Shown here: one piece after another, positions 1 through 64,000 of the stretch
Layout of the letters: each line of letters starts with the position of its first letter
Position numbering within the stretch: the stretch's first letter is position 1
The notes under the pieces: generated by a model
Told to the model about the DNA's origin: nothing
Databases searched by the model: none
The model's input: the letters and a program-made list of their open reading frames with translations, nothing else
Assembly: GCA_050253075.1 (NCBI GenBank)
Contig: JBFWJS010000002.1
Location: 288,001 to 352,000 of the forward strand
Direction: 5' to 3'
Length of the DNA: 64,000 bases
Source of the DNA: Deferribacterales bacterium
GTDB taxonomy: Bacteria > Chrysiogenota > Deferribacteres > Deferribacterales > Geovibrionaceae
Translations under genes and position numbers: made by a program

Positions 1-4
1 AGAG

Positions 5-901
5 ATGTCCGACGGACGTCTTAAAGTGACTGTATACGGCGGTGGAGAGCTCGTTCCTGCTATGCAGGCTTTCGACGCTGTCAGCCAGGGCATGGTGGAG
101 ATGGGGCACGCTTCATCTTACTACTGGGCGGGTAAATCACCTGCGACACAGTTCTTCTCGGCTGTTCCATACGGAATGAATGCTCAGCAGCTCAACTCTT
201 GGATATATCAGGGCGGCGGACAGGAGCTCTGGGACGAACTTTATGCTCAGTTCAACCTGAAGCCTTTCCTCTCCGGTAACACCGGATTCCAGATGGGCGG
301 TTGGTTCAATAAAGAGATCAACTCCATAGCGGATATCAAAGGACTCAAAATGAGGATCCCCGGACTCGGCGGTAAAGTTATCGCTAAGGCTGGCGGTGCT
401 GTAGTCCTTTCACCCGGCGGAGAGATATATACAAACCTCGAAAGAGGCGTTATAGATGCTACAGAATGGGTGGGACCATACCACGACTATATGATGGGAT
501 TCTATAAAGTGGCTAAGTTCTACTACTATCCCGGCTGGCACGAGTGCGGTTCTTCCACTGAGGTCTTCGTGAACAAATCCAAATACGAAGAACTGCCGGA
601 AGACCTTAAGCAGATAGTACAGGCGGCATGCGCCAGAGCAAACGTATGGATGCTCACTAAGTTCGAGTCTCAGAACAACATCTATCTGAAAAAGCTCGTA
701 AACGAACACCACGTTCAGCTTAAAAAATTCCCTGCTGACGTTCTCGCAAAGTTCAAAGTACTCAGCGAAGAAGTTATTCAGGAAGTTACAGAAAAGGATG
801 CGATGAGCAAAAAGGTTTACGAATCTTACAGCGCATTCAAAAAGGACATCAGCGAGTGGGCGAAGCTCTCCGAGGCTATGTTCTACGAAATGAACAAATA
901 A
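5..901 (+). CDS. dctP: TRAP transporter substrate-binding protein (DctP/TakP-like), probably 5' truncated by the window edge
   Basis: Motifs GGGELVP, YYWAGK, GLKMRIPG, GVIDATEW, YYYPGWHE; no signal peptide in view. Confidence 0.9.
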   Translation: MSDGRLKVTVYGGGELVPAMQAFDAVSQGMVEMGHASSYYWAGKSPATQFFSAVPYGMNAQQLNSWIYQGGGQELWDELYAQFNLKPFLSGNTGFQMGGWFNKEINSIADIKGLKMRIPGLGGKVIAKAGGAVVLSPGGEIYTNLERGVIDATEWVGPYHDYMMGFYKVAKFYYYPGWHECGSSTEVFVNKSKYEELPEDLKQIVQAACARANVWMLTKFESQNNIYLKKLVNEHHVQLKKFPADVLAKFKVLSEEVIQEVTEKDAMSKKVYESYSAFKKDISEWAKLSEAMFYEMNK

Positions 902-936
902 GCATACAACGCTATAAATGACAGTTACCTAAAACA

Positions 937-1073
937 GTCATTCTGAGGAGCCACTGGCGACATAAGAATCTCATAACCTTCAGCAAGCAATGACATATCG
1001 TCACTGTGACTGTAAATTAATGCTGACCAGGGGTTTGAGATCCCCACGCCTGCCGAAGCAGGCTCAGGATGAC
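937..1073. repeat. GTCAT-ended palindromic miniature element (REP/MITE-like)
   Basis: Terminal inverted repeat GTCATTCTGAG ... CTCAGGATGAC (10/11), internal GAATCTC/GAGATCC arms and a GCCTGC-CGAA-GCAGGC hairpin. Confidence 0.6.
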
Positions 1074-1095
1074 AAGAAAATATTTTCCGGAAACA

Positions 1096-1131
1096 AAAAT
1101 CCCCGGTGTTACTATAAACATCGGGGATTTT
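1096..1131. terminator. Bidirectional intrinsic terminator between convergent dctP and dctM
   Basis: AAAATCCCCGGTGTT-ACTATA-AACATCGGGGATTTT. Confidence 0.75.
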
Positions 1132-1220
1132 ATTATTGTAGATCAAACTTTCAACACACCTCCGGAACGCTTTGCCCAAAAGAGTGCCTTTTTTTATGTC
1201 ATAAATTACTTATCTTTTTA

Positions 1221-2543
1221 TCAGTTCTTAGCCAGTGCCTCAGGCAGCCATGTGACTATCTCAGGATACATAACAACAACAGCAAGCCCGATGAGCTGGA
1301 TGATGATGAAAGGTATGATACCCCTGTATATATGTCCCGTTGTCACATTCGACGGTGCGACCCCTTTCAGGAAGAACAGCGCAAAGCCGAACGGCGGAGT
1401 GAGGAAAGAAGTCTGCAGGTTCATAGCTATCAGAACACCTATCCACAGCAGGTTTATACCCATGTGTTCGAATATCGGCGCAACCACGGGAACGATGATG
1501 AACGTGATCTCAATGAAGTCTATGAAGAAGCCCGCAATGAATATGACGAGCATCACCACGGCGATAAATGCATAAGGCGAAAGGTCAGAGCCAATAATCA
1601 TATCCCTGAGGTAAACGTCTCCGTCGAGCCCTCTGAATACCAGTCCGAATGCTGTAGCACCCACAAGGATAATGAAAACCATAGATGTCAGGGCTGTTGT
1701 CTCTTTCATAACGGCCTTCAGAGTGGCATATTTCAGCTTACCCTGAACGGCTGTGAGGAAAGTAGCACCAAAAGCACCTACAGCAGCGGCTTCAGTTGGC
1801 GATGCAACACCTTTGAATATAGAGCCGAGAACGCAGAGTATCAGCGCAAACGGCGGTAAAAATGCTTTCATTATACGTGCGAGCATTGCCCAGCCTTTGA
1901 AATCTGCGAGTTCTTCAGCAGGCATAGCAGGGGCAGACTTCGGACGTGTGAAAGCCACTATCATAATCCATACAAAATAAAGCCCGACGAGCATGAATCC
2001 CGGCAGTACAGCCCCCATGAACATATCACCGATGGACACATTCAGGATGCTGCCCAGAAGGACAAGTACGATGGACGGCGGGATGATCTGTCCGAGAGTA
2101 CCCGCAGAGCAGATGGTACCGGTGGCGACCTCAGGGCTGTACCCACGCTTCAGCATGGTAGGCAGACTGAGCAGACCCATAGTGACCACTGTGGCACCGA
2201 CTATCCCCGTAGAGGCAGCGAGCAGTGCACCCACCACAATAACAGATATAGCCAGACCGCCCCTTACCCTGCCGAAAAGCAGCGCCATAGTCTCGAGCAG
2301 TTCTTCGGCCAGACCGGATTTCTCCAGCATGACACCCATATATACAAAGAGGGGAACGGCTATCATAACATAGTTGGTCATGACGCCCCATATCCTCAGA
2401 GGAAGCAGATTAAAGAAATCGAGCCCGAATGTGAAGTATCCGAACACAAGCGAAACACCGCCGAGGGTGAACGCAACAGGGAAACCAAACATAAGCAGTA
2501 TGAAAAGAGAAAGGAAGAGTAATATAGGGAGCATCTCAGCCAT
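1221..2543 (-). CDS. dctM: TRAP transporter large permease
   Basis: Highly hydrophobic; [24 protein letters not shown] motifs; start set at MAEML after AGGAGG. Confidence 0.93.
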
Positions 2544-3072
2544 TGGCTTCCTCCTTATCACCTGCGAGGGTCAGCACAGACCTTGCAGCCAGAGCCAGCC
2601 CCTGAAGAAAAAGCAGGGCAAAACCGATGCCTATGAAGGACTTCAGGATCCATCTGTTTGTCAGACCGCCCGGGTCAGGGGAAACCTCATGAAAGACATA
2701 AGCATTTTTCGCAAAAGGGATGCTCGTCTTCACCACCAGCAGGCAGAAAGGGAGCAGGAAAAGCAGTGTGCCCGCCAGATTCACGATAGCCTTGGTCTTT
2801 GGGCTGAATCTGGTGTAAAGCACGTCCACACGGACATGATTATCCAGCTTCAGGGTGTAAGCAGCGCCCAGAAGGAATATTACGGCAAAAAGATGCCACT
2901 CAAACTCCTGCACGGCAACAGAGCTGTCACGCAGGACATATCTTGTAAAAACATCGTAACAAACGATAAGCACCAGAGCCGTAGTCAGCCACGATGTGAT
3001 ATAGCCTATTTTGCCGTTCACATTGTTGGCAAAATTCTCTATAAATCTCAAAAACTTCAAAACATGCTCCAA
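2536..3072 (-). CDS. dctQ: TRAP transporter small permease
   Basis: Four TM segments, QEFEWHLF and HVRVD motifs; the start may be the TTG at 3060. Confidence 0.9.
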
Positions 3073-3345
3073 AATTTATTAATTATATTAAATAACTTTT
3101 ACAAATATAAAACATAGACGTCTTTTTTACGCCTTAATCAATTATATTTCAAGAAAAATCGGATAGATTAAGATTGCTGATAAAAAATCAGATAAACCAT
3201 CCAAAACAAGGCTCATAATATATATGTATGAAACATCTTTACATGCATATTACATGTCTAGATTATTATTACATGTCAATAACTTACGCTTGACCGCATC
3301 ATAAAAAAATGCAATCTCTCTTTATACGAGCCATAAGGTGAAAAC

Positions 3346-4533
3346 ATGAAAGAGAGATACGCAGAGCTGAACAGCAGCGAATTCGGAAGAATGTATTCGT
3401 TCATACCGTTCCTGAATGAAGAGTCGGCAGAAGCATTCGAAGCGGAAAGGAGCGAGCTCCTCTCCAAACTGAGCGGACATGTAAAATGGACGCACAGAAA
3501 TACGAAAGCAGATGCGTCATCTCTGTCTAACGGATGCAGACTCTGCGGAGAAGGGCTTTGGTCGTGCCTTTTCATAAACGGACGATGCAACTGTGACTGT
3601 TTCTACTGCCCTGCTTCTCAGGACGAACAGTGCAAACCAACAACCAACGCCGTCACCTTCGACAGCCCCGATGAATACGTCGCCTATCTGAGAGAGTTCG
3701 GATACAGGGGCGCAAGCATCAGCGGGGGCGAACCTCTCCTGACACCTGAGCTGACCGTCAGCTACATATCCGCTGTAAAGCAGGCCTTCGGCGATGAAAT
3801 GTATGTGTGGATGTATACCAACGGCACACTGGTCACACCGCAGATAATAGAAAAGCTGAAAAACGCAGGGCTGAACGAGATACGTTTCGACATCGGCGCA
3901 ACAGACTATGACCTCTCAAAGCTGAAGCTAGCCGTGGGGCACATCCCCGTTGTCACAGTCGAAGTACCCGCCGTACCCGAAGAATACGACAGAATGAAAG
4001 ACACAGCGAAAGAGCTGGCAGACCTCGGGGTGAAGCACCTGAACCTGCACCAGCTCCGCCTCACCCCATACAACTTTGAAAAACTGATAGAGAGAGACTA
4101 TCACTACATCAGCAACGAATCCGTGCTTGTCGCCGAATCTGAGCTCACTGCTTTGAAGCTGATGCTCTATACAAAAGAGAACGGCATAGACCTCCCCGTC
4201 AATTACTGCTCATTTGCCTATAAGAATAGATATCAGGGCTATGCATCACGGAAACGCTGCATAGAGCACATGATAAAAGACGAAGAGGTAATGACCGAAA
4301 ACGGATATATCAGAAACCTGACAGTCGATGACTCAGGGGAAAAGACCGTGAAATACTTCTCCGCCAGACAGCTTAACTCTGTCAGCTACAGAAACCCTTT
4401 CAAAAATATCACTCTCACCGAAGGGAAAAAGATAGTTATAGAAAGATTTCAGGTCAGCCCGGATATGCCCGAAGGTTCGGAAGAAAGCCACAGGTTCGAA
4501 AAATTTGAAGAGGGTCTCCTCCGTTACCGTTGA
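3346..4533 (+). CDS. Radical SAM protein (uncharacterised, COG2108-like)
   Basis: CNCDCFYC (CxxxCxxC), SGGEP, YTNG; extra GCRLC pair upstream. Confidence 0.85.
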   Translation: MKERYAELNSSEFGRMYSFIPFLNEESAEAFEAERSELLSKLSGHVKWTHRNTKADASSLSNGCRLCGEGLWSCLFINGRCNCDCFYCPASQDEQCKPTTNAVTFDSPDEYVAYLREFGYRGASISGGEPLLTPELTVSYISAVKQAFGDEMYVWMYTNGTLVTPQIIEKLKNAGLNEIRFDIGATDYDLSKLKLAVGHIPVVTVEVPAVPEEYDRMKDTAKELADLGVKHLNLHQLRLTPYNFEKLIERDYHYISNESVLVAESELTALKLMLYTKENGIDLPVNYCSFAYKNRYQGYASRKRCIEHMIKDEEVMTENGYIRNLTVDDSGEKTVKYFSARQLNSVSYRNPFKNITLTEGKKIVIERFQVSPDMPEGSEESHRFEKFEEGLLRYR

Positions 4534-4558
4534 CATACCTCGCATCTGCCAATATAAT
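4530..4558 (+). promoter_or_regulatory. Consensus sigma70 promoter; predicted start site at or next to the ATG at 4564
   Basis: TTGACA (4530-4535), 17-nt spacer, TATAAT (4553-4558). Confidence 0.75.
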
Positions 4559-4563
4559 ATCAC

Positions 4564-5835
4564 ATGAATAATATAACGGTATTATATTACCTTTTATCAG
4601 GACCTATATACTATCAAGTAGTACATAACAGAAAAAGACTGCATGTGCTAAAAAGAGAAGTCCTGAAAGAAATAGAATACTTTTTTGAAAAACGCTACGT
4701 CCACAGAGAAGAATGGCATAAGAGATATTTCAGACTGCTCAGCGCCGTCTTCTGTGTGAATCTGATAGCCAGACGCATCGAAAGAAGGATGTACCCTTCC
4801 CTATGCGCAAACGGAGACACTTACTCCCGCTTTGCCATGGCGACCATGCTCGCACTGAAAGAATATAACAATAACAGACAGAAATTCTATTTCAACCCAG
4901 ACATGTTCATGTCCGTTACAGACCTCATACTGGAGCTGAACAAACGGGTCAACAGCTACTGCGATCACAAAGGCTGCTGCTACTCCTCAGAGCATATGAT
5001 ACATGCAAACACCCCAATGGGCATCGAGCTGGAATTCTCAAACAGGGGAAAGACTGCGGGGAGACTGTTCGAATCGGCAAAGAACGACGCAATGCTCAAT
5101 TTTTCCAAATATCATTATTACCACCTTACGAAATTCATGTGGCGTTTCGGTGCATATGTAGATGCTGAGATGCCCTTTAAGCAGTTCATACGCAAAGGCG
5201 GATTTCTGGAATATACATTTACCCGCCCGGACATCACCTTCACCCCTTCACAGCCTTTGTCCACAAGCCCCGCTCTTTCTGCAAGGCTCATCGAAGAAGC
5301 TATAAAATTCACTCCTATAAAGCCCCACAGCCTCCATGTGACATTCCAGACTGAAAGCAAATGTAAAAAACTGCCAAAACCGACTTTTGAGGATATCCAG
5401 CACATATTTCTATGCACTGGCCATTTCAAAGAAGGTGTCGAAACACGCATACTGGAAAAAAACATGAAAAACTGGGCACTGATGCGGGACAGGCGCAACG
5501 ACAAAGGCTGGGTCTCCACCGTTGAATTCACACATATGCGTGCCTGCCGTGAATTCGCCCGACGCAAAACATATGAGCCGTCTATCCTGACACTCTTAGC
5601 CTGTAAAAACATCTTTAGTTTTTATGATATTGACCTATATTCTAATAAACTGCTGAAATGGGCAGAGAAACCGACACTGCCAAAGGAGGGCACAGAGGAC
5701 TTTTTCTCCCGTCTGGAGCGGGGGCTTGAAGTTGAAATCTCTCTCCCCGTATGGTATAGAAAAGAAGCAATGAAGCGCATCCGACAGCTTTACGAATACA
5801 ACGTCGGACAAATAAACGGAGAAGGTTTTGGCTAG
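4564..5835 (+). CDS. Hypothetical protein, putative divergent amidoligase (COOH-NH2 ligase, glutamate-cysteine ligase fold)
   Basis: GIELEF, FLEYT, SLHVT, VEFTHMR occur in the order expected for the family; overlaps a GGCT gene. Confidence 0.5.
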   Translation: MNNITVLYYLLSGPIYYQVVHNRKRLHVLKREVLKEIEYFFEKRYVHREEWHKRYFRLLSAVFCVNLIARRIERRMYPSLCANGDTYSRFAMATMLALKEYNNNRQKFYFNPDMFMSVTDLILELNKRVNSYCDHKGCCYSSEHMIHANTPMGIELEFSNRGKTAGRLFESAKNDAMLNFSKYHYYHLTKFMWRFGAYVDAEMPFKQFIRKGGFLEYTFTRPDITFTPSQPLSTSPALSARLIEEAIKFTPIKPHSLHVTFQTESKCKKLPKPTFEDIQHIFLCTGHFKEGVETRILEKNMKNWALMRDRRNDKGWVSTVEFTHMRACREFARRKTYEPSILTLLACKNIFSFYDIDLYSNKLLKWAEKPTLPKEGTEDFFSRLERGLEVEISLPVWYRKEAMKRIRQLYEYNVGQINGEGFG

Positions 5836-6328
5836 AAGCTACACTGTTTTCACTTACGGCTCTCTGATGCAGGGTTTTTACGGTCACAGCGAATTCATGC
5901 AGAATGCAGAATACCTCGGAGAGGCCAGCCTCTGCGGAGACCTTCGTTTCTTCTGTTCCGATTATCCCATACTAATACACAATGAAACCAACAGCCTCGT
6001 AAAAGGCGAGCTCTACCGAGTGGATACCCAGACCATGAAAGAGCTACGAAAATATGAAGGACTGAAAGACCCCTTCACATGCTACACGGAAAAAGTAGTA
6101 AAAGTGCATACGGAAAAAGGCGATAAAGTCGCCAGAGCCTTTGTTGTGGCTCCCATACTGGAATTCCCCATACTTTTCACATCCAGACATATACCTGAAA
6201 GAGACTGGAGAGTCTTTGTATCCAAAGGCAAACGATTACCCATACCGAAACCCCTCGCACTCCTCTTTGGCGCATGTATATTAAGCGCTGCCGTATATGA
6301 ATTAATGCACGGTATAGGACTTATCTAG
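5828..6328 (+). CDS. Gamma-glutamylcyclotransferase (AIG2-like) family protein with a C-terminal hydrophobic helix
   Basis: VFTYGSLM, VKGELYRV, LRKYEG motifs. Confidence 0.85.
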   Translation: MARSYTVFTYGSLMQGFYGHSEFMQNAEYLGEASLCGDLRFFCSDYPILIHNETNSLVKGELYRVDTQTMKELRKYEGLKDPFTCYTEKVVKVHTEKGDKVARAFVVAPILEFPILFTSRHIPERDWRVFVSKGKRLPIPKPLALLFGACILSAAVYELMHGIGLI

Positions 6329-7638
6329 GATTTTGTCATCTCCTCCGCCTCCGGCATGAGAACAGCCAGAAACGCACCTGCAAGGCTCACAACACCGAGA
6401 ACAGCCAAGGCATACGGCGATCCATACTTATCCGCCACTATTCCCAGAAAGCTGGTTCCGAGAGCCAGCACACCTATCAGACTGTTGCTGAAAGCCGTAA
6501 ATGTCGGACGCTCTGCCTTTGGAGCGGCATCGACGATGTATGTCTTTCTGCCGAGGCGCACGCCTGATTCCGCCAGACCTATCATCAGAAATGACAGACC
6601 TATCAGCCCGAAGGACAGCGTATGGTTTGAAACCACAAGGGCAAAAAGAGCGACACCGGATGCAGCAGCACTGATAACACCGCTGTATATAAGCACTGTA
6701 CGGCTTGTCTTATCCGCCAGCTTTCCCCAGAAGGGGCTGCTGATGAGCTGTGATATACCTATGGCAGTGATAAACATCCCCACTGCCCCCGCCGTACTCT
6801 CTATCTTCTGATTTGCAAACAGCACAAAATAAGGCACTGCAACCTCCACAGCGAGAAGGAGTGCACGCACATATAAATGCAGTCTGAATCCTTTGAACCT
6901 TTTAAAATTCAGAAAGCCCGCACCCGCCTCTTCGATGGCGTTCCTGCCCCCTTCGGTCGCACCTGCATCCTCTTTTATCGCTCCAAAGAACATGGCAGAC
7001 GCAAACCAGAGAAAAGCTCCGCAGGCGACCATATAATACACGGCATGGTTTCCGACATCCACATGGGGCTTGCCTATGATGAGCCCTGCCGCTATGGTCA
7101 GTATCCCGCCCACAAGAGCCCTTGCAGATAAAAGTCCGCCTCGGCGTCCTTTATCTATCGTTTTGCCCAGCACATCCTGAAATGCGACGGATGCCGTACC
7201 GCTGGCGGTGCTGAAAACAGCCAAAAGTAAAAGTATAACAAGAGCACCAAAAACAGGAGATAAAAATAAACCCGCAGGTATCATAGCAAAAAGACACAGT
7301 GCCTGAAGCACCCCTGCGGACGTCCACACGTGCTTCCTGACGGCAAGTCTGCGTATGTATCCCGCCGCAAATAACTGCGGTATTAAAGAGAACGCCTGTT
7401 TCATCGGCATAACAAGCCCCATAGACCACGCCGGAGCGCCGATTATGGTGAGCAGCCACGGAATGACAATATTAGGCCCCGAGACCTGCTCAGCGAGCTT
7501 TGAGCATGACCCGTTGAACAGATTCATACGGTAATTATGTTCGGAATGTTTACAAGCAATTTCGGGTATATCCCTGCATGCTCTCTCTGTATTATCTTCG
7601 CCTGTCAGTATACTTAGCATCTTCAGACTGAGTGTCAT
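6325..7638 (-). CDS. MFS transporter
   Basis: About 12 TM segments; WGKLADKTSR motif-A-like. Confidence 0.8.
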   Translation of the reverse strand: MTLSLKMLSILTGEDNTERACRDIPEIACKHSEHNYRMNLFNGSCSKLAEQVSGPNIVIPWLLTIIGAPAWSMGLVMPMKQAFSLIPQLFAAGYIRRLAVRKHVWTSAGVLQALCLFAMIPAGLFLSPVFGALVILLLLAVFSTASGTASVAFQDVLGKTIDKGRRGGLLSARALVGGILTIAAGLIIGKPHVDVGNHAVYYMVACGAFLWFASAMFFGAIKEDAGATEGGRNAIEEAGAGFLNFKRFKGFRLHLYVRALLLAVEVAVPYFVLFANQKIESTAGAVGMFITAIGISQLISSPFWGKLADKTSRTVLIYSGVISAAASGVALFALVVSNHTLSFGLIGLSFLMIGLAESGVRLGRKTYIVDAAPKAERPTFTAFSNSLIGVLALGTSFLGIVADKYGSPYALAVLGVVSLAGAFLAVLMPEAEEMTKS

Positions 7639-7956
7639 TTTGATCTCCATCTAACTTTCTAAAAACCATTTTAGCATAATTAATAATTAAATTAAAACCA
7701 GTAACTCTTACTCCCGTGCATGACGCATCAATTTCCCTATACACATGTACACAATAGAACAATTGCCGATTTACGCCATTTTCAAACACTATTTCCATTT
7801 CACAATGGCTTAAATTAAATAGTTCTTGCTTTAATCCGGTTAATATGTTTATATAATATTCGTGACATCTATTTAAACAGTCACTCCCACCATTATTTGC
7901 ATACGACACGATACATTTTAACTTTTGAAAATTACTAACATTAGAAGAGGTTTAAT

Positions 7957-9060
7957 ATGTCTGAGAACTCTCTGTTTGCAGCAGGGCTCAACAGGCGTGA
8001 TTTTCTGCGTTTAAGCGCAGGACTTACCGCTATGATGGGACTGCCGTATGCAATGCACACTAAGGTAGCCGAGGCTGCCACCGCCGATGACAGACCGCCT
8101 GTTATCTGGCTTCACTTTCAGGAATGTACCGGTTGTTCAGAATCGCTCATCCGCTCCGGTCACCCGGACCCTGCGGCACTTATCCTTGATCTTATATCAC
8201 TGGATTATCATGAGACACTCATGGCCGGCTCCGGACATCAGGCGGAACACTCACTAAAAGAAAGCATGAAAAACAACTGGGGCAACTATATACTTGTTGT
8301 CGAAGGCGCCGTACCACTCGGCGATGACGGAATCTACTGCAAAGTTGCAGGAAAGAAAGCTGTCGATTCACTTAAAGAAGCATCCGAAGGAGCCGCAGCG
8401 GTTATATGTATCGGAACCTGCTCAGCGTTCGGCGGTGTACAGGCTGCAGATCCAAACCCAACAAATGCAGTTTCCGCTTCCAGCCTTGTGAAAGACAGAC
8501 CTGTTATCAACGTGCCCGGATGTCCTCCTAGCCCGTACAATCTGCTTTCCACTATACTTTACTACCTTACATTTAAAAAACTGCCTAAGCTCGATGCCCT
8601 CGGCAGACCTGAATTTGCTTACGGACGCAGAATCCACGAGCACTGCGAACGCAGACCTCACTTCGATGCAGGCCGCTTCGCAGAAGAATTCGGCGACAAA
8701 GGCCACTCTGAAGGCTACTGTCTTTATAAACTCGGCTGCAAAGGCCCTGTAACATTCGCTAACTGTTCCGTACAGAGATTCAACGATGTGGGCGTATGGC
8801 CCGTATCTATGGGTCACCCGTGTATCGGCTGTACAGAGCCGGATGTTATGTTCCATACATCTATATACGACAAGGTTCAGATACACGAAGTCACACCACC
8901 TGACTTCTATCCTAATGCAAAACCTTCCAAACGCGGCAAGGGAGCTGACCCTCTCACCACAGGCGTCGTCGGCGTTGTAGCCGGTGCTGCTATCGGTGCG
9001 AGCGCCATGATGGCGAAAAAGCTGCCTAAGGGGGTCGAAGATGAAGAAGACGAGGCGTGA
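7957..9060 (+). CDS. hybO: [NiFe] hydrogenase small subunit (Hyd-2 type)
   Basis: Tat motif NRRDFL; ECTGCSES, PGCPP, CLYKLGCKGP, HPCIGC; C-terminal TM. Confidence 0.92.
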   Translation: MSENSLFAAGLNRRDFLRLSAGLTAMMGLPYAMHTKVAEAATADDRPPVIWLHFQECTGCSESLIRSGHPDPAALILDLISLDYHETLMAGSGHQAEHSLKESMKNNWGNYILVVEGAVPLGDDGIYCKVAGKKAVDSLKEASEGAAAVICIGTCSAFGGVQAADPNPTNAVSASSLVKDRPVINVPGCPPSPYNLLSTILYYLTFKKLPKLDALGRPEFAYGRRIHEHCERRPHFDAGRFAEEFGDKGHSEGYCLYKLGCKGPVTFANCSVQRFNDVGVWPVSMGHPCIGCTEPDVMFHTSIYDKVQIHEVTPPDFYPNAKPSKRGKGADPLTTGVVGVVAGAAIGASAMMAKKLPKGVEDEEDEA

Positions 9061-9985
9061 TTTTATAAAATCCGCCGCAGCCGGAGGCGCTCTTCTTCTC
9101 TCCCCAATGGGAGCTCATGCAGACGAAACCGACCTTAAGGCGGATGACGAAGCAGTAGGCATGCTTTATGACTCTACGCTCTGCGTAGGCTGCAAGGCGT
9201 GTGTGACCAGATGTAAGCAGGTAAACGACATGGAGGCTGTCTCATCTCCTAATGATAATGACAGACTCTGGGACTCTCCTGATGATCTGGACTACAGAAC
9301 AAGAAACATCATCAAACTTTTCAAAGACGACGAATACTTCTCATACGTGAAGCATCAGTGCATGCACTGTATCAAGCCTTCATGTGTTTCTGCCTGCCCT
9401 GTCAGCGCAATGCAGAAAGAAGAGAAACGCGGTATCGTCTTCTATGACAAAGATAAGTGTATCGGATGCCGTTACTGTCAGGTAGCGTGCCCGTTCAACA
9501 TACCTAAATTTGAGTGGCCGAAACCTTTCCCTAAGATAGTGAAATGCGACCTTTGCAAATACACTAACCTTAAGGTGAAGAACGAACCTGCATGCTGTGA
9601 AACATGCCCTACAAGTGCTGTTATCTACGGTAAGCGTAAAGACCTGCTCAAAGAAGCAAAGATGCGCATGGCCGCCCATCCTGAGAAATATCAGCAGGAG
9701 ATATACGGCGAGCATGAGGTAGGGGGTACAAATGTTATCTACCTCGCAGGCACATCTTTCGAAAACCTCGGCTTCCCTATGCTGGAGAAAGAATCCGCCG
9801 CTGTTATGTCTGAGCACATTCAGCACACTATCTACAAGGGCTTCATAGCTCCTGTGGCTCTTTACGGATTCCTCGCTATGGTCGCTCTGAAAAACAGAAA
9901 GACAGCGCATCAGGTAGAACAGGAACACGAGATAGACCATGAGATAGAAGAAGAACTGAAGAAAAAAGATGAGGGGGATAAGTAA
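9041..9985 (+). CDS. hybA: Hydrogenase-2 4Fe-4S ferredoxin subunit
   Basis: Tat motif TRRDFI, four 4Fe-4S Cys motifs, EHIQHTIYKG before a TM anchor. Confidence 0.92.
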   Translation: MKKTRRDFIKSAAAGGALLLSPMGAHADETDLKADDEAVGMLYDSTLCVGCKACVTRCKQVNDMEAVSSPNDNDRLWDSPDDLDYRTRNIIKLFKDDEYFSYVKHQCMHCIKPSCVSACPVSAMQKEEKRGIVFYDKDKCIGCRYCQVACPFNIPKFEWPKPFPKIVKCDLCKYTNLKVKNEPACCETCPTSAVIYGKRKDLLKEAKMRMAAHPEKYQQEIYGEHEVGGTNVIYLAGTSFENLGFPMLEKESAAVMSEHIQHTIYKGFIAPVALYGFLAMVALKNRKTAHQVEQEHEIDHEIEEELKKKDEGDK

Positions 9986-11184
9986 TGGCCGGTCATCACG
10001 ATGAATATCATATCCACAGGGCAAAAATCCTGACCCCTGCATTCTATGTGCTCCTCTTTTTCACCGCTTTAGGATTTGTCCTTGTCGGTGTACGTTTTGT
10101 AAAAGGTATCGGAGCAGTTTCAAACATGTCTGACGGATACCCATGGGGTATCTGGATCGCCTACGACGTTGCTACCAGTACGGCTCTTGCCTGTGGTGGT
10201 TACGCCATGGCTATCATCATATACATTATGAACCGCATGACATACCACCCGCTGATACGTTCTGCGCTGGTTACAAGTATGTTCGGTTACATGCTCGCCG
10301 GTCTCTCCGTTATGGTGGATATCGGACGCTACTGGAACGCTTACAGTTTCCTCCTGCCTACACGCTGGCAGCCGAACTCTGTAATGTTCGAAGTTGCCGT
10401 GTGTATCATGGCATACAACGTAGTTCTCATGCTGGAAGTTCTCCCTGCTATTCTTGAGAGATTCATCCACGCTGAAACTACAAGGTTCCCCGCTGTTAAG
10501 CGTTTCGCTATGAAAATATATCCGAAGCTGGACAAAGTGCTCATCTTCATCGTGGTACTCGGTATCACCCTGCCGACAATGCACCAGTCCTCACTCGGCT
10601 CTATGCTTATCATCGCAAAGTCAAAGGTGAATCCTATCTGGCACACAGAGTTTCTCCCTCTGCTCTTTGTGATAAACGCGCTTTATATCGGTTACTCCGT
10701 AGTTGTGTTTGAGTCATTCGCATCATCTATGGCATTTAACAGACCGTTCGAAAAAGAAACACAGAGACTTTCAAGGGTTATCCCTTACGTCACTGCAGTA
10801 TGGCTGACACTCCGCTTCTGGGACCTCTATAACAGAGGCCAGCTCGGCGCAGCTTTCGCAGGCGACTATAACTCTATGATGTTCGTGAGTGAGATCGTCC
10901 TCATCACAGGCGGCTCATTCATACTGATGTGGAAGCAGTACAGGTCATCCCCCAGGATGGTCTTCATATCTGCGATGTTCCTCCTTGTGGGGGGCGGCTG
11001 GTATCGTTTCAACGTTTACCTGCTCGGCTTCAACCCGCACGGAAACTGGAGCTACTTTCCGTCTCTGCCGGAATTTTTCATTACTGTCGGTCTCATAGCA
11101 TTTGAGATACTGGGATACATGGTTCTTGTGAAGCTGTTCCCTATTATGCCTAAAGTGCACACAAATAAAGCACAGGCACACTAA
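9985..11184 (+). CDS. hybB: Hydrogenase-2 integral membrane subunit (NrfD/PsrC family)
   Basis: DGYPWGIWIAYD, DIGRYW, LPTMHQSSLG. Confidence 0.92.
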   Translation: MAGHHDEYHIHRAKILTPAFYVLLFFTALGFVLVGVRFVKGIGAVSNMSDGYPWGIWIAYDVATSTALACGGYAMAIIIYIMNRMTYHPLIRSALVTSMFGYMLAGLSVMVDIGRYWNAYSFLLPTRWQPNSVMFEVAVCIMAYNVVLMLEVLPAILERFIHAETTRFPAVKRFAMKIYPKLDKVLIFIVVLGITLPTMHQSSLGSMLIIAKSKVNPIWHTEFLPLLFVINALYIGYSVVVFESFASSMAFNRPFEKETQRLSRVIPYVTAVWLTLRFWDLYNRGQLGAAFAGDYNSMMFVSEIVLITGGSFILMWKQYRSSPRMVFISAMFLLVGGGWYRFNVYLLGFNPHGNWSYFPSLPEFFITVGLIAFEILGYMVLVKLFPIMPKVHTNKAQAH

Positions 11185-11205
11185 ATATTCAGGAGATAAT
11201 TAACA

Positions 11206-12888
11206 ATGGGTAAGAGAATTACTATAGATCCAATTACCAGAATTGAAGGTCACCTCCGCATCGATTTCGAAGTCGACGGCGGTCAGGTTTCAAAAGCATG
11301 GTCCTCTGCACAGATGTGGAGAGGTATCGAAAAGATACTTATCGGTCGCGACCCTAGAGACGCTTGGGTTTTCGCACAGAGATTCTGCGGCGTATGTACA
11401 ACAGTCCACGCTATCAGCTCCATCCGTTCACTCGAGAACGCTTTCAACGTGGAAGTGCCTCTGAACGCTCAGCTCGTGCGTAACATCGTCATCGCTCAGC
11501 ACTCCGTACAGGACCACATAGTGCACTTCTACCACCTCTCGGCTCTTGACTGGGTAGACATCGTAAGCGCACTTTCCGCTGACCCTAAAAAGACAGCACA
11601 GCTCGCTCAGTCTCTTTCCGACTGGCCTGGCAACAGTGTGACAGAATTCAAAGCTGTTAAAGAGAAGCTCACAGCCTTCGTACAGACAGGCAGACTCGGC
11701 ATATTCGGCTCCGGATACTGGGGGCACCCTGCGATGAAGCTCAGCCCGGAAGTAAACCTCATGGCTGCTGCACACTACCTTAAAGCTCTCGACTATCAGA
11801 AAAAAGCAGCTCAGGCTGTTGCTATACTCGGCGGTAAAAACCCACACATACAGAACCTCTGCATGGGCGGTGTTGCCACTGCTATAAACATGGACAACGA
11901 AGCTACACTCAACATGGAGCGCGTTGCACTCATGAAGTCACTTATGACAGAGACAAGAGACTTCGTAGAAAAAGTTCTCTACAACGACGTTATCGCCATC
12001 GCCAGCATGTACCCTGAGTGGTTCAAGTACGGTAAAGGCGTAGATAACTACCTCGCTGTACCTGAATTCCCTCTTGACTCTAAAATGACAAAATTCGATA
12101 TGCGCGGCGGTATCATCCTCGACGGCGATCTTAAAAAGTTTACTCTGCTGAAAGACCACAATGATGCTTCACTCATCAACGGCATCACAGAGTCTACAAA
12201 GCACGCATGGTACAAGGATGACGAACCGAAGAAACCTTGGGACGGCGAAACAGAGCCTTACTACACAGACTTTGACCCGAACGGCAAATACTCATGGTGT
12301 AAAGCTCCTCGTCTCGACGGTAAAGCTATACAGGTCGGACCTGTTGCCCAGATCCTCGCATCATACGTTGCAGGGGACACACATGTTAAGACTCTCGTAG
12401 ACAGCGCATGTAAAAAACTCGGCATCAAAGTAACAGACCTTCAGTCTACAATGGGACGCCACGTAACACGTGCTATGCGCTCCGTTATTATGGCTAACAA
12501 ATCCCTTACATACCTCGACATGCTTATGGAGAACCTTGCTAAGGGAGATACAATCTACGCTAACCATACAGAAATGCCTAAAGGCGAGTATCAGGGCGTA
12601 GGCTTCCACGAAGCTCCTAGAGGAACACTTTCCCACTGGATGCGTGTGGAAAACGGCAAGCTCACAAACTATCAGGCAGTCGTACCTTCAACATGGAATG
12701 CAGGCCCTAGAGACGAAGCAGGCATCGCAGGCCCATACGAGGCAAGCATCATGGGCAACCCTGTGGCAGACCCTGAAAAACCTCTCGAGGTTATCAGAAC
12801 CGTACACTCGTTCGACCCATGTATCGCATGTGCTGTTCACTCCATCGACCCTGACGGTAAAGAGCTCACAAGCGTTAAGGTAAGATAA
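11206..12888 (+). CDS. hybC: [NiFe] hydrogenase large subunit
   Basis: DPITRIEGH, RFCGVC (L1), DPCIACAVH (L2) and a cleavable C-terminal tail. Confidence 0.95.
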   Translation: MGKRITIDPITRIEGHLRIDFEVDGGQVSKAWSSAQMWRGIEKILIGRDPRDAWVFAQRFCGVCTTVHAISSIRSLENAFNVEVPLNAQLVRNIVIAQHSVQDHIVHFYHLSALDWVDIVSALSADPKKTAQLAQSLSDWPGNSVTEFKAVKEKLTAFVQTGRLGIFGSGYWGHPAMKLSPEVNLMAAAHYLKALDYQKKAAQAVAILGGKNPHIQNLCMGGVATAINMDNEATLNMERVALMKSLMTETRDFVEKVLYNDVIAIASMYPEWFKYGKGVDNYLAVPEFPLDSKMTKFDMRGGIILDGDLKKFTLLKDHNDASLINGITESTKHAWYKDDEPKKPWDGETEPYYTDFDPNGKYSWCKAPRLDGKAIQVGPVAQILASYVAGDTHVKTLVDSACKKLGIKVTDLQSTMGRHVTRAMRSVIMANKSLTYLDMLMENLAKGDTIYANHTEMPKGEYQGVGFHEAPRGTLSHWMRVENGKLTNYQAVVPSTWNAGPRDEAGIAGPYEASIMGNPVADPEKPLEVIRTVHSFDPCIACAVHSIDPDGKELTSVKVR

Positions 12889-12890
12889 AA

Positions 12891-13382
12891 ATGCGTACTG
12901 TAGTATTTGGCGCAGGTAACCTCCTCCTTTCAGACGAAGGGCTGGGGGTTCACCTCGTGCGCAGAATGAATGAAAAATATATGCCGTCGTCGGACGTAGA
13001 ATTCTACGACGGCGGCACTATGGGTATTCTCGCCACACATAAGCTGGAAGAGACTGACCATGTCATCATCGTAGACTCCCTGGAGGCCTCAGGCACTCCG
13101 GGCGAGCTGCGTGTGTATGAAAAGAATGACATCATGCTGGACAAGATCCCTGCGAAGATGTCTCCGCATCAGATAGGCCTTCAGGAAGTCCTGACCCTCA
13201 GCGAGCTCCGTGGCAAAGCGCCTGAGACCATCACATTTTACGGTGTGATACCTGCCAGCCTCGACAGCTCAGTAGAGCTCAGCAAAGAGGTAGCAGTAAA
13301 GCTGGACGAGATAGAAGCCCTGATAATAAATGAACTGAGTGAGATGGGAATCGAGCTGAAGCAGTTCGCTGCTGCAGTTTAG
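12891..13382 (+). CDS. hybD: Hydrogenase maturation endopeptidase
   Basis: GNLLLSDEGLG, DGGT, SPHQ motifs. Confidence 0.92.
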   Translation: MRTVVFGAGNLLLSDEGLGVHLVRRMNEKYMPSSDVEFYDGGTMGILATHKLEETDHVIIVDSLEASGTPGELRVYEKNDIMLDKIPAKMSPHQIGLQEVLTLSELRGKAPETITFYGVIPASLDSSVELSKEVAVKLDEIEALIINELSEMGIELKQFAAAV

Positions 13383-13398
13383 GCGATAATAGCACAAT

Positions 13399-13430
13399 AA
13401 AAAACGGCAGGGGATCTCCGCTGCCGTTTT
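13399..13430. terminator. Bidirectional terminator after hybD
   Basis: AAAAAACGGCAG-GGGATCTCCG-CTGCCGTTTT. Confidence 0.75.
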
Positions 13431-13680
13431 CCAGCAAACAAAACGAGAGGTAAGGGCTTGTTTGCTAAACATTTATTCAAATGTGTAATGGCCTAAAAAA
13501 AGCTCTGGAGATATAAGAGGATCTCCAGAGCAAAAAGCGGCGAAACCGCATATGCATCTTGGTTATGATTTCTTATCAACTCGGTAGTCTGATTAAAAGA
13601 GCGGAGGACTTCTCCTCCGCTCAATCAGGTATGTGGCTAAATACTTGCCTATAGTACTTAAACTTAATTCCGAGGAGTTA
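13399..13680 (-). ncRNA. Candidate sigma54-dependent small RNA(s); about 185 nt to the terminator at 13495-13531, about 280 nt on readthrough
   Basis: Lies downstream of a consensus sigma54 promoter, has no credible ORF, and contains several hairpins followed by U-tracts on the minus strand. Confidence 0.55.
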
Positions 13681-13690
13681 CTTTATATAA

Positions 13691-13707
13691 AGCAACGGAC
13701 GTGCCAA
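13691..13707 (-). promoter_or_regulatory. sigma54 (-24/-12) promoter
   Basis: Minus strand reads TTGGCAC-GTCCG-TTGCT, matching TGGCAC-N5-TTGC. Confidence 0.85.
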
Positions 13708-13782
13708 AAACGGCAAAGTTATGTAAAGCACTATAGGCTAAGTATTATTCCGAATGAGATAATTAGTTCACAGACGAAAACA

Positions 13783-13868
13783 TGACGAATATCCGCCATG
13801 GCATTTTTAACCAATTCTTATTTTCTGCATAATTACTAGATATTTAACACGATGGCGAATTTTCGCCG
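13783..13868. promoter_or_regulatory. Pair of candidate enhancer-binding-protein (UAS) sites
   Basis: TGACGAATATCCGCCA (13783-13798) and TGGCGAATTTTCGCCG (13853-13868); a third copy, CGGCGAAAATCCGCCA, at 15291-15306. Confidence 0.55.
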
Positions 13869-13873
13869 TAGGA

Positions 13874-15247
13874 TTATTCTTCGATGAGGCCGTATTTCTC
13901 CAGTTTATAGCGGAGAGTACCTCTCGGAGTATTTAAAAGACGTGACGTGCCGGACACATTCCCTTCGGTGATGTCCAAGGCTTTCATAAGTATCTGTTTC
14001 TCTATTTCCTGCAGTGTCTTATCCAGATCCAGCCCATCTTCGGGGATGTCTATATCACTGCATTTTTTCACTGATCGTCCCTCGGGCTGAAGCTCCACGG
14101 GGAGCATTTCAGGCGTTATGACCTCTGTATTATTCATAATGCATATCCGCTCCACCATATTTTTCAGTTCGCGAATATTTCCCGGCCAGGGGTACTGGCG
14201 AAAAACAGCCAGTGCATCTTTCGAAAAACTTTTAATATTTTTCTTAAAATCTTTATTAAACTTTTTAATGAACATCTCAAGAAGCGGAGCAATGTCCTCT
14301 GCCCTCGCCCTGAGAGGCGGGAGCTCTATGGGGAAAACGTTCAGCCTGTAATAGAGGTCTTCCCTGAAGGTCTTCTCCTCTATAGCTTCTTTCAGGTCTT
14401 TGTTTGTGGCTGCGATGATGCGGACATTTATATCTATGTTCCTTGTACCGCCGAGCCTGCGTATCTTCCTCTCTTCGAGCACACGCAGCAGCTTCACCTG
14501 CAGGTTAAGATCCATCTCGCCCAGCTCGTCGAGGAACACTGTCCCCCCTGCGGCCTCTTCCAGCAGACCTATCTTCCTCACCTTTGCATCGGTGAATGCG
14601 CCCTTTTCATGTCCGAAGAGCTCTGATTCCAGCAGGTTATACGGGAGCGATCCGCAGTTTATATCTACGAAAGGCTTATCCTTTCTGGGTGACAGCATGT
14701 GTATGGCTCTGGCAGCGACTTCCTTACCGGTTCCGCTTTCGCCTGTTATCATGACGGTGGCGTTCTCGTGCTTTGCCACCTCTTCTATCTGTTTGAAAAC
14801 GTTCACCATAGCAACGCTGGAGCCCACTATCTCAGGCAGGTCGGCTATGCCTCCCCTTCTGATGGATTTCAGCTCACGCTTCAGGCTCTGTGTTTCCAGC
14901 GCCAGCCTGACGATGAGGTGTATGGCGTCCGCCTTGAAAGGCTTCTTGATATAGTCGTATGCGCCCATTTTAAGAGCCTCTACGGCGGTCTCTACCGTGC
15001 CGTAGCCTGTTATGATGATGACGAGTATATCAGGGTCTGCTTCTTTGATCTCACGCAGGATATCAAGCCCGCTCTCCTCGCCCAGATTCATATCCAAAAG
15101 GATAAGGTCGGGGTCGTCATTAGCGAGGCGTTCGATGGTCTCCGCTCTGTTCACGGCGGATATCACCTCATAGCCTTTTGATGTGAGGGTGCGTTCTATT
15201 GTCTCTCTGATAAATTGTTCGTCGTCTACGACTAATATTCTTTCCAT
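13874..15247 (-). CDS. sigma54-dependent response regulator (NtrC/AtoC family)
   Basis: REC domain, GESGTGKE, GAFTDA, C-terminal Fis-type HTH. Confidence 0.93.
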   Translation of the reverse strand: MERILVVDDEQFIRETIERTLTSKGYEVISAVNRAETIERLANDDPDLILLDMNLGEESGLDILREIKEADPDILVIIITGYGTVETAVEALKMGAYDYIKKPFKADAIHLIVRLALETQSLKRELKSIRRGGIADLPEIVGSSVAMVNVFKQIEEVAKHENATVMITGESGTGKEVAARAIHMLSPRKDKPFVDINCGSLPYNLLESELFGHEKGAFTDAKVRKIGLLEEAAGGTVFLDELGEMDLNLQVKLLRVLEERKIRRLGGTRNIDINVRIIAATNKDLKEAIEEKTFREDLYYRLNVFPIELPPLRARAEDIAPLLEMFIKKFNKDFKKNIKSFSKDALAVFRQYPWPGNIRELKNMVERICIMNNTEVITPEMLPVELQPEGRSVKKCSDIDIPEDGLDLDKTLQEIEKQILMKALDITEGNVSGTSRLLNTPRGTLRYKLEKYGLIEE

Positions 15248-15307
15248 GGGATATGATTATATGACAAACGAAATAATTAGCAATGGGAAACGGCGAAAAT
15301 CCGCCAC

Positions 15308-17731
15308 TTATTTTAGAGAAAATGTGATAATGAATTCGGTCCCGTTCCCTTTGGTGCTGTTTACGTCTATGACACCCTTGTGATCGGTGATTATATTGTG
15401 AGTAATGGCGAGCCCGAGCCCCGTCCCTTCGCCCTTAGTGGTATAGAAAGGCTCGAATATCAGCTTTATCTTTTCCTCGTCCATACCGACGCCCGTATCT
15501 TTTATATGCACTTTTATTCCTGAGATGGATTTATACGCCTTTATGCTGAGCGTACCGCCATCGGGCATTGCTTCTGCGCCGTTTTTGATGAGGTTCAGCA
15601 GAGCCTGCTTCAGCTTTGCACTCTCCATAGGAAATGGCGGGATGTTCTCTGATATATCTATTTCAAATTTTATATTCTTCTTCTCATACTGTTTCTTCAC
15701 CATGAAGACAATGTCGTCTATAACGGGGGCGATGTCCCCGTCCTTGAGCTCTATACTGGATGCACGGGCAAAGCTGAGCAGCTCTGTTATCAATGCTTCC
15801 AGTCGCTCTATCTCATTAAGCGACCTGCGTATGAGGTCCTGCTCCTCGGGCTTTCCTATCAGCATGTCGTGCAGATCGTCCAGCAGAATGCTGACGCCTG
15901 TCAGCGGGTTTCTAATCTCGTGTGCGAGCCCCGCAGAGAGCCTTCCCAGAGATGCCAGCCTCTCCATACGCTCAAGATGGGCACGCATGCTCATACGCTC
16001 CGTAACATCTTCTATGGTCAGTATCTTACCCTGATAGCTGCCTATGGACAGCGGCAGGACGGCCACACGGAAAATCTTCTTTCTTCCTGCGATGGTCACT
16101 TCGAGGTAATCGTCGAACCTCTGCACGCTGTACTGTTCTATCCCCGAACGCACGTATGTACGTATCTGAGGCAGATTCTCCGCCATTTCGTCAAAATCGA
16201 CCTCTTCTTCAAAGAAATGCACGCCAAAGATGCTTCTGGCGGAAGCGTTCATGAATGTGACCATATTTTCATGGTTTATGGTGATGACACCCGTGTCGAT
16301 ATTTTCAAATACCGTGGTCTTGAATACCTGCTCCCAGAGTAGTTCGTGGCGGTTACGCTCCAGCTCCTCCAGAGAATCCTGAAGATGCTGCCTCTGTTCG
16401 TTCAGGCTGAGAGCCATAGTGTTGAACGATTTCGCCAATACGCCTATCTCGTCGTTGCTCTTAACGTCTGCATATATGTCCAGCTTGCCCGATGCCATCT
16501 CCTTCGTGCTGGCGAGGAGTATGTTAATAGGCTTTACCAGACCTCTCGATATCTTGAAACTAACGTAAAGAACTATCATAAGGACTATTACGACATATAC
16601 CCATGACCTGAATATATAGCTCTTAAACTCGAAGCGGATAGTGTCCGACGTGACCCTTGCTGCCTTGTGGAACATATTTACCTCGGCGCCGATAGCCACC
16701 CCGCCGAATATCCTGTGTCTCTTATACTCTCCGTGTGCGAAAGGGATCGGCGCATAAGCCATGATCCTGGGAACACCGCCCACGTTTGTGACGCTGATAA
16801 CACCGCTTTTGCCAACACGCACGGCACTCGCCGCAGTTGGATAGTTTTTATGTATGAATCCTGAGAAAAGGAGATTGAAAGGACGTGTCCCCTCCTCCTG
16901 CTCCAGTGATGTAAATGGCTCCATAAGATTCCCGTCTTTGTCGTATCCTCTGATGTCTTCCTTCTTCGGGTGGGCTATCATCCAGCCGTCGTCATCAAAA
17001 AGGAATGCATAACTCCCGCTCATATACGGCGTCTTCACGGCAAGCTCCCCTGTGGGGTATATATGCTTTATCAGCTCGTCTATGTGTCTCTGGTCGAGGG
17101 AAAGTATGATAAGACCTATCTGCTTGTCTTCGTCAAAGACCTTTTTGACAAATCTGAATTCTCCCTCATAGTCCTGAGCGGAATTCTTGTCCCTGTACCA
17201 GCCAGACAAGCGGGATACGTATATGTCGTTATCTCTCATAGCCATAGCTTTGGCATAATAATCTTCTGTAAGATACGTGGTGTTTTCAGGCTTTGAGATA
17301 TCTCTCAGCATCTCTGGACGTCCGTGACGGATGCGTATCTTTTCATGCCCTGATGTATCCGCAAAGGCTATCTCGGCATAGAGGGGGACTTCCTTTTTAT
17401 ACTCCACCCCTTTCAGCTCGTCCCACAGGACACCCCTGCGTGTATCGTAAAATTTTATATAGTTAGTGTATGAAGGCGTAACAAGGGCGAGGCTGTCCGC
17501 ATCGCTCTTTATATCGCTGAGGAACATGGATATCTTATCCGCCGATGAATTCGCCACCTGTGCCAGCATATATTCTGTCTGTCCGTCGAGGGCATCGGAC
17601 GCCTTCTGACGCAGATATGTGTCGGAAAGTTTAAGCCCCGCAGATAGATATAGGAAATGGATAATGAGCGGAATAACCGCCAGACCGATGAACGCAAAAA
17701 ATATCTTTGAATAAATGGACATCTTTTTCAT
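15308..17731 (-). CDS. Sensor histidine kinase (periplasmic Cache-like, HAMP, PAS, HisKA, HATPase)
   Basis: Two TMs, HAMP DEIGVLAKSFN, AHEIRNPL, DTGVG, GTGLGL. Confidence 0.92.
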   Translation of the reverse strand: MKKMSIYSKIFFAFIGLAVIPLIIHFLYLSAGLKLSDTYLRQKASDALDGQTEYMLAQVANSSADKISMFLSDIKSDADSLALVTPSYTNYIKFYDTRRGVLWDELKGVEYKKEVPLYAEIAFADTSGHEKIRIRHGRPEMLRDISKPENTTYLTEDYYAKAMAMRDNDIYVSRLSGWYRDKNSAQDYEGEFRFVKKVFDEDKQIGLIILSLDQRHIDELIKHIYPTGELAVKTPYMSGSYAFLFDDDGWMIAHPKKEDIRGYDKDGNLMEPFTSLEQEEGTRPFNLLFSGFIHKNYPTAASAVRVGKSGVISVTNVGGVPRIMAYAPIPFAHGEYKRHRIFGGVAIGAEVNMFHKAARVTSDTIRFEFKSYIFRSWVYVVIVLMIVLYVSFKISRGLVKPINILLASTKEMASGKLDIYADVKSNDEIGVLAKSFNTMALSLNEQRQHLQDSLEELERNRHELLWEQVFKTTVFENIDTGVITINHENMVTFMNASARSIFGVHFFEEEVDFDEMAENLPQIRTYVRSGIEQYSVQRFDDYLEVTIAGRKKIFRVAVLPLSIGSYQGKILTIEDVTERMSMRAHLERMERLASLGRLSAGLAHEIRNPLTGVSILLDDLHDMLIGKPEEQDLIRRSLNEIERLEALITELLSFARASSIELKDGDIAPVIDDIVFMVKKQYEKKNIKFEIDISENIPPFPMESAKLKQALLNLIKNGAEAMPDGGTLSIKAYKSISGIKVHIKDTGVGMDEEKIKLIFEPFYTTKGEGTGLGLAITHNIITDHKGVIDVNSTKGNGTEFIITFSLK

Positions 17732-17781
17732 TTATAGTATTTTGCAACTATCAGAGGAAAAAATAAAGGGATAAATGCTGA

Positions 17782-17816
17782 AATAAAATACGCCGCAGGC
17801 GTATGACCTGCGGCGT
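17782..17816 (-). terminator. Intrinsic terminator after rbsB
   Basis: ACGCCGCAGG/CCTGCGGCGT stem with a T-rich tail on the minus strand. Confidence 0.65.
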
Positions 17817-17851
17817 GACAAAAATAAGAAGCTTTCGCTTCGGGGGTTATA

Positions 17852-18727
17852 TTATTTCACTACGAGCTTAAGAGCTACAGGAACGTAGGCCTCGACCTTT
17901 TTACCGTCGAGAACAGCTTTCGCAGTATCTACACCCATAGAGCCGATGAAAGCAGGCTGCTGTGCAACAGTTGCAGCAAGCTCGCCGTCTTTAACAGCTT
18001 TTACAGCGTCGTCTGTGGCGTCAAAGCCGACAACGAGTATCTTTCTCTGTGTTCCCTGAATAGCTTTCAGTGCGCCGAGAGCCATTTCGTCGTTATGAGC
18101 GAAAACAGCATCGATAGCAGGCTGAGCCTGAAGGATGTTTTCCATAACGTTCAGACCTTTTGTTCTGTCGAAGTCTGCTGCCTGCCTAGCTACAACTTTC
18201 ACTGCTGATCCTTCGATAGCAGAGTTAAAGCCCTTGCCTCTGTCTCTGGCTGCGGATGTTCCGGGGATACCTTCCAGCTCGACAACATTGCCTTTCTTAC
18301 CCAGCTTTTCCATGATGAACTCGCCTGCCATTTTACCGCCTGCGATGTTGTCGGATGCGATGTGAGAAACTACGTCGCCTCTGTTTGCGCCTCTGTCGAG
18401 TGTGATAACAGGCACTTTAGCTCTGTTTGCCATCTTGATGGCGTTGCCGACTGCATCTGAATCTGTCGGGTTGATGAGGATAGCCGCTACACCTCTGGAG
18501 AGGAGGTCTTCAACGTTTGCTATCTCTTTTGCAGGGTCGTTCTGAGAATCAAGGACGACCAGATCTATTCCAAGCTCTCCTGCTTTGCTCACTGCTCCGT
18601 CTTTCAGAGTGACAAAGAAGGGGTTGTTCAGTGTGGATACCACGAGGCCGACAGTCTTTCCTGCGGCGAGTACGGGCATAGCAGCAAATGCGACCAGCGC
18701 CAGTACTGTTACTAAAATCTTTTTCAT
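17852..18727 (-). CDS. rbsB: Ribose ABC transporter substrate-binding protein
   Basis: [34 protein letters not shown]; signal peptide. Confidence 0.95.
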
Positions 18728-18755
18728 AGCTGACTCCTTATACAAATGTGATTAC

Positions 18756-19694
18756 TCACTTCTTTCTATCCATAAGGACGGCGATGAGTATCACCGCTCC
18801 TTTTGCGATCATCTGATAATATGAAGATACGTTCATGAGATTCAGGGCGTTGTTCAGTATGCCTATGATAAGCGCACCGGTGAATGTGCCGAATATAGTG
18901 CCCAGACCGCCTGCGAGGCTTGTGCCCCCGAGCACAACGGCAGCAATGGCGTCCAGCTCATACCCTGCGCCCGCCGTGGGCTGTGCGGATGAGAGCCTTG
19001 ACGTGAGTATTATCCCCGCTATGGCTGCGGTCAGACCGCTGATGGCATAGACGGCTATCTTCACCCTGCTGACACGCACACCTGAGAGTCTGGATGCCTC
19101 TTCGTTACCGCCTATGGCATACACATATCTGCCGAATCTGGTGTGCTTCAGCACATAATACGACACAGCAAACACCGCTATCATCAGCACCACAGGCACA
19201 GGTATGCCGAAAATGTATCCTGTGCCGAACCATGCATATATATCTGCCGCCTCTTCGTATCCTGTGGATATCGGCTTCCCGTCGGTGAAGACGAGTGTCG
19301 CACCACGAAGGAGCGTCATCCCCACAAGGGTTGCTATGAAAGGCTGCACCTTGCCTTTTGTAATGGCGACACCGGCGAGCATACCTAGTATCGTACCCAG
19401 TGAAAGGGTTGTAAAGAGCGACACGGCAACGCCGTAGTCATGGGCTATCATAAAAGCAGACACGGCACCACATATGGCGAGTATCGACCCGACAGAGAGG
19501 TCTATCCCGCCAGTGAGAATAACAAATGTCATACCCGCAGCGATAACGGCGTTTATGGACGTCTGCCTGAGCACATTCATAATGTTGTTAACTGTCAGGA
19601 ATCTGGGGCTGATCAGGGATACAATAACCGCCAGAATTATCAGCCCTAGCAATGGTCTGAATTTTATAAGCATTTCTTTAGCTGTCATTTTCAT
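18756..19694 (-). CDS. rbsC: Ribose ABC transporter permease
   Basis: GGIDLSVGS, YELDAIAAVVLGGTSL. Confidence 0.93.
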   Translation of the reverse strand: MKMTAKEMLIKFRPLLGLIILAVIVSLISPRFLTVNNIMNVLRQTSINAVIAAGMTFVILTGGIDLSVGSILAICGAVSAFMIAHDYGVAVSLFTTLSLGTILGMLAGVAITKGKVQPFIATLVGMTLLRGATLVFTDGKPISTGYEEAADIYAWFGTGYIFGIPVPVVLMIAVFAVSYYVLKHTRFGRYVYAIGGNEEASRLSGVRVSRVKIAVYAISGLTAAIAGIILTSRLSSAQPTAGAGYELDAIAAVVLGGTSLAGGLGTIFGTFTGALIIGILNNALNLMNVSSYYQMIAKGAVILIAVLMDRKK

Positions 19695-19704
19695 CCGAAC
19701 ACCC

Positions 19705-21216
19705 CTAGCCTGCTCTTTTCGTCAGGTTTTTCATAGCGAAAGCCATTATGCTCTCCTGTGTGGCTTCCTCTTTTGAGAGTTCGCCTGCGACCTCTCCCGA
19801 GCTTATCACCAGTATCCTGTCGCTCATACCAATCACTTCGGGCATTTCGGAGGATATCAGTATTATGGCGAGCCCTTTCTCTTTCAGCTCGTTTATCAGC
19901 TCGTATATCTCTTTCTTCGCACCGACATCCACACCTCTGGTCGGCTCGTCCAGTATGAGCACCTTCGGCTCTGTGACCAGCCCTTTGCCTATGGCGACCT
20001 TCTGCTGATTTCCTCCGCTGAGGTTCACTACCTTCTGCATAGGTCCAGTGGTCTTTATGGACATTTTTTCGATATACATCTTCGAGGCTTCTTCCTCTTC
20101 GCCTGTGGAAATAAATCGGAATATATTCTGAAAGGCTTTCAAAGCGGGGAGAGTTATATTTTCCTTAATGCTCATGCCAAGTATCAGCCCGAGCTGTTTT
20201 CTGTCTTCGGAAACGTAGGATATGCCGTTTTCTATGGCGGATGAAGGGTGATTTATGCGGAGCTCCTTTCCGTCGATGACTATGCGTCCTTTGGAGAGAG
20301 CCATATATCCATAGACAGATTTTGCTATCTCGCTTCTGCCTGAGCCCATCAGCCCTGCGATGCCGAGTATCTCGCCCTTACGAACGGAGAATGTTACGTC
20401 TTTTATCGCCTGATTGGTCAGCCCCTCTACCTCAAACACGACATCGCCGTGCGTCGCTGTCGATATGGGGAAACGCTCGTCGAGAGCACGCCCCACCATA
20501 AGCTGTATGATCTTCTCCTCGGTAAGCTCGCTCACGGGCTTCATATCCACAAATGTGCCGTCACGCAGAACAGTTGCCCTGTCGCAAATATCGAATACTT
20601 CGGAAAGTTTATGAGAAATATAGACGAGTCCTTTCCCCTGACTTTTAAGCTCACGGATCACCTTATACAGGTTCTCCGTTTCCACATCTGTCAGCGAGTC
20701 TGTGGGCTCGTCCATGATGATTATCTTTGCGTTCATGGAGATGGCTTTGGCTATCTCGACTATCTGCGCCTTTCCGACACTGAGTGAAGACACCTTTGTC
20801 AGCGGAGACATCTCCGATTCTCCCAGCATGGCGAGGTATTCGGCTGCCCTTGCATTCATCTCTTTATACTTTATCCTGCCGTATACTGTCACAGGCTCAC
20901 GCCCGATGAATATATTCTCCGCAACGGTCAGCTCCGGCACAAGGTTCAGCTCCTGATGGATTATCGCTATCCCCTTTTTCTGTGCGTCTTTAGGGTCTCT
21001 GAGGTTCAGCGGTTCGCCTTCTAAGAATATCTCTCCGCCGTCTTTGGTATATACACCGCTGAGGATCTTCATCAGGGTGGATTTACCCGCCCCGTTCTCG
21101 CCCAGCAGAGCCATAATCTCCCCCGCATAGATATTGAACGAGACATCACCGAGAGCCTTTACACCGGGGAATCCCTTCACAATGTTCTTCATCTCCAGCA
21201 TTGGCTTGGCACTCAT
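19705..21216 (-). CDS. rbsA: Ribose ABC transporter ATP-binding protein (two ABC domains)
   Basis: GENGAGKST, LSGGNQQK, DEPTRGVDVGAK; TGATG coupling with rbsD. Confidence 0.93.
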   Translation of the reverse strand: MSAKPMLEMKNIVKGFPGVKALGDVSFNIYAGEIMALLGENGAGKSTLMKILSGVYTKDGGEIFLEGEPLNLRDPKDAQKKGIAIIHQELNLVPELTVAENIFIGREPVTVYGRIKYKEMNARAAEYLAMLGESEMSPLTKVSSLSVGKAQIVEIAKAISMNAKIIIMDEPTDSLTDVETENLYKVIRELKSQGKGLVYISHKLSEVFDICDRATVLRDGTFVDMKPVSELTEEKIIQLMVGRALDERFPISTATHGDVVFEVEGLTNQAIKDVTFSVRKGEILGIAGLMGSGRSEIAKSVYGYMALSKGRIVIDGKELRINHPSSAIENGISYVSEDRKQLGLILGMSIKENITLPALKAFQNIFRFISTGEEEEASKMYIEKMSIKTTGPMQKVVNLSGGNQQKVAIGKGLVTEPKVLILDEPTRGVDVGAKKEIYELINELKEKGLAIILISSEMPEVIGMSDRILVISSGEVAGELSKEEATQESIMAFAMKNLTKRAG

Positions 21217-21611
21217 CAGAACACCACTCCCGAATGCAGTATAACATTCGCATAAGGCGTGCATTCGCCTGTTCTTATCACAGCTTTGGCTTTCTTTGTG
21301 AGTTCTTTGAAATCCTCGTGGGACACATAGTGGTCTTCAGCCCCTTTGAGCTGTTTCTTGACGGCTTTTTCTATTGATGGATTATTAAAGTTTATCTCGT
21401 TTGCCAGAGTGTACTTCTCCACCTGAAGCTCCGAGACGACATTTTCCAAAACAGAGAGAAAGTCAGGCAGACCTTTACAAACGGCAAGATCAATTCGCTC
21501 CACACCGTCAGGTATGGGCAGTCCCGCATCGGCTATTACTATCATGTCCGTATGCCCCATCTCAGCGATAACAGCAGAGATACGGCTGTTTAAAAGTTTG
21601 CCTTTTTTCAT
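21216..21611 (-). CDS. rbsD: D-ribose pyranase
   Basis: [22 protein letters not shown]. Confidence 0.95.
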
Positions 21612-21660
21612 AGTCGACCCTCTCTATATATAAGAATACCAAAGTACACAAACATGGCAA

Positions 21661-21696
21661 CTAAAACTTTTAGCAAATTTTACTAAAAATTTTAGT
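21661..21696. promoter_or_regulatory. Tandem palindromes, candidate operator for the LacI-family regulator
   Basis: CTAAAACTTTTAG (21661-21673) and ACTAAAAATTTTAGT (21682-21696) between divergent rbsD and the regulator gene. Confidence 0.5.
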
Positions 21697-21800
21697 TCAT
21701 CTCACAAAAACATGTTATAATGTGTAATAGAAGATATCCCGATGTTTATCTATTTAATGCTAAGTGCTAAACAAATATAGACAAAACCAAGCAGAAGACT

Positions 21801-22850
21801 ATGAGCAAAAACATAACAGTAACAGAGATAGCAAAATTAGCAGAAGTTTCACCCTCCACGGTCTCCCTCGTTTTAAACGGTAAGCAGGGGGTGGGGAGTG
21901 AAGTACGTGAAAAGGTTCTGAAAATAGCCCGTGAGCACAACTATAAAGGGATGACAAGCGGCGGACTCAGCAGAAAGAACAAGACCATCTTATTTGTAAA
22001 CATAGTAAAACACGGACAGATACTTAATAAAAACCATAAGGCGTTCGTCGCCGACTATATAAACGGCGCAGTGACCGAAGCAGAGGAGAACGGCTATGCA
22101 CTAGAGGTGACAGCCTTCGACAGCTTCGACCCTGTGACGCTCACAGAGCACATAAACGCATCATACGCATCAGGCGCACTGATACTGGGCACAGAGCTGG
22201 AGGAAGCAGACATACTGCACCTCGCCACAGTCAAGATACCCGTCGTTTTTATAGACGTGCTCTCCCCTCATCTCCCCTTCGACTTTGTAGACATGAACAA
22301 CGACTCGTCTGTCTTCAACATCATGTCATATATAAAAGAGATGGGACATACATCCACAGGAATAGTGACAGGCTCTCATATCACGAGCAATTTCGCCCAC
22401 AGGATGCGCAGCTACGAGCGGTCTCTCGAACTGCTCGGAATAGATTACGACAAAAATTTCGTCTTCACCGTTAATTCGAAATATGAAAAAGCATATGAAG
22501 ACATGAGCACAATACTGGATAAAAAGCCGAAGATGCCAACAGTGCTCTTCTGCGTAAACGACATAATAGCCCTCGGCTGTATGAAAGCACTGAAAGAACA
22601 CGGATACCGCATACCCGAGGATATATCAATAGCCGGCTTTGACAACCTTGCCATGAGCTCTATGGCAGAACCGCCGTTAAGCACTGTAAAAGTATCCAAG
22701 AGAAGGATAAGCATAGCCGCTGTCGATCTTCTGCTTAAGCGGATGAACAGCGGAGAACGCACCCCATATGAAAAAATAATGATAGGCGGTGAAGTGATGA
22801 AAAGAGAGAGCATAAGGGACATGAAAGCCCCTCAGAAGGAGGAATCATGA
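21801..22850 (+). CDS. LacI-family transcriptional regulator of the ribose locus
   Basis: HTH IAKLAEVSPSTVSLVLN; IPEDISIAGFD, PPLSTV. Confidence 0.9.
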   Translation: MSKNITVTEIAKLAEVSPSTVSLVLNGKQGVGSEVREKVLKIAREHNYKGMTSGGLSRKNKTILFVNIVKHGQILNKNHKAFVADYINGAVTEAEENGYALEVTAFDSFDPVTLTEHINASYASGALILGTELEEADILHLATVKIPVVFIDVLSPHLPFDFVDMNNDSSVFNIMSYIKEMGHTSTGIVTGSHITSNFAHRMRSYERSLELLGIDYDKNFVFTVNSKYEKAYEDMSTILDKKPKMPTVLFCVNDIIALGCMKALKEHGYRIPEDISIAGFDNLAMSSMAEPPLSTVKVSKRRISIAAVDLLLKRMNSGERTPYEKIMIGGEVMKRESIRDMKAPQKEES

Positions 22851-23755
22851 GCAGATTCTGCATAGCAGGAAGCATAAATATGGATCTGGTGACAAAGGTT
22901 TCACGCTTCCCGAAACCGGGCGAAACAATATCAGGGCTGGCATTTAACACCTTCACCGGCGGTAAAGGGGCTAATCAGGCGGTGGCTCTGGCAAAACTTG
23001 GTGCCGAAACATCCATGGTAGGCAGAACAGGAAGCGACATTTATGCCTCTCAGTATATGTCATATTTCAAAACGCTGAACATAGACACGGCAGGGATAGA
23101 GGCTGTGGATACATCCACAGGGATAGCAGCCATCAGCGTAGACGGTAAAGGCGAAAACTGCATCATATACGTCGAAGGCGCAAACGGCACTGTAGACCCA
23201 GCATACATCCGCTCGAAAGCTGAAATAATAGCAAAGGCAGACTATCTGCTCCTTCAGCTTGAGATACCTATGGATGCAGTATGTGAAGCGGCTAAGACAG
23301 CATCGGAAAACGGCAGGACGGTAATACTCGACCCTGCGCCGGCAAAGGCAGTGCCGAACGAACTGCTTAAACACACCACGATAATAACCCCGAACGAGAC
23401 CGAAGCAGAGATATTAACAGGGATAAAACCGAGCAGTGACGCCGACATCGAAAAGATAGGCAAAGCACTTGCAAATAAAGGCGTTTCCACCGTTATCATC
23501 AAAGCTGGAAGCCGTGGAGCATACATATATCAAAGCGGAAAAATAACCCATGTAGAAGGCTTTAAAGTAGACACGGCAGACACCACCGCAGCGGGCGATA
23601 CCTTCAACGCAGGGCTGGCATATGCCCTCGGCACAGGAAAGAAGATCAAGGATGCAGTCCTTTTTGCAAATGCGGCGGCAGCCATCTCCACCACAAGGGT
23701 CGGAGCACAGAGCGGAATGCCTTCACTAGGCGATGTGAAAGCCCTCCTCGGATGA
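22847..23755 (+). CDS. rbsK: Ribokinase
   Basis: GSINMD, GGKGANQAVA, PNETEAE, DTTAAGDTF. Confidence 0.93.
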   Translation: MSRFCIAGSINMDLVTKVSRFPKPGETISGLAFNTFTGGKGANQAVALAKLGAETSMVGRTGSDIYASQYMSYFKTLNIDTAGIEAVDTSTGIAAISVDGKGENCIIYVEGANGTVDPAYIRSKAEIIAKADYLLLQLEIPMDAVCEAAKTASENGRTVILDPAPAKAVPNELLKHTTIITPNETEAEILTGIKPSSDADIEKIGKALANKGVSTVIIKAGSRGAYIYQSGKITHVEGFKVDTADTTAAGDTFNAGLAYALGTGKKIKDAVLFANAAAAISTTRVGAQSGMPSLGDVKALLG

Positions 23756-24048
23756 TATGAAAACAGCTTCAACATATCGCTGAATAATAAATCACAGATA
23801 AATAACAATTGCATGTTCAAAGGCTTACACTCGTAAATCAATATAGAAGCGAATCATAATATCATTAGTAAAGAGGAGAATACTCAATTATTTTTCAACC
23901 TACAAAAAAGGTAAAATGTTGCCATTCTCCTTATTATCAATTCTTTAGCGTATTATCGGAAAATATAATAGCGTTGTAATTATTTGATAAAAAACATAGA
24001 TATAGCATTTTAGCAAAACATCAAATATCTTTTGTGCAAGAAATAGTT

Positions 24049-25062
24049 ATGGTAGAAAAACTTACACTTTCAAAAGACATTCAGAATGCCAGGGAGCTGA
24101 TCGAGTCTCACGGTCTGACATATGATGAGAAGTTCGACACCCTTGCCGGTATATTCGAAGGTGAAAACCTCATCGCTACCGGTGCGCGCAAAAACGATAT
24201 ACTCAAAATGTTCGTAGTGACACAGAGCTTCTCAGGAGCGGATAACCTCGGTGAAATGTGTACATTCCTGCTGAATGACGCCGTCGCATCAGGCTTCAGC
24301 AATGTATTCTTATTTACTAAAACCGAATACGCACAGAGCTTTACCCAACTTAATTTCAAAACTCTGGCAACAGGCACAAAAGCTGTGCTGATGGAGTTCG
24401 GCAACGGCTTCTCTAAATACATCGAAAGCATCAAGCCTCTGGTACACACCGAAAATAACGGTGCAATAGTGATGAACTGCAACCCATTCACCAACGGTCA
24501 CAGATACCTCGTTGAACAGGCAGCATCAAAGGTAGAGACACTCATACTATTCGTAGTGAAAGAGGAACGCTCGCTCTTCACATTTGAAAGCAGGCTGGAG
24601 CTGGTGAAACAAGGGACGGCACACATAGATAACGTGGTGGTCACAGACACATCCAGCTATGCCGTTAGTGATGCGACATTTCCTTCATATTTCATCAAAA
24701 ACACGGATGAAAAAATTCAGGCACAGATAGAGCTCGACCTGAACATCTTTGCAAAAAAGATAGCACCTGAGCTGAACATCAGGAAACGATTCGTAGGCAC
24801 TGAGCCTTTCTGCGACACCACAGGCAGATACAACGACATGATGAAGGATATACTCCCCTTAAACGGAATAGAGTTAGTAGAGATCCCCCGTGTAAAGCAT
24901 AAGGGTGAAGAGGTCAGCGCATCAAAAGTGCGCAGGGCTCTGGCCGAGGAAAACTATGAGATAATAAGGGAGTGTGTGCCTGAGTCCACATACAGCTATC
25001 TGTGCTCAAAAGAATTTCAGGATAAAATTAAAGATATAAATATCAATGAAAGGAGACATTAA
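24049..25062 (+). CDS. citC: [Citrate (pro-3S)-lyase] ligase
   Basis: VMNCNPFTNGHRYL, SDATFPSYF, RFVGTEP, VSASKVR; alternative GTG start at 24034. Confidence 0.93.
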   Translation: MVEKLTLSKDIQNARELIESHGLTYDEKFDTLAGIFEGENLIATGARKNDILKMFVVTQSFSGADNLGEMCTFLLNDAVASGFSNVFLFTKTEYAQSFTQLNFKTLATGTKAVLMEFGNGFSKYIESIKPLVHTENNGAIVMNCNPFTNGHRYLVEQAASKVETLILFVVKEERSLFTFESRLELVKQGTAHIDNVVVTDTSSYAVSDATFPSYFIKNTDEKIQAQIELDLNIFAKKIAPELNIRKRFVGTEPFCDTTGRYNDMMKDILPLNGIELVEIPRVKHKGEEVSASKVRRALAEENYEIIRECVPESTYSYLCSKEFQDKIKDININERRH

Positions 25063-25325
25063 TGAACATCATTAAAAACGCTCAGGCAGGCACTATGCAG
25101 TCCAGCGACCTTATGGTTTTCGTAGAGCCGTCGGACAGCCTGATCATAGAGATAGAGTCTTCTGTTTTAAAGCAGTTCGGACATCTCATCCGTGAAAAGA
25201 CCGAACAGGTGCTCGCTAAGAACGAAGTAAAAAAAGGACTTATAAAGATAATAGACAGAGGTGCTCTGGACTATGCCATAGAGGCAAGGATAGAGACCGC
25301 AATACAGAGAAGCTGCGGAGAATAA
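25062..25325 (+). CDS. citD: Citrate lyase acyl carrier protein (gamma subunit)
   Basis: AGTMQSSD prosthetic-group Ser motif, KQFG, DRGALD. Confidence 0.93.
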   Translation: MNIIKNAQAGTMQSSDLMVFVEPSDSLIIEIESSVLKQFGHLIREKTEQVLAKNEVKKGLIKIIDRGALDYAIEARIETAIQRSCGE

Positions 25326-25327
25326 CA

Positions 25328-25807
25328 ATGCACAAGGAACTTTGGTATAAAGAATACGACCCGGCCAGACGCTTCATAGTGAAGATAACTCCGGGGAGCA
25401 ACATCGTCAGAAAGCTGAAGAAATTCGCCAAAACTGAAAATGTAAAGAACGCCGTAATACTCTCCGCCGTGGGCTCAGTAAAAAATGTAACCTTCCGAGG
25501 CGTAAAAACCGGGGCGAAGCTGCCCATAACAGAGCCGAGGATAATGATACACAATGTCGAAGGTCCGCTTGAGCTCTTAGGGCTGGAGGGGAATATTTTC
25601 CCCGATGAGAGCGGCGAACCGGATGCACACCTGCACATAATGATGGCGAAGTCTTCAGGCGAGGTGATAGGCGGGCACATGTATGACTGCGACGTCTTTG
25701 CATCGTGTGAGATACTCCTGCAAGAGCTCATCGTCACCGGTGTGGAGAGACACATCTCCGCCACAGGCGGCACATCCACAATATTTATCGAAGGTGAAGA
25801 GATATGA
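25328..25807 (+). CDS. PPC/DUF296 domain protein
   Basis: SAVGS, ELLGLEGNI, AHLHI...VIGGH. Confidence 0.85.
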   Translation: MHKELWYKEYDPARRFIVKITPGSNIVRKLKKFAKTENVKNAVILSAVGSVKNVTFRGVKTGAKLPITEPRIMIHNVEGPLELLGLEGNIFPDESGEPDAHLHIMMAKSSGEVIGGHMYDCDVFASCEILLQELIVTGVERHISATGGTSTIFIEGEEI

Positions 25808-26718
25808 GCAAGCTGCGCAGATCCATCCTTTACGTCCCCGGAAACATGCCGTCCATGCTGCAGAACATTCCCGTCTTCAAATCTGACGGTATATTCATAG
25901 ACCTCGAAGACGCAGTCCCCCTTTCGGAAAAGGACGCAGCCAGAAAGATAGTAAGAAAGTTCCTCGAAAACTATAAAAACCGCACAAGCGAAACATTCGT
26001 CCGCATCAACGGACTGGAGACAAAGTGGGGCTATGACGACCTGCGTGAAATACTCCCCGCAAAGCCCGACGGAGTGCGCCTGCCGAAAGCAGACACGCCC
26101 GAGATAGTCGAACGCCTCGACACATTCCTCACAGAGATGGAGGAGGAGCTAGGCTTCGAGATAGGACATTTTAAGATAATTCCATCCATAGAAAACGCAC
26201 TCGGCGTCATAAACTGCATCAAAACTGCACGTACGACAAAGCGTGTGATAGCCCTCGCATTCGGTGCAGAGGACTATACGGCGAGCCTTGAGGTTCAGCG
26301 TACGAAATCAGGCGAGGAGCTCTTCCACGCAAGGACAAGGGTCATCTGGGCAGCAAAAGCTGCGGGCATACAGGCGATAGACACCGTCTTCACCGATGTT
26401 GCCGATATGGACAGCTTCCGCCGTGAATGTGAGCTTATCAAGACACTCGGCTTTACAGGCAAATCCCTCGTAAACCCTCGCCAGATAGACGTTCTGCATG
26501 AAGTTTTCGCTCCGAAACGTGAGGAGATAGAATACGCCAACGACGTCATGGAAGCCATCATAGAAGCACGTAAGATGGGAACAGGCGTTATATCCCTGCG
26601 AGGAAAGATGATCGACGCACCTGTTGTAAAGCGTGCGTACACAGTTTTGAAAACAGCATACGCACAAGGGCTCATAGAGATCGAGCCTGATGAGGAGGTA
26701 ATCTATGGTGCGCAATAG
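25804..26718 (+). CDS. citE: Citrate lyase beta subunit (citryl-ACP lyase)
   Basis: RRSILYVPG, DLEDAV, VRIN, FGAEDY, GKMIDAP. Confidence 0.92.
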   Translation: MSKLRRSILYVPGNMPSMLQNIPVFKSDGIFIDLEDAVPLSEKDAARKIVRKFLENYKNRTSETFVRINGLETKWGYDDLREILPAKPDGVRLPKADTPEIVERLDTFLTEMEEELGFEIGHFKIIPSIENALGVINCIKTARTTKRVIALAFGAEDYTASLEVQRTKSGEELFHARTRVIWAAKAAGIQAIDTVFTDVADMDSFRRECELIKTLGFTGKSLVNPRQIDVLHEVFAPKREEIEYANDVMEAIIEARKMGTGVISLRGKMIDAPVVKRAYTVLKTAYAQGLIEIEPDEEVIYGAQ

Positions 26719-28243
26719 CCTCGGCAGACTGCTCCCCGAAGAATACAACGGCAGAAAGGTGATCCCGTACAGCGACCCTTTCAGTGTGAAGCCAAGCGGT
26801 GAAACAGCCACCAGAGAGCTCCGCAGAGTGAACAGCACAGATAATAAGCTGCTCGGCTCCATCAGAGAAGCAATAGACGCCGTAGGGCTGAAAGACGGCA
26901 TGACGATAGCCACTCACCACCACCTGAGAAACGGCGATGCCGTGCTCGGCGCCGTGGTAAAGGCGATAGATGAAAAAGGACTTAAAAATATAAAGATAGC
27001 ATCCAGCTCGGTCCACCCCGTACACGCAGAGATCATCCCATACATCGAAAAGGGTGTAATAACAGCATTTGAGTGCGGTGTGAACGGACCGATAGGCGAA
27101 AAAGCATCCAGAGGCGAACTTAACTGTCCGATAATCGTGCGCAGTCACGGCGGACGTGCCAGAAGCCTCATGGAAGGAAGCGTTGTGGTAGACGCCGCCT
27201 TCATAGCTGCCCCTGCATGTGACGAATACGGCAATATGCTCGGATACAGCGGACAGTCCGCATGCGGTTCTCTCGGATACGCAAAGGTGGACGCATCCTA
27301 TGCGAAAAAGGTCGTAGCCGTCACAGACAACCTCGTCCCATTCCCTGCCGCACCTTATTCCATCCCTCAGTCTGAGGTGGACTACGTGGTAAAGGTAGAC
27401 TCGCTGGGCGACCCTTCGAAGATAGTATCCACCACCACAAGGATAACAACAGACCCCGTGGGGCTCCAGATAGCTAAATACGCGGCCAGCGTGATCGAAT
27501 CCTCAGGTCTGCTCAAAAACGGCTTCTCCTTCCAGACAGGCTCAGGGGGGATATCTCTCGCCGTTGCAGATAATGTGAAGAAGATGATGCTGGAGAAAGA
27601 GATAAAAGGGAGCTTCGGATGCGGAGGCATCACAGGATACTTCGTAGACATGCTCGAACAAGGGCTTTTCCAGACGCTCTTCGACGTGCAGTGTTTCGAC
27701 CTGAAAGCCGTGGAATCCATAGGCAGAAACAGAAACCACGTGGAAATAAGCGCAGACCTCTATGCCAATCCTTTCAACTGCGGAGCGATAGTGAACAAGC
27801 TCGACACCGTTATCCTCGGTGCAACAGAGATAGACACCAGCTTCAACGTGAATGTGAATACAGAGTCCAACGGACTGCTCCTGCACAACACAGGCGGACA
27901 CTCTGACACTGCCGCAGGTGCGAAACTCTCCATAATAGTCGCTCCGTCCATCAGAGGCAGGCTGCCCATCATCCGTGAGGAGCTGACAACCATAACCACC
28001 CCCGGTGAGACTGTTGACGTGGTCGTCACTGAGCTGGGCATAGCAGTAAACCCGAAAAACGAAGACCTGAAAAGGGAACTGATAAAGAACAAGCTCCCCG
28101 TGAAAGATATAAACCAGCTCCATGAAGAGATCATCGCCATTACAGGAAAGCCGAGACCCCTCGAATTCACCGATGAGATCATAGCTCTGATAGAGTACAG
28201 GGACGGAACGATAATAGATGCCGTTAGAAAAATTAAAGCGTGA
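26705..28243 (+). CDS. citF: Citrate lyase alpha subunit (citrate CoA-transferase)
   Basis: HHHLRNGD, RSHGGR, FQTGSGG, GGHSDTAAG. Confidence 0.95.
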   Translation: MVRNSLGRLLPEEYNGRKVIPYSDPFSVKPSGETATRELRRVNSTDNKLLGSIREAIDAVGLKDGMTIATHHHLRNGDAVLGAVVKAIDEKGLKNIKIASSSVHPVHAEIIPYIEKGVITAFECGVNGPIGEKASRGELNCPIIVRSHGGRARSLMEGSVVVDAAFIAAPACDEYGNMLGYSGQSACGSLGYAKVDASYAKKVVAVTDNLVPFPAAPYSIPQSEVDYVVKVDSLGDPSKIVSTTTRITTDPVGLQIAKYAASVIESSGLLKNGFSFQTGSGGISLAVADNVKKMMLEKEIKGSFGCGGITGYFVDMLEQGLFQTLFDVQCFDLKAVESIGRNRNHVEISADLYANPFNCGAIVNKLDTVILGATEIDTSFNVNVNTESNGLLLHNTGGHSDTAAGAKLSIIVAPSIRGRLPIIREELTTITTPGETVDVVVTELGIAVNPKNEDLKRELIKNKLPVKDINQLHEEIIAITGKPRPLEFTDEIIALIEYRDGTIIDAVRKIKA

Positions 28244-28709
28244 GATACTGCAAAGCAGAGATGACCGACAGCAGGAGATAGACAGACTGGTACAGGGTGG
28301 TAAACCCCTTGTGTCCCTCTCCGCAAATATCCCGGGTGATGATAAAAAGCCCGCAGGATTCAACGATATCTTTGCGCATGTCTGTGGTTTGGTCAAGGAG
28401 AGCGCAGAGCTCGTATATACCTGCGACGATGCTCTCGGGCCGTTCGCCCTCTTCCTGTCTGAGACGCCTCAGACTGAGCTGAAGCGTGCCATGGTAACCA
28501 TAGAAAATGCCCATGCATGGGGCAGACTGATAGACATCGATGTTTATGACGATGCAGGACTGCCAATAAGCAGAGCCTCGCTCGGCTTTGAAGAAAGAGG
28601 ATGCCTGATATGCTCCGACACGGCGAAAAGCTGTATCAAAGCAGGCAGACACAGTATGAAAGACCTGATGAGGGCTGCAAATGATATTATCGACAGATAC
28701 CACTGCTGA
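28218..28709 (+). CDS. citX: Apo-citrate lyase phosphoribosyl-dephospho-CoA transferase
   Basis: NIPG, GRLIDIDV, CLIC...C...H. Confidence 0.88.
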   Translation: MPLEKLKREILQSRDDRQQEIDRLVQGGKPLVSLSANIPGDDKKPAGFNDIFAHVCGLVKESAELVYTCDDALGPFALFLSETPQTELKRAMVTIENAHAWGRLIDIDVYDDAGLPISRASLGFEERGCLICSDTAKSCIKAGRHSMKDLMRAANDIIDRYHC

Positions 28710-29475
28710 TATTAATAAGCTGACTAATAAACTAACAGAGGGGTCAAGGGTAGAGCTATATCTCACACCGAAGCCCGGACTGGTGGACATGCTGAATAAC
28801 GGCTCCCACACAGACCTTGATCTGCTGAAGATGACAAAATCCATACACATCATTGAAAGATATATGAACCGCATAGCCGACAGCCTCACAGACGGACAGC
28901 CTCTGGCTGATCAGGTGCGTCTGGGCAGAGAAGCCGAGGCAGAGATGTATGACAAACTCGGCACGAACACACATAGGGGATACATATTCCTCTCCGGTCT
29001 GATAGCCTCCGCCGCTTATCACAGCCCGAAAGACATCAGAGGGATGATAAAACTGCTGTCACTCGAACTTTTCGCAGATGTGCGGGACACAAACAGCAAC
29101 GGACAGAAAGTGCGTGAAAAGCACAACGAAGGCGGTATAGCCGAAGAGTGCCTGAAAGGTCTGCCGTCTATATTTGAAAATTCGCTCCCTGCATTTCGTA
29201 AAGCCTATGAAAAGACAGGCTGTTTCCGCACCGCATCTTTCTTTGCACTGGCTAATCTGATGCAGAATGTGACAGACACCACAGCCATACACAGATGCGG
29301 TCTCGAAGGGCTGGACATCATTAAAAAAGACGGTAAAATTCTGGAAGAGCTCATAAGGTCGGGACTGCCGTTCGATGACTTCCTTAAAAAGCGCAATGAG
29401 CAATACGTAAAGCTGAATCTGACGATGGGCGGTATAGCCGACATGCTCGGCATCACGGTAGCACTAGCCCTCTAA
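28681..29475 (+). CDS. citG: Triphosphoribosyl-dephospho-CoA synthase
   Basis: TPKPGLVD, GSHTD, NTHRG, MGGIADML. Confidence 0.9.
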   Translation: MILSTDTTADINKLTNKLTEGSRVELYLTPKPGLVDMLNNGSHTDLDLLKMTKSIHIIERYMNRIADSLTDGQPLADQVRLGREAEAEMYDKLGTNTHRGYIFLSGLIASAAYHSPKDIRGMIKLLSLELFADVRDTNSNGQKVREKHNEGGIAEECLKGLPSIFENSLPAFRKAYEKTGCFRTASFFALANLMQNVTDTTAIHRCGLEGLDIIKKDGKILEELIRSGLPFDDFLKKRNEQYVKLNLTMGGIADMLGITVALAL

Positions 29476-29495
29476 TGAATACTGTCTACGAATCA

Positions 29496-29687
29496 CTAGT
29501 GCTTGTGCGCACCGCAACATGAACCGTCAGTATCGCAACCGTCCTTCTTATCCTTGCTGTCGCTGCAGCACCCGCCGCTGCTATGCTCAGACCCGCAGCC
29601 GCAACCTTTCCCTTTTACGATGTAATAGGCGAGGTATAAAACAGCCGTGAGAACTATCCCAAATACAATCAATGTTTCGTAAGACAT
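29496..29687 (-). CDS. Small Cys-rich membrane protein (FeoB-associated Cys-rich family-like)
   Basis: N-terminal TM followed by GCGCG...CC...C...CC; GGAGG RBS; Fur-like box upstream. Confidence 0.7.
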   Translation of the reverse strand: MSYETLIVFGIVLTAVLYLAYYIVKGKGCGCGSEHSSGGCCSDSKDKKDGCDTDGSCCGAHKH

Positions 29688-29705
29688 AACAGCCTCCAAT
29701 TCCTA

Positions 29706-29724
29706 AATAATGAAACTGATTATC
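29706..29724. promoter_or_regulatory. Fur box
   Basis: AATAATGAAACTGATTATC, 15/19 match to GATAATGATAATCATTATC. Confidence 0.65.
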
Positions 29725-29899
29725 AATATCATCCATAAGAATATATGTCAATGAAAATCGTATGAAAAACGCTGACAATCGTACATAGCCCTTGATAAAA
29801 TATCCTTCGGGGTATTATGTAATGTATCTGCCTGAAACACTGTGGAATTATTTGCATTTTCACGGTAAAATATTATGAAATCAAAGAAAAGGCTAAAAA

Positions 29900-31129
29900 A
29901 TGAAAGCAAAAGAAAGAAAGAAGCTGTGCATCGCCATGGTCGGACTGCCCGCACGGGGTAAATCCACCCATGCGAAGAAGATAATAGAGAACCTGTCGAA
30001 GGAAAATCTGAACGTTGACGTTTTCAACAACGGAGACCTTCGCCGTAAATATATCAAAGAAAACACTGCATCGTACGAATTCTATAACCCAGACAATGCA
30101 AACGCCGCAAAGATACGGGAAGAACTCGCCATGATAAACATCTATGATGCAAAAGAATTTCTGGACACCACAGGAGACATAGCCATCATAGACGCAGCAA
30201 ACGTCACTCGCACACGCAGGCAAAAGATCATAGACGAAATGGACGGATACAACATACTCTTCATCGAGTGCATCAACGAGGAGGAGGACTTCCTCAAGAT
30301 ATGCATAGATACCAAAACCGAACTGCTCGAATTCAGCCATCTGCCGAAAGAAGAGGCACACCAGAACTTCCTCAAACGCATTGAATATTACAAGCTGAGA
30401 TATGATGAGCTCACCGACGAGCCAAACTACATCGTCATAGACTCGCTGAATAATAAAGTGCTCCGAGAGCGTGATCAGGGGATCCCTTACTATCACCTAA
30501 TCAGAGACATTCTCGTATCGGACTGGATACACAACCTATATCTCATCCGCCACGGTCAGACATACTTCAACCTTGAAAACCGCATAGGAGGAGACTCCGA
30601 GCTGACCGAAAGGGGCATCAGGCAGGGCTTAGACCTCGCAAAGCATTTCAAAGACACAGACATACACTATGTATTCAGCAGTACAAAAAAGCGCACTCTG
30701 GCAATAGCGGACGAGATAAAGAAAGTAAAACCGACTGTGGAGATCATCCCTTTTGAAGAATTTGACGAGATAGACACCGGGGACTGCGACTCCATCACAT
30801 ATGACGAGCTCAGGCTGAACTATCCCGACCTGTACGAGACCAGATCAAAGGACAAATACAACTTTACCTATCCAAACGGAGAGAGCTACCGCACCCTGCG
30901 CAGACGTGTGCAGATAGGTCTGAAAAAGGCGCTCTTCCTCAGCGGAGGCGCAGAAAACATTATCATCATCGGTCACAGAGCCGTAAACCGCATAATACTC
31001 TCCCTCTTCGAGTTTAGAAACGTGGATGATGTGCCGTACATCTACATCCCTCAGGACAGGTATTTCCAGATAACGGCGACCAGATATAAGAAACTTATAG
31101 AAATGAAGAAATTCACCGAATTCGATTAA
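29900..31129 (+). CDS. Bifunctional 6-phosphofructo-2-kinase/fructose-2,6-bisphosphatase family protein
   Basis: Kinase MVGLPARGKS, VFNNGDLRR, DAANVTRTRR; phosphatase LIRHG, RIGGD, DEID, YPNGESY, GHRAV. Confidence 0.88.
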   Translation: MKAKERKKLCIAMVGLPARGKSTHAKKIIENLSKENLNVDVFNNGDLRRKYIKENTASYEFYNPDNANAAKIREELAMINIYDAKEFLDTTGDIAIIDAANVTRTRRQKIIDEMDGYNILFIECINEEEDFLKICIDTKTELLEFSHLPKEEAHQNFLKRIEYYKLRYDELTDEPNYIVIDSLNNKVLRERDQGIPYYHLIRDILVSDWIHNLYLIRHGQTYFNLENRIGGDSELTERGIRQGLDLAKHFKDTDIHYVFSSTKKRTLAIADEIKKVKPTVEIIPFEEFDEIDTGDCDSITYDELRLNYPDLYETRSKDKYNFTYPNGESYRTLRRRVQIGLKKALFLSGGAENIIIIGHRAVNRIILSLFEFRNVDDVPYIYIPQDRYFQITATRYKKLIEMKKFTEFD

Positions 31130-31156
31130 AAAAAGGGCGGAGTATCAACCCCGCCC
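31128..31156 (-). terminator. Intrinsic terminator after tpsB
   Basis: GGGCGG/CCGCCC stem with a 7-A tract on the plus strand. Confidence 0.6.
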
Positions 31157-31168
31157 ATTATAGCTTTA

Positions 31169-32851
31169 TCAGAATGTCATGCCCGCCTGAACCAGCAGTC
31201 TGCTGTTATACTCGGGCTCGCTTTCCACCTTAGCCCCGCCCACTGCATAAGCGAAATAAGACTTCATAAAAAATGTTTTATAATAGGCGTAAAATCCAGC
31301 CCCCACATCTGAGAGACTTCTCCCGCCTTCGTCGGAGAAATCATCCTGAGGTTTCACATATGCAGTATCGCCGAAAACACTGACCATAGTGACCAGCTTA
31401 TTCACATCAGGCAGTCTGTAAAAGAGCTCTGCATTCAGGATATATCCGTTCTCTGCGCTCTGCTCACTGCTTGGGAAAACTCTCACACCGTAAGCTCCGC
31501 CTATTGAGAGGTCTTCGCTTCCGTCGAGGTTTTTATCATTCAGTACTTGCTGAGCCTGAAAAGACGTAGAAAGACTCCATTGACGGTTGAAGTCAACTTT
31601 CTGCTTTGCTGATGCAGCCAGAATGTGGTAAGTCCCCTGAGTATCAGCACCGATAGCGTCTAAATCTTCGGCTTCGGAATTATCAAAGCTGAGAGTGCCA
31701 ATAGTATATGAACCTTTTGCCTCGGATGTTGTTCTGAATCCAAACATAGAATAAGTTTTCTTATAGCTGATGCCGGCTTTTGCAGAAAGAGTGTCTTTTT
31801 CATCAACACTGTCAAAAAGTTCTATTTCATCCTTCATCTGTCTGGATGTAAATGCGAGGGTCGCATATGCGCTCTCGAACTTTGAGAGGAGCAGCGGATA
31901 GCTGAACTCCATTTCGATAGTGTCGGAATCACCCTTTGCATCGAGGGAATCATACTCTTCTTCCAGCGAATATGCCGTCTTTGAATATGATATCTCTCCT
32001 GTGAGACCGTTTGAAGCAAGGGGGAGTTTATACGCTGCTCTGCCGTTCACCAGACCGCCTGTGGTGCTGGTGATACCGCTGATGAAAAGTCTGTCGCCAA
32101 TTCCTAAAGGAGAGTTTATCCCCGCACCTGCCATCACTCTGTTCGTACCGGTATATCTGAGTCCGTAGTTGTCTCCTATGAGATACCCATACACTCTCGG
32201 AGTGGCAATGACGCTTATGTCGAAGCTGCTCGTTCCGAATTCATCCCCGGGCTTGATGTTTATCTTATTCAGATTCGCACCGGGAGTTTTATTCACCAAT
32301 ATCATCTGACGCTCTACATCTTCGGCTTTGATAGTCTTCCCTTCTGTCATTTTGCCTATGATGCCGTTTATCCTTTTACTGCTTACGAGTGATTTGTTGT
32401 CTACGTTCACAGAGCCGTACTCACCCTCGAGTATCACTATCTCGATGATGCCGTCTATTATCTCCTGCTTAGGCACGTATGCCTTCGCAACGAAAAATCC
32501 ATTGTCTCTGTAATACTTTGTAAGCTCTTCGGCAACGGCATTTATCTCCGCCAGCGTCAGCTCACGGTTTATATTCTCAGGCTTGTTTGCTATGTCTGTC
32601 AGCACCTCTGTGCTGATTGCTTTATTTCCTGAAACAGTGAAACCTTTGACAAGCATTGTCCGCTGGTCTGTCATCTTCATCTGAGGTCTGAGGTTTTCCT
32701 TCAGTTCAGGCAGAGGGCTCTGCTTTTTCGGGATATCCTGCGGAGGTTCGACCTGTTTCAGCGCATCGCCTATATTAGGAACAGGCGCCGCATATGCAGC
32801 AGCAGCGAAGCTCACTATCAAAAGTGCTGTTAATAATCTATTTATTTTCAT
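31169..32851 (-). CDS. Two-partner secretion outer-membrane transporter (TpsB; ShlB/FhaC/HecB family)
   Basis: Signal peptide, POTRA (YYRDNGFFVAKAYVPKQ), GGAYGVRVF (VRGY-like), C-terminal Phe. Confidence 0.9.
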   Translation of the reverse strand: MKINRLLTALLIVSFAAAAYAAPVPNIGDALKQVEPPQDIPKKQSPLPELKENLRPQMKMTDQRTMLVKGFTVSGNKAISTEVLTDIANKPENINRELTLAEINAVAEELTKYYRDNGFFVAKAYVPKQEIIDGIIEIVILEGEYGSVNVDNKSLVSSKRINGIIGKMTEGKTIKAEDVERQMILVNKTPGANLNKINIKPGDEFGTSSFDISVIATPRVYGYLIGDNYGLRYTGTNRVMAGAGINSPLGIGDRLFISGITSTTGGLVNGRAAYKLPLASNGLTGEISYSKTAYSLEEEYDSLDAKGDSDTIEMEFSYPLLLSKFESAYATLAFTSRQMKDEIELFDSVDEKDTLSAKAGISYKKTYSMFGFRTTSEAKGSYTIGTLSFDNSEAEDLDAIGADTQGTYHILAASAKQKVDFNRQWSLSTSFQAQQVLNDKNLDGSEDLSIGGAYGVRVFPSSEQSAENGYILNAELFYRLPDVNKLVTMVSVFGDTAYVKPQDDFSDEGGRSLSDVGAGFYAYYKTFFMKSYFAYAVGGAKVESEPEYNSRLLVQAGMTF

Positions 32852-32871
32852 TATTTAATCCTTACCTATAC

Positions 32872-35800
32872 TTATTCCGGCATCCTTATACCGCCGTTGA
32901 TGATCTCAACAAGCCCGGTATACTGACCGCTGAAGCCTCTGCCGGCTCCGATATATCCTATCTGAGCACCGTCACCGCTATCGCCGATCTGCTCTCCGCC
33001 GTTGCCTGCTTCACCTGCTCCTGCATTACCCGATTCACCTGATCCGCTCTGCTGAGTATATTCAGGTGCTGAAGCAGGAGTATATTCAGGTATCTGGATA
33101 ACAGGCTGAGACGCAAGGTTGCTCATAATAGCCGGTGTTATGCTGGCTAAGAGCATCTGAGACTGTTGAGAATCGTCGGCAAGAACTGTCATGGTGTATT
33201 CATCTGTGCCGAGGGTATAGTTGTCGTCTGTCAGCTCGGCAGTGATGGTGTATTCACCAGCAGGGAGTGTCCCCGCCTCTGCCTGAGACGTAACGTCGTT
33301 GCCGTCGGCATCATATACAGTATAGGCAACCGTGCCCGTAACATTGCCCGGGTCGTCTGTGTAGCTGATGCTTATGGACGAAAGGTCGCTGCCGTATTCG
33401 ATGGTGGAAGGCGTGAGTGTATAGCCAAGTGATTTCTGTTCTACCGTAAATGTTGTTGTCGCTGTACCTGCGGTGTAGTTGCTGTCTGTGAGCGAAACAT
33501 GCACAGTGTATGTGCCTGCACCGAGCGTACCTGCATCTGCCTGTGCTGTTACGTCATTGCCGTCGGCATCCAGCACTGTGTATGCTGTCGAGCCTGTTAC
33601 ATCGGCTCCGCCGTCCACAACGCCTGTAAAGCTAACGTCCACGCTATATGAATCACCGTATGTCACAGTGTCTTCGCCGAGGGCTATCCCCAGCTCTTTC
33701 TTGCCCAGAGTGATCTGTGCGCCTGTGTTTGTCACTGTGTATTCGCCGTCTATCAGCACGGATACCGTATATGTACCTGCGGTCAGAGTTCCTGCTTCTG
33801 CCTGGCTTGTTACATCGTTGCCTTCGGCATCTGTAATCTTATACTCCACAGTGTCATAACCATCTGCATTCGCAAGGAAATCAGACACTAAAAGCCCTGT
33901 GCCGTATGTGTATGTTCCGTCCACTGTCAGGGCGACATCTGTGATGTCCTGCCACTGAAGGAGAGGCAAGCCGAGGTTTGTATTCGCACCTGTCCAGAGT
34001 GCAGAGTCCCATGCAGTATACATTGCCTCGAGTATCTCATCGTCTGAGGCTGCTATATTATTTGCGTTTTCTGTTATATTAGGGTTGGCATCTGAGCTGT
34101 AGAAGCTGTTTGTGATAGTACCTGAAGCATAATAGACCAGTCCGTTGACGTTACTGGTTCCTGAAACAGTACCAAGACCGTAGCTATCTGTTATTGAGCC
34201 TCCATCAATCTTTCCTACGAGAGAGCCGACATAGTTCGTCCATCGACATTACCTGTTGCGTAGCTGTCTGTGACTGTCTGAACTGTCATACCGCCTATAA
34301 GTCCGCCTGCATAATTATTGCTACCTTTGATATCTCCGGTGGCATAGCTGTTTGAAACGGATCCATTTGTGAAGTATCCTATAAGACCGCCGACATAATT
34401 ATACCCGCTGGCGTTCCCTGTGGCATAGCTTCCGGAGATAACATTATCTTCGCTGGTTGCCGCTCCGAGAAGCCCGCCGACTGCCGAAGAAGTCGGGCCG
34501 ACGTTAGCTGTGTTGGAGTTGACATCACCGGTGGCGTAGCTGTCTGTTACATCTACACCCTGAATTACGCCCACAAGACCTCCGACATAGTTTCCACTAG
34601 AGTCGACATCACCTGTGGCGTAACTATTTGTTATAGAACTGAGTGCCGCACTACCCACGAGTCCTCCGGTGTATGTACCACCTTTAACATCCCCTGTGGC
34701 ATAGCTGTTTGATATATCTATAAATTGCGCATACCCCACCAGACCGCCTGCCTGGTCTGCTCCGCCGCTTGTCACATCGGCTGTGGAGTAGCTGTCTTTT
34801 ATGCTCATATTGTCTACGAATCCAAAAACAGAACCAACGAGTCCCCCGACAGGATTTATACCGGATAACGAGGAATTCTCTACTTTCCCTTCGCTGAAAC
34901 TGCTTGCGATGTTAGTTCCCTCATTTAATTCTCCCACAAGCCCGCCGATAGAAGAAGCTCCATAAACGTCGACATCAACACCCGTATTATAGATGTATGT
35001 GTTTGTGACTGACCCTGCCAGAGCACCCACATACCATCCTCCTGTAGAATGGACATGTGCATTGTCGACAAAGATGTTGCTAAGCACGGCGCCGTTTGTC
35101 ACACCGAAGAGACCTACATAGTTAGAATTCACAGCATCTATAGTCAGGTTTGAAACAGAGTGACCGAGACCGTTCATTTTACCTGTGAAAGGAGATCCGT
35201 TTGAGCCTATGTATGAATAATTTACACCTGTAAGATCGAGGTCTGCGCCCAGTGCATAGCTTCCGCTGAGAGCACCCGACATTGCTGCCCATTCGGCATA
35301 GTCATTTATTATGGTATATGACACGCCGTTCATGGTGAGGCTGCTCGTATCGCTGAGGTTTACGACGCCTTCCCCAAGGGTGACTTTCATGTCGCCGCCG
35401 TATTCAAAGTCGATACCGCCTGTGTTGTTTACATTTATAGTACTGTTCACTGTGATGTCTTCTGCGGCATCCAGTGTCAGAGTATTTGCGTTTATAGTGA
35501 TGTCGGCATCTACTGTGATGCTTCCGTCTGATGTCGTCACGTCCGCATTACCGGATGCGAGCTGGCCTTCCAGTGTCGCAGCCATCGCTGAGTCTATAGT
35601 CACATCTGTCGGGTCTATGAGCCAGTGCCCCGTTGTGATGTTTGTGCCTTCTTCTATGTTCAGCTCGGCACCTGATGTTTCTATGAATCCTTCGCCTTTA
35701 CCCGTGGTGATTGTACCGCCTACGTTAGCCGTACCGCCGTGGGCAAAGATTATTACATCGCCTGAAAAGTCGTCCATTGTGGAAGCCTGCACAAGACCTG

Positions 35801-36557
35801 TATTATTCACAACGCCTGATATAAGCTCCTCTGCTGATGATGTGGTGAGGAATATATCACCGCCGTCTGCTATCACGGCACCGCTGTTCTCCACCAGAGC
35901 ATCCACGACGCTCTTATCCACTGTCAGCTCCACGAGAGAGTTGCCGTTAAGATTGATGGTGGCAGAGTCCGCACCGGACATATATATCTTTCCACGGACT
36001 ACATTTATGCTGCCTGAGTTACCTACATCAGCACCCAGTAGAGCCGCATAGCCCGCATCGGATATAGTGATGGAGCCCATGTTGATTACAGAAGCGTCCG
36101 AAGCATCTTTAAAGCTGTAATTGCCGTCCATGAAGTCTTTGTCAGACAGGCTCATTGTCGTAGCGACCAGACCTGCCGTGTTCACCGACGCATTTTTGCC
36201 GAAGAGCACTCCGTTTGAGTTCAGTATGAATACCTGTCCGTTAGCATTCAGCGCTCCGTTGATCACAGAGCTTTCGCTGCCGACTATGCGGTTCAGAGTG
36301 ATAGAGTCCTTATTCGGCTGTCTGAAATTGACCGTCTCGCCCCTGTCGATACTGAACGACTGCCAGTTGATAGCCGCATTTTGACTTGATTGGTTGATAG
36401 TTGTTGTCCCTGTAGTCTGAGTGATAGCTGCACTACCAGCCGAGACTACTCCTCCCGATGGACCTGCATCTGCAATAGCAACAGACAGCAGGAACGAGGC
36501 TGAAATCAGAAAGGTCATACCTTTCCTGATAATCCAAAACGGATTACGCGCCTTCAT
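32872..36557 (-). pseudogene. TpsA filamentous-haemagglutinin-like exoprotein (TPS domain, GLUG-type repeats, three MBG-like repeats) split by a 1-nt frameshift near 34240
   Basis: INWQSFSI and NSNGVLFG TPS motifs; restoring one base joins ORF 34215-36671 to the frame of ORF 32872-34023 with no intervening stop. Confidence 0.8.
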
Positions 36558-36776
36558 AAATATAACTCCTAGCTTATTAAATAGTAAGTTGTGTGTAATA
36601 TTGAAAAATTGTGTTTGATAAGCCCTGACATAAACAAATAATAAAAAAGTATAACAACTTTTTTTTATCAATACAAACTAAACTGATTCTAAATTTGCAT
36701 ATTTTTATAAAAAACATGCATAAACTCAATGATTTGAAAATTGGACAATTAGCCAATTATGGCACATGTGCACAAA

Positions 36777-37907
36777 TCACCTGTTTTTAATTATTTCCTC
36801 TACTATAAGAAGCCCGCTGTTTGCCGTTTTGCTATACGTGCGTATTTTTGATGCTTTCTGATATGCGTCTTTAACAGTTTCGAGGTCGTTCATCTGCCAC
36901 CCGCACACAGCACGGAGCATCTGTGCCTCGCCGTCGTTTTCGTCAGCTTTTTCCAGTGCCGTTAGCGCCTGTTCGTACTCACCCGCCATATACAGATACT
37001 TGCCTTTCAGCGTATGGAGGGCTCTGTCCGGGCTTTTATTGATCAGCATATCCATTGTCTCCACCCCTTTCTTATACTCACCTGCATAGATGTAATATTC
37101 CGAAAGTTTCAGCAGTTCTTCGTCCGTACTGCTAACCTTTGCCAGTGTTTTCGCGGCACGAACACTCGCACCGATATATCCGTACAGGTCTGCCAGATTC
37201 TTCAGGTCTTTTTCATCCGGTGCTTTGATAATGTGCGCAGTCTCCAGCGCAGATGCAGCCATTGTGTACTGCTCGAGGCTGAGATGAAGCTGTGACCTCA
37301 GCTCCCACATATCCCCGTCGTACGGGTTCTCTCTCAGGTATGACACAGTCAGGGCAAGGGCGGGTCTCGGCTTTCCGTTCTCGATCTTCACAGCCACTGC
37401 CAGCTTTAACCATTCGGGCTTGCGCTTCTTTTCCCTGCTGAACAGTTCGTCCATACGCTTTTCAGACACATCCATAGAGCCTTTCATATACCATGACGCA
37501 GCAGATCGGTAGAGTTCCTCGGGTGTGTTTGTCAGTCTGTAGAGCGTGTAGAAAAGCTCCCCTGCGTCGCTGAATTTACCCAGCTCATAAGCTGTCACTG
37601 CCGCATTACGGCAGAGGTCTTTATCATCCTGATATTTAGCGTGTCCTGAGGTAAATGTCTTAAATGCGGCATCCGCATCACCCATGCTGTACAGGGCGTT
37701 CCCCAACAGCAGGTAATAAAGCCCCGCATCGTCCGTGTGCTTCTTCCTGAACTCTGTCAGGGTATCCACGGCACCTTTAAAGTCTTTATTCTTTATCTTT
37801 TCCTGTGCTTTATGCAGAGCCGTCGCCAGTATCGGGGACAGCTTCACCTCTGCGTATGCGGACACACTGCAAAGGATCAAAGTGACAATAATTAGCTTCC
37901 TTATCAT
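36777..37907 (-). CDS. Periplasmic TPR protein of the TonB cluster
   Basis: Signal peptide, helical TPR-like pattern, directly after tonB. Confidence 0.75.
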   Translation of the reverse strand: MIRKLIIVTLILCSVSAYAEVKLSPILATALHKAQEKIKNKDFKGAVDTLTEFRKKHTDDAGLYYLLLGNALYSMGDADAAFKTFTSGHAKYQDDKDLCRNAAVTAYELGKFSDAGELFYTLYRLTNTPEELYRSAASWYMKGSMDVSEKRMDELFSREKKRKPEWLKLAVAVKIENGKPRPALALTVSYLRENPYDGDMWELRSQLHLSLEQYTMAASALETAHIIKAPDEKDLKNLADLYGYIGASVRAAKTLAKVSSTDEELLKLSEYYIYAGEYKKGVETMDMLINKSPDRALHTLKGKYLYMAGEYEQALTALEKADENDGEAQMLRAVCGWQMNDLETVKDAYQKASKIRTYSKTANSGLLIVEEIIKNR

Positions 37908-37910
37908 AAT

Positions 37911-38588
37911 CTATATCCTGAACTGGAACGGAGCGACAACCCATGTGCGCACCGCTTCTCCGTCATATATCCCCGCCTTGAATCTCCACCTTTTAACAGC
38001 ATCGATAGCGGCATCTTCAAATACCCCTGCAGGCTCGGCAGAGACAACGCTTATACGGCTGATCTGCCCGTTTTCATCCACGAGGAACCTGAGAACGACA
38101 TCCCCCGTGATACCCCTCCGCTTCGCAGCGAAAGGATAAACGGGTGCGGCTCTGAAAAGTGCCTGCGGAGGCGTGTCCACCTCGCCTATCTCGAAAGCCG
38201 TCCCCATGCCTGAGGTGAGCGACGTACCCTCCACCACGGGCATACTGACAGCCATGCCGTCTGCGAGGGAGGCATTCATGTCAAAGTTCATCTTCGGCGC
38301 AGAGAGCTCGGGCTTAGGTTTGTCAGCTCGTGCCTTGTCCTGCTTCACCTGCATCTCGGGCAGTTTTTTCGGTTTATTTTCTTCCACCCTTTTATCTGGC
38401 AGTTTCCTTTCGTCCTTCATCTCGGGCTTTGCGGTGTTGAAGCTGACAAAGCTGTCGAAGAGTTCTGCGGGCTTCTCCGCCGTCGCCACGGAGAGGAATG
38501 GTATACCGACGAATATCACTGCATTCATGAGCAGCGCCAGTAAAACACCACCTGCGACCATCGGGTTTATATTCAGCTTATCTTTCAT
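37911..38588 (-). CDS. tonB: Energy transducer TonB
   Basis: N-terminal TM, K/P-rich linker, YPFAAKRRGITGDV...VKRWRF. Confidence 0.9.
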   Translation of the reverse strand: MKDKLNINPMVAGGVLLALLMNAVIFVGIPFLSVATAEKPAELFDSFVSFNTAKPEMKDERKLPDKRVEENKPKKLPEMQVKQDKARADKPKPELSAPKMNFDMNASLADGMAVSMPVVEGTSLTSGMGTAFEIGEVDTPPQALFRAAPVYPFAAKRRGITGDVVLRFLVDENGQISRISVVSAEPAGVFEDAAIDAVKRWRFKAGIYDGEAVRTWVVAPFQFRI

Positions 38589-38996
38589 CTATTCCTTCTT
38601 AGCAGCGACACTTATCTGCTGTACACCCGCCAGACGACAAGCATCGAGAACCCTGATAACCTCGCCTGTACGGCTGCTCTCGTCAGCGGCGATAACCACC
38701 GAGCCCTCGGGTGTTTCGGCAAGGAATCTCTCCATCAGCCCTCTGACGGAGCGGATATCCACCACCCGTCCGTCCATGTATACCTGTCCGTCCTTTGTCA
38801 CGGATATTATTACGTTTGTCTTCTCCTGAGATGCCGCACTGGCTGCCTTCGGTCTGTTCACATCTACGCCCGATTCCTTGACAAAGCTGGTGGTAACTAT
38901 GAAAAATATCAGGAGTATGAATATCATATCTATCAGCGGGGCCATGTTTATCTCCACTGTTTTTGCTCTGCGGAGCCTGCTCATTCTTCTGTTCAT
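38589..38996 (-). CDS. exbD: Biopolymer transport protein ExbD
   Basis: INMAPLIDMIFILLIFF. Confidence 0.92.
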   Translation of the reverse strand: MNRRMSRLRRAKTVEINMAPLIDMIFILLIFFIVTTSFVKESGVDVNRPKAASAASQEKTNVIISVTKDGQVYMDGRVVDIRSVRGLMERFLAETPEGSVVIAADESSRTGEVIRVLDACRLAGVQQISVAAKKE

Positions 38997-39592
38997 ACTT
39001 CCAGCTCCTTCACCAGCATATGCCCGAAGAGCTTCACCCTGTCCTGCAGGACGCTCGCCCTCCGCCTCAGCAGATTACCCACTATCAGCCCGGGCACGGC
39101 AACAACCAAGCCCGCCTGTGTGGTTATCAGGGCTATGGATATGCCAGATGCCATCGCCTTCGGATTACCCGTGCCATAGAGCGATATAACGTCAAACGTG
39201 CTTATCATCCCCGTCACAGTGCCGAAAAGTCCGAATAGGGGCGCAGCCGAAGCCAGTACCAGAACAGTCGTGATATGTCTGCCCATCCCCGATGCCACGG
39301 AGTCGGTGAAGTCATCTATTAGCCTCTTGCGGTGCTTGCCTTTCAGGTGTGACGCATCCATAGCAAAGTTCAGCATCTTCACCTGCCACTCAGCTCCTCT
39401 CGCCTCTTTCCCTGCGGCACATTCGTGTATGCACTCTTCGAAGGGGACTTCGCTCTTTCTTATCCGCAAAAGCTGAAAGACCTTCACAAATATCAGCACC
39501 CACATATACAGCGACGAGATAAGCAGTGCGGGCATTACAATCCCTCCGCTTATAAAGTGCTGTACGGTCTTTTCTATGATAGCCGCTATCAC
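38993..39592 (-). CDS. exbB: MotA/TolQ/ExbB proton channel protein
   Basis: APLFGLFGTVTGMI, GISIALITT. Confidence 0.88.
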   Translation of the reverse strand: MIAAIIEKTVQHFISGGIVMPALLISSLYMWVLIFVKVFQLLRIRKSEVPFEECIHECAAGKEARGAEWQVKMLNFAMDASHLKGKHRKRLIDDFTDSVASGMGRHITTVLVLASAAPLFGLFGTVTGMISTFDVISLYGTGNPKAMASGISIALITTQAGLVVAVPGLIVGNLLRRRASVLQDRVKLFGHMLVKELEV

Positions 39593-40968
39593 GCTATGCT
39601 CCTGCTTTTCTCATTTTTCAGTATCGCAACGGTGAATCTTGTTCCCTTCTCTTCGATGTCGGAGAGTATCCTGTCCACCCTGCGCTCCAGCATGTGGTGA
39701 CACAGCATCACGGGTATCGCCACGGCGAGACCTAGCTGAGTGGTTATCAGTGCCTCTGATATACCTCCGGACATCATCCTCGGGTCACCGGTGCCGAATA
39801 TGGTCAGTATGTTGAAAGTATTTATCATACCTGTCACGGTACCGAGCAGACCGAGCAGAGGGGCAACGGCAGCCAGTATGCTGAGTGTCGGCAGGAAGCG
39901 TTCCATACGGGGCAGCTCCCTGAGTATCGCCTCCTGCATCGCATTTTCTATAACTTCCTGTGTCTCACCCAGATGCGCCATCGTACTGCGGAGCACCCTG
40001 CAAGTAGGAAACTCGGAGTTTTCATCACAAAATCTATTACATGCTTCCCAGTCGTTCTTCTCCGCACACGCCATAATGTTATCCATGCGCTTTGTGGATG
40101 TAGACTTTATCCTCGTGAGCACAAACGCCCTCTCCAGTATCAGCACCAGAGCAATGAGCCCCACACCGATAATAGGATAAGCCAGCACCCCGCCCCCTTT
40201 GATAGAGGCAAGGAACGAATGACCGCCCTCAAGCTGCTGAAAGGATACCCCGCCGGAGAAATCCATAGGATACACCTCGCCATCTTCCAGAGCATCGGCA
40301 GCATCCGAAGGGAACCTTCCGCTGACGGCTATCAGCCTGTCCCCCTGAGCGTTTGATTTGAGCAGACCGTATCCGTCGCCCGATTTATAATATGCGCTGA
40401 AACGCCCGAGCCTGATTATATTCACAGGCAGTTCCGAGCCGTCCTGCGCAACAACCATCCCCTGATATCTGTCTATCTCTCCCCCTGCGCGCATCTCGTG
40501 GAAATATATATCTGCCAGAGATTTAATGCTCTCAATACCGGGGAATCGTTTGCTGTCCATCATCTCTGCCACAGTGTCCACACGTTCGGGTGAACCCGCC
40601 GTAACAGGGTTCGACCTTATCATCTCATCCGCATCCTTGACAGAGGCACGCACCGCACCCTCGAGAGCCTTTATCTCGTCCTGACGGTTCTCCAGCTCAT
40701 CGGTCAGCTTCTTTTCCGTATCCAGCAGGGATTCGAACTCTTGCTTCAGGTCTGCGTATACTTTTTCGAGGCGTTTCACCTCTGCGGATGCTTCTTTCAC
40801 CGTCATAGCGGCGTTTCTCTTCTGCTCTGTTACTGCATCGCCAAAGGCTTTATTCTCTGCCTTTACCTCGTTCATTTTCCCCTGCATAGCGGCCTCTGCG
40901 GAGGTGTCGGCAAATGCTCCGAATGTGAAAACCTGAAATATAATCAGCCACATTATTATCCTAGTCAT
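39589..40968 (-). CDS. Long MotA/TolQ/ExbB protein with a periplasmic coiled-coil domain (TtpC-like)
   Basis: Signal peptide, coiled coil, APLLGLLGTVTGMI, GISEALITT. Confidence 0.85.
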   Translation of the reverse strand: MTRIIMWLIIFQVFTFGAFADTSAEAAMQGKMNEVKAENKAFGDAVTEQKRNAAMTVKEASAEVKRLEKVYADLKQEFESLLDTEKKLTDELENRQDEIKALEGAVRASVKDADEMIRSNPVTAGSPERVDTVAEMMDSKRFPGIESIKSLADIYFHEMRAGGEIDRYQGMVVAQDGSELPVNIIRLGRFSAYYKSGDGYGLLKSNAQGDRLIAVSGRFPSDAADALEDGEVYPMDFSGGVSFQQLEGGHSFLASIKGGGVLAYPIIGVGLIALVLILERAFVLTRIKSTSTKRMDNIMACAEKNDWEACNRFCDENSEFPTCRVLRSTMAHLGETQEVIENAMQEAILRELPRMERFLPTLSILAAVAPLLGLLGTVTGMINTFNILTIFGTGDPRMMSGGISEALITTQLGLAVAIPVMLCHHMLERRVDRILSDIEEKGTRFTVAILKNEKSRSIA

Positions 40969-41725
40969 TTACCGCCTCCCTAGCTGAAACAGGGAGGTAT
41001 ATTACCTCCATCATACGCTTACGTTCCGCTATCTCTGCGGCTTTGATGATCTCATTCTTATATTTTCCGTCGAGCTGAACCCACTTCATATCCTGAAGAG
41101 AGTAATAGCCGAAGTTTTTATTGTCAGGTGTCATGTAGTAGTAGCCGAGCCTGCCGAAGCGGTAAAGCCCCGCCGTGAGCTCTTCCCCGTTCACGTTTAT
41201 AGCCTCTGTGGTGACTTCTATCCCTTTCACATAGTCCGCCTCCACTTTCAGAGCTTCCAGTATCCTCCTCAGCTTTTCCCCTGCGGATATTCTGTAGTCC
41301 GCCAAAGAACCCCTGAGGAAGTCGAGCCTCTCGCTCCGCTCCCTCCGCAGGAAAGGCATGTCGGAGGCTATGAAGTCCTCCAGCCTTTTAAGAGTTTCGT
41401 CCAGATACGGTTCCAGCTCCTCGGCTATCCTTGTCAGCTCTTCCTTCTTTCTGTTCAGCTCGCTGATGTTTGAGTTAATTGTCACGATATACTTCTTATA
41501 CTGATAGATACGGTTCTCCAGCCACGTACGCTGAATGTACAGCTCTCTGAGCTTTTCTTCCTTTTCACTTTTTTCACCCTGCCAGCGTGCATTTCCGGAG
41601 CTTATCTCCGACTGTTTTTTCAACTGCTCAGAGTAGGACTCTCCGAGTTCATTGAGTGTTTCCGCCGTCACAGACGACGCCGCAAGGAACGCCAGCATCG
41701 TTAATAACAAAATCTTTGATCTCAT
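40961..41725 (-). CDS. DUF3450-like periplasmic protein of the TonB cluster
   Basis: Coiled coil, DMPFLRRER, EKLRRILEA, RFGRLG; position upstream of the long ExbB. Confidence 0.75.
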   Translation of the reverse strand: MRSKILLLTMLAFLAASSVTAETLNELGESYSEQLKKQSEISSGNARWQGEKSEKEEKLRELYIQRTWLENRIYQYKKYIVTINSNISELNRKKEELTRIAEELEPYLDETLKRLEDFIASDMPFLRRERSERLDFLRGSLADYRISAGEKLRRILEALKVEADYVKGIEVTTEAINVNGEELTAGLYRFGRLGYYYMTPDNKNFGYYSLQDMKWVQLDGKYKNEIIKAAEIAERKRMMEVIYLPVSAREAVND

Positions 41726-41761
41726 TTATCTTCACCTGTCTTAAATAATTGCCGTTTTAAA

Positions 41762-42670
41762 TTAGATTTCCTTTCCGGTTTTCCCCGAATTTATATCATC
41801 ACCCAATCTAATGGTGTTTAAGCCGTTTACAGGGCATATCTTGCAGAATTCATTAGGATTCTTTCTGTATTGTTCACGTACGGCACTGGGGGAAAACCCG
41901 AAACGCTTACGGAATATGCGGCTGAAATACAGCGGGTCGAAGTATCCCGTGCGTGATGCCACCTCCCCTATGGGGCTGTCTGTGGTGATCAGCAGTTCCT
42001 TCGCCCTGTTCAGCCTGTAAGCTGTCAGATAATCTCCCGGTCCCATCCCTGCGTGCTTGCTGAAAACATAGAAGAGCCTGTTCTCGTTCACTCCGTTCTG
42101 CTCTGCCAGCCCGCTGACCGTTATTTCGTTCATATAGTTTTCGTGGATGAATGCAGATACCGACTCAAAGAGTTCCTGTGCATCTTCGCTCTGAGGTCTG
42201 TTTACACACATGAACACTTCTTCAAGTATGCATCTGAAGAGCATCTCGCACCTAAAGGAAGAGAGAGCACCCGGCTGATCGGATGCCTTCCATATCTTCC
42301 ATAACAGCTCGGTCAGTTTTCTGCTTTGCCCTGTTTTCAGCTCAAAGTGAAGGTTTGCTGGGTTTATCTCAGAATCTGATGATAAAAACTCATAGGGCAC
42401 GAATATCAGTTCCCACTTTCCGCTGCCTAGCACACGTTTATCCAGAGACATGTCGCCCCCGCCGTGTATAACATTCCCCGGATATGCTATGTACGGCGTG
42501 CCGTTAAAGCAGAACTCCGCCCGACCGCTGAGGGGGAATATAAACCCGGGGAAAGGCGATGTCCTCTGCCATCCCTTAGTCCCAGGCTCCACTACGAAAT
42601 GATGCACGCCCTTAAGCCTGAAGTGGTTTTCGGTGAAGCATCTTACGAGTTGATTCAGTTCGATATCCAT
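41762..42670 (-). CDS. AraC-family transcriptional regulator
   Basis: RLNRAKELL...GYFDPLYFSRIFRKRFGFSP; alternative start at 42685. Confidence 0.9.
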   Translation of the reverse strand: MDIELNQLVRCFTENHFRLKGVHHFVVEPGTKGWQRTSPFPGFIFPLSGRAEFCFNGTPYIAYPGNVIHGGGDMSLDKRVLGSGKWELIFVPYEFLSSDSEINPANLHFELKTGQSRKLTELLWKIWKASDQPGALSSFRCEMLFRCILEEVFMCVNRPQSEDAQELFESVSAFIHENYMNEITVSGLAEQNGVNENRLFYVFSKHAGMGPGDYLTAYRLNRAKELLITTDSPIGEVASRTGYFDPLYFSRIFRKRFGFSPSAVREQYRKNPNEFCKICPVNGLNTIRLGDDINSGKTGKEI

Positions 42671-42681
42671 GTCGTTACCTT

Positions 42682-43605
42682 TCACTTATTTTCAACAGAT
42701 GCCCTAAGCGCAGCCTTCAATGCAGCAGGGAAGAGCGGGCCGTGAGACAGATAGCCGAGCTCTCTGTACTCGCAAAAGACTCCCGGGGTAAGGAAAAGCC
42801 TTTCCGCCGCCCTTCTCAGCGCATCTTTGGGAGAGTGTGCGTATAGCATCTTTCTCTTTCGTATCTTTTCGCTGTCCCCCTCTGACGGCAGGTAAGCATT
42901 CGCCAGTGCGCCTTTCATAAGCAGGATATGGCGACCGGCTAGGTCTGCTTCGGGGATGGTCTGCATAAAGCTCCAGAAATAATCCCCACGCTGCCACCAG
43001 AAGGAAGGATCAGCAGAAATGTAGCTCCTGAAAAGTTCAGGATGCTCCTTTATTACCGTCAGAACAAAAAGCCCCCCGTATGAATGTCCAAAGAGTGTCC
43101 TTCGCTCTATGTTCAAGGGGGCTCTCTTTTCCGACAGGGAGAAAACCTTATCTTTTATAAAATCTAAAAAAACAGATGCACCACCGCCCATACGTGAGGT
43201 GTCCAGCTCGTCCACGGCGTCTCTGCCGTCGCTTCTGGCGGGTGTATAGTCATATGTACGTGCGGGCATATGGAACAGCTTGTCTGTTTCATAGCCTATG
43301 GCGACGATGACGGGCGGTTCGCCCATGCTGAGCTCCCTGAGCTGTTCTTCGGTGATCATCTCAAGGACTGCATTGCCGTCTGTGGCATATATGGACGGAT
43401 ATCCGCCCTCTTTCGGCTGTTTCTTCGGCACTGCGGTGACTATCCTGTATGATCTTTCACCGTCTGCCGAGACAGCCTTGTCGTAGTAAAACGTATAAAA
43501 CTCCGAATCTCTGCTCTCTGTATAAACAGCAGTCACCGGAGCGGGTTGTGCAAATGCCTTCAGGCACAGCAGGGTCATAAAAACTGTCAGAAAAACTTTA
43601 TTCAT
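42682..43605 (-). CDS. Periplasmic siderophore esterase (IroE/BesA-like alpha/beta hydrolase)
   Basis: Signal peptide, DGNA, RTYDYTP, GHSYGG nucleophile, SPS-like DPSFWW. Confidence 0.8.
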   Translation of the reverse strand: MNKVFLTVFMTLLCLKAFAQPAPVTAVYTESRDSEFYTFYYDKAVSADGERSYRIVTAVPKKQPKEGGYPSIYATDGNAVLEMITEEQLRELSMGEPPVIVAIGYETDKLFHMPARTYDYTPARSDGRDAVDELDTSRMGGGASVFLDFIKDKVFSLSEKRAPLNIERRTLFGHSYGGLFVLTVIKEHPELFRSYISADPSFWWQRGDYFWSFMQTIPEADLAGRHILLMKGALANAYLPSEGDSEKIRKRKMLYAHSPKDALRRAAERLFLTPGVFCEYRELGYLSHGPLFPAALKAALRASVENK

Positions 43606-43628
43606 CTATACACCGCTATTAAAATGAG

Positions 43629-43652
43629 GCCGCCCCAATGCAGCGGGGCGGC
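43629..43652. terminator. GC-rich intercistronic hairpin after the TonB-dependent receptor gene
   Basis: GCCGCCCC-AATGCAGC-GGGGCGGC. Confidence 0.5.
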
Positions 43653-43664
43653 GACATTCGAGTA

Positions 43665-45716
43665 TCAGAATCTCAGTGTCATATCTGCTGTGACTCTGAG
43701 TCCTTCATCAAGCATCCAGTTTCCGTCGAGTCCGTCGTAACGTCCTCTGTCGTCCACTGCTACTTTTTTATCCGCAAGGTTAAGTACTGCCACCTTGAAT
43801 GTTATGTGGTCGTTAAGGTCGTATTTACCGCCTATGTCGAATGTGGCTGTGCCTTCACGCTCTCTTGTGTTCATAGCGCCGTTTCTGAAGCCTGCGTAGT
43901 ACTGCTTGCTTACCAGATTAGCCCTTGTGAAGAGGTAAAGGGAGCTTGTCGGCTGCCAGTCTATCTGAGCGTTGAACATATGCTCCGGTGTCATATCCAG
44001 AGGCTTACCGTCGAGGGAGCTGCCGTCAAATGCCGGCTCTCCGCCTTCACGCTCGGAGTCTGTGTATGTGTAGTTTGCTTTGAAAGAAACTGTCTCTGTC
44101 ACAGGTGTTGAAAATGATGCTTCCACACCTCTGATGTTTACTTTATCGATGTTTTCATACTCATAGAGCACATTGCCGTTTCCGTCTGTATCGCCGTTGC
44201 TGAAGCTGGATACCTTATCCTTCAGGTCGTTGTTATAAACTGTGAATCCGAAGTGGACACCGCCCGGCACGTCGTATCTGATGCCGATCTCTTCGGTGAT
44301 GCTCTTTTCAGGGTCGAGGTCTTCATTACCGCAAAGAACGCCTCTCTGCTGTGCACCGCCGCCTGTTGTCATGCAATATCCTTCTGTTGTCTGGCGTATT
44401 GTCGGAGCTTTATAGCCCATTGCGACACCGCCTCTCAGCGTCCATCTGTCTGTCAGCTTGTAGACTGTGTATAAACGCGGTGTCCAGTTGTCGCCGTATC
44501 TCTCGTCGTCGTCCATACGGAGCCCTGCTGTCACTGCGAGTCTGTCTGTGATAAAGTATTCATCCTCCAGATACAGCGCATATGCCTCTATCTGTACTTC
44601 GTCGCTGTTTGCAGGGTATCCTGTCACTGCGGCTTCATCGGAGATATCTTCCAGCTTAGAGTCCTGATACTGACCGCCGAAACGGAGTATGTTTGTGCTG
44701 AACTGATATGTGATACCTGCATCCACCACAGTGTTTCTCAGGTCAGGTGATGCGGATGACTCCACGCCGTCTGTGTATGATCTCTTCTCTGCGTATTCCT
44801 GACTGAGGCTGAAGCTGGTGCCCAGCTTGCCATAGCGTCCGTCATGGGAGAGCGACCAGTGCTTTCTGTCGTGCTCGGTGCGTGTATCGTCGGCAGTATC
44901 TGCGAGAGTCTTACCGCCTGTCTGGTCGTATACGAGCTCTTCACGTCCTGCTTCAAAGATTATGTCGTTATTCTTATCAGGGGTGAAAGTGAACTTACCT
45001 GCGAAGTTGTTCTCCTCCTGACCGTATTTACCGTATGTATTCGCATTGGAATAGTAGATGTCGTCTTCGGCCTGATCAGATATATCGCCGTAAAGCTGTA
45101 CGCCGAGCTTATCTTTCACCAGCGGACCGCCGACCCATATCTGGCTGCCGTAGCTGTTGCCGTAGTCGCTGTCTTTATGCTGAACAGTGCCGAAGTTGAT
45201 AGACCCGTGCCATTCGCTGGGCACTTTCTTTGTGATGATGTTCACCACACCGCCCATAGCATCAGAACCGTATACGGAAGACATCGGTCCTCTGATGACC
45301 TCTATCCTCTCTATCGCTTCAAGGGGCGGTATCATGTTCGACTGAACGCCTGTTGTGCCTCTGTTCATTGTCTCCCTGGTGTTCTGGCGTATGCCGTCCA
45401 CCATTATTAGTGTATAGCTACCGGGCAAACCTCTGATAACGATGTCTGTCTCGCTGGGGCTTGTCCCGTTGATGCTGACACCCTCTACTGTTTTAAGCAG
45501 TTCTCTGATATTATTTGCAGGGAGCTTTTCGATGTCTTCCCTGGTTATAATGCTAATACTGGCAGGAGCGTCTGCTATCTTCTGTTCGTATCCTGTTGCC
45601 GTCACGACGACAGCATCGAGTCCGTGCTCCTCTTCTGCCATTGCGGGCACTGTGTAGAGTGCCATTACAAGGGCGAGAGCCATCCCCCCGAGTTTAAACA
45701 AAGCTTTTATTTTCAT
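43665..45716 (-). CDS. TonB-dependent receptor (CirA/IrgA/CfrA-like, catecholate type)
   Basis: TonB box DAVVVTATG, APASIS, IERIEVIRGPMSSVYGSDAMGGVVNIITK, C-terminal Phe. Confidence 0.9.
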   Translation of the reverse strand: MKIKALFKLGGMALALVMALYTVPAMAEEEHGLDAVVVTATGYEQKIADAPASISIITREDIEKLPANNIRELLKTVEGVSINGTSPSETDIVIRGLPGSYTLIMVDGIRQNTRETMNRGTTGVQSNMIPPLEAIERIEVIRGPMSSVYGSDAMGGVVNIITKKVPSEWHGSINFGTVQHKDSDYGNSYGSQIWVGGPLVKDKLGVQLYGDISDQAEDDIYYSNANTYGKYGQEENNFAGKFTFTPDKNNDIIFEAGREELVYDQTGGKTLADTADDTRTEHDRKHWSLSHDGRYGKLGTSFSLSQEYAEKRSYTDGVESSASPDLRNTVVDAGITYQFSTNILRFGGQYQDSKLEDISDEAAVTGYPANSDEVQIEAYALYLEDEYFITDRLAVTAGLRMDDDERYGDNWTPRLYTVYKLTDRWTLRGGVAMGYKAPTIRQTTEGYCMTTGGGAQQRGVLCGNEDLDPEKSITEEIGIRYDVPGGVHFGFTVYNNDLKDKVSSFSNGDTDGNGNVLYEYENIDKVNIRGVEASFSTPVTETVSFKANYTYTDSEREGGEPAFDGSSLDGKPLDMTPEHMFNAQIDWQPTSSLYLFTRANLVSKQYYAGFRNGAMNTREREGTATFDIGGKYDLNDHITFKVAVLNLADKKVAVDDRGRYDGLDGNWMLDEGLRVTADMTLRF

Positions 45717-45778
45717 CTTTCCTCCTAAATATGTAACAAAGCCTTTTGAATCAGTACCTTCAAATCAAACCGTATAAT

Positions 45779-45797
45779 GGTATTGAAAATCAGTATC
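45779..45797. promoter_or_regulatory. Fur box upstream of the receptor gene
   Basis: GGTATTGAAAATCAGTATC, 15/19 match to consensus. Confidence 0.7.
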
Positions 45798-45987
45798 AAC
45801 ACAGAGACATTAGCAGACCTTTTTCAGGAAGGGAATGGAACCATCCTGAATTACATATGGATTTTTCCTGAACCGCCTAAAGCCGTTCTAATATTGTGTT
45901 ACGAGTGTTCATACAGGGCAAAGGACTGTGCCCCAATCTTCCGCAAAGCAGAATAAATGTGTCTGGTCAGTCGGTTAAGAGAGTCTC

Positions 45988-46893
45988 TTATCCATTTACT
46001 GCGGTATCTATATCCTGAATCATCAGCAGCAGCGACTTCACCCCGCCGTTTGCCAGATACCAGTAGTCAGCGGGAAGGTATACTATCCTGCCGTTCTTAT
46101 ATGCGTTTGTTGTTCTTATCAGTACATTTTCGATTTCGCTTCTGTCTGCGTCCTTACCTGTCACCACAGAGTTTCTGTCTATGATGAATAGATAGTCGGG
46201 GTTCAGCTTTGCGATGTATTCGCTGTTTACGCTCCAGCCGTGTGTTGAGACCTGAATGTTCTCATCCGCCGGCTTCACTTCAAATTCGTCGTGGATAATG
46301 CCGAATCTGGAGCCCTTTCCGTATACACTGAATTTACCGTTGTTATACAGTGTGATCAGCCCTCTGCCTGACTGACTGCCGACAGTGTCTTTCAGCCTTT
46401 CAAGTGCATTGTCGAACTCTTTTATGAGTCCTGAAGCCTCCGCCTCTTTCCCCCAGATGTGCCCGAGCAGCGCGGTATTCGCTCTGAAAGAGTCTATGTA
46501 TCTGCTGCTGTCGATGTTTATGTTCACCGTCGGGGCTATCTTCGACAGCTTTTCATGCAGTCTCGCCTGTCTGTTGCTGATTATTATCAGGTCGGGAGAG
46601 AGCTTATATACCTTTTCGATATCGAACTCCATTACTCCGCCGACATCAGTGTATTTTTCGCTTCTGAACCTTTCGAGGTAGTTAGGCAGGTGTCCTTTCG
46701 GCACTGCTATCACCACATTTTCCAGACCGAGCTCTTCCATAGTGTCGAGGGAGCTGTAGTCCATCACCACTACCTTCGAAGGATATTCGGGGAATTTTTC
46801 CACCACCTTCCCTTTGGACATAAGCTGATAATCAGCCGCAAAAACGCCCTGCGCCATTATCAGCAGAGCAAAAACTGTTAAAAGTCTTCTCAT
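45988..46893 (-). CDS. Siderophore ABC transporter substrate-binding protein (CeuE/FatB/YclQ-like)
   Basis: PDLIIISNRQ, GSRFGIIHD, VSTHG, DYWY. Confidence 0.85.
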   Translation of the reverse strand: MRRLLTVFALLIMAQGVFAADYQLMSKGKVVEKFPEYPSKVVVMDYSSLDTMEELGLENVVIAVPKGHLPNYLERFRSEKYTDVGGVMEFDIEKVYKLSPDLIIISNRQARLHEKLSKIAPTVNINIDSSRYIDSFRANTALLGHIWGKEAEASGLIKEFDNALERLKDTVGSQSGRGLITLYNNGKFSVYGKGSRFGIIHDEFEVKPADENIQVSTHGWSVNSEYIAKLNPDYLFIIDRNSVVTGKDADRSEIENVLIRTTNAYKNGRIVYLPADYWYLANGGVKSLLLMIQDIDTAVNG

Positions 46894-46907
46894 CAAATAA
46901 ACCTCAC

Positions 46908-47663
46908 TTATGTATAATACAGGCATATCTTACTGCCGTTCATCTCATGCACGTTGAATCCCATGTCGAATATCCCCTGCAGGGTATCGTCCCTGATTAT
47001 CTCGTCCACACTGCCGAACTTAACCAGCTTTCCGTCCTTCATCGCTGCGATATAGTCGGAATAGCAAGAGGCAAAGTTTATGTCGTGTATCACCAGCAGA
47101 ATGGTCTTTCCGCTGTCGGCGAGCCTGCGCAGTGTCTTCATTATCTGCACCGAGTGCTTCATATCCAGATTGTTCAGCGGCTCGTCCAGCATGATGCAGT
47201 CTGTATCCTGCGCTATTATCATCGCTATGAAAGCTCTCTGCTTCTGTCCTCCGCTGAGTGTGCTGATATCCTTCCCCTCTGATTCACGCAGATCCATATA
47301 GTCTATGGCTCTTTCCACCATCTCTCTGTCTTCACGTGTCAGGCGTCCTCCGCTGTATGGGAACCTGCCGAACTCCACCAGCTCCCTCACGGTCAGCCTG
47401 ATGTTTATGTGTGTGGACTGCTTCAGTATCGATATCTGTTTAGCAAGAGAATTGTCGTTTATGGAGTCTATGGGTGTATTGTGAAGGTAGACCTGCCCCT
47501 CTGTCTGCTTTAAAAGCCTGCTCATCACAGCCAGCAGAGTACTTTTCCCTGCGCCGTTTGAGCCGATGAAGGATGTTATCTTCCCCTTCGGTATCTCAAG
47601 GCTGATGGACTCCACGACAGCCTTGTCGTCGTAATATTTTGATATATTTTCTGTTTTCAGCAT
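46908..47663 (-). CDS. Siderophore ABC transporter ATP-binding protein (CeuD-like)
   Basis: GSNGAGKST, LSGGQKQR, DEPLNNLDMKH. Confidence 0.9.
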   Translation of the reverse strand: MLKTENISKYYDDKAVVESISLEIPKGKITSFIGSNGAGKSTLLAVMSRLLKQTEGQVYLHNTPIDSINDNSLAKQISILKQSTHINIRLTVRELVEFGRFPYSGGRLTREDREMVERAIDYMDLRESEGKDISTLSGGQKQRAFIAMIIAQDTDCIMLDEPLNNLDMKHSVQIMKTLRRLADSGKTILLVIHDINFASCYSDYIAAMKDGKLVKFGSVDEIIRDDTLQGIFDMGFNVHEMNGSKICLYYT

Positions 47664-48604
47664 TTTTCACTCTCCCTGTTTAAGAGATACATAAAGTAGA
47701 CCCCGCCGACGAAGTTTATCACGATGGAGACTGTCACGTTGAAATAGAATACCCGCTCAATGATGAACTGCCCGCCCACGATGGCGATGACGGATATGCC
47801 CGATGCACAGGCTATGACATAGCCGTGCTTGTATGTCTTCATCGTTTCGTATGCGAGGTTGCTGACTATTATGCCGAGGAATGTCATCTGACCGACCAGA
47901 GCCGTAGGCACAGCCACAAGGAGCGTTATCAGTATCAGGCACAGCTTCACTATGCCGTCGTAGTTTATGCCCAGATTTATAGCGTTGTCCCTGCCGAGGA
48001 GCATCACGTCCAGCTTACGGAAAAGACGGGTGCTGAATAGAGCGATGACAGAGACTATCACGGCGGATATCCATGTCAGGTCCACACGGATGTTGTTAAA
48101 GCTGGCGAACATGGCGTCCTGTACTATCTGGAATTCGTTCGGGTCTATCAGCATCTGCATGAAGACCGTCAGACTGCGGAACAGAGTCCACATCACGACC
48201 CCCACCAGCATAAGGAAGAAGATGTTCCCGTGGCGGACAAATATCAGCCTGTAGAGTATGAATGTGAACAGCATAAGGCTGAGTGACGAAACACCGAAGT
48301 TGAACACCTCGTTCACCACCATCAGACCGCCGCTGCCGAAGACATACAGAGCCGTTGTCTGCAGAAACAGATACACCGAATCGAACCCCATGACAGACGG
48401 TGTCAGTATGCGGTTAAAGGATATGGTCTGGAATATCACTGATGAATATGCAACGGATATCCCCGTTATGACCATAGCGGCGACCTTTACACCCCTTTCC
48501 GGCAGGATGAAGGACAGGTCGCTCCCTGCATCATAAAACATGAACAGCAGTATGCTGAACACGGACAGGAGGCCTATTATAATGAGTTTCACATTATCCC
48601 GCAT
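47657..48604 (-). CDS. Siderophore ABC transporter permease (CeuC/FatC-like)
   Basis: FQTISFNRILTPSVMG, FecCD-type TM pattern. Confidence 0.88.
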   Translation of the reverse strand: MRDNVKLIIIGLLSVFSILLFMFYDAGSDLSFILPERGVKVAAMVITGISVAYSSVIFQTISFNRILTPSVMGFDSVYLFLQTTALYVFGSGGLMVVNEVFNFGVSSLSLMLFTFILYRLIFVRHGNIFFLMLVGVVMWTLFRSLTVFMQMLIDPNEFQIVQDAMFASFNNIRVDLTWISAVIVSVIALFSTRLFRKLDVMLLGRDNAINLGINYDGIVKLCLILITLLVAVPTALVGQMTFLGIIVSNLAYETMKTYKHGYVIACASGISVIAIVGGQFIIERVFYFNVTVSIVINFVGGVYFMYLLNRESEKC

Positions 48605-49547
48605 TGAACCGCCTCCCGAGGATAAGATACAGGAAGACAGCCCCGCCTATTATCCCCACCATCACACTGACCGAGACCTCGAACGGAGCAATGACCGTCC
48701 GCCCGAGTATATCGCATATCAAAAGGAAGACCGCTCCGGACAAAGCTGTCAGAGGCAGTGTCTTTCTCAGATTGTCACCTGCTAATATGCTGACCACGTT
48801 CGGCACTATCAGCCCCACAAAGGGTATCATGCCCACTGTCAGCACTATCACCGCCGTAACACAAGAAACTATCACCAGCCCCATGCGGAACATGGACGAA
48901 TAGTTCAGCCCCAGATTAACGGCGAAGCTCTTACCCATCCCCATAAGGGTGAATCTGTCCGCATAAAGATATGCAAGTATCAGCAGAGGTATGCTTATAT
49001 ACATCAGCTCATACCTGCCCTGCATAACGGATGAAAAATCACCGTGGAGCCACGAAGACATGCTGTGCACCACATTGAACTGCAGTCCGATGAATGTCGT
49101 CACAGAGTCGAGAATATTTCCGAAAATGATGCCCAGCAGGGGCACAAAGACCAGATTCTTAAACTTTATCCTCTCGGCCAGTGTCATGAACACCGCAGAT
49201 GCGGCGAGTGTTACCCCGAGAGATATTATCAGCCTCTGATATGTCCCTCCCGACGGGAACATCAGCATGGAGAGCATTATGCCGAGTACGGCTGCATCCA
49301 TTGTGCCTGCCGTGGTCGGTGAAACGAATCTGTTGTGCGTCATCTGCTGCATTATGACACCGCAGATGCTCATGGATGCACCCGCTATGATAACCGCAGC
49401 GAGGCGTGGTATCCTGCTCGCAGCCATCACAAGGGACTGCCTGTCACTCAGGGAAAAGATATCTATGACAGATATATCCGTGAATCCCAGAAAGAGTGAA
49501 TAAAACCCGAGCACCAAAAGTAAAACCGATAAAATAATAATTTTCAT
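48594..49547 (-). CDS. Siderophore ABC transporter permease (CeuB/FatD-like)
   Basis: SRIPR, QQMTHNRFVSPTTAGT. Confidence 0.88.
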   Translation of the reverse strand: MKIIILSVLLLVLGFYSLFLGFTDISVIDIFSLSDRQSLVMAASRIPRLAAVIIAGASMSICGVIMQQMTHNRFVSPTTAGTMDAAVLGIMLSMLMFPSGGTYQRLIISLGVTLAASAVFMTLAERIKFKNLVFVPLLGIIFGNILDSVTTFIGLQFNVVHSMSSWLHGDFSSVMQGRYELMYISIPLLILAYLYADRFTLMGMGKSFAVNLGLNYSSMFRMGLVIVSCVTAVIVLTVGMIPFVGLIVPNVVSILAGDNLRKTLPLTALSGAVFLLICDILGRTVIAPFEVSVSVMVGIIGGAVFLYLILGRRFNAG

Positions 49548-49562
49548 AATAATAATCCGCTA

Positions 49563-49581
49563 GATATTGAGAATCAATATC
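49563..49581. promoter_or_regulatory. Fur box upstream of the ABC operon
   Basis: GATATTGAGAATCAATATC, 16/19 match to consensus. Confidence 0.78.
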
Positions 49582-49853
49582 GACAGATATTGTATTTATA
49601 ATTTATTTTTGTCAAGCACTCTTTGAAACTTAAATGAAAATTCATATTTGCAGAAATGAGCGAAGATAAGGCTTTTGAAAAGGTATGGTTAAGATAGATC
49701 CTCACGGGTGAACCCTCAGGGCTGTGGCACTAGCCGAAGGCTGTACGAGTCCATGACAGTACTTTAACCCTAAGATTGCCGCGTCAAACCTACGGCTTTC
49801 CTCGCAATGACTTTTCTGTGATTTGCTTATGCAGCTGAGGGTATAGATAAGAT

Positions 49854-49883
49854 AAAAACGGGTGCCGCACACTACAGCACCCG
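49854..49883 (-). terminator. Intrinsic terminator of the molybdoenzyme operon
   Basis: CGGGTGC/GCACCCG stem followed by TTTTT on the minus strand. Confidence 0.7.
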
Positions 49884-49938
49884 CTACCTTACCAACATAG
49901 GGTCTAAACCCTCGGAGGAAATATTCGGAGGTTTTATG

Positions 49939-50841
49939 TTAGAATGATTTCACTATTGTAAACCACACAGCATCGCCTGCTGCGCAGTCTTTTGCACCGA
50001 ATTCTTTCTGGTATTTCAGCCTGAGCTGACCTTTCATCGCTGGGATGTTCATCTGCACTTCAGGACCTGCTCCGAAGAGTCTGTCTTTATCCGTGCTTGT
50101 GGCATCTGAGCCTTTATCCTCTGTGAGCTGCCAGTGAGCGAAACCTGATACGCCGAGCTCAAAAAGTCCGACCTGTCTGCCGATACCCCAGTCAAAGCTG
50201 AAGTCATCACCGGATCTCACGTCTGTTGATCTGTTTTTAAAATGCTTCTCGTATCTGGTGAGTACAGAAATGCTCCAGAGCTTCGCAGCATCGGGATAAA
50301 CTGTCGCACCGAGTGAATACATAAGTGTATAGCGGTCTGAGCCTATTGATGCGGCATCGTCTTTCTCATAATAGCCGGTAGGGAGAAATGCGGCGATGGC
50401 TGTCGATGCGTCCCATCTTTCTCCATGCCAGCTGATGAGAAGCGGCTCGAATGTGATATCGCCGATGTCTGTGCTGTCGTCATCGATGCCTGCAGCGTCT
50501 ATCTCCACATTAAGATTCACGACAGGAACGATAACATTCATCCCATAGTCACCGCCGAGTATCTTTTTGTTTGTAATGTATACGAAACGGTTAGCCATGA
50601 TAAAAGCGGAGAGGTCGAAACCGTTGTTTATCTCATCGCCGTCTTTGTCGTATGTTTTGTCTGCTTCATAGTATTTTGTATAGAGCACATAATAGAAGCC
50701 CGGAGGCGGAACAGTTGCACCCTTTATGCCTTCTGTACCTACGGGGTAATCCTGTGCTTTAACCTGTCCTGCTGTCACCATTACGAAAAGTGCAATGAGA
50801 GCCATTGAAATATTTTTTATTGTTTTTGCATTAATTCTCAT
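49939..50841 (-). CDS. Outer-membrane beta-barrel channel (SphA/COG4313, phenol MetA-pathway family)
   Basis: Signal peptide, GTEGIKGATVPPPGFY, GDITFEP, PTGYY, C-terminal Phe. Confidence 0.8.
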   Translation of the reverse strand: MRINAKTIKNISMALIALFVMVTAGQVKAQDYPVGTEGIKGATVPPPGFYYVLYTKYYEADKTYDKDGDEINNGFDLSAFIMANRFVYITNKKILGGDYGMNVIVPVVNLNVEIDAAGIDDDSTDIGDITFEPLLISWHGERWDASTAIAAFLPTGYYEKDDAASIGSDRYTLMYSLGATVYPDAAKLWSISVLTRYEKHFKNRSTDVRSGDDFSFDWGIGRQVGLFELGVSGFAHWQLTEDKGSDATSTDKDRLFGAGPEVQMNIPAMKGQLRLKYQKEFGAKDCAAGDAVWFTIVKSF

Positions 50842-50860
50842 ACTTGTCTCCTGTGATTCA

Positions 50861-51517
50861 TTATTTATAGAACGTAAGAGTCGTGAGCTTCAGCACGCCT
50901 TTGTAGAAATCTGTGCTGACGTGCTTCTCTGCCTCAGTGCAGAATGAGCCGAACCAGCTTGCGATGTGTTCCTCGATGAAGGAATCACGCTTTTCGCAAT
51001 AGAGTTCATACGCATCACTGCTGCCTGCAAGCATCTTTTCTGATGTATCACCTGCGAGATATGCCAGATAACCTATCAGTGTGCCGATATAGTCGTGTCT
51101 GTTATTCAGATCGAGAAAACCTGTGTAGCCTTCGCTGTTATACATTTCTGCCAGCTTGCTTATCACAGACAGATCCTTCGCCCCTTTATAAACCTGGGAA
51201 TAAGGCGGTCTCGGACCGTAATCGGGAGAAACTCCCCTGAAGGTCTTTGTCCAGTCACGCTTCAGCTCGAGCAGGATATCCTCATAGTCGCTCATCACGC
51301 CGTGAGGTATAGATGTCAGCATTTCCATGACACCTTTCAGGGTCGGGTCGGAGACATCTGCGGGCATCAGTTTTCCAACTGCCTTTATCAGCTCTTCGCA
51401 TGGATTGACATTATAAAATGCCGCCAGCAGAGAGAACGATGCTTCCTCCAGACGAACTTCCTGAAGCTCTATATCCTGATCTTCCATTACGGTTATATCG
51501 TTTTCTTTCATGTTCAT
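50861..51517 (-). CDS. TorD/DmsD-family redox enzyme maturation chaperone
   Basis: PPYSQVY, HDYIG (variant of DHI), EHIASW; context. Confidence 0.75.
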   Translation of the reverse strand: MNMKENDITVMEDQDIELQEVRLEEASFSLLAAFYNVNPCEELIKAVGKLMPADVSDPTLKGVMEMLTSIPHGVMSDYEDILLELKRDWTKTFRGVSPDYGPRPPYSQVYKGAKDLSVISKLAEMYNSEGYTGFLDLNNRHDYIGTLIGYLAYLAGDTSEKMLAGSSDAYELYCEKRDSFIEEHIASWFGSFCTEAEKHVSTDFYKGVLKLTTLTFYK

Positions 51518-51566
51518 ACCTCGCTTTATACGCCCCGCTAAGCAGGCGGGGCATAAAGTATTGTGA

Positions 51567-52172
51567 TCAATCTATGTAAAATACCCTTGGCACAGTGCCC
51601 TCTTCCGGTTTATAAGCCTCCGGCTTAAACTCACGGTAGACTTTAGATATTTCACTGTCGGGGTCGTCCAGATCGCCGAAGATCCTTGCTTTCGCAGGGC
51701 ATGTATCCACACATGCGGGCTCTATGCCTCTCTCTCTTCTGGAAGCGCAGAAAGTACATTTGTCCACTGTCTCAGTGACGTGCTCGCTGCTTCTCTTCTT
51801 CTCATATGCGTCCTGACCTTTATCGCCCCAGTATGTTGCTTTGTCTGCTTCGTTGAAGAAACGTGCGCCGTATGGGCATGCTTCCATACAGGCCTGACAT
51901 CCGATACACTCAGATGCTGTCACCTGAACTGTGCCGTCTGCGAGCTTTTTAGACGCTTTTGTCGGGCAGACCTCCACGCATGGAGCCTTGTCGCAGTGGT
52001 TACATATCAGAGGCATGTATGCCAGTCTGCTGTTAGGGAACTGGCCGTGCTCTAAAGTAAGCACTTTGGTGTAAAAAGTTCCCGGAGGTGTCGCATTCGC
52101 CTGTTTGCAGGCAACTGTACATCCGTTACATCCGAAACAGCGTCTTTTATCTATTATCATTGCCAGTTTCAT
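51567..52172 (-). CDS. 4Fe-4S dicluster electron-transfer subunit (DmsB/ArrB/NrfC-like)
   Basis: CFGCNGC, CNHCDKAPC, CIGCQAC, CTFC...PAC. Confidence 0.9.
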   Translation of the reverse strand: MKLAMIIDKRRCFGCNGCTVACKQANATPPGTFYTKVLTLEHGQFPNSRLAYMPLICNHCDKAPCVEVCPTKASKKLADGTVQVTASECIGCQACMEACPYGARFFNEADKATYWGDKGQDAYEKKRSSEHVTETVDKCTFCASRRERGIEPACVDTCPAKARIFGDLDDPDSEISKVYREFKPEAYKPEEGTVPRVFYID

Positions 52173-52181
52173 TTTTTACTC

Positions 52182-54899
52182 CTAACTTACCTTATAGATT
52201 TTTACTGGAACAGGGTTTGTGATACCCATAGCAACAGGGTCGCAGTCTGCGAGGTCTGTACATGTCAGTTTGTTATACATCAGATACTTAGTGCCTGATG
52301 CACCCGCAGATTTGACCAGTCGTCCCATACTTCCCGCTACACCGATAACGCCCGGCAGCAGCAGCTCTGTTACGAAGAGCTTTCCTGTTATCTTGCCGTT
52401 CTTTGACTCTACTGTCACAGTGTCGCCGGATTTCAGTCCTTTCTCATTTGCAGTGATAGTGCTCAGTGTTACTGTTCCGTATGTAGGGTCGAATGTCTCG
52501 CCCACTTCGTTCAGGTACGGAAGCTGATCCACGGCGCCCACACGCATAGGAGAGTATGGTGTTTTATATGTTATAGAAACGAGATCGTATTCATCTGTAC
52601 TCTTGATAGAGTTGATTTTATTAGGTCTCCAGTTGATAACAGCCTCGTAGTACGCAAGGTGCTTTTCAGCGTCGATACCGAGTGCTTTGACAACGTCATT
52701 GTGCTTTTTAAAGAATGGACGGAGGCCGTCACCGCTCTTTTTCAGTCTTTCGAAATAGAATGGGAACCTTGTCTCTCCTTTAGCATACAGACCTGTGTTG
52801 TAACAGTCGGCAGGAGCTTCTCTCTGTATGATGAGTCCTGTATCGTTCAGGCTGTCCATCGTGTGTTCTTTACCGAAGTATTTCTGAACACCTCTGTCCC
52901 AGACCTCTCTTACAGTGTAGAGTTTGTCAGGTTTGAAGTAGTCCTTCTTATCAAGGAATGCGATGGATATCTCACCGATCATAACGCCCATCTTGTTCAT
53001 CGCTTCGTTAAAGTCGCTGATAATACCCATCTTTTCGCAGAGCTGCATTATGATATCCTGTGACTGACGGGAATCAAATACAGGCGGGATAGGGTCTCTG
53101 TACATCAGCATCTTCAGCCCGAGTGTCTCTTTGGTGAAAACGTCGAAGCCTGACTCGTAGCAGTTCACGGATTCTTTCTCAAGGATCGCATGTGACGGAA
53201 GCAGGATGTCGGACATGTGCGCCATCTCGTCGTAGTGGTATGCCAGAGTGGCAGAGAACGGGATGCGGGAGATAGACTCTGCAACCATGTATGGCTCTGT
53301 CGTACTGGATATAGGGTTACCGCCGACGGTAAGGAGTGCATCGATCTCATACTCGACACCGTATTTCTTCGGATCCATAGCCACTTTATAAGCCAGTGCA
53401 GGCGTAGAGTGTCTGTGCGGGAAGAATTCGTAAAGGTCGATATGCTTCGGCGGCCATGTAGGCTCTTTGAAAAGTGCCTCCATCTTAGGCTCTACCACAC
53501 CGTCTTTATCAGGTGAGAGGAAAGGTCCTCTGGCGCAGGCGATGTTTCCGCCCGGCACATCAAGGGAACCGACGAGCATGTTGCATATCTTGCTCATAAG
53601 GTCGGCGCCGATACCGTCTCTCTGTCCCATTGCTCCACGCTGGCATATGATGCTGGATGTTCTGAGAGGGAATGTCTTGTCTTTGCCGTTCTTATCTTTC
53701 AGAGTGATAGTTTTGCCGATGCTGGCATTATCGACAAATCCTTTAGCTACTTCTCTGAGTCTAGCAGCAGGGATCTTTGTCAGCTCAGCCGCCCACTCAG
53801 GTGTTTTATCTTTCAGGCTTTCTTTAACAAGTGTAAAGCCTGTCACAAGTTTCTCGCCGTTCTGCTTGAGGTCTTTCACCTCGAGAGCAGGAGTTTTAAG
53901 TGTTTTATCGTCAAAGGATTTGACCTTTTTATCAGCAAGGTCATATATCTGAGGCTTGCCGTCTTTGCCTCTGTAGTAATCCCCTTTTGTATCGATGAGG
54001 TAAGGAGCGTTTGTGGACCAGCGCATGGTCTCTTCGTCATATTTACCTATCTCAAAGATTATCGTATGTGCGATGGTCATAAGGAATGGAAGCTCTGTTC
54101 CGGGCTTGATAGGAAGCCATTCGCCTTTTGATGCTTCTGCCGTGCATCTCGGGTCTACTACCACGTATTTAAGGTCTGTGTCGGCAAGAGCATCGCCGAG
54201 GCCTCTTGCTCCGCCGTTCGCAGCTCCGATGGACATACCTGTGTGGCGTCCGACAGCTATAACGTATTTAGCGTATTTAAGGTCGGATACCGTAACAGGG
54301 AAGATACCCTGTACAAGGTCTGCCGCATAGTGCAGCGCACAAAGTGTTCCGTTACTCTTCAGATAGTTAGGAGTGCCGTAAGCAGCAGCAAAGTAGAAAA
54401 GATATGTACAGAAATAGTTCATATCTCCGAAGCCCACCTGAAAGATGAATCTCTTAGGATCTCTGTCCCTTACTTTTTTCAGTGTCTTGGCTGTTGTAGT
54501 CAGAGCCTCTTCCCATGATATCTCTACCCACATCGGGTCTTCGTTCAGCCCCTTCTTAGGGTTTGTACGCTTCATAGGAGCTTTCACTCTGTAAGGGTTG
54601 TAAAGGTTCTGTATAAGAGAGTTACCCCTTGCACACATTGTACCTTTATTGTTTGGAGCTTTTGGATTTCCTTTCAGCTCGACAACAACGCCGTTTTCCA
54701 CACGGTACATGTTCGGGCAGTCGCCCCTCATGCACATTCTGCAGTGACTGAAGTGCCAGCTGTCCTTTGGGATCTGCTTTGAGCTTTTAGCAATACCGTT
54801 TACAGGCAGTGCGGCGTTTAATGCTGAAGCAGCACTTAAAACCCCCGCTGCTTTCAAAACTGACCGTCTACTAACCTTTAGTGTTGATAAACTCGCCAT
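52182..54899 (-). CDS. Tat-exported molybdopterin oxidoreductase (DMSO reductase superfamily), substrate unknown
   Basis: SRRSVLK Tat motif, N-terminal CRMCMRGDC...CARG FeS motif, PMKRTNPKKG, VVDPR, SDILLP. Confidence 0.9.
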   Translation of the reverse strand: MASLSTLKVSRRSVLKAAGVLSAASALNAALPVNGIAKSSKQIPKDSWHFSHCRMCMRGDCPNMYRVENGVVVELKGNPKAPNNKGTMCARGNSLIQNLYNPYRVKAPMKRTNPKKGLNEDPMWVEISWEEALTTTAKTLKKVRDRDPKRFIFQVGFGDMNYFCTYLFYFAAAYGTPNYLKSNGTLCALHYAADLVQGIFPVTVSDLKYAKYVIAVGRHTGMSIGAANGGARGLGDALADTDLKYVVVDPRCTAEASKGEWLPIKPGTELPFLMTIAHTIIFEIGKYDEETMRWSTNAPYLIDTKGDYYRGKDGKPQIYDLADKKVKSFDDKTLKTPALEVKDLKQNGEKLVTGFTLVKESLKDKTPEWAAELTKIPAARLREVAKGFVDNASIGKTITLKDKNGKDKTFPLRTSSIICQRGAMGQRDGIGADLMSKICNMLVGSLDVPGGNIACARGPFLSPDKDGVVEPKMEALFKEPTWPPKHIDLYEFFPHRHSTPALAYKVAMDPKKYGVEYEIDALLTVGGNPISSTTEPYMVAESISRIPFSATLAYHYDEMAHMSDILLPSHAILEKESVNCYESGFDVFTKETLGLKMLMYRDPIPPVFDSRQSQDIIMQLCEKMGIISDFNEAMNKMGVMIGEISIAFLDKKDYFKPDKLYTVREVWDRGVQKYFGKEHTMDSLNDTGLIIQREAPADCYNTGLYAKGETRFPFYFERLKKSGDGLRPFFKKHNDVVKALGIDAEKHLAYYEAVINWRPNKINSIKSTDEYDLVSITYKTPYSPMRVGAVDQLPYLNEVGETFDPTYGTVTLSTITANEKGLKSGDTVTVESKNGKITGKLFVTELLLPGVIGVAGSMGRLVKSAGASGTKYLMYNKLTCTDLADCDPVAMGITNPVPVKIYKVS

Positions 54900-55132
54900 G
54901 CTATACCTCCATTATTGATTGGCCGAATAAATCTAAAAAACCCGGAATCGGCCTCTGATAAAAGGATATGGTTTTAATTGGATACTTTTAAGGTCCAAGC
55001 CCCCCTAAGAAAGAGGTGCCAAAAGGCTTTTTTAGGGTCCAGATCCCGTATAGTTTACAGGGCCAGCGACTCCGGCAGATGAATTAACAAATTTTTGTGT
55101 TATTTTTAAATATACATACAAAAGGTGAGCAT

Positions 55133-56551
55133 ATGTTATACGATTGGAACCCTGATAAGGACTCTGAGATACCAATTTATGTCCAGCTCGCTAACCACAT
55201 TAGAGGATTAATTACCTCAGGTGTTATCAAAAGCGGGGCAAAGCTCCCGAGCAGACGCACACTGACGGCAAAGCTGGATGTAAGCAGGAATTCGGTTATT
55301 GCTGCTCTGGAGCTGCTGATAGAGGAAGGACTTATCATATCTTTTCCCAAATGCGGCTTCTTTGTAACGGATAACTGGGACATTTCAATAGCAAACTGGC
55401 AGGCTTATATAAAACGTGCCAGACACAGACCGGGGAATTCTGAGATAAGACACTGGTCGGATGCGGGCGGGCTTACCGAATTTGCCCTCAGTCCAGATTT
55501 CGACTGCGGTCCATATCTGCAGGAATCCTTCATCAGCGCCATGAACAAAATGAGCAAGCTCGACATGAAGTGCAAGTTCAGCAAGTTCGGCTTTCTCGGT
55601 CTGCGTGAAGCTATTGTTAAACATGTACGCACTTTCGGCATAAAGGCCGATGTAGACAACATATTGATCTGCCCTTCCAACATACTCGTATTATATCCGC
55701 TGTATGAATCACTTATGACCAGCGGGTCAAACTTCTTCTATGAGCAGAGCAACCTGATCATGGCGATATCGAACATCCACTCCATAGGTATGAACATGAT
55801 ACCCATACCACTCGACCAGCACGGACTTTCTGTCACAGAGCTGAAAAAGAATATCAGCAGGTACAAACATCCTGTGCTGCACCTTGACCTCACTGATCAG
55901 GCTCCCACCGGCATAGTGATGTCTCGTAAGCGTAAGAGAGACCTCATGGACATCATAAACGAGCACAGACTGCCCGTGGTGGAGATAGACCACCTGCGTG
56001 ATGCGTGGCACGATAAACCCTTCCCCTATCCTCTGAAATCAATGGATGAGCAGGGGAATATAATCTATATGGGCTCGATGATACGAAGCTGTCCCTGCGA
56101 CCTGCAGATGACATGGCTCATCGCAGATAAATATATTGTCGATCATCTGGCTGATGTTCTGGTGCAGAACGGCATAAAGGCAAACTTCCTTATGCAGATA
56201 GCACAGGCGGAGCTTTTCGATTCAGGTGCTTACTATGAGCTGATGGAAGGCGTCAGGGAATTCATAAAGAAGCGCAGGGAGAAAGCTCTGGGCTATCTGA
56301 AGACCCATCTTTCAGACATAGCATTATGGAAAGAGAAGAACTGCGGTTTTCACTTCTGGCTGGAGTTTCCTAATGTAAATATACGAAAGGTCTTTGAAAA
56401 CTCATACTTCCACGACTTCCATCCGGGATATTTCTTCGACCTTAAAGATAACAGCCACATCCTGCTCTGCCCTGCATCACTCAGGGACGCAGACATCGAA
56501 AAATCCATTATAGAGATATCAGAAACCGTGCGTGCAAGCATGGTAAAATAA
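55133..56551 (+). CDS. MocR/GabR-family regulator (GntR wHTH plus aminotransferase-like domain)
   Basis: PIYVQL, KLPSRR, VSRNSV; QAPTG; C-terminal domain is degenerate. Confidence 0.85.
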   Translation: MLYDWNPDKDSEIPIYVQLANHIRGLITSGVIKSGAKLPSRRTLTAKLDVSRNSVIAALELLIEEGLIISFPKCGFFVTDNWDISIANWQAYIKRARHRPGNSEIRHWSDAGGLTEFALSPDFDCGPYLQESFISAMNKMSKLDMKCKFSKFGFLGLREAIVKHVRTFGIKADVDNILICPSNILVLYPLYESLMTSGSNFFYEQSNLIMAISNIHSIGMNMIPIPLDQHGLSVTELKKNISRYKHPVLHLDLTDQAPTGIVMSRKRKRDLMDIINEHRLPVVEIDHLRDAWHDKPFPYPLKSMDEQGNIIYMGSMIRSCPCDLQMTWLIADKYIVDHLADVLVQNGIKANFLMQIAQAELFDSGAYYELMEGVREFIKKRREKALGYLKTHLSDIALWKEKNCGFHFWLEFPNVNIRKVFENSYFHDFHPGYFFDLKDNSHILLCPASLRDADIEKSIIEISETVRASMVK

Positions 56552-56560
56552 TAACGCCAT

Positions 56561-56590
56561 AAAAAGGCCGGTGCTTTAAACACCGGCCTT
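56561..56590. terminator. Terminator between the convergent MocR and VOC genes
   Basis: AAAAAGGCCGGTG-CTTTAAA-CACCGGCCTT. Confidence 0.75.
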
Positions 56591-56593
56591 AAC

Positions 56594-56971
56594 TTATATA
56601 TAGTTTGAAACCTCGATAAGGTTCAGATCAGGGTCTCTGAAATAGAGTGACAATATAGGGCCAACGGCACCCGTCCTCTCCACCGGTCCTTCAACGATCT
56701 CAACACCATGCTCGGATGCTCTTTCTGCCACATCCTCTATCGGCACATCAGTGATAAAACATATATCTATGGCTCCGGGCACGGGCAGCTTTGCCTTAGG
56801 CTCAAACTCTCTGCCGTATTCGTGTATGTTTATTTTCTGACTGCCGAATTCCAGAGCTTTTCTGCCGCCTCTGAATGTTACTTCTTTCATCCCGAGGAAA
56901 CCGACGTAAAACTTAAGAGTGGCTTCAACATCTCTTACAGTGAGTACAATATGGTCGACGCTTTTTATCAT
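56594..56971 (-). CDS. VOC/glyoxalase family protein
   Basis: DHIVLTV, QKINIH, YFRDPDLNLIE. Confidence 0.88.
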   Translation of the reverse strand: MIKSVDHIVLTVRDVEATLKFYVGFLGMKEVTFRGGRKALEFGSQKINIHEYGREFEPKAKLPVPGAIDICFITDVPIEDVAERASEHGVEIVEGPVERTGAVGPILSLYFRDPDLNLIEVSNYI

Positions 56972-57073
56972 TGCGAACCTCCCGCTTTGAAATTTTAAAT
57001 GTATGAAGAGTATTATAACATCTAACTAGTTATAAAGTGAATATTGCAAGTGGATCGATTATAAAAATTTAGG

Positions 57074-58945
57074 TCAGAATGTTATTTTGAAGACTGCTCC
57101 GCTGTCGCTGTTTTCAGCCGTCAGCTTTCCGCAGAGTCGTTTTTCGATGATGCTTTTCGCAAGGGCGAGCCCTATACCTAGCCCCTTTTCTTCCCTTTTC
57201 GAATAATGCATGTTGAAGATATATTTCATATCATCTGCGTTTATACCGCCTGCATTGTCTGCAATGCAGAGGCACAGACCTTTTGATTCTTTACATGATA
57301 TCTCTATCACAGGGTTTGCCGTCTTCCGCTCCAGCATTATGGACACTGCGTTTTCAATGATTATCAGCAGAGCCTGACTCAGCTGTTTCTCGTCTGTGGT
57401 CACCGTCTTATCCAGATCTACCCTTTCGACTATGACGCCTGCGGATTTTATCGATGAATTCATAATTTTCATGGTATTTTCCACAACATCTGCCAGATTT
57501 ATCTCACGGATATCTGAATTCTTTGAATAAAAGCTGTAGAAATTCCCCACAAGCTCGTTCATATTCTGGATATGGTTTTCCATATTAGACAGCATTACGG
57601 ATTCTTTACTCTTTTCATCGCCCTTTTTGAAATACTCCACTTTCAGGTTCAGCACCTCAGAGCCCAGATATATCAAAGGCTGCTTAAACTGGTGCAGTAT
57701 CCCTGCCAGCAGGTGACTGGTGGAATTGAATTTGTTCATCTCCTCCACGAGAAGGGCATTCTCCAGCCTCTCTTTTTCCAGCAGTTTTATCTTCATGCTG
57801 AGTATCACCGCAAAGAGAAATGCGTCCACTGTCTTGCCGAAAGGCACGGCATATATGATCCATGTTCCGAAATTAACTTTACCAAGAAAATATGCGATAT
57901 AACACAGGATAAACACCATAAATGTACCTGTACCGACCAGAAAAAGTGTCGAACCCTGTAGATTTTTCTGTTTTATCACTATCGAGCTGAATATCACAAC
58001 CAGCAGACCGAACTGTACCATGACGGCCGTTGCCCTATTGTGGGTTATCAGACTGTCTGCATAGTAAAAGTACGCCACCGACAGGGCAAGAGCTCCGAAG
58101 ACTGCTATGGTGACAAGGTTGAACTTATACAGCCAGCGGATATTCTTCCTAAGATCGAAGAGCACAATGGTGAACATAGACATAAAGATGATGCCCAGCG
58201 ACGGCATCAGCTTATACGACAGGTCGAGGATAACCGTCGACACATAAGGGCTGAGATATGTATGCACATGCCCCGATGTGGTCAGCGCATTATAAATGTT
58301 TGTAATGCTGTGAATGATATACAGCACAAACGCCATATCCCTCAGAGATGTAAAGATCATAAGGTTATACACTATGAGCGCGAGGGTGATACCTATGAAC
58401 ATCCCCCATATGGTGACGTCTTTTATGACGAAAATATTGAATTTATGCTGGTCGAATACCCTCAGCTTTGCTTTTATTGGTGATGTGGAATGATACCTCG
58501 CAAACACTGCGATGCTCTCCTGCGGGGCAAGTGTCACGTCAATATTCGGGTAGCGCTTCATAATGCTCTTAAGGTTTATGGGGCGCTGGTCGCCGAACCT
58601 CTCAGTCTTTATCACCTGCCAGCCTTTTACAACGTAAAAATCGACTTCGTCCATAGCGGCAAAATCATTCAAAAGGTGCAGGGTAACATTTTCTTTCGTT
58701 TTATTCATCAGTGGGATGATCGTCCAGACGGTTTTGTCTGAATATGGGAAGAAGTCCCTTTCGGCAGGCTTGAATTCGGAGCGTCTCCCCAGCATGTCGT
58801 ATATGTTCAGACTGCTGCCTTCCTCGACATATACGCTCAGCTCACGGCTGTCGGCTATCCTCTTCACAGAGGTGTCAAAGATGTCGAAAGCATGGGCGGA
58901 AGCACCGCACAGCATCAGAATAAAAACGATAAAATACCTGATCAT
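57074..58945 (-). CDS. 7TMR-DISM sensor histidine kinase
   Basis: Signal peptide, DISMED2-like ectodomain, 7 TMs (LIVYNLMIF), HQFKQPL H-box, DNAGG, GLGIGL. Confidence 0.85.
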   Translation of the reverse strand: MIRYFIVFILMLCGASAHAFDIFDTSVKRIADSRELSVYVEEGSSLNIYDMLGRRSEFKPAERDFFPYSDKTVWTIIPLMNKTKENVTLHLLNDFAAMDEVDFYVVKGWQVIKTERFGDQRPINLKSIMKRYPNIDVTLAPQESIAVFARYHSTSPIKAKLRVFDQHKFNIFVIKDVTIWGMFIGITLALIVYNLMIFTSLRDMAFVLYIIHSITNIYNALTTSGHVHTYLSPYVSTVILDLSYKLMPSLGIIFMSMFTIVLFDLRKNIRWLYKFNLVTIAVFGALALSVAYFYYADSLITHNRATAVMVQFGLLVVIFSSIVIKQKNLQGSTLFLVGTGTFMVFILCYIAYFLGKVNFGTWIIYAVPFGKTVDAFLFAVILSMKIKLLEKERLENALLVEEMNKFNSTSHLLAGILHQFKQPLIYLGSEVLNLKVEYFKKGDEKSKESVMLSNMENHIQNMNELVGNFYSFYSKNSDIREINLADVVENTMKIMNSSIKSAGVIVERVDLDKTVTTDEKQLSQALLIIIENAVSIMLERKTANPVIEISCKESKGLCLCIADNAGGINADDMKYIFNMHYSKREEKGLGIGLALAKSIIEKRLCGKLTAENSDSGAVFKITF

Positions 58946-58946
58946 A

Positions 58947-59639
58947 TTACTCTTTACCCGGCACAAACATATAGCCCATGTCTTTCACATTTACTATATG
59001 GTCGCCCTGAATACGTTTTTTAAGCCTGTATACCAGATTCTTCAGAGAGCTGTCAGAGCACTCTATGTCGAAGAGAGTGTCTTCGAGGAACTCCTTTTTC
59101 AACAGCCTGTTCTTATTGTTTATCAGCATGTCGAGAAGCTCTTTCTCACGCTTCGGCAAAACCTCTGCAGGCTTGTCATCATATATGAGCTCACCTGACA
59201 GCTTATTATATTTCAATGAATTATTAATGCTATACAGCAGCTGACCATGCTTATCAAGGTAGTCCACGCACTTAGTAAGGGCATTGCGGAGCTGGTCAAA
59301 CTGCAGAGGCTTTATGATATATTCCACCAGCATAAGTGGGATAGCCTCTTTTATATGGTTTATATCCTGAAATGACGTGACGATGAATATCGGCGTGGAA
59401 GAGTCTTTCTCGCGTATCTTTTTAGCGACCTGAAGCCCGCTGTATTCGGGCATTTCTATATCCAGCAGGAGAATATCGGGCTTTCTGTTTTCATACATCT
59501 CCAGAGCCTGCCTGCCGTCTTTCACGGCTATGACATTCTCCACGAAAAGCCCTACGGCGTTCACGACGCTCTCACGCACGGCATCGTCGTCTTCCGCCAC
59601 CATTATCGTCATATTTTTCAGATATTCGCTTTGTTTCAT
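58947..59639 (-). CDS. OmpR-family response regulator
   Basis: AEDD, LLDIEMP, YIIKP; wHTH LKNLVYRLKK...GY. Confidence 0.9.
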   Translation of the reverse strand: MKQSEYLKNMTIMVAEDDDAVRESVVNAVGLFVENVIAVKDGRQALEMYENRKPDILLLDIEMPEYSGLQVAKKIREKDSSTPIFIVTSFQDINHIKEAIPLMLVEYIIKPLQFDQLRNALTKCVDYLDKHGQLLYSINNSLKYNKLSGELIYDDKPAEVLPKREKELLDMLINNKNRLLKKEFLEDTLFDIECSDSSLKNLVYRLKKRIQGDHIVNVKDMGYMFVPGKE

Positions 59640-59677
59640 TCACCGGTCCATTTTTGTTTTCTCTACAATACTATTGA

Positions 59678-59735
59678 AAAGTCGCATGAAAGTCGAATTG
59701 ATATTTTTCTATTTATACGACTTTGGTTCGACTTT
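59678..59735. promoter_or_regulatory. Inverted pair of tandem OmpR-type boxes
   Basis: AAAGTCG at 59678 and 59689; CGACTTT at 59718 and 59729 (11-bp period in each pair). Confidence 0.6.
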
Positions 59736-59786
59736 CGTTTGATAGTCTCATCCTGTCCAATACTATTTTCTTATATTGAGGTAGAG

Positions 59787-62700
59787 ATGAGATCAAAATT
59801 AAAATCTTTATTTATTTTCTCGGCTTTGGTTATCCTCCTCACCGGATGCGGGGTTCTCGACGGTGACGGCAATCATTCCGGGACGGAATCATCTGCAGGG
59901 GCAGACCTTGACTTTTACGGCGTGGCAGCCATAGGAGCACCTGCAGCGGGCTACACAGTTTATCTTCAGAGTGCCGACGGACAGCTTTTACAGGCTGTGG
60001 CGGACGGCAGCGGAGGATACTCCATAAATGCTAGAAACATACAGGCGCCGTACCTGCTCTGGTTTGAGCTGACAGGCGGAGAAAAGATATATGCAGTCAC
60101 ATTTCAGGACGGCGTGGTAAACCTGAATGCGATAACGAGCGCACTCACAAAAGCGGCGTACGCTCTATCAGGCGGAGAGGATGAAGACATCGACCCCGCC
60201 TCATTCAGCGAAGACAGGTTCGGCATAGCTCAGGACGCTCTGGCGGATTTCATGCAGCCGGTGCTTGCGCTTTACGGTGTAGACCACGAAGGCTTTAACT
60301 CTGTGCAGATGCCTGACTTCATAGCCGACGGATTCGGCGTGGACGGCATACTGGACGACTTCGAGATAAGCTACGACGACGCTTCCGAAGAGATAAAAAT
60401 AAGGATCAAGGGAACCGGTACAGATATAGGATCCCTCGATATAGACGGTGTTAGAAATAATGAAGAGAATGTCGATAACATAGATGAGACATCTCTCGCA
60501 TCGGTAACGGCCTCTATGGTGGCTAAAACAGCATCCAACATCACCTTCACTGCGATCGCGGGGGAGAATACTTCTGCTAATAATGTCGTGACAGCCCTCA
60601 ACCTTTTCACGACTTATAAGAACGGCACGACAGTAACATGGACAAGCAGTGACGAGGCCGTATCCACCGATGGAACCATCACAAGACAAAGCACCGACAC
60701 CACGGTAACGCTCACGGCGACTGTCGGCAAAGACGACTACACATCGACCAAGAGCATAATCATACTGGTGAAAGCGGCTGAAAGCACAGGCGGCGGTGAA
60801 GAGCCCCCCGCAGAATTCGACGACAGATACGACTTCCTAGGGAACAACCGCACGGCAGAAAGCGTGATACTCAACCTGAACATGCCGACATCGCTCTCAG
60901 ACGGCACAACGATAAGCTGGGCTTCCAGCGAACCTGAATACATAACCACAAACGGCGAGCTTCTCAAACGCCCTGCCGTATCCGAAGGTGATAAGATCGT
61001 CACTCTGACAGCCACAGAGACGAAAAACTCCATAACAGAGACCAACATATACACCGTTACGATACCGGCGATAATCCCACATAGGATGTCTTACGGATCA
61101 TTGATCAAAGAAGACGGAAGCCTCTGGCAGTCGGGTGAAATTGCTAATTATAGCGTCGGCATCGGCTACGGCGTCCACAATACATTCACACAGGAGATTA
61201 CCGGTGCATACGACTGGGTCTCCGTTTCTTCAAACACCTCATACACCCTCGCTATCAAATCAGACGGAACGCTCTGGGGATGGGGATTCAATCATGATAA
61301 ACAACTGACCTCAGACGACGTTCTCTTAGTCGAAACCCCGATACAAATAGGCACTGACGACGATTGGGTCTCAGTATCCTTGGGTATGTATCTAAATGTC
61401 GCCGTAGCTCTGAAAGCTGACGGGACAGCATGGGTATGCGGCAGTAATGACTACGACATAGTACCATCCGCAGACGGCGAGTCGGTACAGATCCCAATAC
61501 AGGAGCTCAGTCTGGCGAGCGACTGGGCAGATGTACAGGTGGGCTACCTATACATCACAGGCCTGAAGACTGACGGAACAATATGGAGCTGGGGGAGAAA
61601 TTACTTCGGCGGATTCGGAACAGCCAGATCATATGATCTGACCGCCACCCCCGTACAGGAATCGACAAAGGCCACAGACTGGTCTGCGATAGATGCCTAC
61701 TCCGGTACTGCTGCGGTGAAAAAGGACGGCACACTCTGGCTATGGGGAGGCGTTTCGATATCTTTGTTCGCCTCAGCCGAAGAAAGGGTAATCAAAAAGG
61801 CGGGCCCATCATTTTACTCCATAGAAGCTCCTATGCAGGAGCCGAGCCTGTCCACCGACTGGGTCAGACCATTCTTCGGATCCAGCATAGGCGGTGTGAA
61901 ATCTGACGGAACCATATGGAGCTTCGGCAGCGGAAAATCCTGTATCCTCGGCAACGGCCTTTGCGAAGACAGCCTTGAAATAGTGCAGGAATCCACCGCA
62001 AGCACAGACTGGATAGACGCCGTAACAGCGGGTGCAAACATCTATGCCCTCAAGTCCGACGGTTCCTTTTGGGGATGGGGATCTAACAACGGCGGAGAGC
62101 TCGGCACAGGTCAGGGCTATTTAACTACATATGAACCGGAAGTTTATGATAGAAAATCATTCGTTAAAGTAGATAGAAGAGGCGGAGGAGAATACTTCTG
62201 CGGAATTGAGGCAGACGGAGACCTCTGGTGTAAAAGTTATTACACCCCTTTCTTCTATCAGGTAGAAGGCTCATGGAGTGATGTCGTCACAGACGGATAC
62301 GGAGTATGGGGCATCAAAACCGACGGCACACTCTGGTTCTGGGGTTCAGACTATTACGGCTATTTCATGAACGGCGGGGCATATATGGAATATGACACCC
62401 CTACGCAGATAGGCACCGCCACATGGAAACAAATCGCCCTTGAAAAACACGACAGCGCATCCAGATATATGATGGGCATACAGACCGACGGCACACTCTG
62501 GGCAATGGGTAGAGACTCATACTATGACGGCAGTGCATGGGTCACAACCACCTCACCGACAAAGCTGAGCGACGATTCATGGAGCAAGATAGTACTGGGA
62601 AACTACCGCATGGCTATCAAAACAGACGGCACTCTGTGGGCATGGAGTTCAGGCGATTCCACAGGGCTGGGAGACACCATACCGCCGTCTTACCCTGTGC

Positions 62701-63152
62701 AGATAGGTACAGACACATGGAAAGATGTATCCATATCAAGAGGACAGTACGGCATCGGCGTCAAGACCGACGGCAAGCTCTACGGATGGGGATATTCATG
62801 GCAGTCATTCATGTTTGACGACAGCTACGACTACGATGTGCCGACAGCCATGTCAAACGCTGATACCGACTGGGAACGTGTCTGGGTAGGCTACGGCTAT
62901 TTCGCAGCTCAGAAATCAGACGGCAGCCTCTATACGGCAGGGAACAACGATGTCTATCCTGTGTATATGCAGGGGCTGGGAATCACCGAGACCAGCATCA
63001 ATACCCTCAGAAAGGTGGCAGGAACATACAACGATATCTTCTTCCTCTATGATGCCGTATATGCCAAGGGCACAGACGGAAAAGACTATACATGGGGCAG
63101 ACAGGGTTATTTAGAATTCGCCGAACCCAACCCTATAAAGATAATGGACTGA
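59787..63152 (+). CDS. Large lipoprotein with two Ig-like modules and 14 RCC1-like repeats
   Basis: Lipobox LLTGC; two W-x-S-S...VTLTAT modules; 14 copies of a xKxDGxxWxxG-type motif. Confidence 0.8.
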   Translation: MRSKLKSLFIFSALVILLTGCGVLDGDGNHSGTESSAGADLDFYGVAAIGAPAAGYTVYLQSADGQLLQAVADGSGGYSINARNIQAPYLLWFELTGGEKIYAVTFQDGVVNLNAITSALTKAAYALSGGEDEDIDPASFSEDRFGIAQDALADFMQPVLALYGVDHEGFNSVQMPDFIADGFGVDGILDDFEISYDDASEEIKIRIKGTGTDIGSLDIDGVRNNEENVDNIDETSLASVTASMVAKTASNITFTAIAGENTSANNVVTALNLFTTYKNGTTVTWTSSDEAVSTDGTITRQSTDTTVTLTATVGKDDYTSTKSIIILVKAAESTGGGEEPPAEFDDRYDFLGNNRTAESVILNLNMPTSLSDGTTISWASSEPEYITTNGELLKRPAVSEGDKIVTLTATETKNSITETNIYTVTIPAIIPHRMSYGSLIKEDGSLWQSGEIANYSVGIGYGVHNTFTQEITGAYDWVSVSSNTSYTLAIKSDGTLWGWGFNHDKQLTSDDVLLVETPIQIGTDDDWVSVSLGMYLNVAVALKADGTAWVCGSNDYDIVPSADGESVQIPIQELSLASDWADVQVGYLYITGLKTDGTIWSWGRNYFGGFGTARSYDLTATPVQESTKATDWSAIDAYSGTAAVKKDGTLWLWGGVSISLFASAEERVIKKAGPSFYSIEAPMQEPSLSTDWVRPFFGSSIGGVKSDGTIWSFGSGKSCILGNGLCEDSLEIVQESTASTDWIDAVTAGANIYALKSDGSFWGWGSNNGGELGTGQGYLTTYEPEVYDRKSFVKVDRRGGGEYFCGIEADGDLWCKSYYTPFFYQVEGSWSDVVTDGYGVWGIKTDGTLWFWGSDYYGYFMNGGAYMEYDTPTQIGTATWKQIALEKHDSASRYMMGIQTDGTLWAMGRDSYYDGSAWVTTTSPTKLSDDSWSKIVLGNYRMAIKTDGTLWAWSSGDSTGLGDTIPPSYPVQIGTDTWKDVSISRGQYGIGVKTDGKLYGWGYSWQSFMFDDSYDYDVPTAMSNADTDWERVWVGYGYFAAQKSDGSLYTAGNNDVYPVYMQGLGITETSINTLRKVAGTYNDIFFLYDAVYAKGTDGKDYTWGRQGYLEFAEPNPIKIMD

Positions 63153-63160
63153 TAATCACC

Positions 63161-63193
63161 AAAGGCTGTCGTAGAAATATGGCAGCCTTTTTT
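63161..63193 (+). terminator. Intrinsic terminator after the RCC1 lipoprotein
   Basis: AAAGGCTGTC...GGCAGCCTTTTTT. Confidence 0.75.
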
Positions 63194-63465
63194 ATTCCGC
63201 CCGTTAAGAATCGAACAAATGCGCATATCGTAAAAAGAGTATCTAAAAAATCAATTTCTCATTCACGCCTTTATGCTTATATATGAATACAATAAAATAA
63301 CACAATAAAAGTCTTTAATATCAACGGTGAATTTTATTTATTGACTCATTATTAAAAGCATTATATACGTTGCTAACACCGTTATGTTTTTCAAAATATA
63401 ACGGTTTTTAAACGGGCATCGTTATTCTCTATAAAAGATAACGATAACATTCGGAGGTTATTATT

Positions 63466-64000
63466 ATGGACGGAAAATTATCCAGAAGAGATGTCTTGAC
63501 CAGAGCGGCCGTGCTGGGGGCGGGAGCTGTGTTCGGCGGTCTTACCACTTCGGCGGCAAAGGCTTCCGAGGCTGAATCTCTCATGAAGCAGTGGCCATGG
63601 CCATATGAAAAACTCGATCCTGCCGTTACGGCAGAGATAGCATACAACGAATGGTACAACCTCGGCTGCGGAGGGACGGTCATCCACTCCGTATTCGAAC
63701 AGCTCGCAGAGATCGTGGGCGAACCATACAAATCTTTTCCCGTGGAGTCATTCGCAATATTCGAAGGCGGTATGGCAGGCTGGGGAACCATATGCGGGTC
63801 TGTGAACGGTGCGTCCGTCGTGGCTGCGCTCATAGTCGGCCCTCCTACATGGGAGGAGATATCAGCCATAATAGCTTCAAACACTATGGACTGGTACTCC
63901 CACGCAAATATGCCACTTTACGTTCCGCAGGAACCGAGGGCAAACAAAGACTCCATCGTACAGACAGTGAGCGACTCTCCCCTCTGCCACGTATCCGTGG
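63466..64000 (+). CDS. Tat-exported C-GCAxxG-C-C family protein (split-Soret cytochrome c-like), 3' truncated; absent from the ORF track
   Basis: GGAGG RBS; translates MDGKLSRRDVL...WPYEKLDP...GCGG...GWGTICGSVNG...SPLCHVSV, open to the window end. Confidence 0.75.
   Translation, partial: MDGKLSRRDVLTRAAVLGAGAVFGGLTTSAAKASEAESLMKQWPWPYEKLDPAVTAEIAYNEWYNLGCGGTVIHSVFEQLAEIVGEPYKSFPVESFAIFEGGMAGWGTICGSVNGASVVAALIVGPPTWEEISAIIASNTMDWYSHANMPLYVPQEPRANKDSIVQTVSDSPLCHVSV

Follow-up and report, generated by a model that had tools for sequence, protein, structure and literature searches.

In a 64,000-nt stretch of a Deferribacterales genome (the window), the DNA between the gene for an NtrC-type response regulator and a convergent hydrogenase operon appears, from comparison of sequences, to hold a conserved and previously undescribed sigma-54-dependent small-RNA gene with enhancer sites. 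Our preferred reading, which we hold with moderate confidence, is that the locus is a self-contained gene, driven from a sigma-54 promoter by the adjacent regulator, whose product is a regulatory RNA of about 187 nt that acts in trans; we infer the transcription of the RNA, its 5′ end and its dependence on the regulator from the sequence. The arrangement, in which the output of a two-component system is a small RNA (sRNA) and not a protein gene, is already known from a few other bacteria, where sigma-54-dependent sRNAs beside their activators are key switches: for quorum sensing in Vibrio, for carbon catabolite control in Pseudomonas and for cell-envelope sugar synthesis in enterobacteria. To our knowledge, the well-studied examples are all proteobacterial, and the Deferribacterales are anaerobic respirers. 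The most interesting aspect of the locus is that the same regulator cassette drives a transporter gene, for a DASS-family anion symporter, in sister genomes, which would make these genomes a concrete case of an output changing from a protein gene to a regulatory RNA. The regulatory DNA is also unusually legible, with a promoter, two enhancers and a probable autoregulatory site. The features of the locus, in window coordinates, are as follows.

12891-13382, plus strand: hybD (Pfam HycI), convergent with the RNA unit
13400..13484, no strand assigned: three more hairpins outside the conserved RNA, found by folding (about 13484-13469, 13467-13433 and 13431-13400)
13495..13681, minus strand: predicted small RNA, about 187 nt in length between the inferred +1 and the last U of the terminator (length, fold, covariance model)
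13495..13531, minus strand: stem-loop 4 followed by seven U, predicted intrinsic terminator of the RNA (compensatory changes in 4 of 9 pairs)
13537..13549, minus strand: stem-loop 3, GCGG-loop-CCGC, with invariant stem sequence (helix 97% paired, one compensatory pair)
13551..13559, minus strand: AGAUGCAUA, the sole invariant unpaired element (RNA positions 123-131)
13589..13628, minus strand: stem-loop 2, with the core GAGCGGAGGA/UCCUCCGCUC at 13622-13599, then UUUU, and the extension CUGAUU/AAUCAG
13637..13661, minus strand: stem-loop 1, which varies between homologs (minimum-free-energy and centroid structures)
13691..13706, minus strand: predicted sigma-54 promoter, -24/-12 TGGCAC-N5-TTGCT (exact consensus; an equivalent lies 3′ of the orthologous regulator at 15 of 15 loci)
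13783..13798, no strand assigned: candidate upstream activator site 2, a palindrome of the TGGC-N8-GCCA type centered at about -110 and overlapping the terminator-like hairpin 13800-13781
13853..13868, no strand assigned: candidate upstream activator site 1, of the TGGC-N8-GCCA type by consensus match, at about -180 and directly 3′ of the regulator stop codon
13874..15247, minus strand: NtrC-type response regulator with receiver, sigma-54 AAA+ and HTH_8 domains (Pfam)
15291..15306, no strand assigned: third site of the TGGC-N8-GCCA type by consensus match, in the 60-nt spacer between kinase and regulator, candidate autoregulatory site
15308..17731, minus strand: sensor histidine kinase of 807 aa with dCache_1 (residues about 40-340), HAMP, PAS, HisKA and HATPase_c domains (Pfam)

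Promoter, enhancer sites and the adjacent regulator

The sequence TGGCACGTCCGTTGCT, on the minus strand at 13706-13691, matches the sigma-54 consensus TGGCAC-N5-TTGCW exactly and begins 167 nt past the stop codon of the NtrC-type regulator. There is one exact match in the 64-kb window against 0.05 expected, with at least one match arising in 5 of 100 shuffled sequences; the whole genome holds 10 such matches compared with 1 for a reversed control pattern, and it encodes an rpoN that scores above the curated cut-off. An earlier, sequence-only reading of this DNA had described a consensus sigma-54 promoter firing into ORF-free, hairpin-rich DNA behind an NtrC-type regulator, with +1 near 13680. 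The promoter match proved both exact and unique in the window, and the geometry of the promoter, counted from the GC of the -12 element, puts the predicted start near 13681-13679.

The best NCBIfam match of the regulator was AtoC, at 458 bits and under the 714-bit cut-off, and its GAFTDA loop is common to all 15 orthologous loci described below. For the sensor domain of the kinase, comparison with solved structures gave no informative relative (best E = 0.05). On the same strand, 5′ of the kinase, we found a gene for a periplasmic binding protein; it proved to be rbsB, in an rbsD-A-C-B operon that is complete and accompanied by a LacI-type repressor, and we therefore regard the rbs genes as a separate unit that is probably unrelated. 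The other flank is a hydrogenase operon of the hybO-A-B-C-D type, and a terminator-like hairpin (13800-13781) stands between the regulator stop codon and the promoter.

Of the 15 other genomes of the family, 14 have an ortholog of the regulator (63-75% identity), and the exception, G002, has a 41% paralog as its best match. Counting the window, there are thus 15 orthologous loci, and each has a sigma-54-type promoter at a distance of 167-1110 nt past the regulator stop codon; 5′ of every one of these promoters stand two TGGC-N8-GCCA palindromes with A/T-rich centers. Both palindromes have at most one mismatch at 14 of the 15 loci; the second site of L019 has two mismatches. Their positions, counted from the inferred +1, are constant within each group of loci: about -180 and -110 in the window, G008 and G013 (-179 and -108 in the latter two), about -174 and -133 in five inverted cassettes, and about -249 and -167 at seven transporter loci. 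A further palindrome occurs 50-100 nt ahead of the regulator start codon in 11 of the 15 loci, and the candidate autoregulatory site of the window (15291-15306) lies just 5′ of a TTGCTA-N16-TATAAT sequence, read by eye.

When the window's genome was scanned with a consensus that allowed mismatches, this was the only one of 146 loosely defined sigma-54-like promoters with paired sites within 30-320 nt on its 5′ side; three others had one site and the rest had none. A site that travels with a regulator, stands before the regulator's own gene and also occurs in pairs upstream of a sigma-54 promoter, at the spacing of an enhancer, is classically what marks the operator of an enhancer-binding protein. 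From this co-occurrence, we infer that the palindromes are the operator of the adjacent regulator, and the RNA promoter seems to be the sole sigma-54 target of the regulator in the window's genome.

Structure and conservation of the predicted RNA

The 187-nt RNA is predicted to fold with a z-score of -5.9, an equally good fold being reached in 0 of 200 shuffles, and representatives of the three sequence subtypes described below gave z-scores of -5.9, -5.2 and -4.2 versus dinucleotide shuffles. A consensus scan found four terminator-like sites (13622-13599, 13549-13537, 13531-13502 and 13800-13781), all of them on the minus strand, compared with 1.1 ± 1.1 in shuffled sequences. Homologs of the RNA were found in 8 of 63 Deferribacterales genomes, corresponding to 8 of the 16 genomes of the family, with one copy in each; the carriers are the window's genome and all 7 genomes of one Seleniivibrio-type genus. 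The covariance model R1, built on the 3′ half (85 nt), scored 80.9 bits at the window locus and 84-107 bits in the homologs. A second R1 match in G006, at 31 bits, was the terminator after a pnp-like gene and was discarded.

Across the eight copies, the predicted RNAs are 187-202 nt long, and the distance between -24 element and U-run is 212 nt at the window locus and 216-227 nt in the seven homologs. The eight RNAs fall into three sequence subtypes whose 5′ halves align poorly. Differing 5′ parts of this kind are unusual for a seed-bearing region. All copies have a common architecture. A short unpaired 5′ end leads into a hairpin that varies and then a strong central one; 35-40 nt of unpaired linker, closing with AGAUGCAUA, separate the latter from a small hairpin and the terminator. 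The element AGAUGCAUA is the only 9-mer common to all eight RNAs, and its start falls at position 123, 131 or 130, depending on the subtype. Stem-loop 2 takes the same place in the homologs with a different sequence (GCGGGC/GCCCGC) and no U-run, the stem of stem-loop 3 (GGCGG/CCGCU) has five of seven pairs that never vary, and the terminator is conserved as 9-11 pairs followed by U6-7.

For the 3′ module as a whole, the paired fraction of the alignment cells is 96.3% and compensatory changes occur in 5 of 16 pairs, values that 0 of 500 shuffles reached, while slid controls were 27-58% paired. The alignment used for covariation has 5 distinct rows from the three subtypes and was fitted to the structure; of the five covarying pairs, four belong to the terminator, which would be kept by any transcription unit. 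As the eight genomes hold only three subtypes, the covariation represents few independent events. A BLAST search with the 491-nt spacer against 40 relatives gave 0 matches; AGAUGCAUA, stem-loop 3 and the terminator architecture persist although the intergenic DNA has moved beyond BLAST recognition. Scanning for the pattern of core plus stem-loop 3 returned 14 loci in a genome collection, of which 6 were real and all from Deferribacterales, and 9 loci in a metagenome collection, none of them real, so that the two scans added no further RNA members. The false loci were without a sigma-54 promoter and scored at most 22.4 bits with R1.

In 5 of the 7 Seleniivibrio-type genomes, the enhancers, promoter, RNA and terminator have been inverted together, so that the whole cassette faces back to the regulator, and the gene divergent from these inverted cassettes had no Pfam match in its first 326 aa. 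The remaining two, G008 and G013, have the same arrangement as the window, convergent hydrogenase genes included.

An undescribed non-coding RNA as the output of the regulator was the central proposal of the sequence-only reading, with searches of Rfam and of related genomes as suggested checks, and it has fared well in both. Searching 12800-14300 by cmscan against the 4,227 models of Rfam 15, with E up to 10, yielded nine weak matches, all under the gathering scores, and therefore no matching family; among relatives, the promoter with its palindromes recurs at 15 of 15 regulator loci and the RNA at 8, with compensatory changes in 5 of the 16 pairs. The proposed multi-hairpin structure needs trimming: the hairpins are there, but only those at 13661-13502 belong to the conserved RNA, and the two syntenic genomes, G008 and G013, contain nothing that corresponds to those below 13495. 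Hairpin 13431-13400 is flanked by a preceding A-run and a following U-run, with which it could also stop plus-strand transcription of hybD; it is probably a bidirectional terminator that serves this gene too. Nested isoforms of about 85, 150, 185 and 280 nt had been envisaged as well; only the end at about 187 nt coincides with a conserved terminator, and the 280-nt isoform would end in non-conserved DNA at the hybD terminator. An isoform of about 85 nt, ending after stem-loop 2, is possible in the window's genome only, and even there the UUUU after the stem-loop 2 core can pair into the stem extension. Finally, the CU-rich tracts that had been noted are present as described, but they are absent from the seven homologs, in which the middle of the RNA is G-rich (GGGGGAG). 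The suggestion that such tracts occlude ribosome-binding sites as anti-Shine-Dalgarno sequences finds no support, the tracts being specific to the window's copy and AGAUGCAUA the sole unpaired element that is invariant.

The earlier view that no credible ORF precedes the convergent hybD was borne out, since 13383-13873 contains only ORFs of 31-67 aa that are not conserved. The candidates on the sense strand have no Shine-Dalgarno sequence and run through the terminators, and no peptide is conserved among the eight RNA loci. We therefore consider it extremely improbable that the transcript encodes a small protein, a reading for which three observations could be cited: homologs have a GGGGGAG tract followed by GTG or TTG, frames through stem-loop 2 yield a CPLTG peptide in both Seleniivibrio-type subtypes, and the AUG in the invariant 9-mer opens a MH(R/M)R... 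peptide in 8 of 8 RNAs. However, the CPLTG frame is without a counterpart at the window locus, and the subtypes would need different start codons, one of which abuts the G-tract. The MHRR frame lacks a Shine-Dalgarno sequence, continues through the terminator and is frame-shifted at the window locus, and the residues in common coincide with conserved stem nucleotides.

The layout of the loci also bears on whether the promoter might act through read-through, by antisense or transcriptional interference on a convergent gene, which would be hybD/hybC or, where the cassette is inverted, the 3′ end of the regulator gene. In 3 of the 8 genomes the unit converges on the hydrogenase operon, in the remaining 5 on the regulator gene, and stem-loops 2 and 3 are weak terminators, as such an effect would have it. 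We judge it very unlikely nonetheless, given that the conserved terminator is strong (9-11 pairs and U6-7), with two more hairpins beyond it at the window locus, and that the convergent partner changes between genomes while the RNA stays.

Proposed mechanism, target search and known systems

Under our preferred reading of a trans-acting RNA, the phosphorylated NtrC-type regulator would bind the TGGC-N8-GCCA palindromes at about -180 and -110 and, once bound, would activate sigma-54 RNA polymerase at TGGCAC-N5-TTGCT, with transcription predicted to stop at the hairpin and U7 at 13531-13495. The RNA would then pair in trans with mRNAs, probably together with Hfq, and its contact surface may be AGAUGCAUA with the flanking nucleotides. 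The transcriptional half of this putative mechanism is well supported by the palindromes, the elements predicted for sigma-54 activation and the conserved terminator. The genome has three Hfq-domain matches and also csrA, and a 3′ hairpin with a U-tail is the usual Hfq handle.

Searches for mRNA partners covered specific candidates as well as the genome. For the six genomes with both the RNA and a DASS gene, the best duplexes between the RNA and the DASS mRNA leader had energies of -15.9 to -20.7 kcal/mol, the same as for shuffled leaders. With the start region of the regulator, seven of the eight RNAs were at shuffle level, and the window's RNA reached -21.2 compared with -15.6 ± 1.9. The complement of the invariant core was found at 20 translation starts versus 23.6 expected, its exact 9-mer complement occurs 40 times in the genome with none standing out, and duplex folding of the whole RNA gave only global duplexes, which are meaningless. 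When three unpaired segments were scanned against about 2,950 crudely called starts, with site accessibility ignored, the top z-scores were -4.4 to -4.7 and belonged to a mixed group of genes, including those for a radical SAM enzyme, malate dehydrogenase, a TRAP DctM subunit, a 2-oxoacid:ferredoxin oxidoreductase subunit, NhaA and others. This crude genome-wide prediction gave no coherent or convincing set of targets.

The empty mRNA target search would be expected if the RNA instead sequestered a protein, be it Hfq, CsrA or another RNA-binding protein, with AGAUGCAUA and stem-loop 3 as the binding site. We regard this as a minor possibility, the least improbable of the alternatives considered here. 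The genome encodes hfq and csrA, the invariant sequence of stem-loop 3 (five of seven pairs) suits sequence-specific recognition by a protein, and crcZ behind cbrB, architecturally the nearest precedent, specifies a protein sponge (PMC8871633). Against it, known sponges carry many repeated motifs, whereas this RNA is short (187-202 nt), with one conserved element and no repeat array. GGA occurs 2-4 times per RNA, about chance level and unlike the numerous copies in CsrA sponges such as CsrB and RsmZ. Two of the 8 RNAs lack runs of A-R-N triplets altogether, and no more than 3 of the 8 have runs that fewer than 10% of shuffles matched (14-45 of 500), so neither motif is enriched.

Returning to a regulatory RNA driven by its neighbor, three known systems offer parallels. 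In Pseudomonadaceae, crcZ is a separate unit 3′ of cbrAB whose sigma-N promoter is directly activated by CbrB (PMC8871633), and the RNA gene described here is similarly its own sigma-54 unit directly 3′ of an NtrC-type regulator with upstream binding sites. It differs from CrcZ, CrcY and CrcX by having no Rfam match, by its occurrence in a different phylum and by the absence of a significant A-R-N repeat; CbrB also acts on numerous other targets, whereas in the window's genome paired sites stand before a single promoter. CrcZ is longer, with repeated A-rich motifs that titrate Hfq/Crc.

The Qrr sRNAs are sigma-54-dependent and driven by the NtrC-type LuxO (bioRxiv 10.1101/2021.07.01.450815). 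As with Qrr, the locus combines an exact -24/-12 promoter with paired enhancers that are conserved together with an NtrC-type regulator, its presumed activator; unlike Qrr, the RNA has no Rfam match, is present in one copy compared with four or five, is twice as long and has another conserved element. In Vibrio, qrr1 adjoins luxO, and no quorum-sensing genes were seen near the RNA locus. In Enterobacteria, the neighboring sigma-54-dependent sRNA GlmY is the main direct target of the NtrC-type regulator of the GlrK/GlrR (QseE/QseF) system, and acts by protein mimicry in the GlmZ/RapZ circuit. The present RNA is unlike GlmY and GlmZ, as it has no Rfam match and the GlmZ/RapZ circuit was not seen here. 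With the general kind, a sigma-54-dependent sRNA and its own activator, it shares the promoter, activator sites, terminator, non-coding character and conservation as a unit. A full-text literature search, judged by titles and abstracts and with a coverage that excludes most subscription journals, turned up no sRNA paper for Deferribacteres, Seleniivibrio, Denitrovibrio or Geovibrio and no described sigma-54-dependent riboregulator from Deferribacterota.

Transporter-type loci and the evolution of the output

At 7 of the 15 regulator loci, the promoter is followed by a Shine-Dalgarno sequence and then by the gene for a DASS-family anion symporter (PF00939; TIGR00785 at 171 bits, under the 198.6-bit cut-off, on a partial protein). 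These transporter loci belong to 2 genomes of the window's genus, 1 of a second genus and 4 of a third, and the promoter leads into ORF-poor DNA at the window and in all 7 genomes of a fourth. Since the same enhancer-promoter cassette drives the DASS gene in seven genomes, the cassette serves different genes in different lineages. The transporter-type loci resemble MifS/MifR, with a kinase and an NtrC-type regulator at a sigma-54 promoter for a carboxylate or anion transporter. DctB/DctD is likewise a kinase and NtrC-type regulator pair that activates the sigma-54 promoter of a transporter gene, dctA. Unlike DctBD and MifSR, the window and the Seleniivibrio-type loci would drive a non-coding RNA and no transporter. 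The DASS link hints at a role of the RNA in the physiology of carboxylate or anion uptake.

Elsewhere in the genome, a DASS ortholog is present in 6 of the 7 Seleniivibrio-type genomes, and these relocated genes have no sigma-54 promoter or palindrome in the 800 nt on their 5′ side; none was found in the window's genome with the query used. A promoter left behind when the DASS gene was lost or moved could be a relic, firing a functionless transcript into terminators that protect the convergent neighbors. That the same cassette drives the DASS gene at 7 of 15 loci, that this gene has relocated in six genomes and was not found in the window's genome, and that terminators follow the promoter and the target search came back empty are all in keeping with this explanation, which we nevertheless think unlikely. 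A relic should decay. Here, however, two genera whose regulators are only 73-75% identical have retained the exact promoter, the pair of enhancers, the length of the RNA, the 9-mer and stem-loop 3 in a spacer that is otherwise unalignable, and the cassette has stayed intact through inversion in five genomes.

In a maximum-likelihood tree of the 15 regulators and four outgroup paralogs (taken from 4 of 15 outgroup loci, a fifth having no ORF by the filter used), the 15 orthologous regulators form a clade (100/100), within which the eight RNA-linked regulators form a clade of their own (100/99). The latter grouping holds although the window's genome shares its genus with two transporter-type genomes. 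Because the RNA-linked regulators are one clade, the RNA state has been kept since their common ancestor. With a midpoint root and a base of the 15-member clade that does not resolve, the tree formally leaves either RNA or transporter as the ancestral state; the outgroup loci do not tell which, as they hold regulators from other families beside unrelated neighbors.

While the regulator is constant, its kinase is not. The kinases of the window and the transporter loci are long and can be aligned over residues 325-807 at 42-48% identity, and at all seven Seleniivibrio-type loci only the last 200-250 residues of the kinase align. The Seleniivibrio-type kinase is a HisKA-HATPase core without a sensor domain, of 216 aa in G008 and 304 aa in G010, the two loci from which ORF lengths were taken. 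The sequence-only reading had assigned the RNA output to the kinase/regulator pair; this remains apt for the regulator but not for the kinase, a changing partner that is reduced to a sensor-less core at the seven homologous loci. As the kinases differ between loci, what stays constant in the system is the regulator with its sites, together with the promoter and the RNA.

We tentatively propose, with confidence that falls a little short of even, that the cassette was re-aimed in evolution from the DASS gene to a new small-RNA gene, and that in the window's genome, where the transporter was not found and a single sigma-54-like promoter has paired sites, the pathway now speaks only via the RNA. 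If so, these genomes would be a natural series for a transcriptional output turning post-transcriptional, running from a full sensor kinase with a transporter, through a full sensor kinase with the RNA, to a sensor-less kinase core with the RNA. Upstream of the relocated DASS genes, a sigma-70 promoter resembling TTGATT-N16/17-TATAAT could be read by eye.

Regulator loop and palindromic sites in and before the regulator gene

Among the regulators of loci L010-L035, all 15 orthologues have GAFTDA in place of the canonical GAFTGA as their sigma-54-contacting loop. The same variant is also present in several regulator paralogues of the order; other paralogues retain GAFTGA, and one has GAFTNA. 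Sites of the TGGC-N8-GCCA type, the palindromic candidate enhancer sites that occur in pairs before the sigma-54 promoters, were found both in front of and within the regulator gene of the window:

15248-15307, kinase-regulator spacer, 60 nt
15291-15306, TGGC-N8-GCCA-type site inside this spacer
14196-14211, perfect TGGCGAAAAACAGCCA within the regulator coding sequence, ~520 nt upstream of the RNA start

The spacer site is followed by TTGCTA-N16-TATAAT, which may be an autoregulated sigma-70 promoter internal to the kinase-regulator pair, and 11 of the 15 loci have a site of this type at -50 to -100 relative to the regulator start. Because the other 14 loci do not conserve TGGCGAAAAACAGCCA, its presence at 14196-14211 is probably a chance occurrence.

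Kinases, transporter paralogues and off-target pattern matches

For the kinase upstream of the regulator, the alignment was limited to the last 200-250 residues in every Seleniivibrio-type locus (7/7; L011-L017). In the two loci whose ORFs were determined, those of relatives G008 and G010, the gene encodes a HisKA-HATPase core of 216 aa and 304 aa, respectively, that lacks both sensor and membrane regions; the G010 gene lies directly after the 3′ end of a gene for a methyl-accepting chemotaxis protein. Downstream of the regulator, all four genomes of the third genus carry two tandem DASS anion-transporter paralogues with 74-77% identity to the query (L075-L078, L085-L087).

The search pattern, built from the conserved core and stem-loop 3 of the RNA, also matched a stretch of conserved coding sequence from Alphaproteobacteria, among them Methylocapsa and Methylocella (L050, L051, L057, L059-L061, L064, L066, L070), which was ruled out as a homologue, having neither a sigma-54 promoter nor a match to the covariance model.

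Hfq genes and neighbouring operons

Two hfq-related loci were located in the window's own genome (G000), and two operons near the regulator within the window:

G000:C8:51337-51522, normal hfq
G000:C1:404587-405018 (L090/L091), 178-aa open frame with two tandem Hfq-domain matches
7957-13382, hydrogenase-2-type operon
17852-22850, minus strand, complete ribose operon rbsD-rbsA-rbsC-rbsB

The hydrogenase operon comprises genes for the small subunit, which carries a Tat signal, and the NiFe large subunit, along with those for a 4Fe-4S protein, a membrane subunit of the NrfD type and a maturation protease. RbsB, RbsC and RbsD exceeded their NCBIfam cut-offs, and RbsA scored 687 bits, under its cut-off of 745 bits. 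Accompanied by a divergent LacI/RbsR-type repressor gene, the ribose operon is an unexpected neighbour for the hydrogenase locus of an anaerobic respirer.

What the first reader, a model, noticed from the sequence alone, without database searches (positions are those of the whole stretch)
25328..25807. PPC/DUF296 protein embedded in the citrate lyase operon: candidate oxaloacetate decarboxylase or lyase deacetylase
Seen: the gene sits between citD and citE (2-nt gap, 4-nt overlap) and has an HxH...H triad. No oadGAB, malic enzyme or citrate carrier is adjacent. Known: canonical operons run citCDEFXG uninterrupted; PPC/DUF296 shares the AF0104/ALDC/PTD012 zinc fold with acetolactate decarboxylase, a beta-keto-acid decarboxylase; citrate lyase yields oxaloacetate, a beta-keto acid. 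Inference: this may be a soluble Zn oxaloacetate decarboxylase, or a thioesterase acting on acetyl-CitD.
Basis: partly seen in the sequence, partly recalled or inferred. Interest (0 to 1): 0.7.

Follow-up and report, generated by a model that had tools for sequence, protein, structure and literature searches.

The report
Fourth partner protein of citrate lyase
A small protein of an uncharacterised family is a fixed part of one widespread type of bacterial citrate-splitting enzyme operon and most likely docks directly on the enzyme's cleaving subunit, probably as a regulatory or scaffolding partner rather than as the decarboxylase first proposed.

Summary
The PPC/DUF296 gene marks a clade of citrate lyase operons. 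It lies directly before citE in 80 of 80 named-genome loci. It co-occurs exactly with this CitE/CitF type in 39 of 201 Desulfuromonadia and 13 of 61 relatives of the host. One betaproteobacterial lineage (9 genomes) lacks it. There CitE alone changed (23 of 167 conserved columns; CitF 2 of 279), mainly in helix alpha4. A complex model then placed PPC's subfamily-specific loop (60-71) on that helix. It scored 0.69 against a best control of 0.00; this mark was reached by 116 of 157 solved complexes and 2 of 215 mismatched pairs. So PPC is probably a CitE-binding fourth component. Catalysis is less certain. Many hosts carry other OadA-like proteins. His117 is replaced in some operon copies. A sister group in the same clade lacks the His triad (0 of 120) but keeps most of the docking loop; its gene context could not be seen. 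Best reading: a non-catalytic regulatory or scaffold subunit (0.5). Tethered oxaloacetate decarboxylase 0.2, deacetylase 0.13. Nothing has been tested at the bench.

The parts
24034..25062 (+). citC, citrate lyase ligase (acetylates the ACP arm); the true start may be the ATG at 24049
   Evidence: PF08218; TIGR00124 282.8 bits over cut-off 262.1; homologues align from residue 6
25062..25325 (+). citD, acyl carrier protein (gamma subunit)
   Evidence: PF06857; TIGR01608 78.9 over cut-off 63.5
25328..25807 (+). cit-associated PPC/DUF296 protein, proposed CitE-binding fourth component
   Evidence: PF03479; PPC fold, Z 17.7 to 2dt4; synteny; complex model
25505..25540 (+). PPC residues 60-71 (KTGAKLPITEPR), subfamily-specific loop predicted to dock on CitE
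   Evidence: K60, G62, A63, P66, R71 invariant in 92 of 92; an insertion relative to solved PPC proteins; contacts 60-64 and 70-71
25628..25678 (+). PPC H101, H103 and H117, putative metal site
   Evidence: Aligns with the HxH..GGH motif of AF0104 and PH0802; H101 and H103 92 of 92, H117 88 of 92; metal binding itself not tested
25804..26718 (+). citE, citryl-ACP lyase (beta subunit), of a distinct clade
   Evidence: PF03328; TIGR01588 341 bits, below the 443 cut-off; clade supported at 99
26098..26145 (+). CitE residues 99-114 (helix alpha4), predicted docking site for PPC
   Evidence: E103, D106, T107, T110, E111, E114 invariant in 92 of 92 PPC-positive CitE; drifts in the PPC-less lineage; interface
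26705..28243 (+). citF, citrate:acetyl-ACP transferase (alpha subunit)
   Evidence: PF04223; TIGR01584 647.7 over cut-off 501.45
28218..28709 (+). citX, holo-ACP synthase
   Evidence: PF03802; TIGR03124 110.8 over cut-off 105.25
28681..29475 (+). citG, triphosphoribosyl-dephospho-CoA synthase
   Evidence: PF01874 157 bits; TIGR03125 below its cut-off

Best explanation
The gene encodes a fourth, accessory component of one clade of ACP-dependent citrate lyases. It folds as a PPC protein (supported by prediction), probably a trimer (inferred from solved relatives). It binds the outer face of CitE through a subfamily-specific loop (residues 60-64 and 70-71, plus 109-110 of the next protomer) on CitE helix alpha4 (99-114). 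This docking is inferred from gene loss, conservation and a complex model; I put it at about 0.85-0.9. Its conserved job is most likely non-catalytic. It would stabilise or cross-link CitE subunits and/or tune lyase activity through a pocket that holds a metal (His3) in most members and Gln/Tyr/Arg in a sister group. Such a pocket could bind a carboxylate metabolite without needing Lewis-acid catalysis. The ligand and the direction of the effect are inferred, not shown. Control of this kind would suit hosts that also run citrate synthase, where an open lyase wastes acetyl-CoA.
For: Synteny and co-occurrence: 80 of 80 loci; the same 39 of 201 genomes for both genes; the same 13 of 61; 6 of 6 clade-type CitE among 151 genomes of the order of G064. 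Other CitE types examined lack PPC nearby. The PPC-citE junction is -8 to +8 nt in 88 of 91 pairs. Gene loss: the PPC-less operons nest inside the PPC-positive CitF clade. There 23 of 167 conserved CitE columns changed, against 2 of 279 in CitF, 1 of 41 in CitD, 0 of 26 in CitX and 0 of 55 in CitG; 8 of the 23 fall in one 22-residue window (permutation p 0.0056). I noted helix alpha4 and the PPC loop as the expected interface before sending the job. The model gave that interface: score 0.69, best of 3 controls 0.00, runs agreeing in at least 95% of contacts, partner pLDDT at least 88. The mark was reached by 116 of 157 solved and 2 of 215 mismatched pairs; these counts hold only roughly here. 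At the 12 modelled CitE contact positions, pairwise identity is 62.6% against 87.6% elsewhere among 11 PPC-less sequences, and 82.0% against 88.6% among 19 PPC-positive ones. For non-catalysis: H117 is Q or N in 4 of 92, 8 of 74 and 4 of 19 operon copies, in overlapping sets. A group inside the same clade (support 100) has the full triad in 0 of 120 proteins but keeps 39 other conserved positions, including G62, A63, P66 and R71. Plant PPC domains act as trimeric interaction modules (PMC4209074).
Against: No binding or activity has been measured. The loss is one evolutionary event, and in the CitE tree those sequences fall outside the PPC-positive ones, so replacement of the PPC-citE segment by recombination is possible. 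The complex model used alignments of my own from the same loci; its interface is small (20-22 contacts). The gene context of the His-less group was not seen, and K60 is Q there, so they may serve another partner. The full triad is intact in 88 of 92 and 65 of 74 operon copies, which shows strong selection on the metal site. The two fold relatives with an established reaction are both decarboxylases. PPC-less G440 also has citrate synthase, which weakens the futile-cycle argument.
Confidence: 0.5

Rival explanations
1. PPC is a metal-dependent oxaloacetate decarboxylase tethered to CitE. It takes the product of the cleavage, pulling the reaction forward and limiting product inhibition.
For: Fold shared with ALDC and with C11orf54, now shown to be a beta-keto-L-gulonate decarboxylase (PMC12337341). 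It docks on the subunit that releases oxaloacetate. No malic enzyme was found in 80 of 80 loci, and a PYC/OadA-like gene in only 2. The host's only PF02436 match is a 1158-aa frame of pyruvate carboxylase length.
Against: A second PF02436 match occurs in 27 of 39 PPC-positive versus 20 of 162 PPC-negative genomes (kin are not independent, and most second matches were not listed, so their type is unseen). Frames of OadA/5S length occur in 3 of 5 named hosts. ALDC and BKGD act on 2-hydroxy-3-oxo acids, whose hydroxyl helps chelate the zinc (PMC12337341); oxaloacetate has none. PPC covers only one of ALDC's domains. The triad is eroded or lost within the clade.
Confidence: 0.2
2. PPC is a citrate lyase deacetylase (thioesterase) that docks on CitE and hydrolyses the acetyl-thioester on the CitD arm, switching the lyase off.
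For: Citrate synthase is present in 3 of 3 PPC-positive genomes tested, so an off-switch would be useful. C11orf54 has weak esterase activity on a model ester (PMC12337341). A deacetylase activity (EC 3.1.2.16) was described in Rhodopseudomonas gelatinosa, and I know of no gene for it (recalled).
Against: CitD barely changed when PPC was lost (1 of 41). PPC-less genomes keep citC (2 of 2 tested) and one has citrate synthase. The recalled size of the R. gelatinosa enzyme (about 7 kDa subunits) does not fit a 159-aa chain. A tightly coupled partner that destroys the active form would itself need an off-switch. The triad is dispensable in part of the clade.
Confidence: 0.13
3. PPC binds CitE and has another small-molecule activity, such as oxaloacetate keto-enol tautomerisation or clearing a stalled acyl-ACP.
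For: A conserved metal site placed on the lyase subunit; lyase inactivation during turnover is known for other citrate lyases (recalled).
Against: No specific sequence or context evidence; the same erosion of the triad applies.
Confidence: 0.07
4. PPC does not touch the lyase. It is a co-inherited gene with a separate role, for example the DNA-binding role that databases attach to the family.
For: Databases name these proteins 'DNA-binding protein'. One lineage keeps a full cit set without it.
Against: CitE-specific, clustered change on loss; the model interface matches the prior prediction. In plants DNA binding comes from the AT-hook (PMC4209074), which is absent here. No subfamily member was found away from citE in any locus with enough flank.
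Confidence: 0.1

Closest known systems
Citrate (pro-3S)-lyase CitDEF with CitC, CitX, CitG (EC 4.1.3.6; Klebsiella/E. coli type)
   Same: All six genes, same order; citC, citD, citF and citX pass the NCBIfam cut-offs.
   Different: An extra conserved gene between citD and citE; CitE of a separate clade (below the TIGR01588 cut-off) with an invariant acidic helix alpha4; usually no carrier, oad or mae next to it. No solved holo-complex turned up; CitF matches only 2hj0 and 1xr4.
Prokaryotic PPC/DUF296 proteins (AF0104 2h6l, PH0802 2dt4, 2hx0, 3htn)
   Same: Same fold (Z 16-18) and HxH..GGH motif.
   Different: A 5-10 residue insertion forming the docking loop, a fixed operon, and a predicted partner; the solved ones are titled hypothetical or putative DNA-binding.
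Acetolactate decarboxylase (4bt2) and C11orf54/BKGD (1xcr)
   Same: Related domain fold and three-His site (Z 10.0 and 4.9; PMC12337341).
   Different: They are 220-313 residue proteins acting on 2-hydroxy-3-oxo acids; PPC is one domain, and their catalytic residues were not mapped onto it.
Plant AHL PPC domain
   Same: Trimeric PPC used as a protein-interaction module (PMC4209074).
   Different: Fused to an AT-hook and binds transcription factors; here it stands alone and is predicted to bind a metabolic enzyme by a different loop.
Geobacter bemidjiensis cit cluster Gbem_3862-3856 (PMC2996986)
   Same: Seven locus tags for six named genes; named relatives (Citrifermentans bremense, Geomonas) carry the PPC at this position.
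   Different: The passages I saw do not discuss the seventh gene; they suggest a reverse-TCA role for the lyase, untested.

Membership tests
PPC/DUF296 (PF03479) | Pfam profile over the curated cut-off | tested here: met
   97.9 bits against 25
PPC/DUF296 (PF03479) | PPC fold | tested here: met
   Model pLDDT 85.8; Z 17.7 to 2dt4, rmsd 3.3, 141 aligned
PPC/DUF296 (PF03479) | Homotrimer | not tested
   Assumed from solved relatives (PMC4209074); modelled as three copies, where only CitE was scored
ALDC/BKGD beta-keto-acid decarboxylases | Three-His metal site | tested here: met
   H101, H103, H117 in this protein; not in all clade members
ALDC/BKGD beta-keto-acid decarboxylases | Full 220-313 residue chain rather than the one shared domain | tested here: not met
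   159 aa; aligns to residues 101-225 of 4bt2 only
ALDC/BKGD beta-keto-acid decarboxylases | Equivalents of the catalytic residues (e.g. BKGD H217, R263) | not tested
   No residue-level structural alignment was returned
Oxaloacetate decarboxylase (functional class) | Oxaloacetate to pyruvate turnover | not testable with these tools
   Needs an assay
Oxaloacetate decarboxylase (functional class) | Stands in for Oad/Mae (hosts lack them) | tested here: not met
   Two malic enzymes in the host; second PF02436 match in 27 of 39 against 20 of 162; OadA/5S-length frames in 3 of 5 named hosts
Citrate lyase deacetylase (EC 3.1.2.16) | Hydrolyses acetyl-S-ACP of citrate lyase | not testable with these tools
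   Needs an assay; no reference sequence was available
Citrate lyase deacetylase (EC 3.1.2.16) | Tracks with citrate synthase and with CitD features | tested here: inconclusive
   Citrate synthase in 3 of 3 PPC-positive and 1 of 2 PPC-less genomes; CitD changed at 1 of 41 columns on loss
Citrate lyase CitDEF (EC 4.1.3.6) | citC, citD, citF, citX equivalog models | tested here: met
   All four over cut-off
Citrate lyase CitDEF (EC 4.1.3.6) | citE and citG equivalog models | tested here: not met
   341 against 443 and 128 against 272; the best hit for CitE is still TIGR01588
Citrate lyase CitDEF (EC 4.1.3.6) | Citrate as substrate | tested here: inconclusive
   CitMHS-family gene in 8, TctA in 7, IDH in 9, AcnB in 5 of 80 loci; no clear citrate carrier in the host
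AHL-type DNA-binding proteins | AT-hook motif next to the PPC domain | tested here: not met
   Only PF03479 matched; no Arg-Gly-Arg core in the sequence

The most novel reading that the evidence does not exclude
This clade's citrate lyase is a four-component machine. A PPC trimer bridges CitE subunits and its pocket reads a TCA-cycle carboxylate, switching the lyase on cytoplasmic citrate rather than imported citrate. The pocket uses a metal in some phyla and an arginine in others. That would let acetate-respiring anaerobes with citrate synthase also run citrate cleavage, possibly in a reverse TCA cycle, and would give prokaryotic DUF296 proteins a defined role as enzyme-docking sensors.
Probability: 0.2. 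Interest if true: 0.8.

Novelty: new variant of a known kind. Interest (0 to 1): 0.62.

Why it matters
Citrate lyase is a textbook three-subunit enzyme, and my searches found no paper assigning a partner or reaction to a prokaryotic DUF296 protein. This finding gives the family a named partner, a residue-level interface and two natural controls: a lineage without the gene, and a group without the metal site. The question of what the domain does becomes directly testable with a pull-down and three assays. It also concerns common subsurface and sediment anaerobes (Geomonas, Citrifermentans, Desulfuromonas, Propionivibrio, Anaeromyxobacter, Deferribacterales), in which the role of citrate lyase is itself unsettled.

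Tried and rejected
1. A single-sequence scan of genome contigs found nothing; the alignment scan worked.
2. 'Strain-specific insertion' is rejected.
3. 'Obligate catalytic subunit' is rejected: 9 genomes have citD 41-55 nt from citE, and the two tested keep citC and have no PF03479 match (both are MAGs, completeness not given).
4. No second, independent loss was found in 80 metagenome loci, 151 genomes of the order of G064 or 301 genomes of the phylum of G061 (2 hits, both seen before).
5. The context of the His-less group could not be obtained: no relative in viral contigs or plasmids, and the Myxococcota search returned only His-containing cit copies.
6. Fusion partners among 15 longer PPC relatives gave only one kinase. 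The Atlas returned only PCC clusters plus a GNAT fusion.
7. The promoter/terminator scan gave no plus-strand site upstream of or inside citC-citE, so it was uninformative.
8. Sequencing runs: no RNA holder listed.
9. The careful CitF tree did not finish; quick trees were used.
10. Earlier scan findings: none for this sequence or place. Eight notes on other citrate-lyase-like operons do not concern this gene and were not used.
11. Papers: 'citrate lyase' + 'DUF296' gave 0. The other searches gave nothing on this gene in their listings. I did not search 'PCC domain', 'PD1-like' or 'COG1661', and most subscription papers, including the old deacetylase work, are not held.

Full report
Observation. 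The ORF at 25328-25807 encodes 159 residues, begins 2 nt after citD and overlaps citE by 4 nt. It is PF03479 (97.9 bits) and has no NCBIfam match. Its neighbours are citC, citD, citE, citF, citX and citG. H101, H103 and H117 align with the HxH..GGH motif of AF0104 and PH0802. The predicted structure (pLDDT 85.8) matches solved PPC proteins (Z 16-18), then acetolactate decarboxylase (Z 10.0, rmsd 5.6, 115 aligned) and C11orf54 weakly (Z 4.9). The window lies on contig C2 of a 99.9% complete genome. Named close hits include Limisalsivibrio, Deferribacter and Desulfuromonadales, so the host is probably a member of Deferribacterales (inference).

It marks a clade. Among 61 genomes (host plus relatives), 13 have a close homologue (60% identity or more). 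The same 13 have CitF over the cut-off; a fourteenth, G047 (64% complete), has three more distant cit loci without PPC. All 12 non-host loci read citC-citD-PPC-citE-citF. A scan of named genomes confirmed 100 relatives and returned the best 80, from Desulfuromonadia, Deferribacterales, Anaeromyxobacteraceae, Betaproteobacteria and one Neptunomonas. PPC precedes citE in 80 of 80 and follows citD in 79; the other is at a contig end.

Searching from the CitE side avoids circularity. In 201 Desulfuromonadia, 39 have CitE at 67% or more and the same 39 have PPC at 53% or more. Five more distant citE loci fetched from that set lack PPC. Among 151 genomes of the order of G064, 6 of 10 CitE hits are clade-type and all 6 have PPC; the 4 distant ones do not. 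Of 80 metagenome loci (best of 443), 74 have PPC, 1 lacks it and 5 are cut upstream. Kin are not independent, so these counts show fixation in a clade, not a test statistic.

A natural deletion points to CitE. In 201 Rhodocyclaceae, 6 have CitF and 3 have PPC. One of the three without is of a more distant type; G328 and G440 are clade-type (CitF 67-70%, CitD 65-70%) with citD next to citE. Both keep citC elsewhere and have no PF03479 match. Their CitF nests among PPC-positive operons under branches with support 96-98, which reads as a loss. Against 154 PPC-positive loci, four sequences of this lineage differ at 23 of 167 conserved CitE columns. They differ at 2 of 279 in CitF, 1 of 41 in CitD, 0 of 26 in CitX and 0 of 55 in CitG. 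Eight of the 23 lie in one 22-residue window (p 0.0056), the helix after barrel strand 4 (strand and helix numbering is my reading of the CitE fold). Against this reading: in the CitE tree these sequences branch outside the PPC-positive set, so a recombinational swap of PPC-citE cannot be excluded, and it is a single event.

Complex model. I recorded helix alpha4 and the PPC loop 57-71 as the expected interface and then modelled three PPC copies with one CitE, using 92-row alignments of PPC-positive operons only. The score was 0.69 and the best of 3 controls 0.00. The runs agreed in at least 95% of contacts and partner pLDDT was at least 88. The mark was reached by 116 of 157 solved complexes and 2 of 215 mismatched pairs; these counts hold only roughly for this job. 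Contacts: PPC 60-64 and 70-71, and 109-110 of the next copy, with CitE 99-114, 120 and 140. The loop is an insertion relative to solved PPC proteins. My PDB sequence searches showed no entry pairing these families, so a pass from memory is unlikely. The model supports binding; it does not show it.

A larger sample then tested the interface on sequences the model had not seen. Among 81 genomes around G328, 32 matched; I analysed 28 of the 30 loci returned and left out 2 distant ones. Nine lack PPC and 19 have it. With two metagenome sequences added, the 11 PPC-less CitE are 62.6% identical at the 12 contact positions and 87.6% elsewhere. The 19 PPC-positive ones are 82.0% and 88.6%, with E103, T107, T110, E111 and E114 invariant. 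IDH stands upstream of citD in both kinds.

Is it a decarboxylase? For: ALDC and C11orf54 are beta-keto-acid decarboxylases (PMC12337341, passages and section 8), and PPC would sit on the subunit that releases oxaloacetate. None of 80 loci has a malic enzyme and 2 have a PYC/OadA-like gene. The host's only PF02436 match is of pyruvate carboxylase length. Against: the host has two malic-enzyme genes. Three of 5 named hosts have 507-734 residue PF02436 frames. A second PF02436 match occurs in 27 of 39 PPC-positive against 20 of 162 PPC-negative Desulfuromonadia; most second matches were not listed, so their type is unseen. G. bemidjiensis is annotated with two oxaloacetate decarboxylases (PMC2996986, passages). 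Nine loci carry a carboxyltransferase-type sodium pump beside citC, and the host has one elsewhere. This suggests oxaloacetate can drain through succinate and methylmalonyl-CoA (inference).

Is it a deacetylase? Citrate synthase is present in G000, G061 and G062, but also in PPC-less G440; it was not found in G328. CitD hardly responded to the loss. The Rhodopseudomonas gelatinosa enzyme and its small size are recalled, not read.

The metal site can go. H101 and H103 are invariant in 92 operon copies, but H117 is Q or N in 4 and in 8 of 74 metagenome copies, one of the 74 being partial. A profile search of 1.84 billion representatives showed close members without the histidines. Searching with one of them gave 566 hits; the best 120 include proteins named from Holophaga, Geothrix, Mesoterricola and Terracidiphilus. 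None of the 120 has the full triad; 65 have Gln/Tyr/Arg. The 13 His-less rows placed in a tree fall inside the cit-PPC clade (support 100). Thirty-nine positions stay conserved in both groups. The conserved positions that switch are mostly the metal site (D99, H101, H103, H117), plus K8, K60, I67 and S110. An arginine in place of the metal would keep anion binding and lose Lewis-acid catalysis (inference). The weak point is that I could not see where these genes lie, and two of the switched residues are modelled contacts.

Mechanism. Shown by sequence: fixed position, tight junctions (88 of 91 within -8 to +8 nt), and CitE-specific drift on loss. Supported by model: docking of the PPC loop on CitE alpha4. 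Inferred: trimer, near-stoichiometric expression, and a scaffold or allosteric role with a carboxylate-binding pocket. The host has citrate synthase and no clear citrate carrier: no 2HCT or TctA, and only weak CitMHS-family matches. Its lyase may therefore act on internal citrate and need control. Other hosts do have CitMHS-family or TctA genes beside the operon (8 and 7 of 80). I give 0.5 to the non-catalytic reading, 0.2 to a tethered decarboxylase, 0.13 to a deacetylase, 0.07 to another activity and 0.1 to no binding.

Literature. No held paper has both 'citrate lyase' and 'DUF296'. I saw only search listings. PMC2996986 (passages; 12 of 15 supplement files searched, no hit for the middle locus tags) lists seven tags for six named genes and proposes a reverse-TCA role; the three unseen files could mention the gene. 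PMC6896113 and PMC13186404 (passages) discuss carbon fixation in Deferribacter through citrate synthase and name no cit operon in those passages. D. autotrophicus has a 64% identical PPC (P0026; context not seen). PMC4209074 (passages) gives the trimer and the plant interaction role. PMC4885859 (passages) had nothing on citrate. Absence from this library is not absence from print.

Verdict. A real, conserved and apparently undescribed fourth component of a citrate lyase clade, with a specific predicted interface on CitE and an open biochemical role. New variant of a known kind; interest 0.62.

Noticed in passing
window 29900-31129 (+): A bifunctional 6-phosphofructo-2-kinase / histidine-phosphatase gene (PF01591 plus PF00300), an architecture best known from eukaryotes (recalled), just downstream of citG. 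It was not found near the cit operon in the 80 named loci.
   Followed up: partly
window 17852-23755: Ribose-type ABC uptake genes with rbsD on the minus strand, divergent from a LacI regulator and a PfkB kinase (rbsD, LacI and PfkB; the ABC genes by eye). Not conserved beside cit elsewhere.
   Followed up: partly
window 31169-36671 (-): By eye, a two-partner secretion pair: an outer-membrane transporter-like ORF (31169-32851) and a repetitive exoprotein that appears as two ORFs (34215-36671 and 32872-34023), possibly broken between them. Not scanned.
   Followed up: no
L031, L035, L063, L064, L066, L081, L086, L087, L092 upstream of citC: A carboxyltransferase / biotin carrier / OAD_beta sodium-pump cluster (OAD_gamma called in 7) abuts citC in 9 of 80 loci; 6 of them also have RraA-like and TctA genes.
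   Followed up: partly
L171:5779-6948, L173:7017-8171: Other Desulfuromonadia lyase operons have CitD fused to CitE in one reading frame and no PPC.
   Followed up: partly
L095 and L097: One Rhodocyclaceae genome holds two near-identical citD-PPC-citE-citF copies; the second lacks adjacent citC, citX and citG. It shows the PPC travelling with the structural genes.
   Followed up: no
P0026 (Deferribacter autotrophicus): This autotroph has a 64% identical PPC, which hints at an ACP-type citrate lyase not mentioned in the passages read on its carbon fixation.
   Followed up: partly
Atlas structure hit for window 25328-25804: A 67-member cluster fuses a GNAT acetyltransferase to a PPC domain, a lead for PPC as a regulatory domain.
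   Followed up: no
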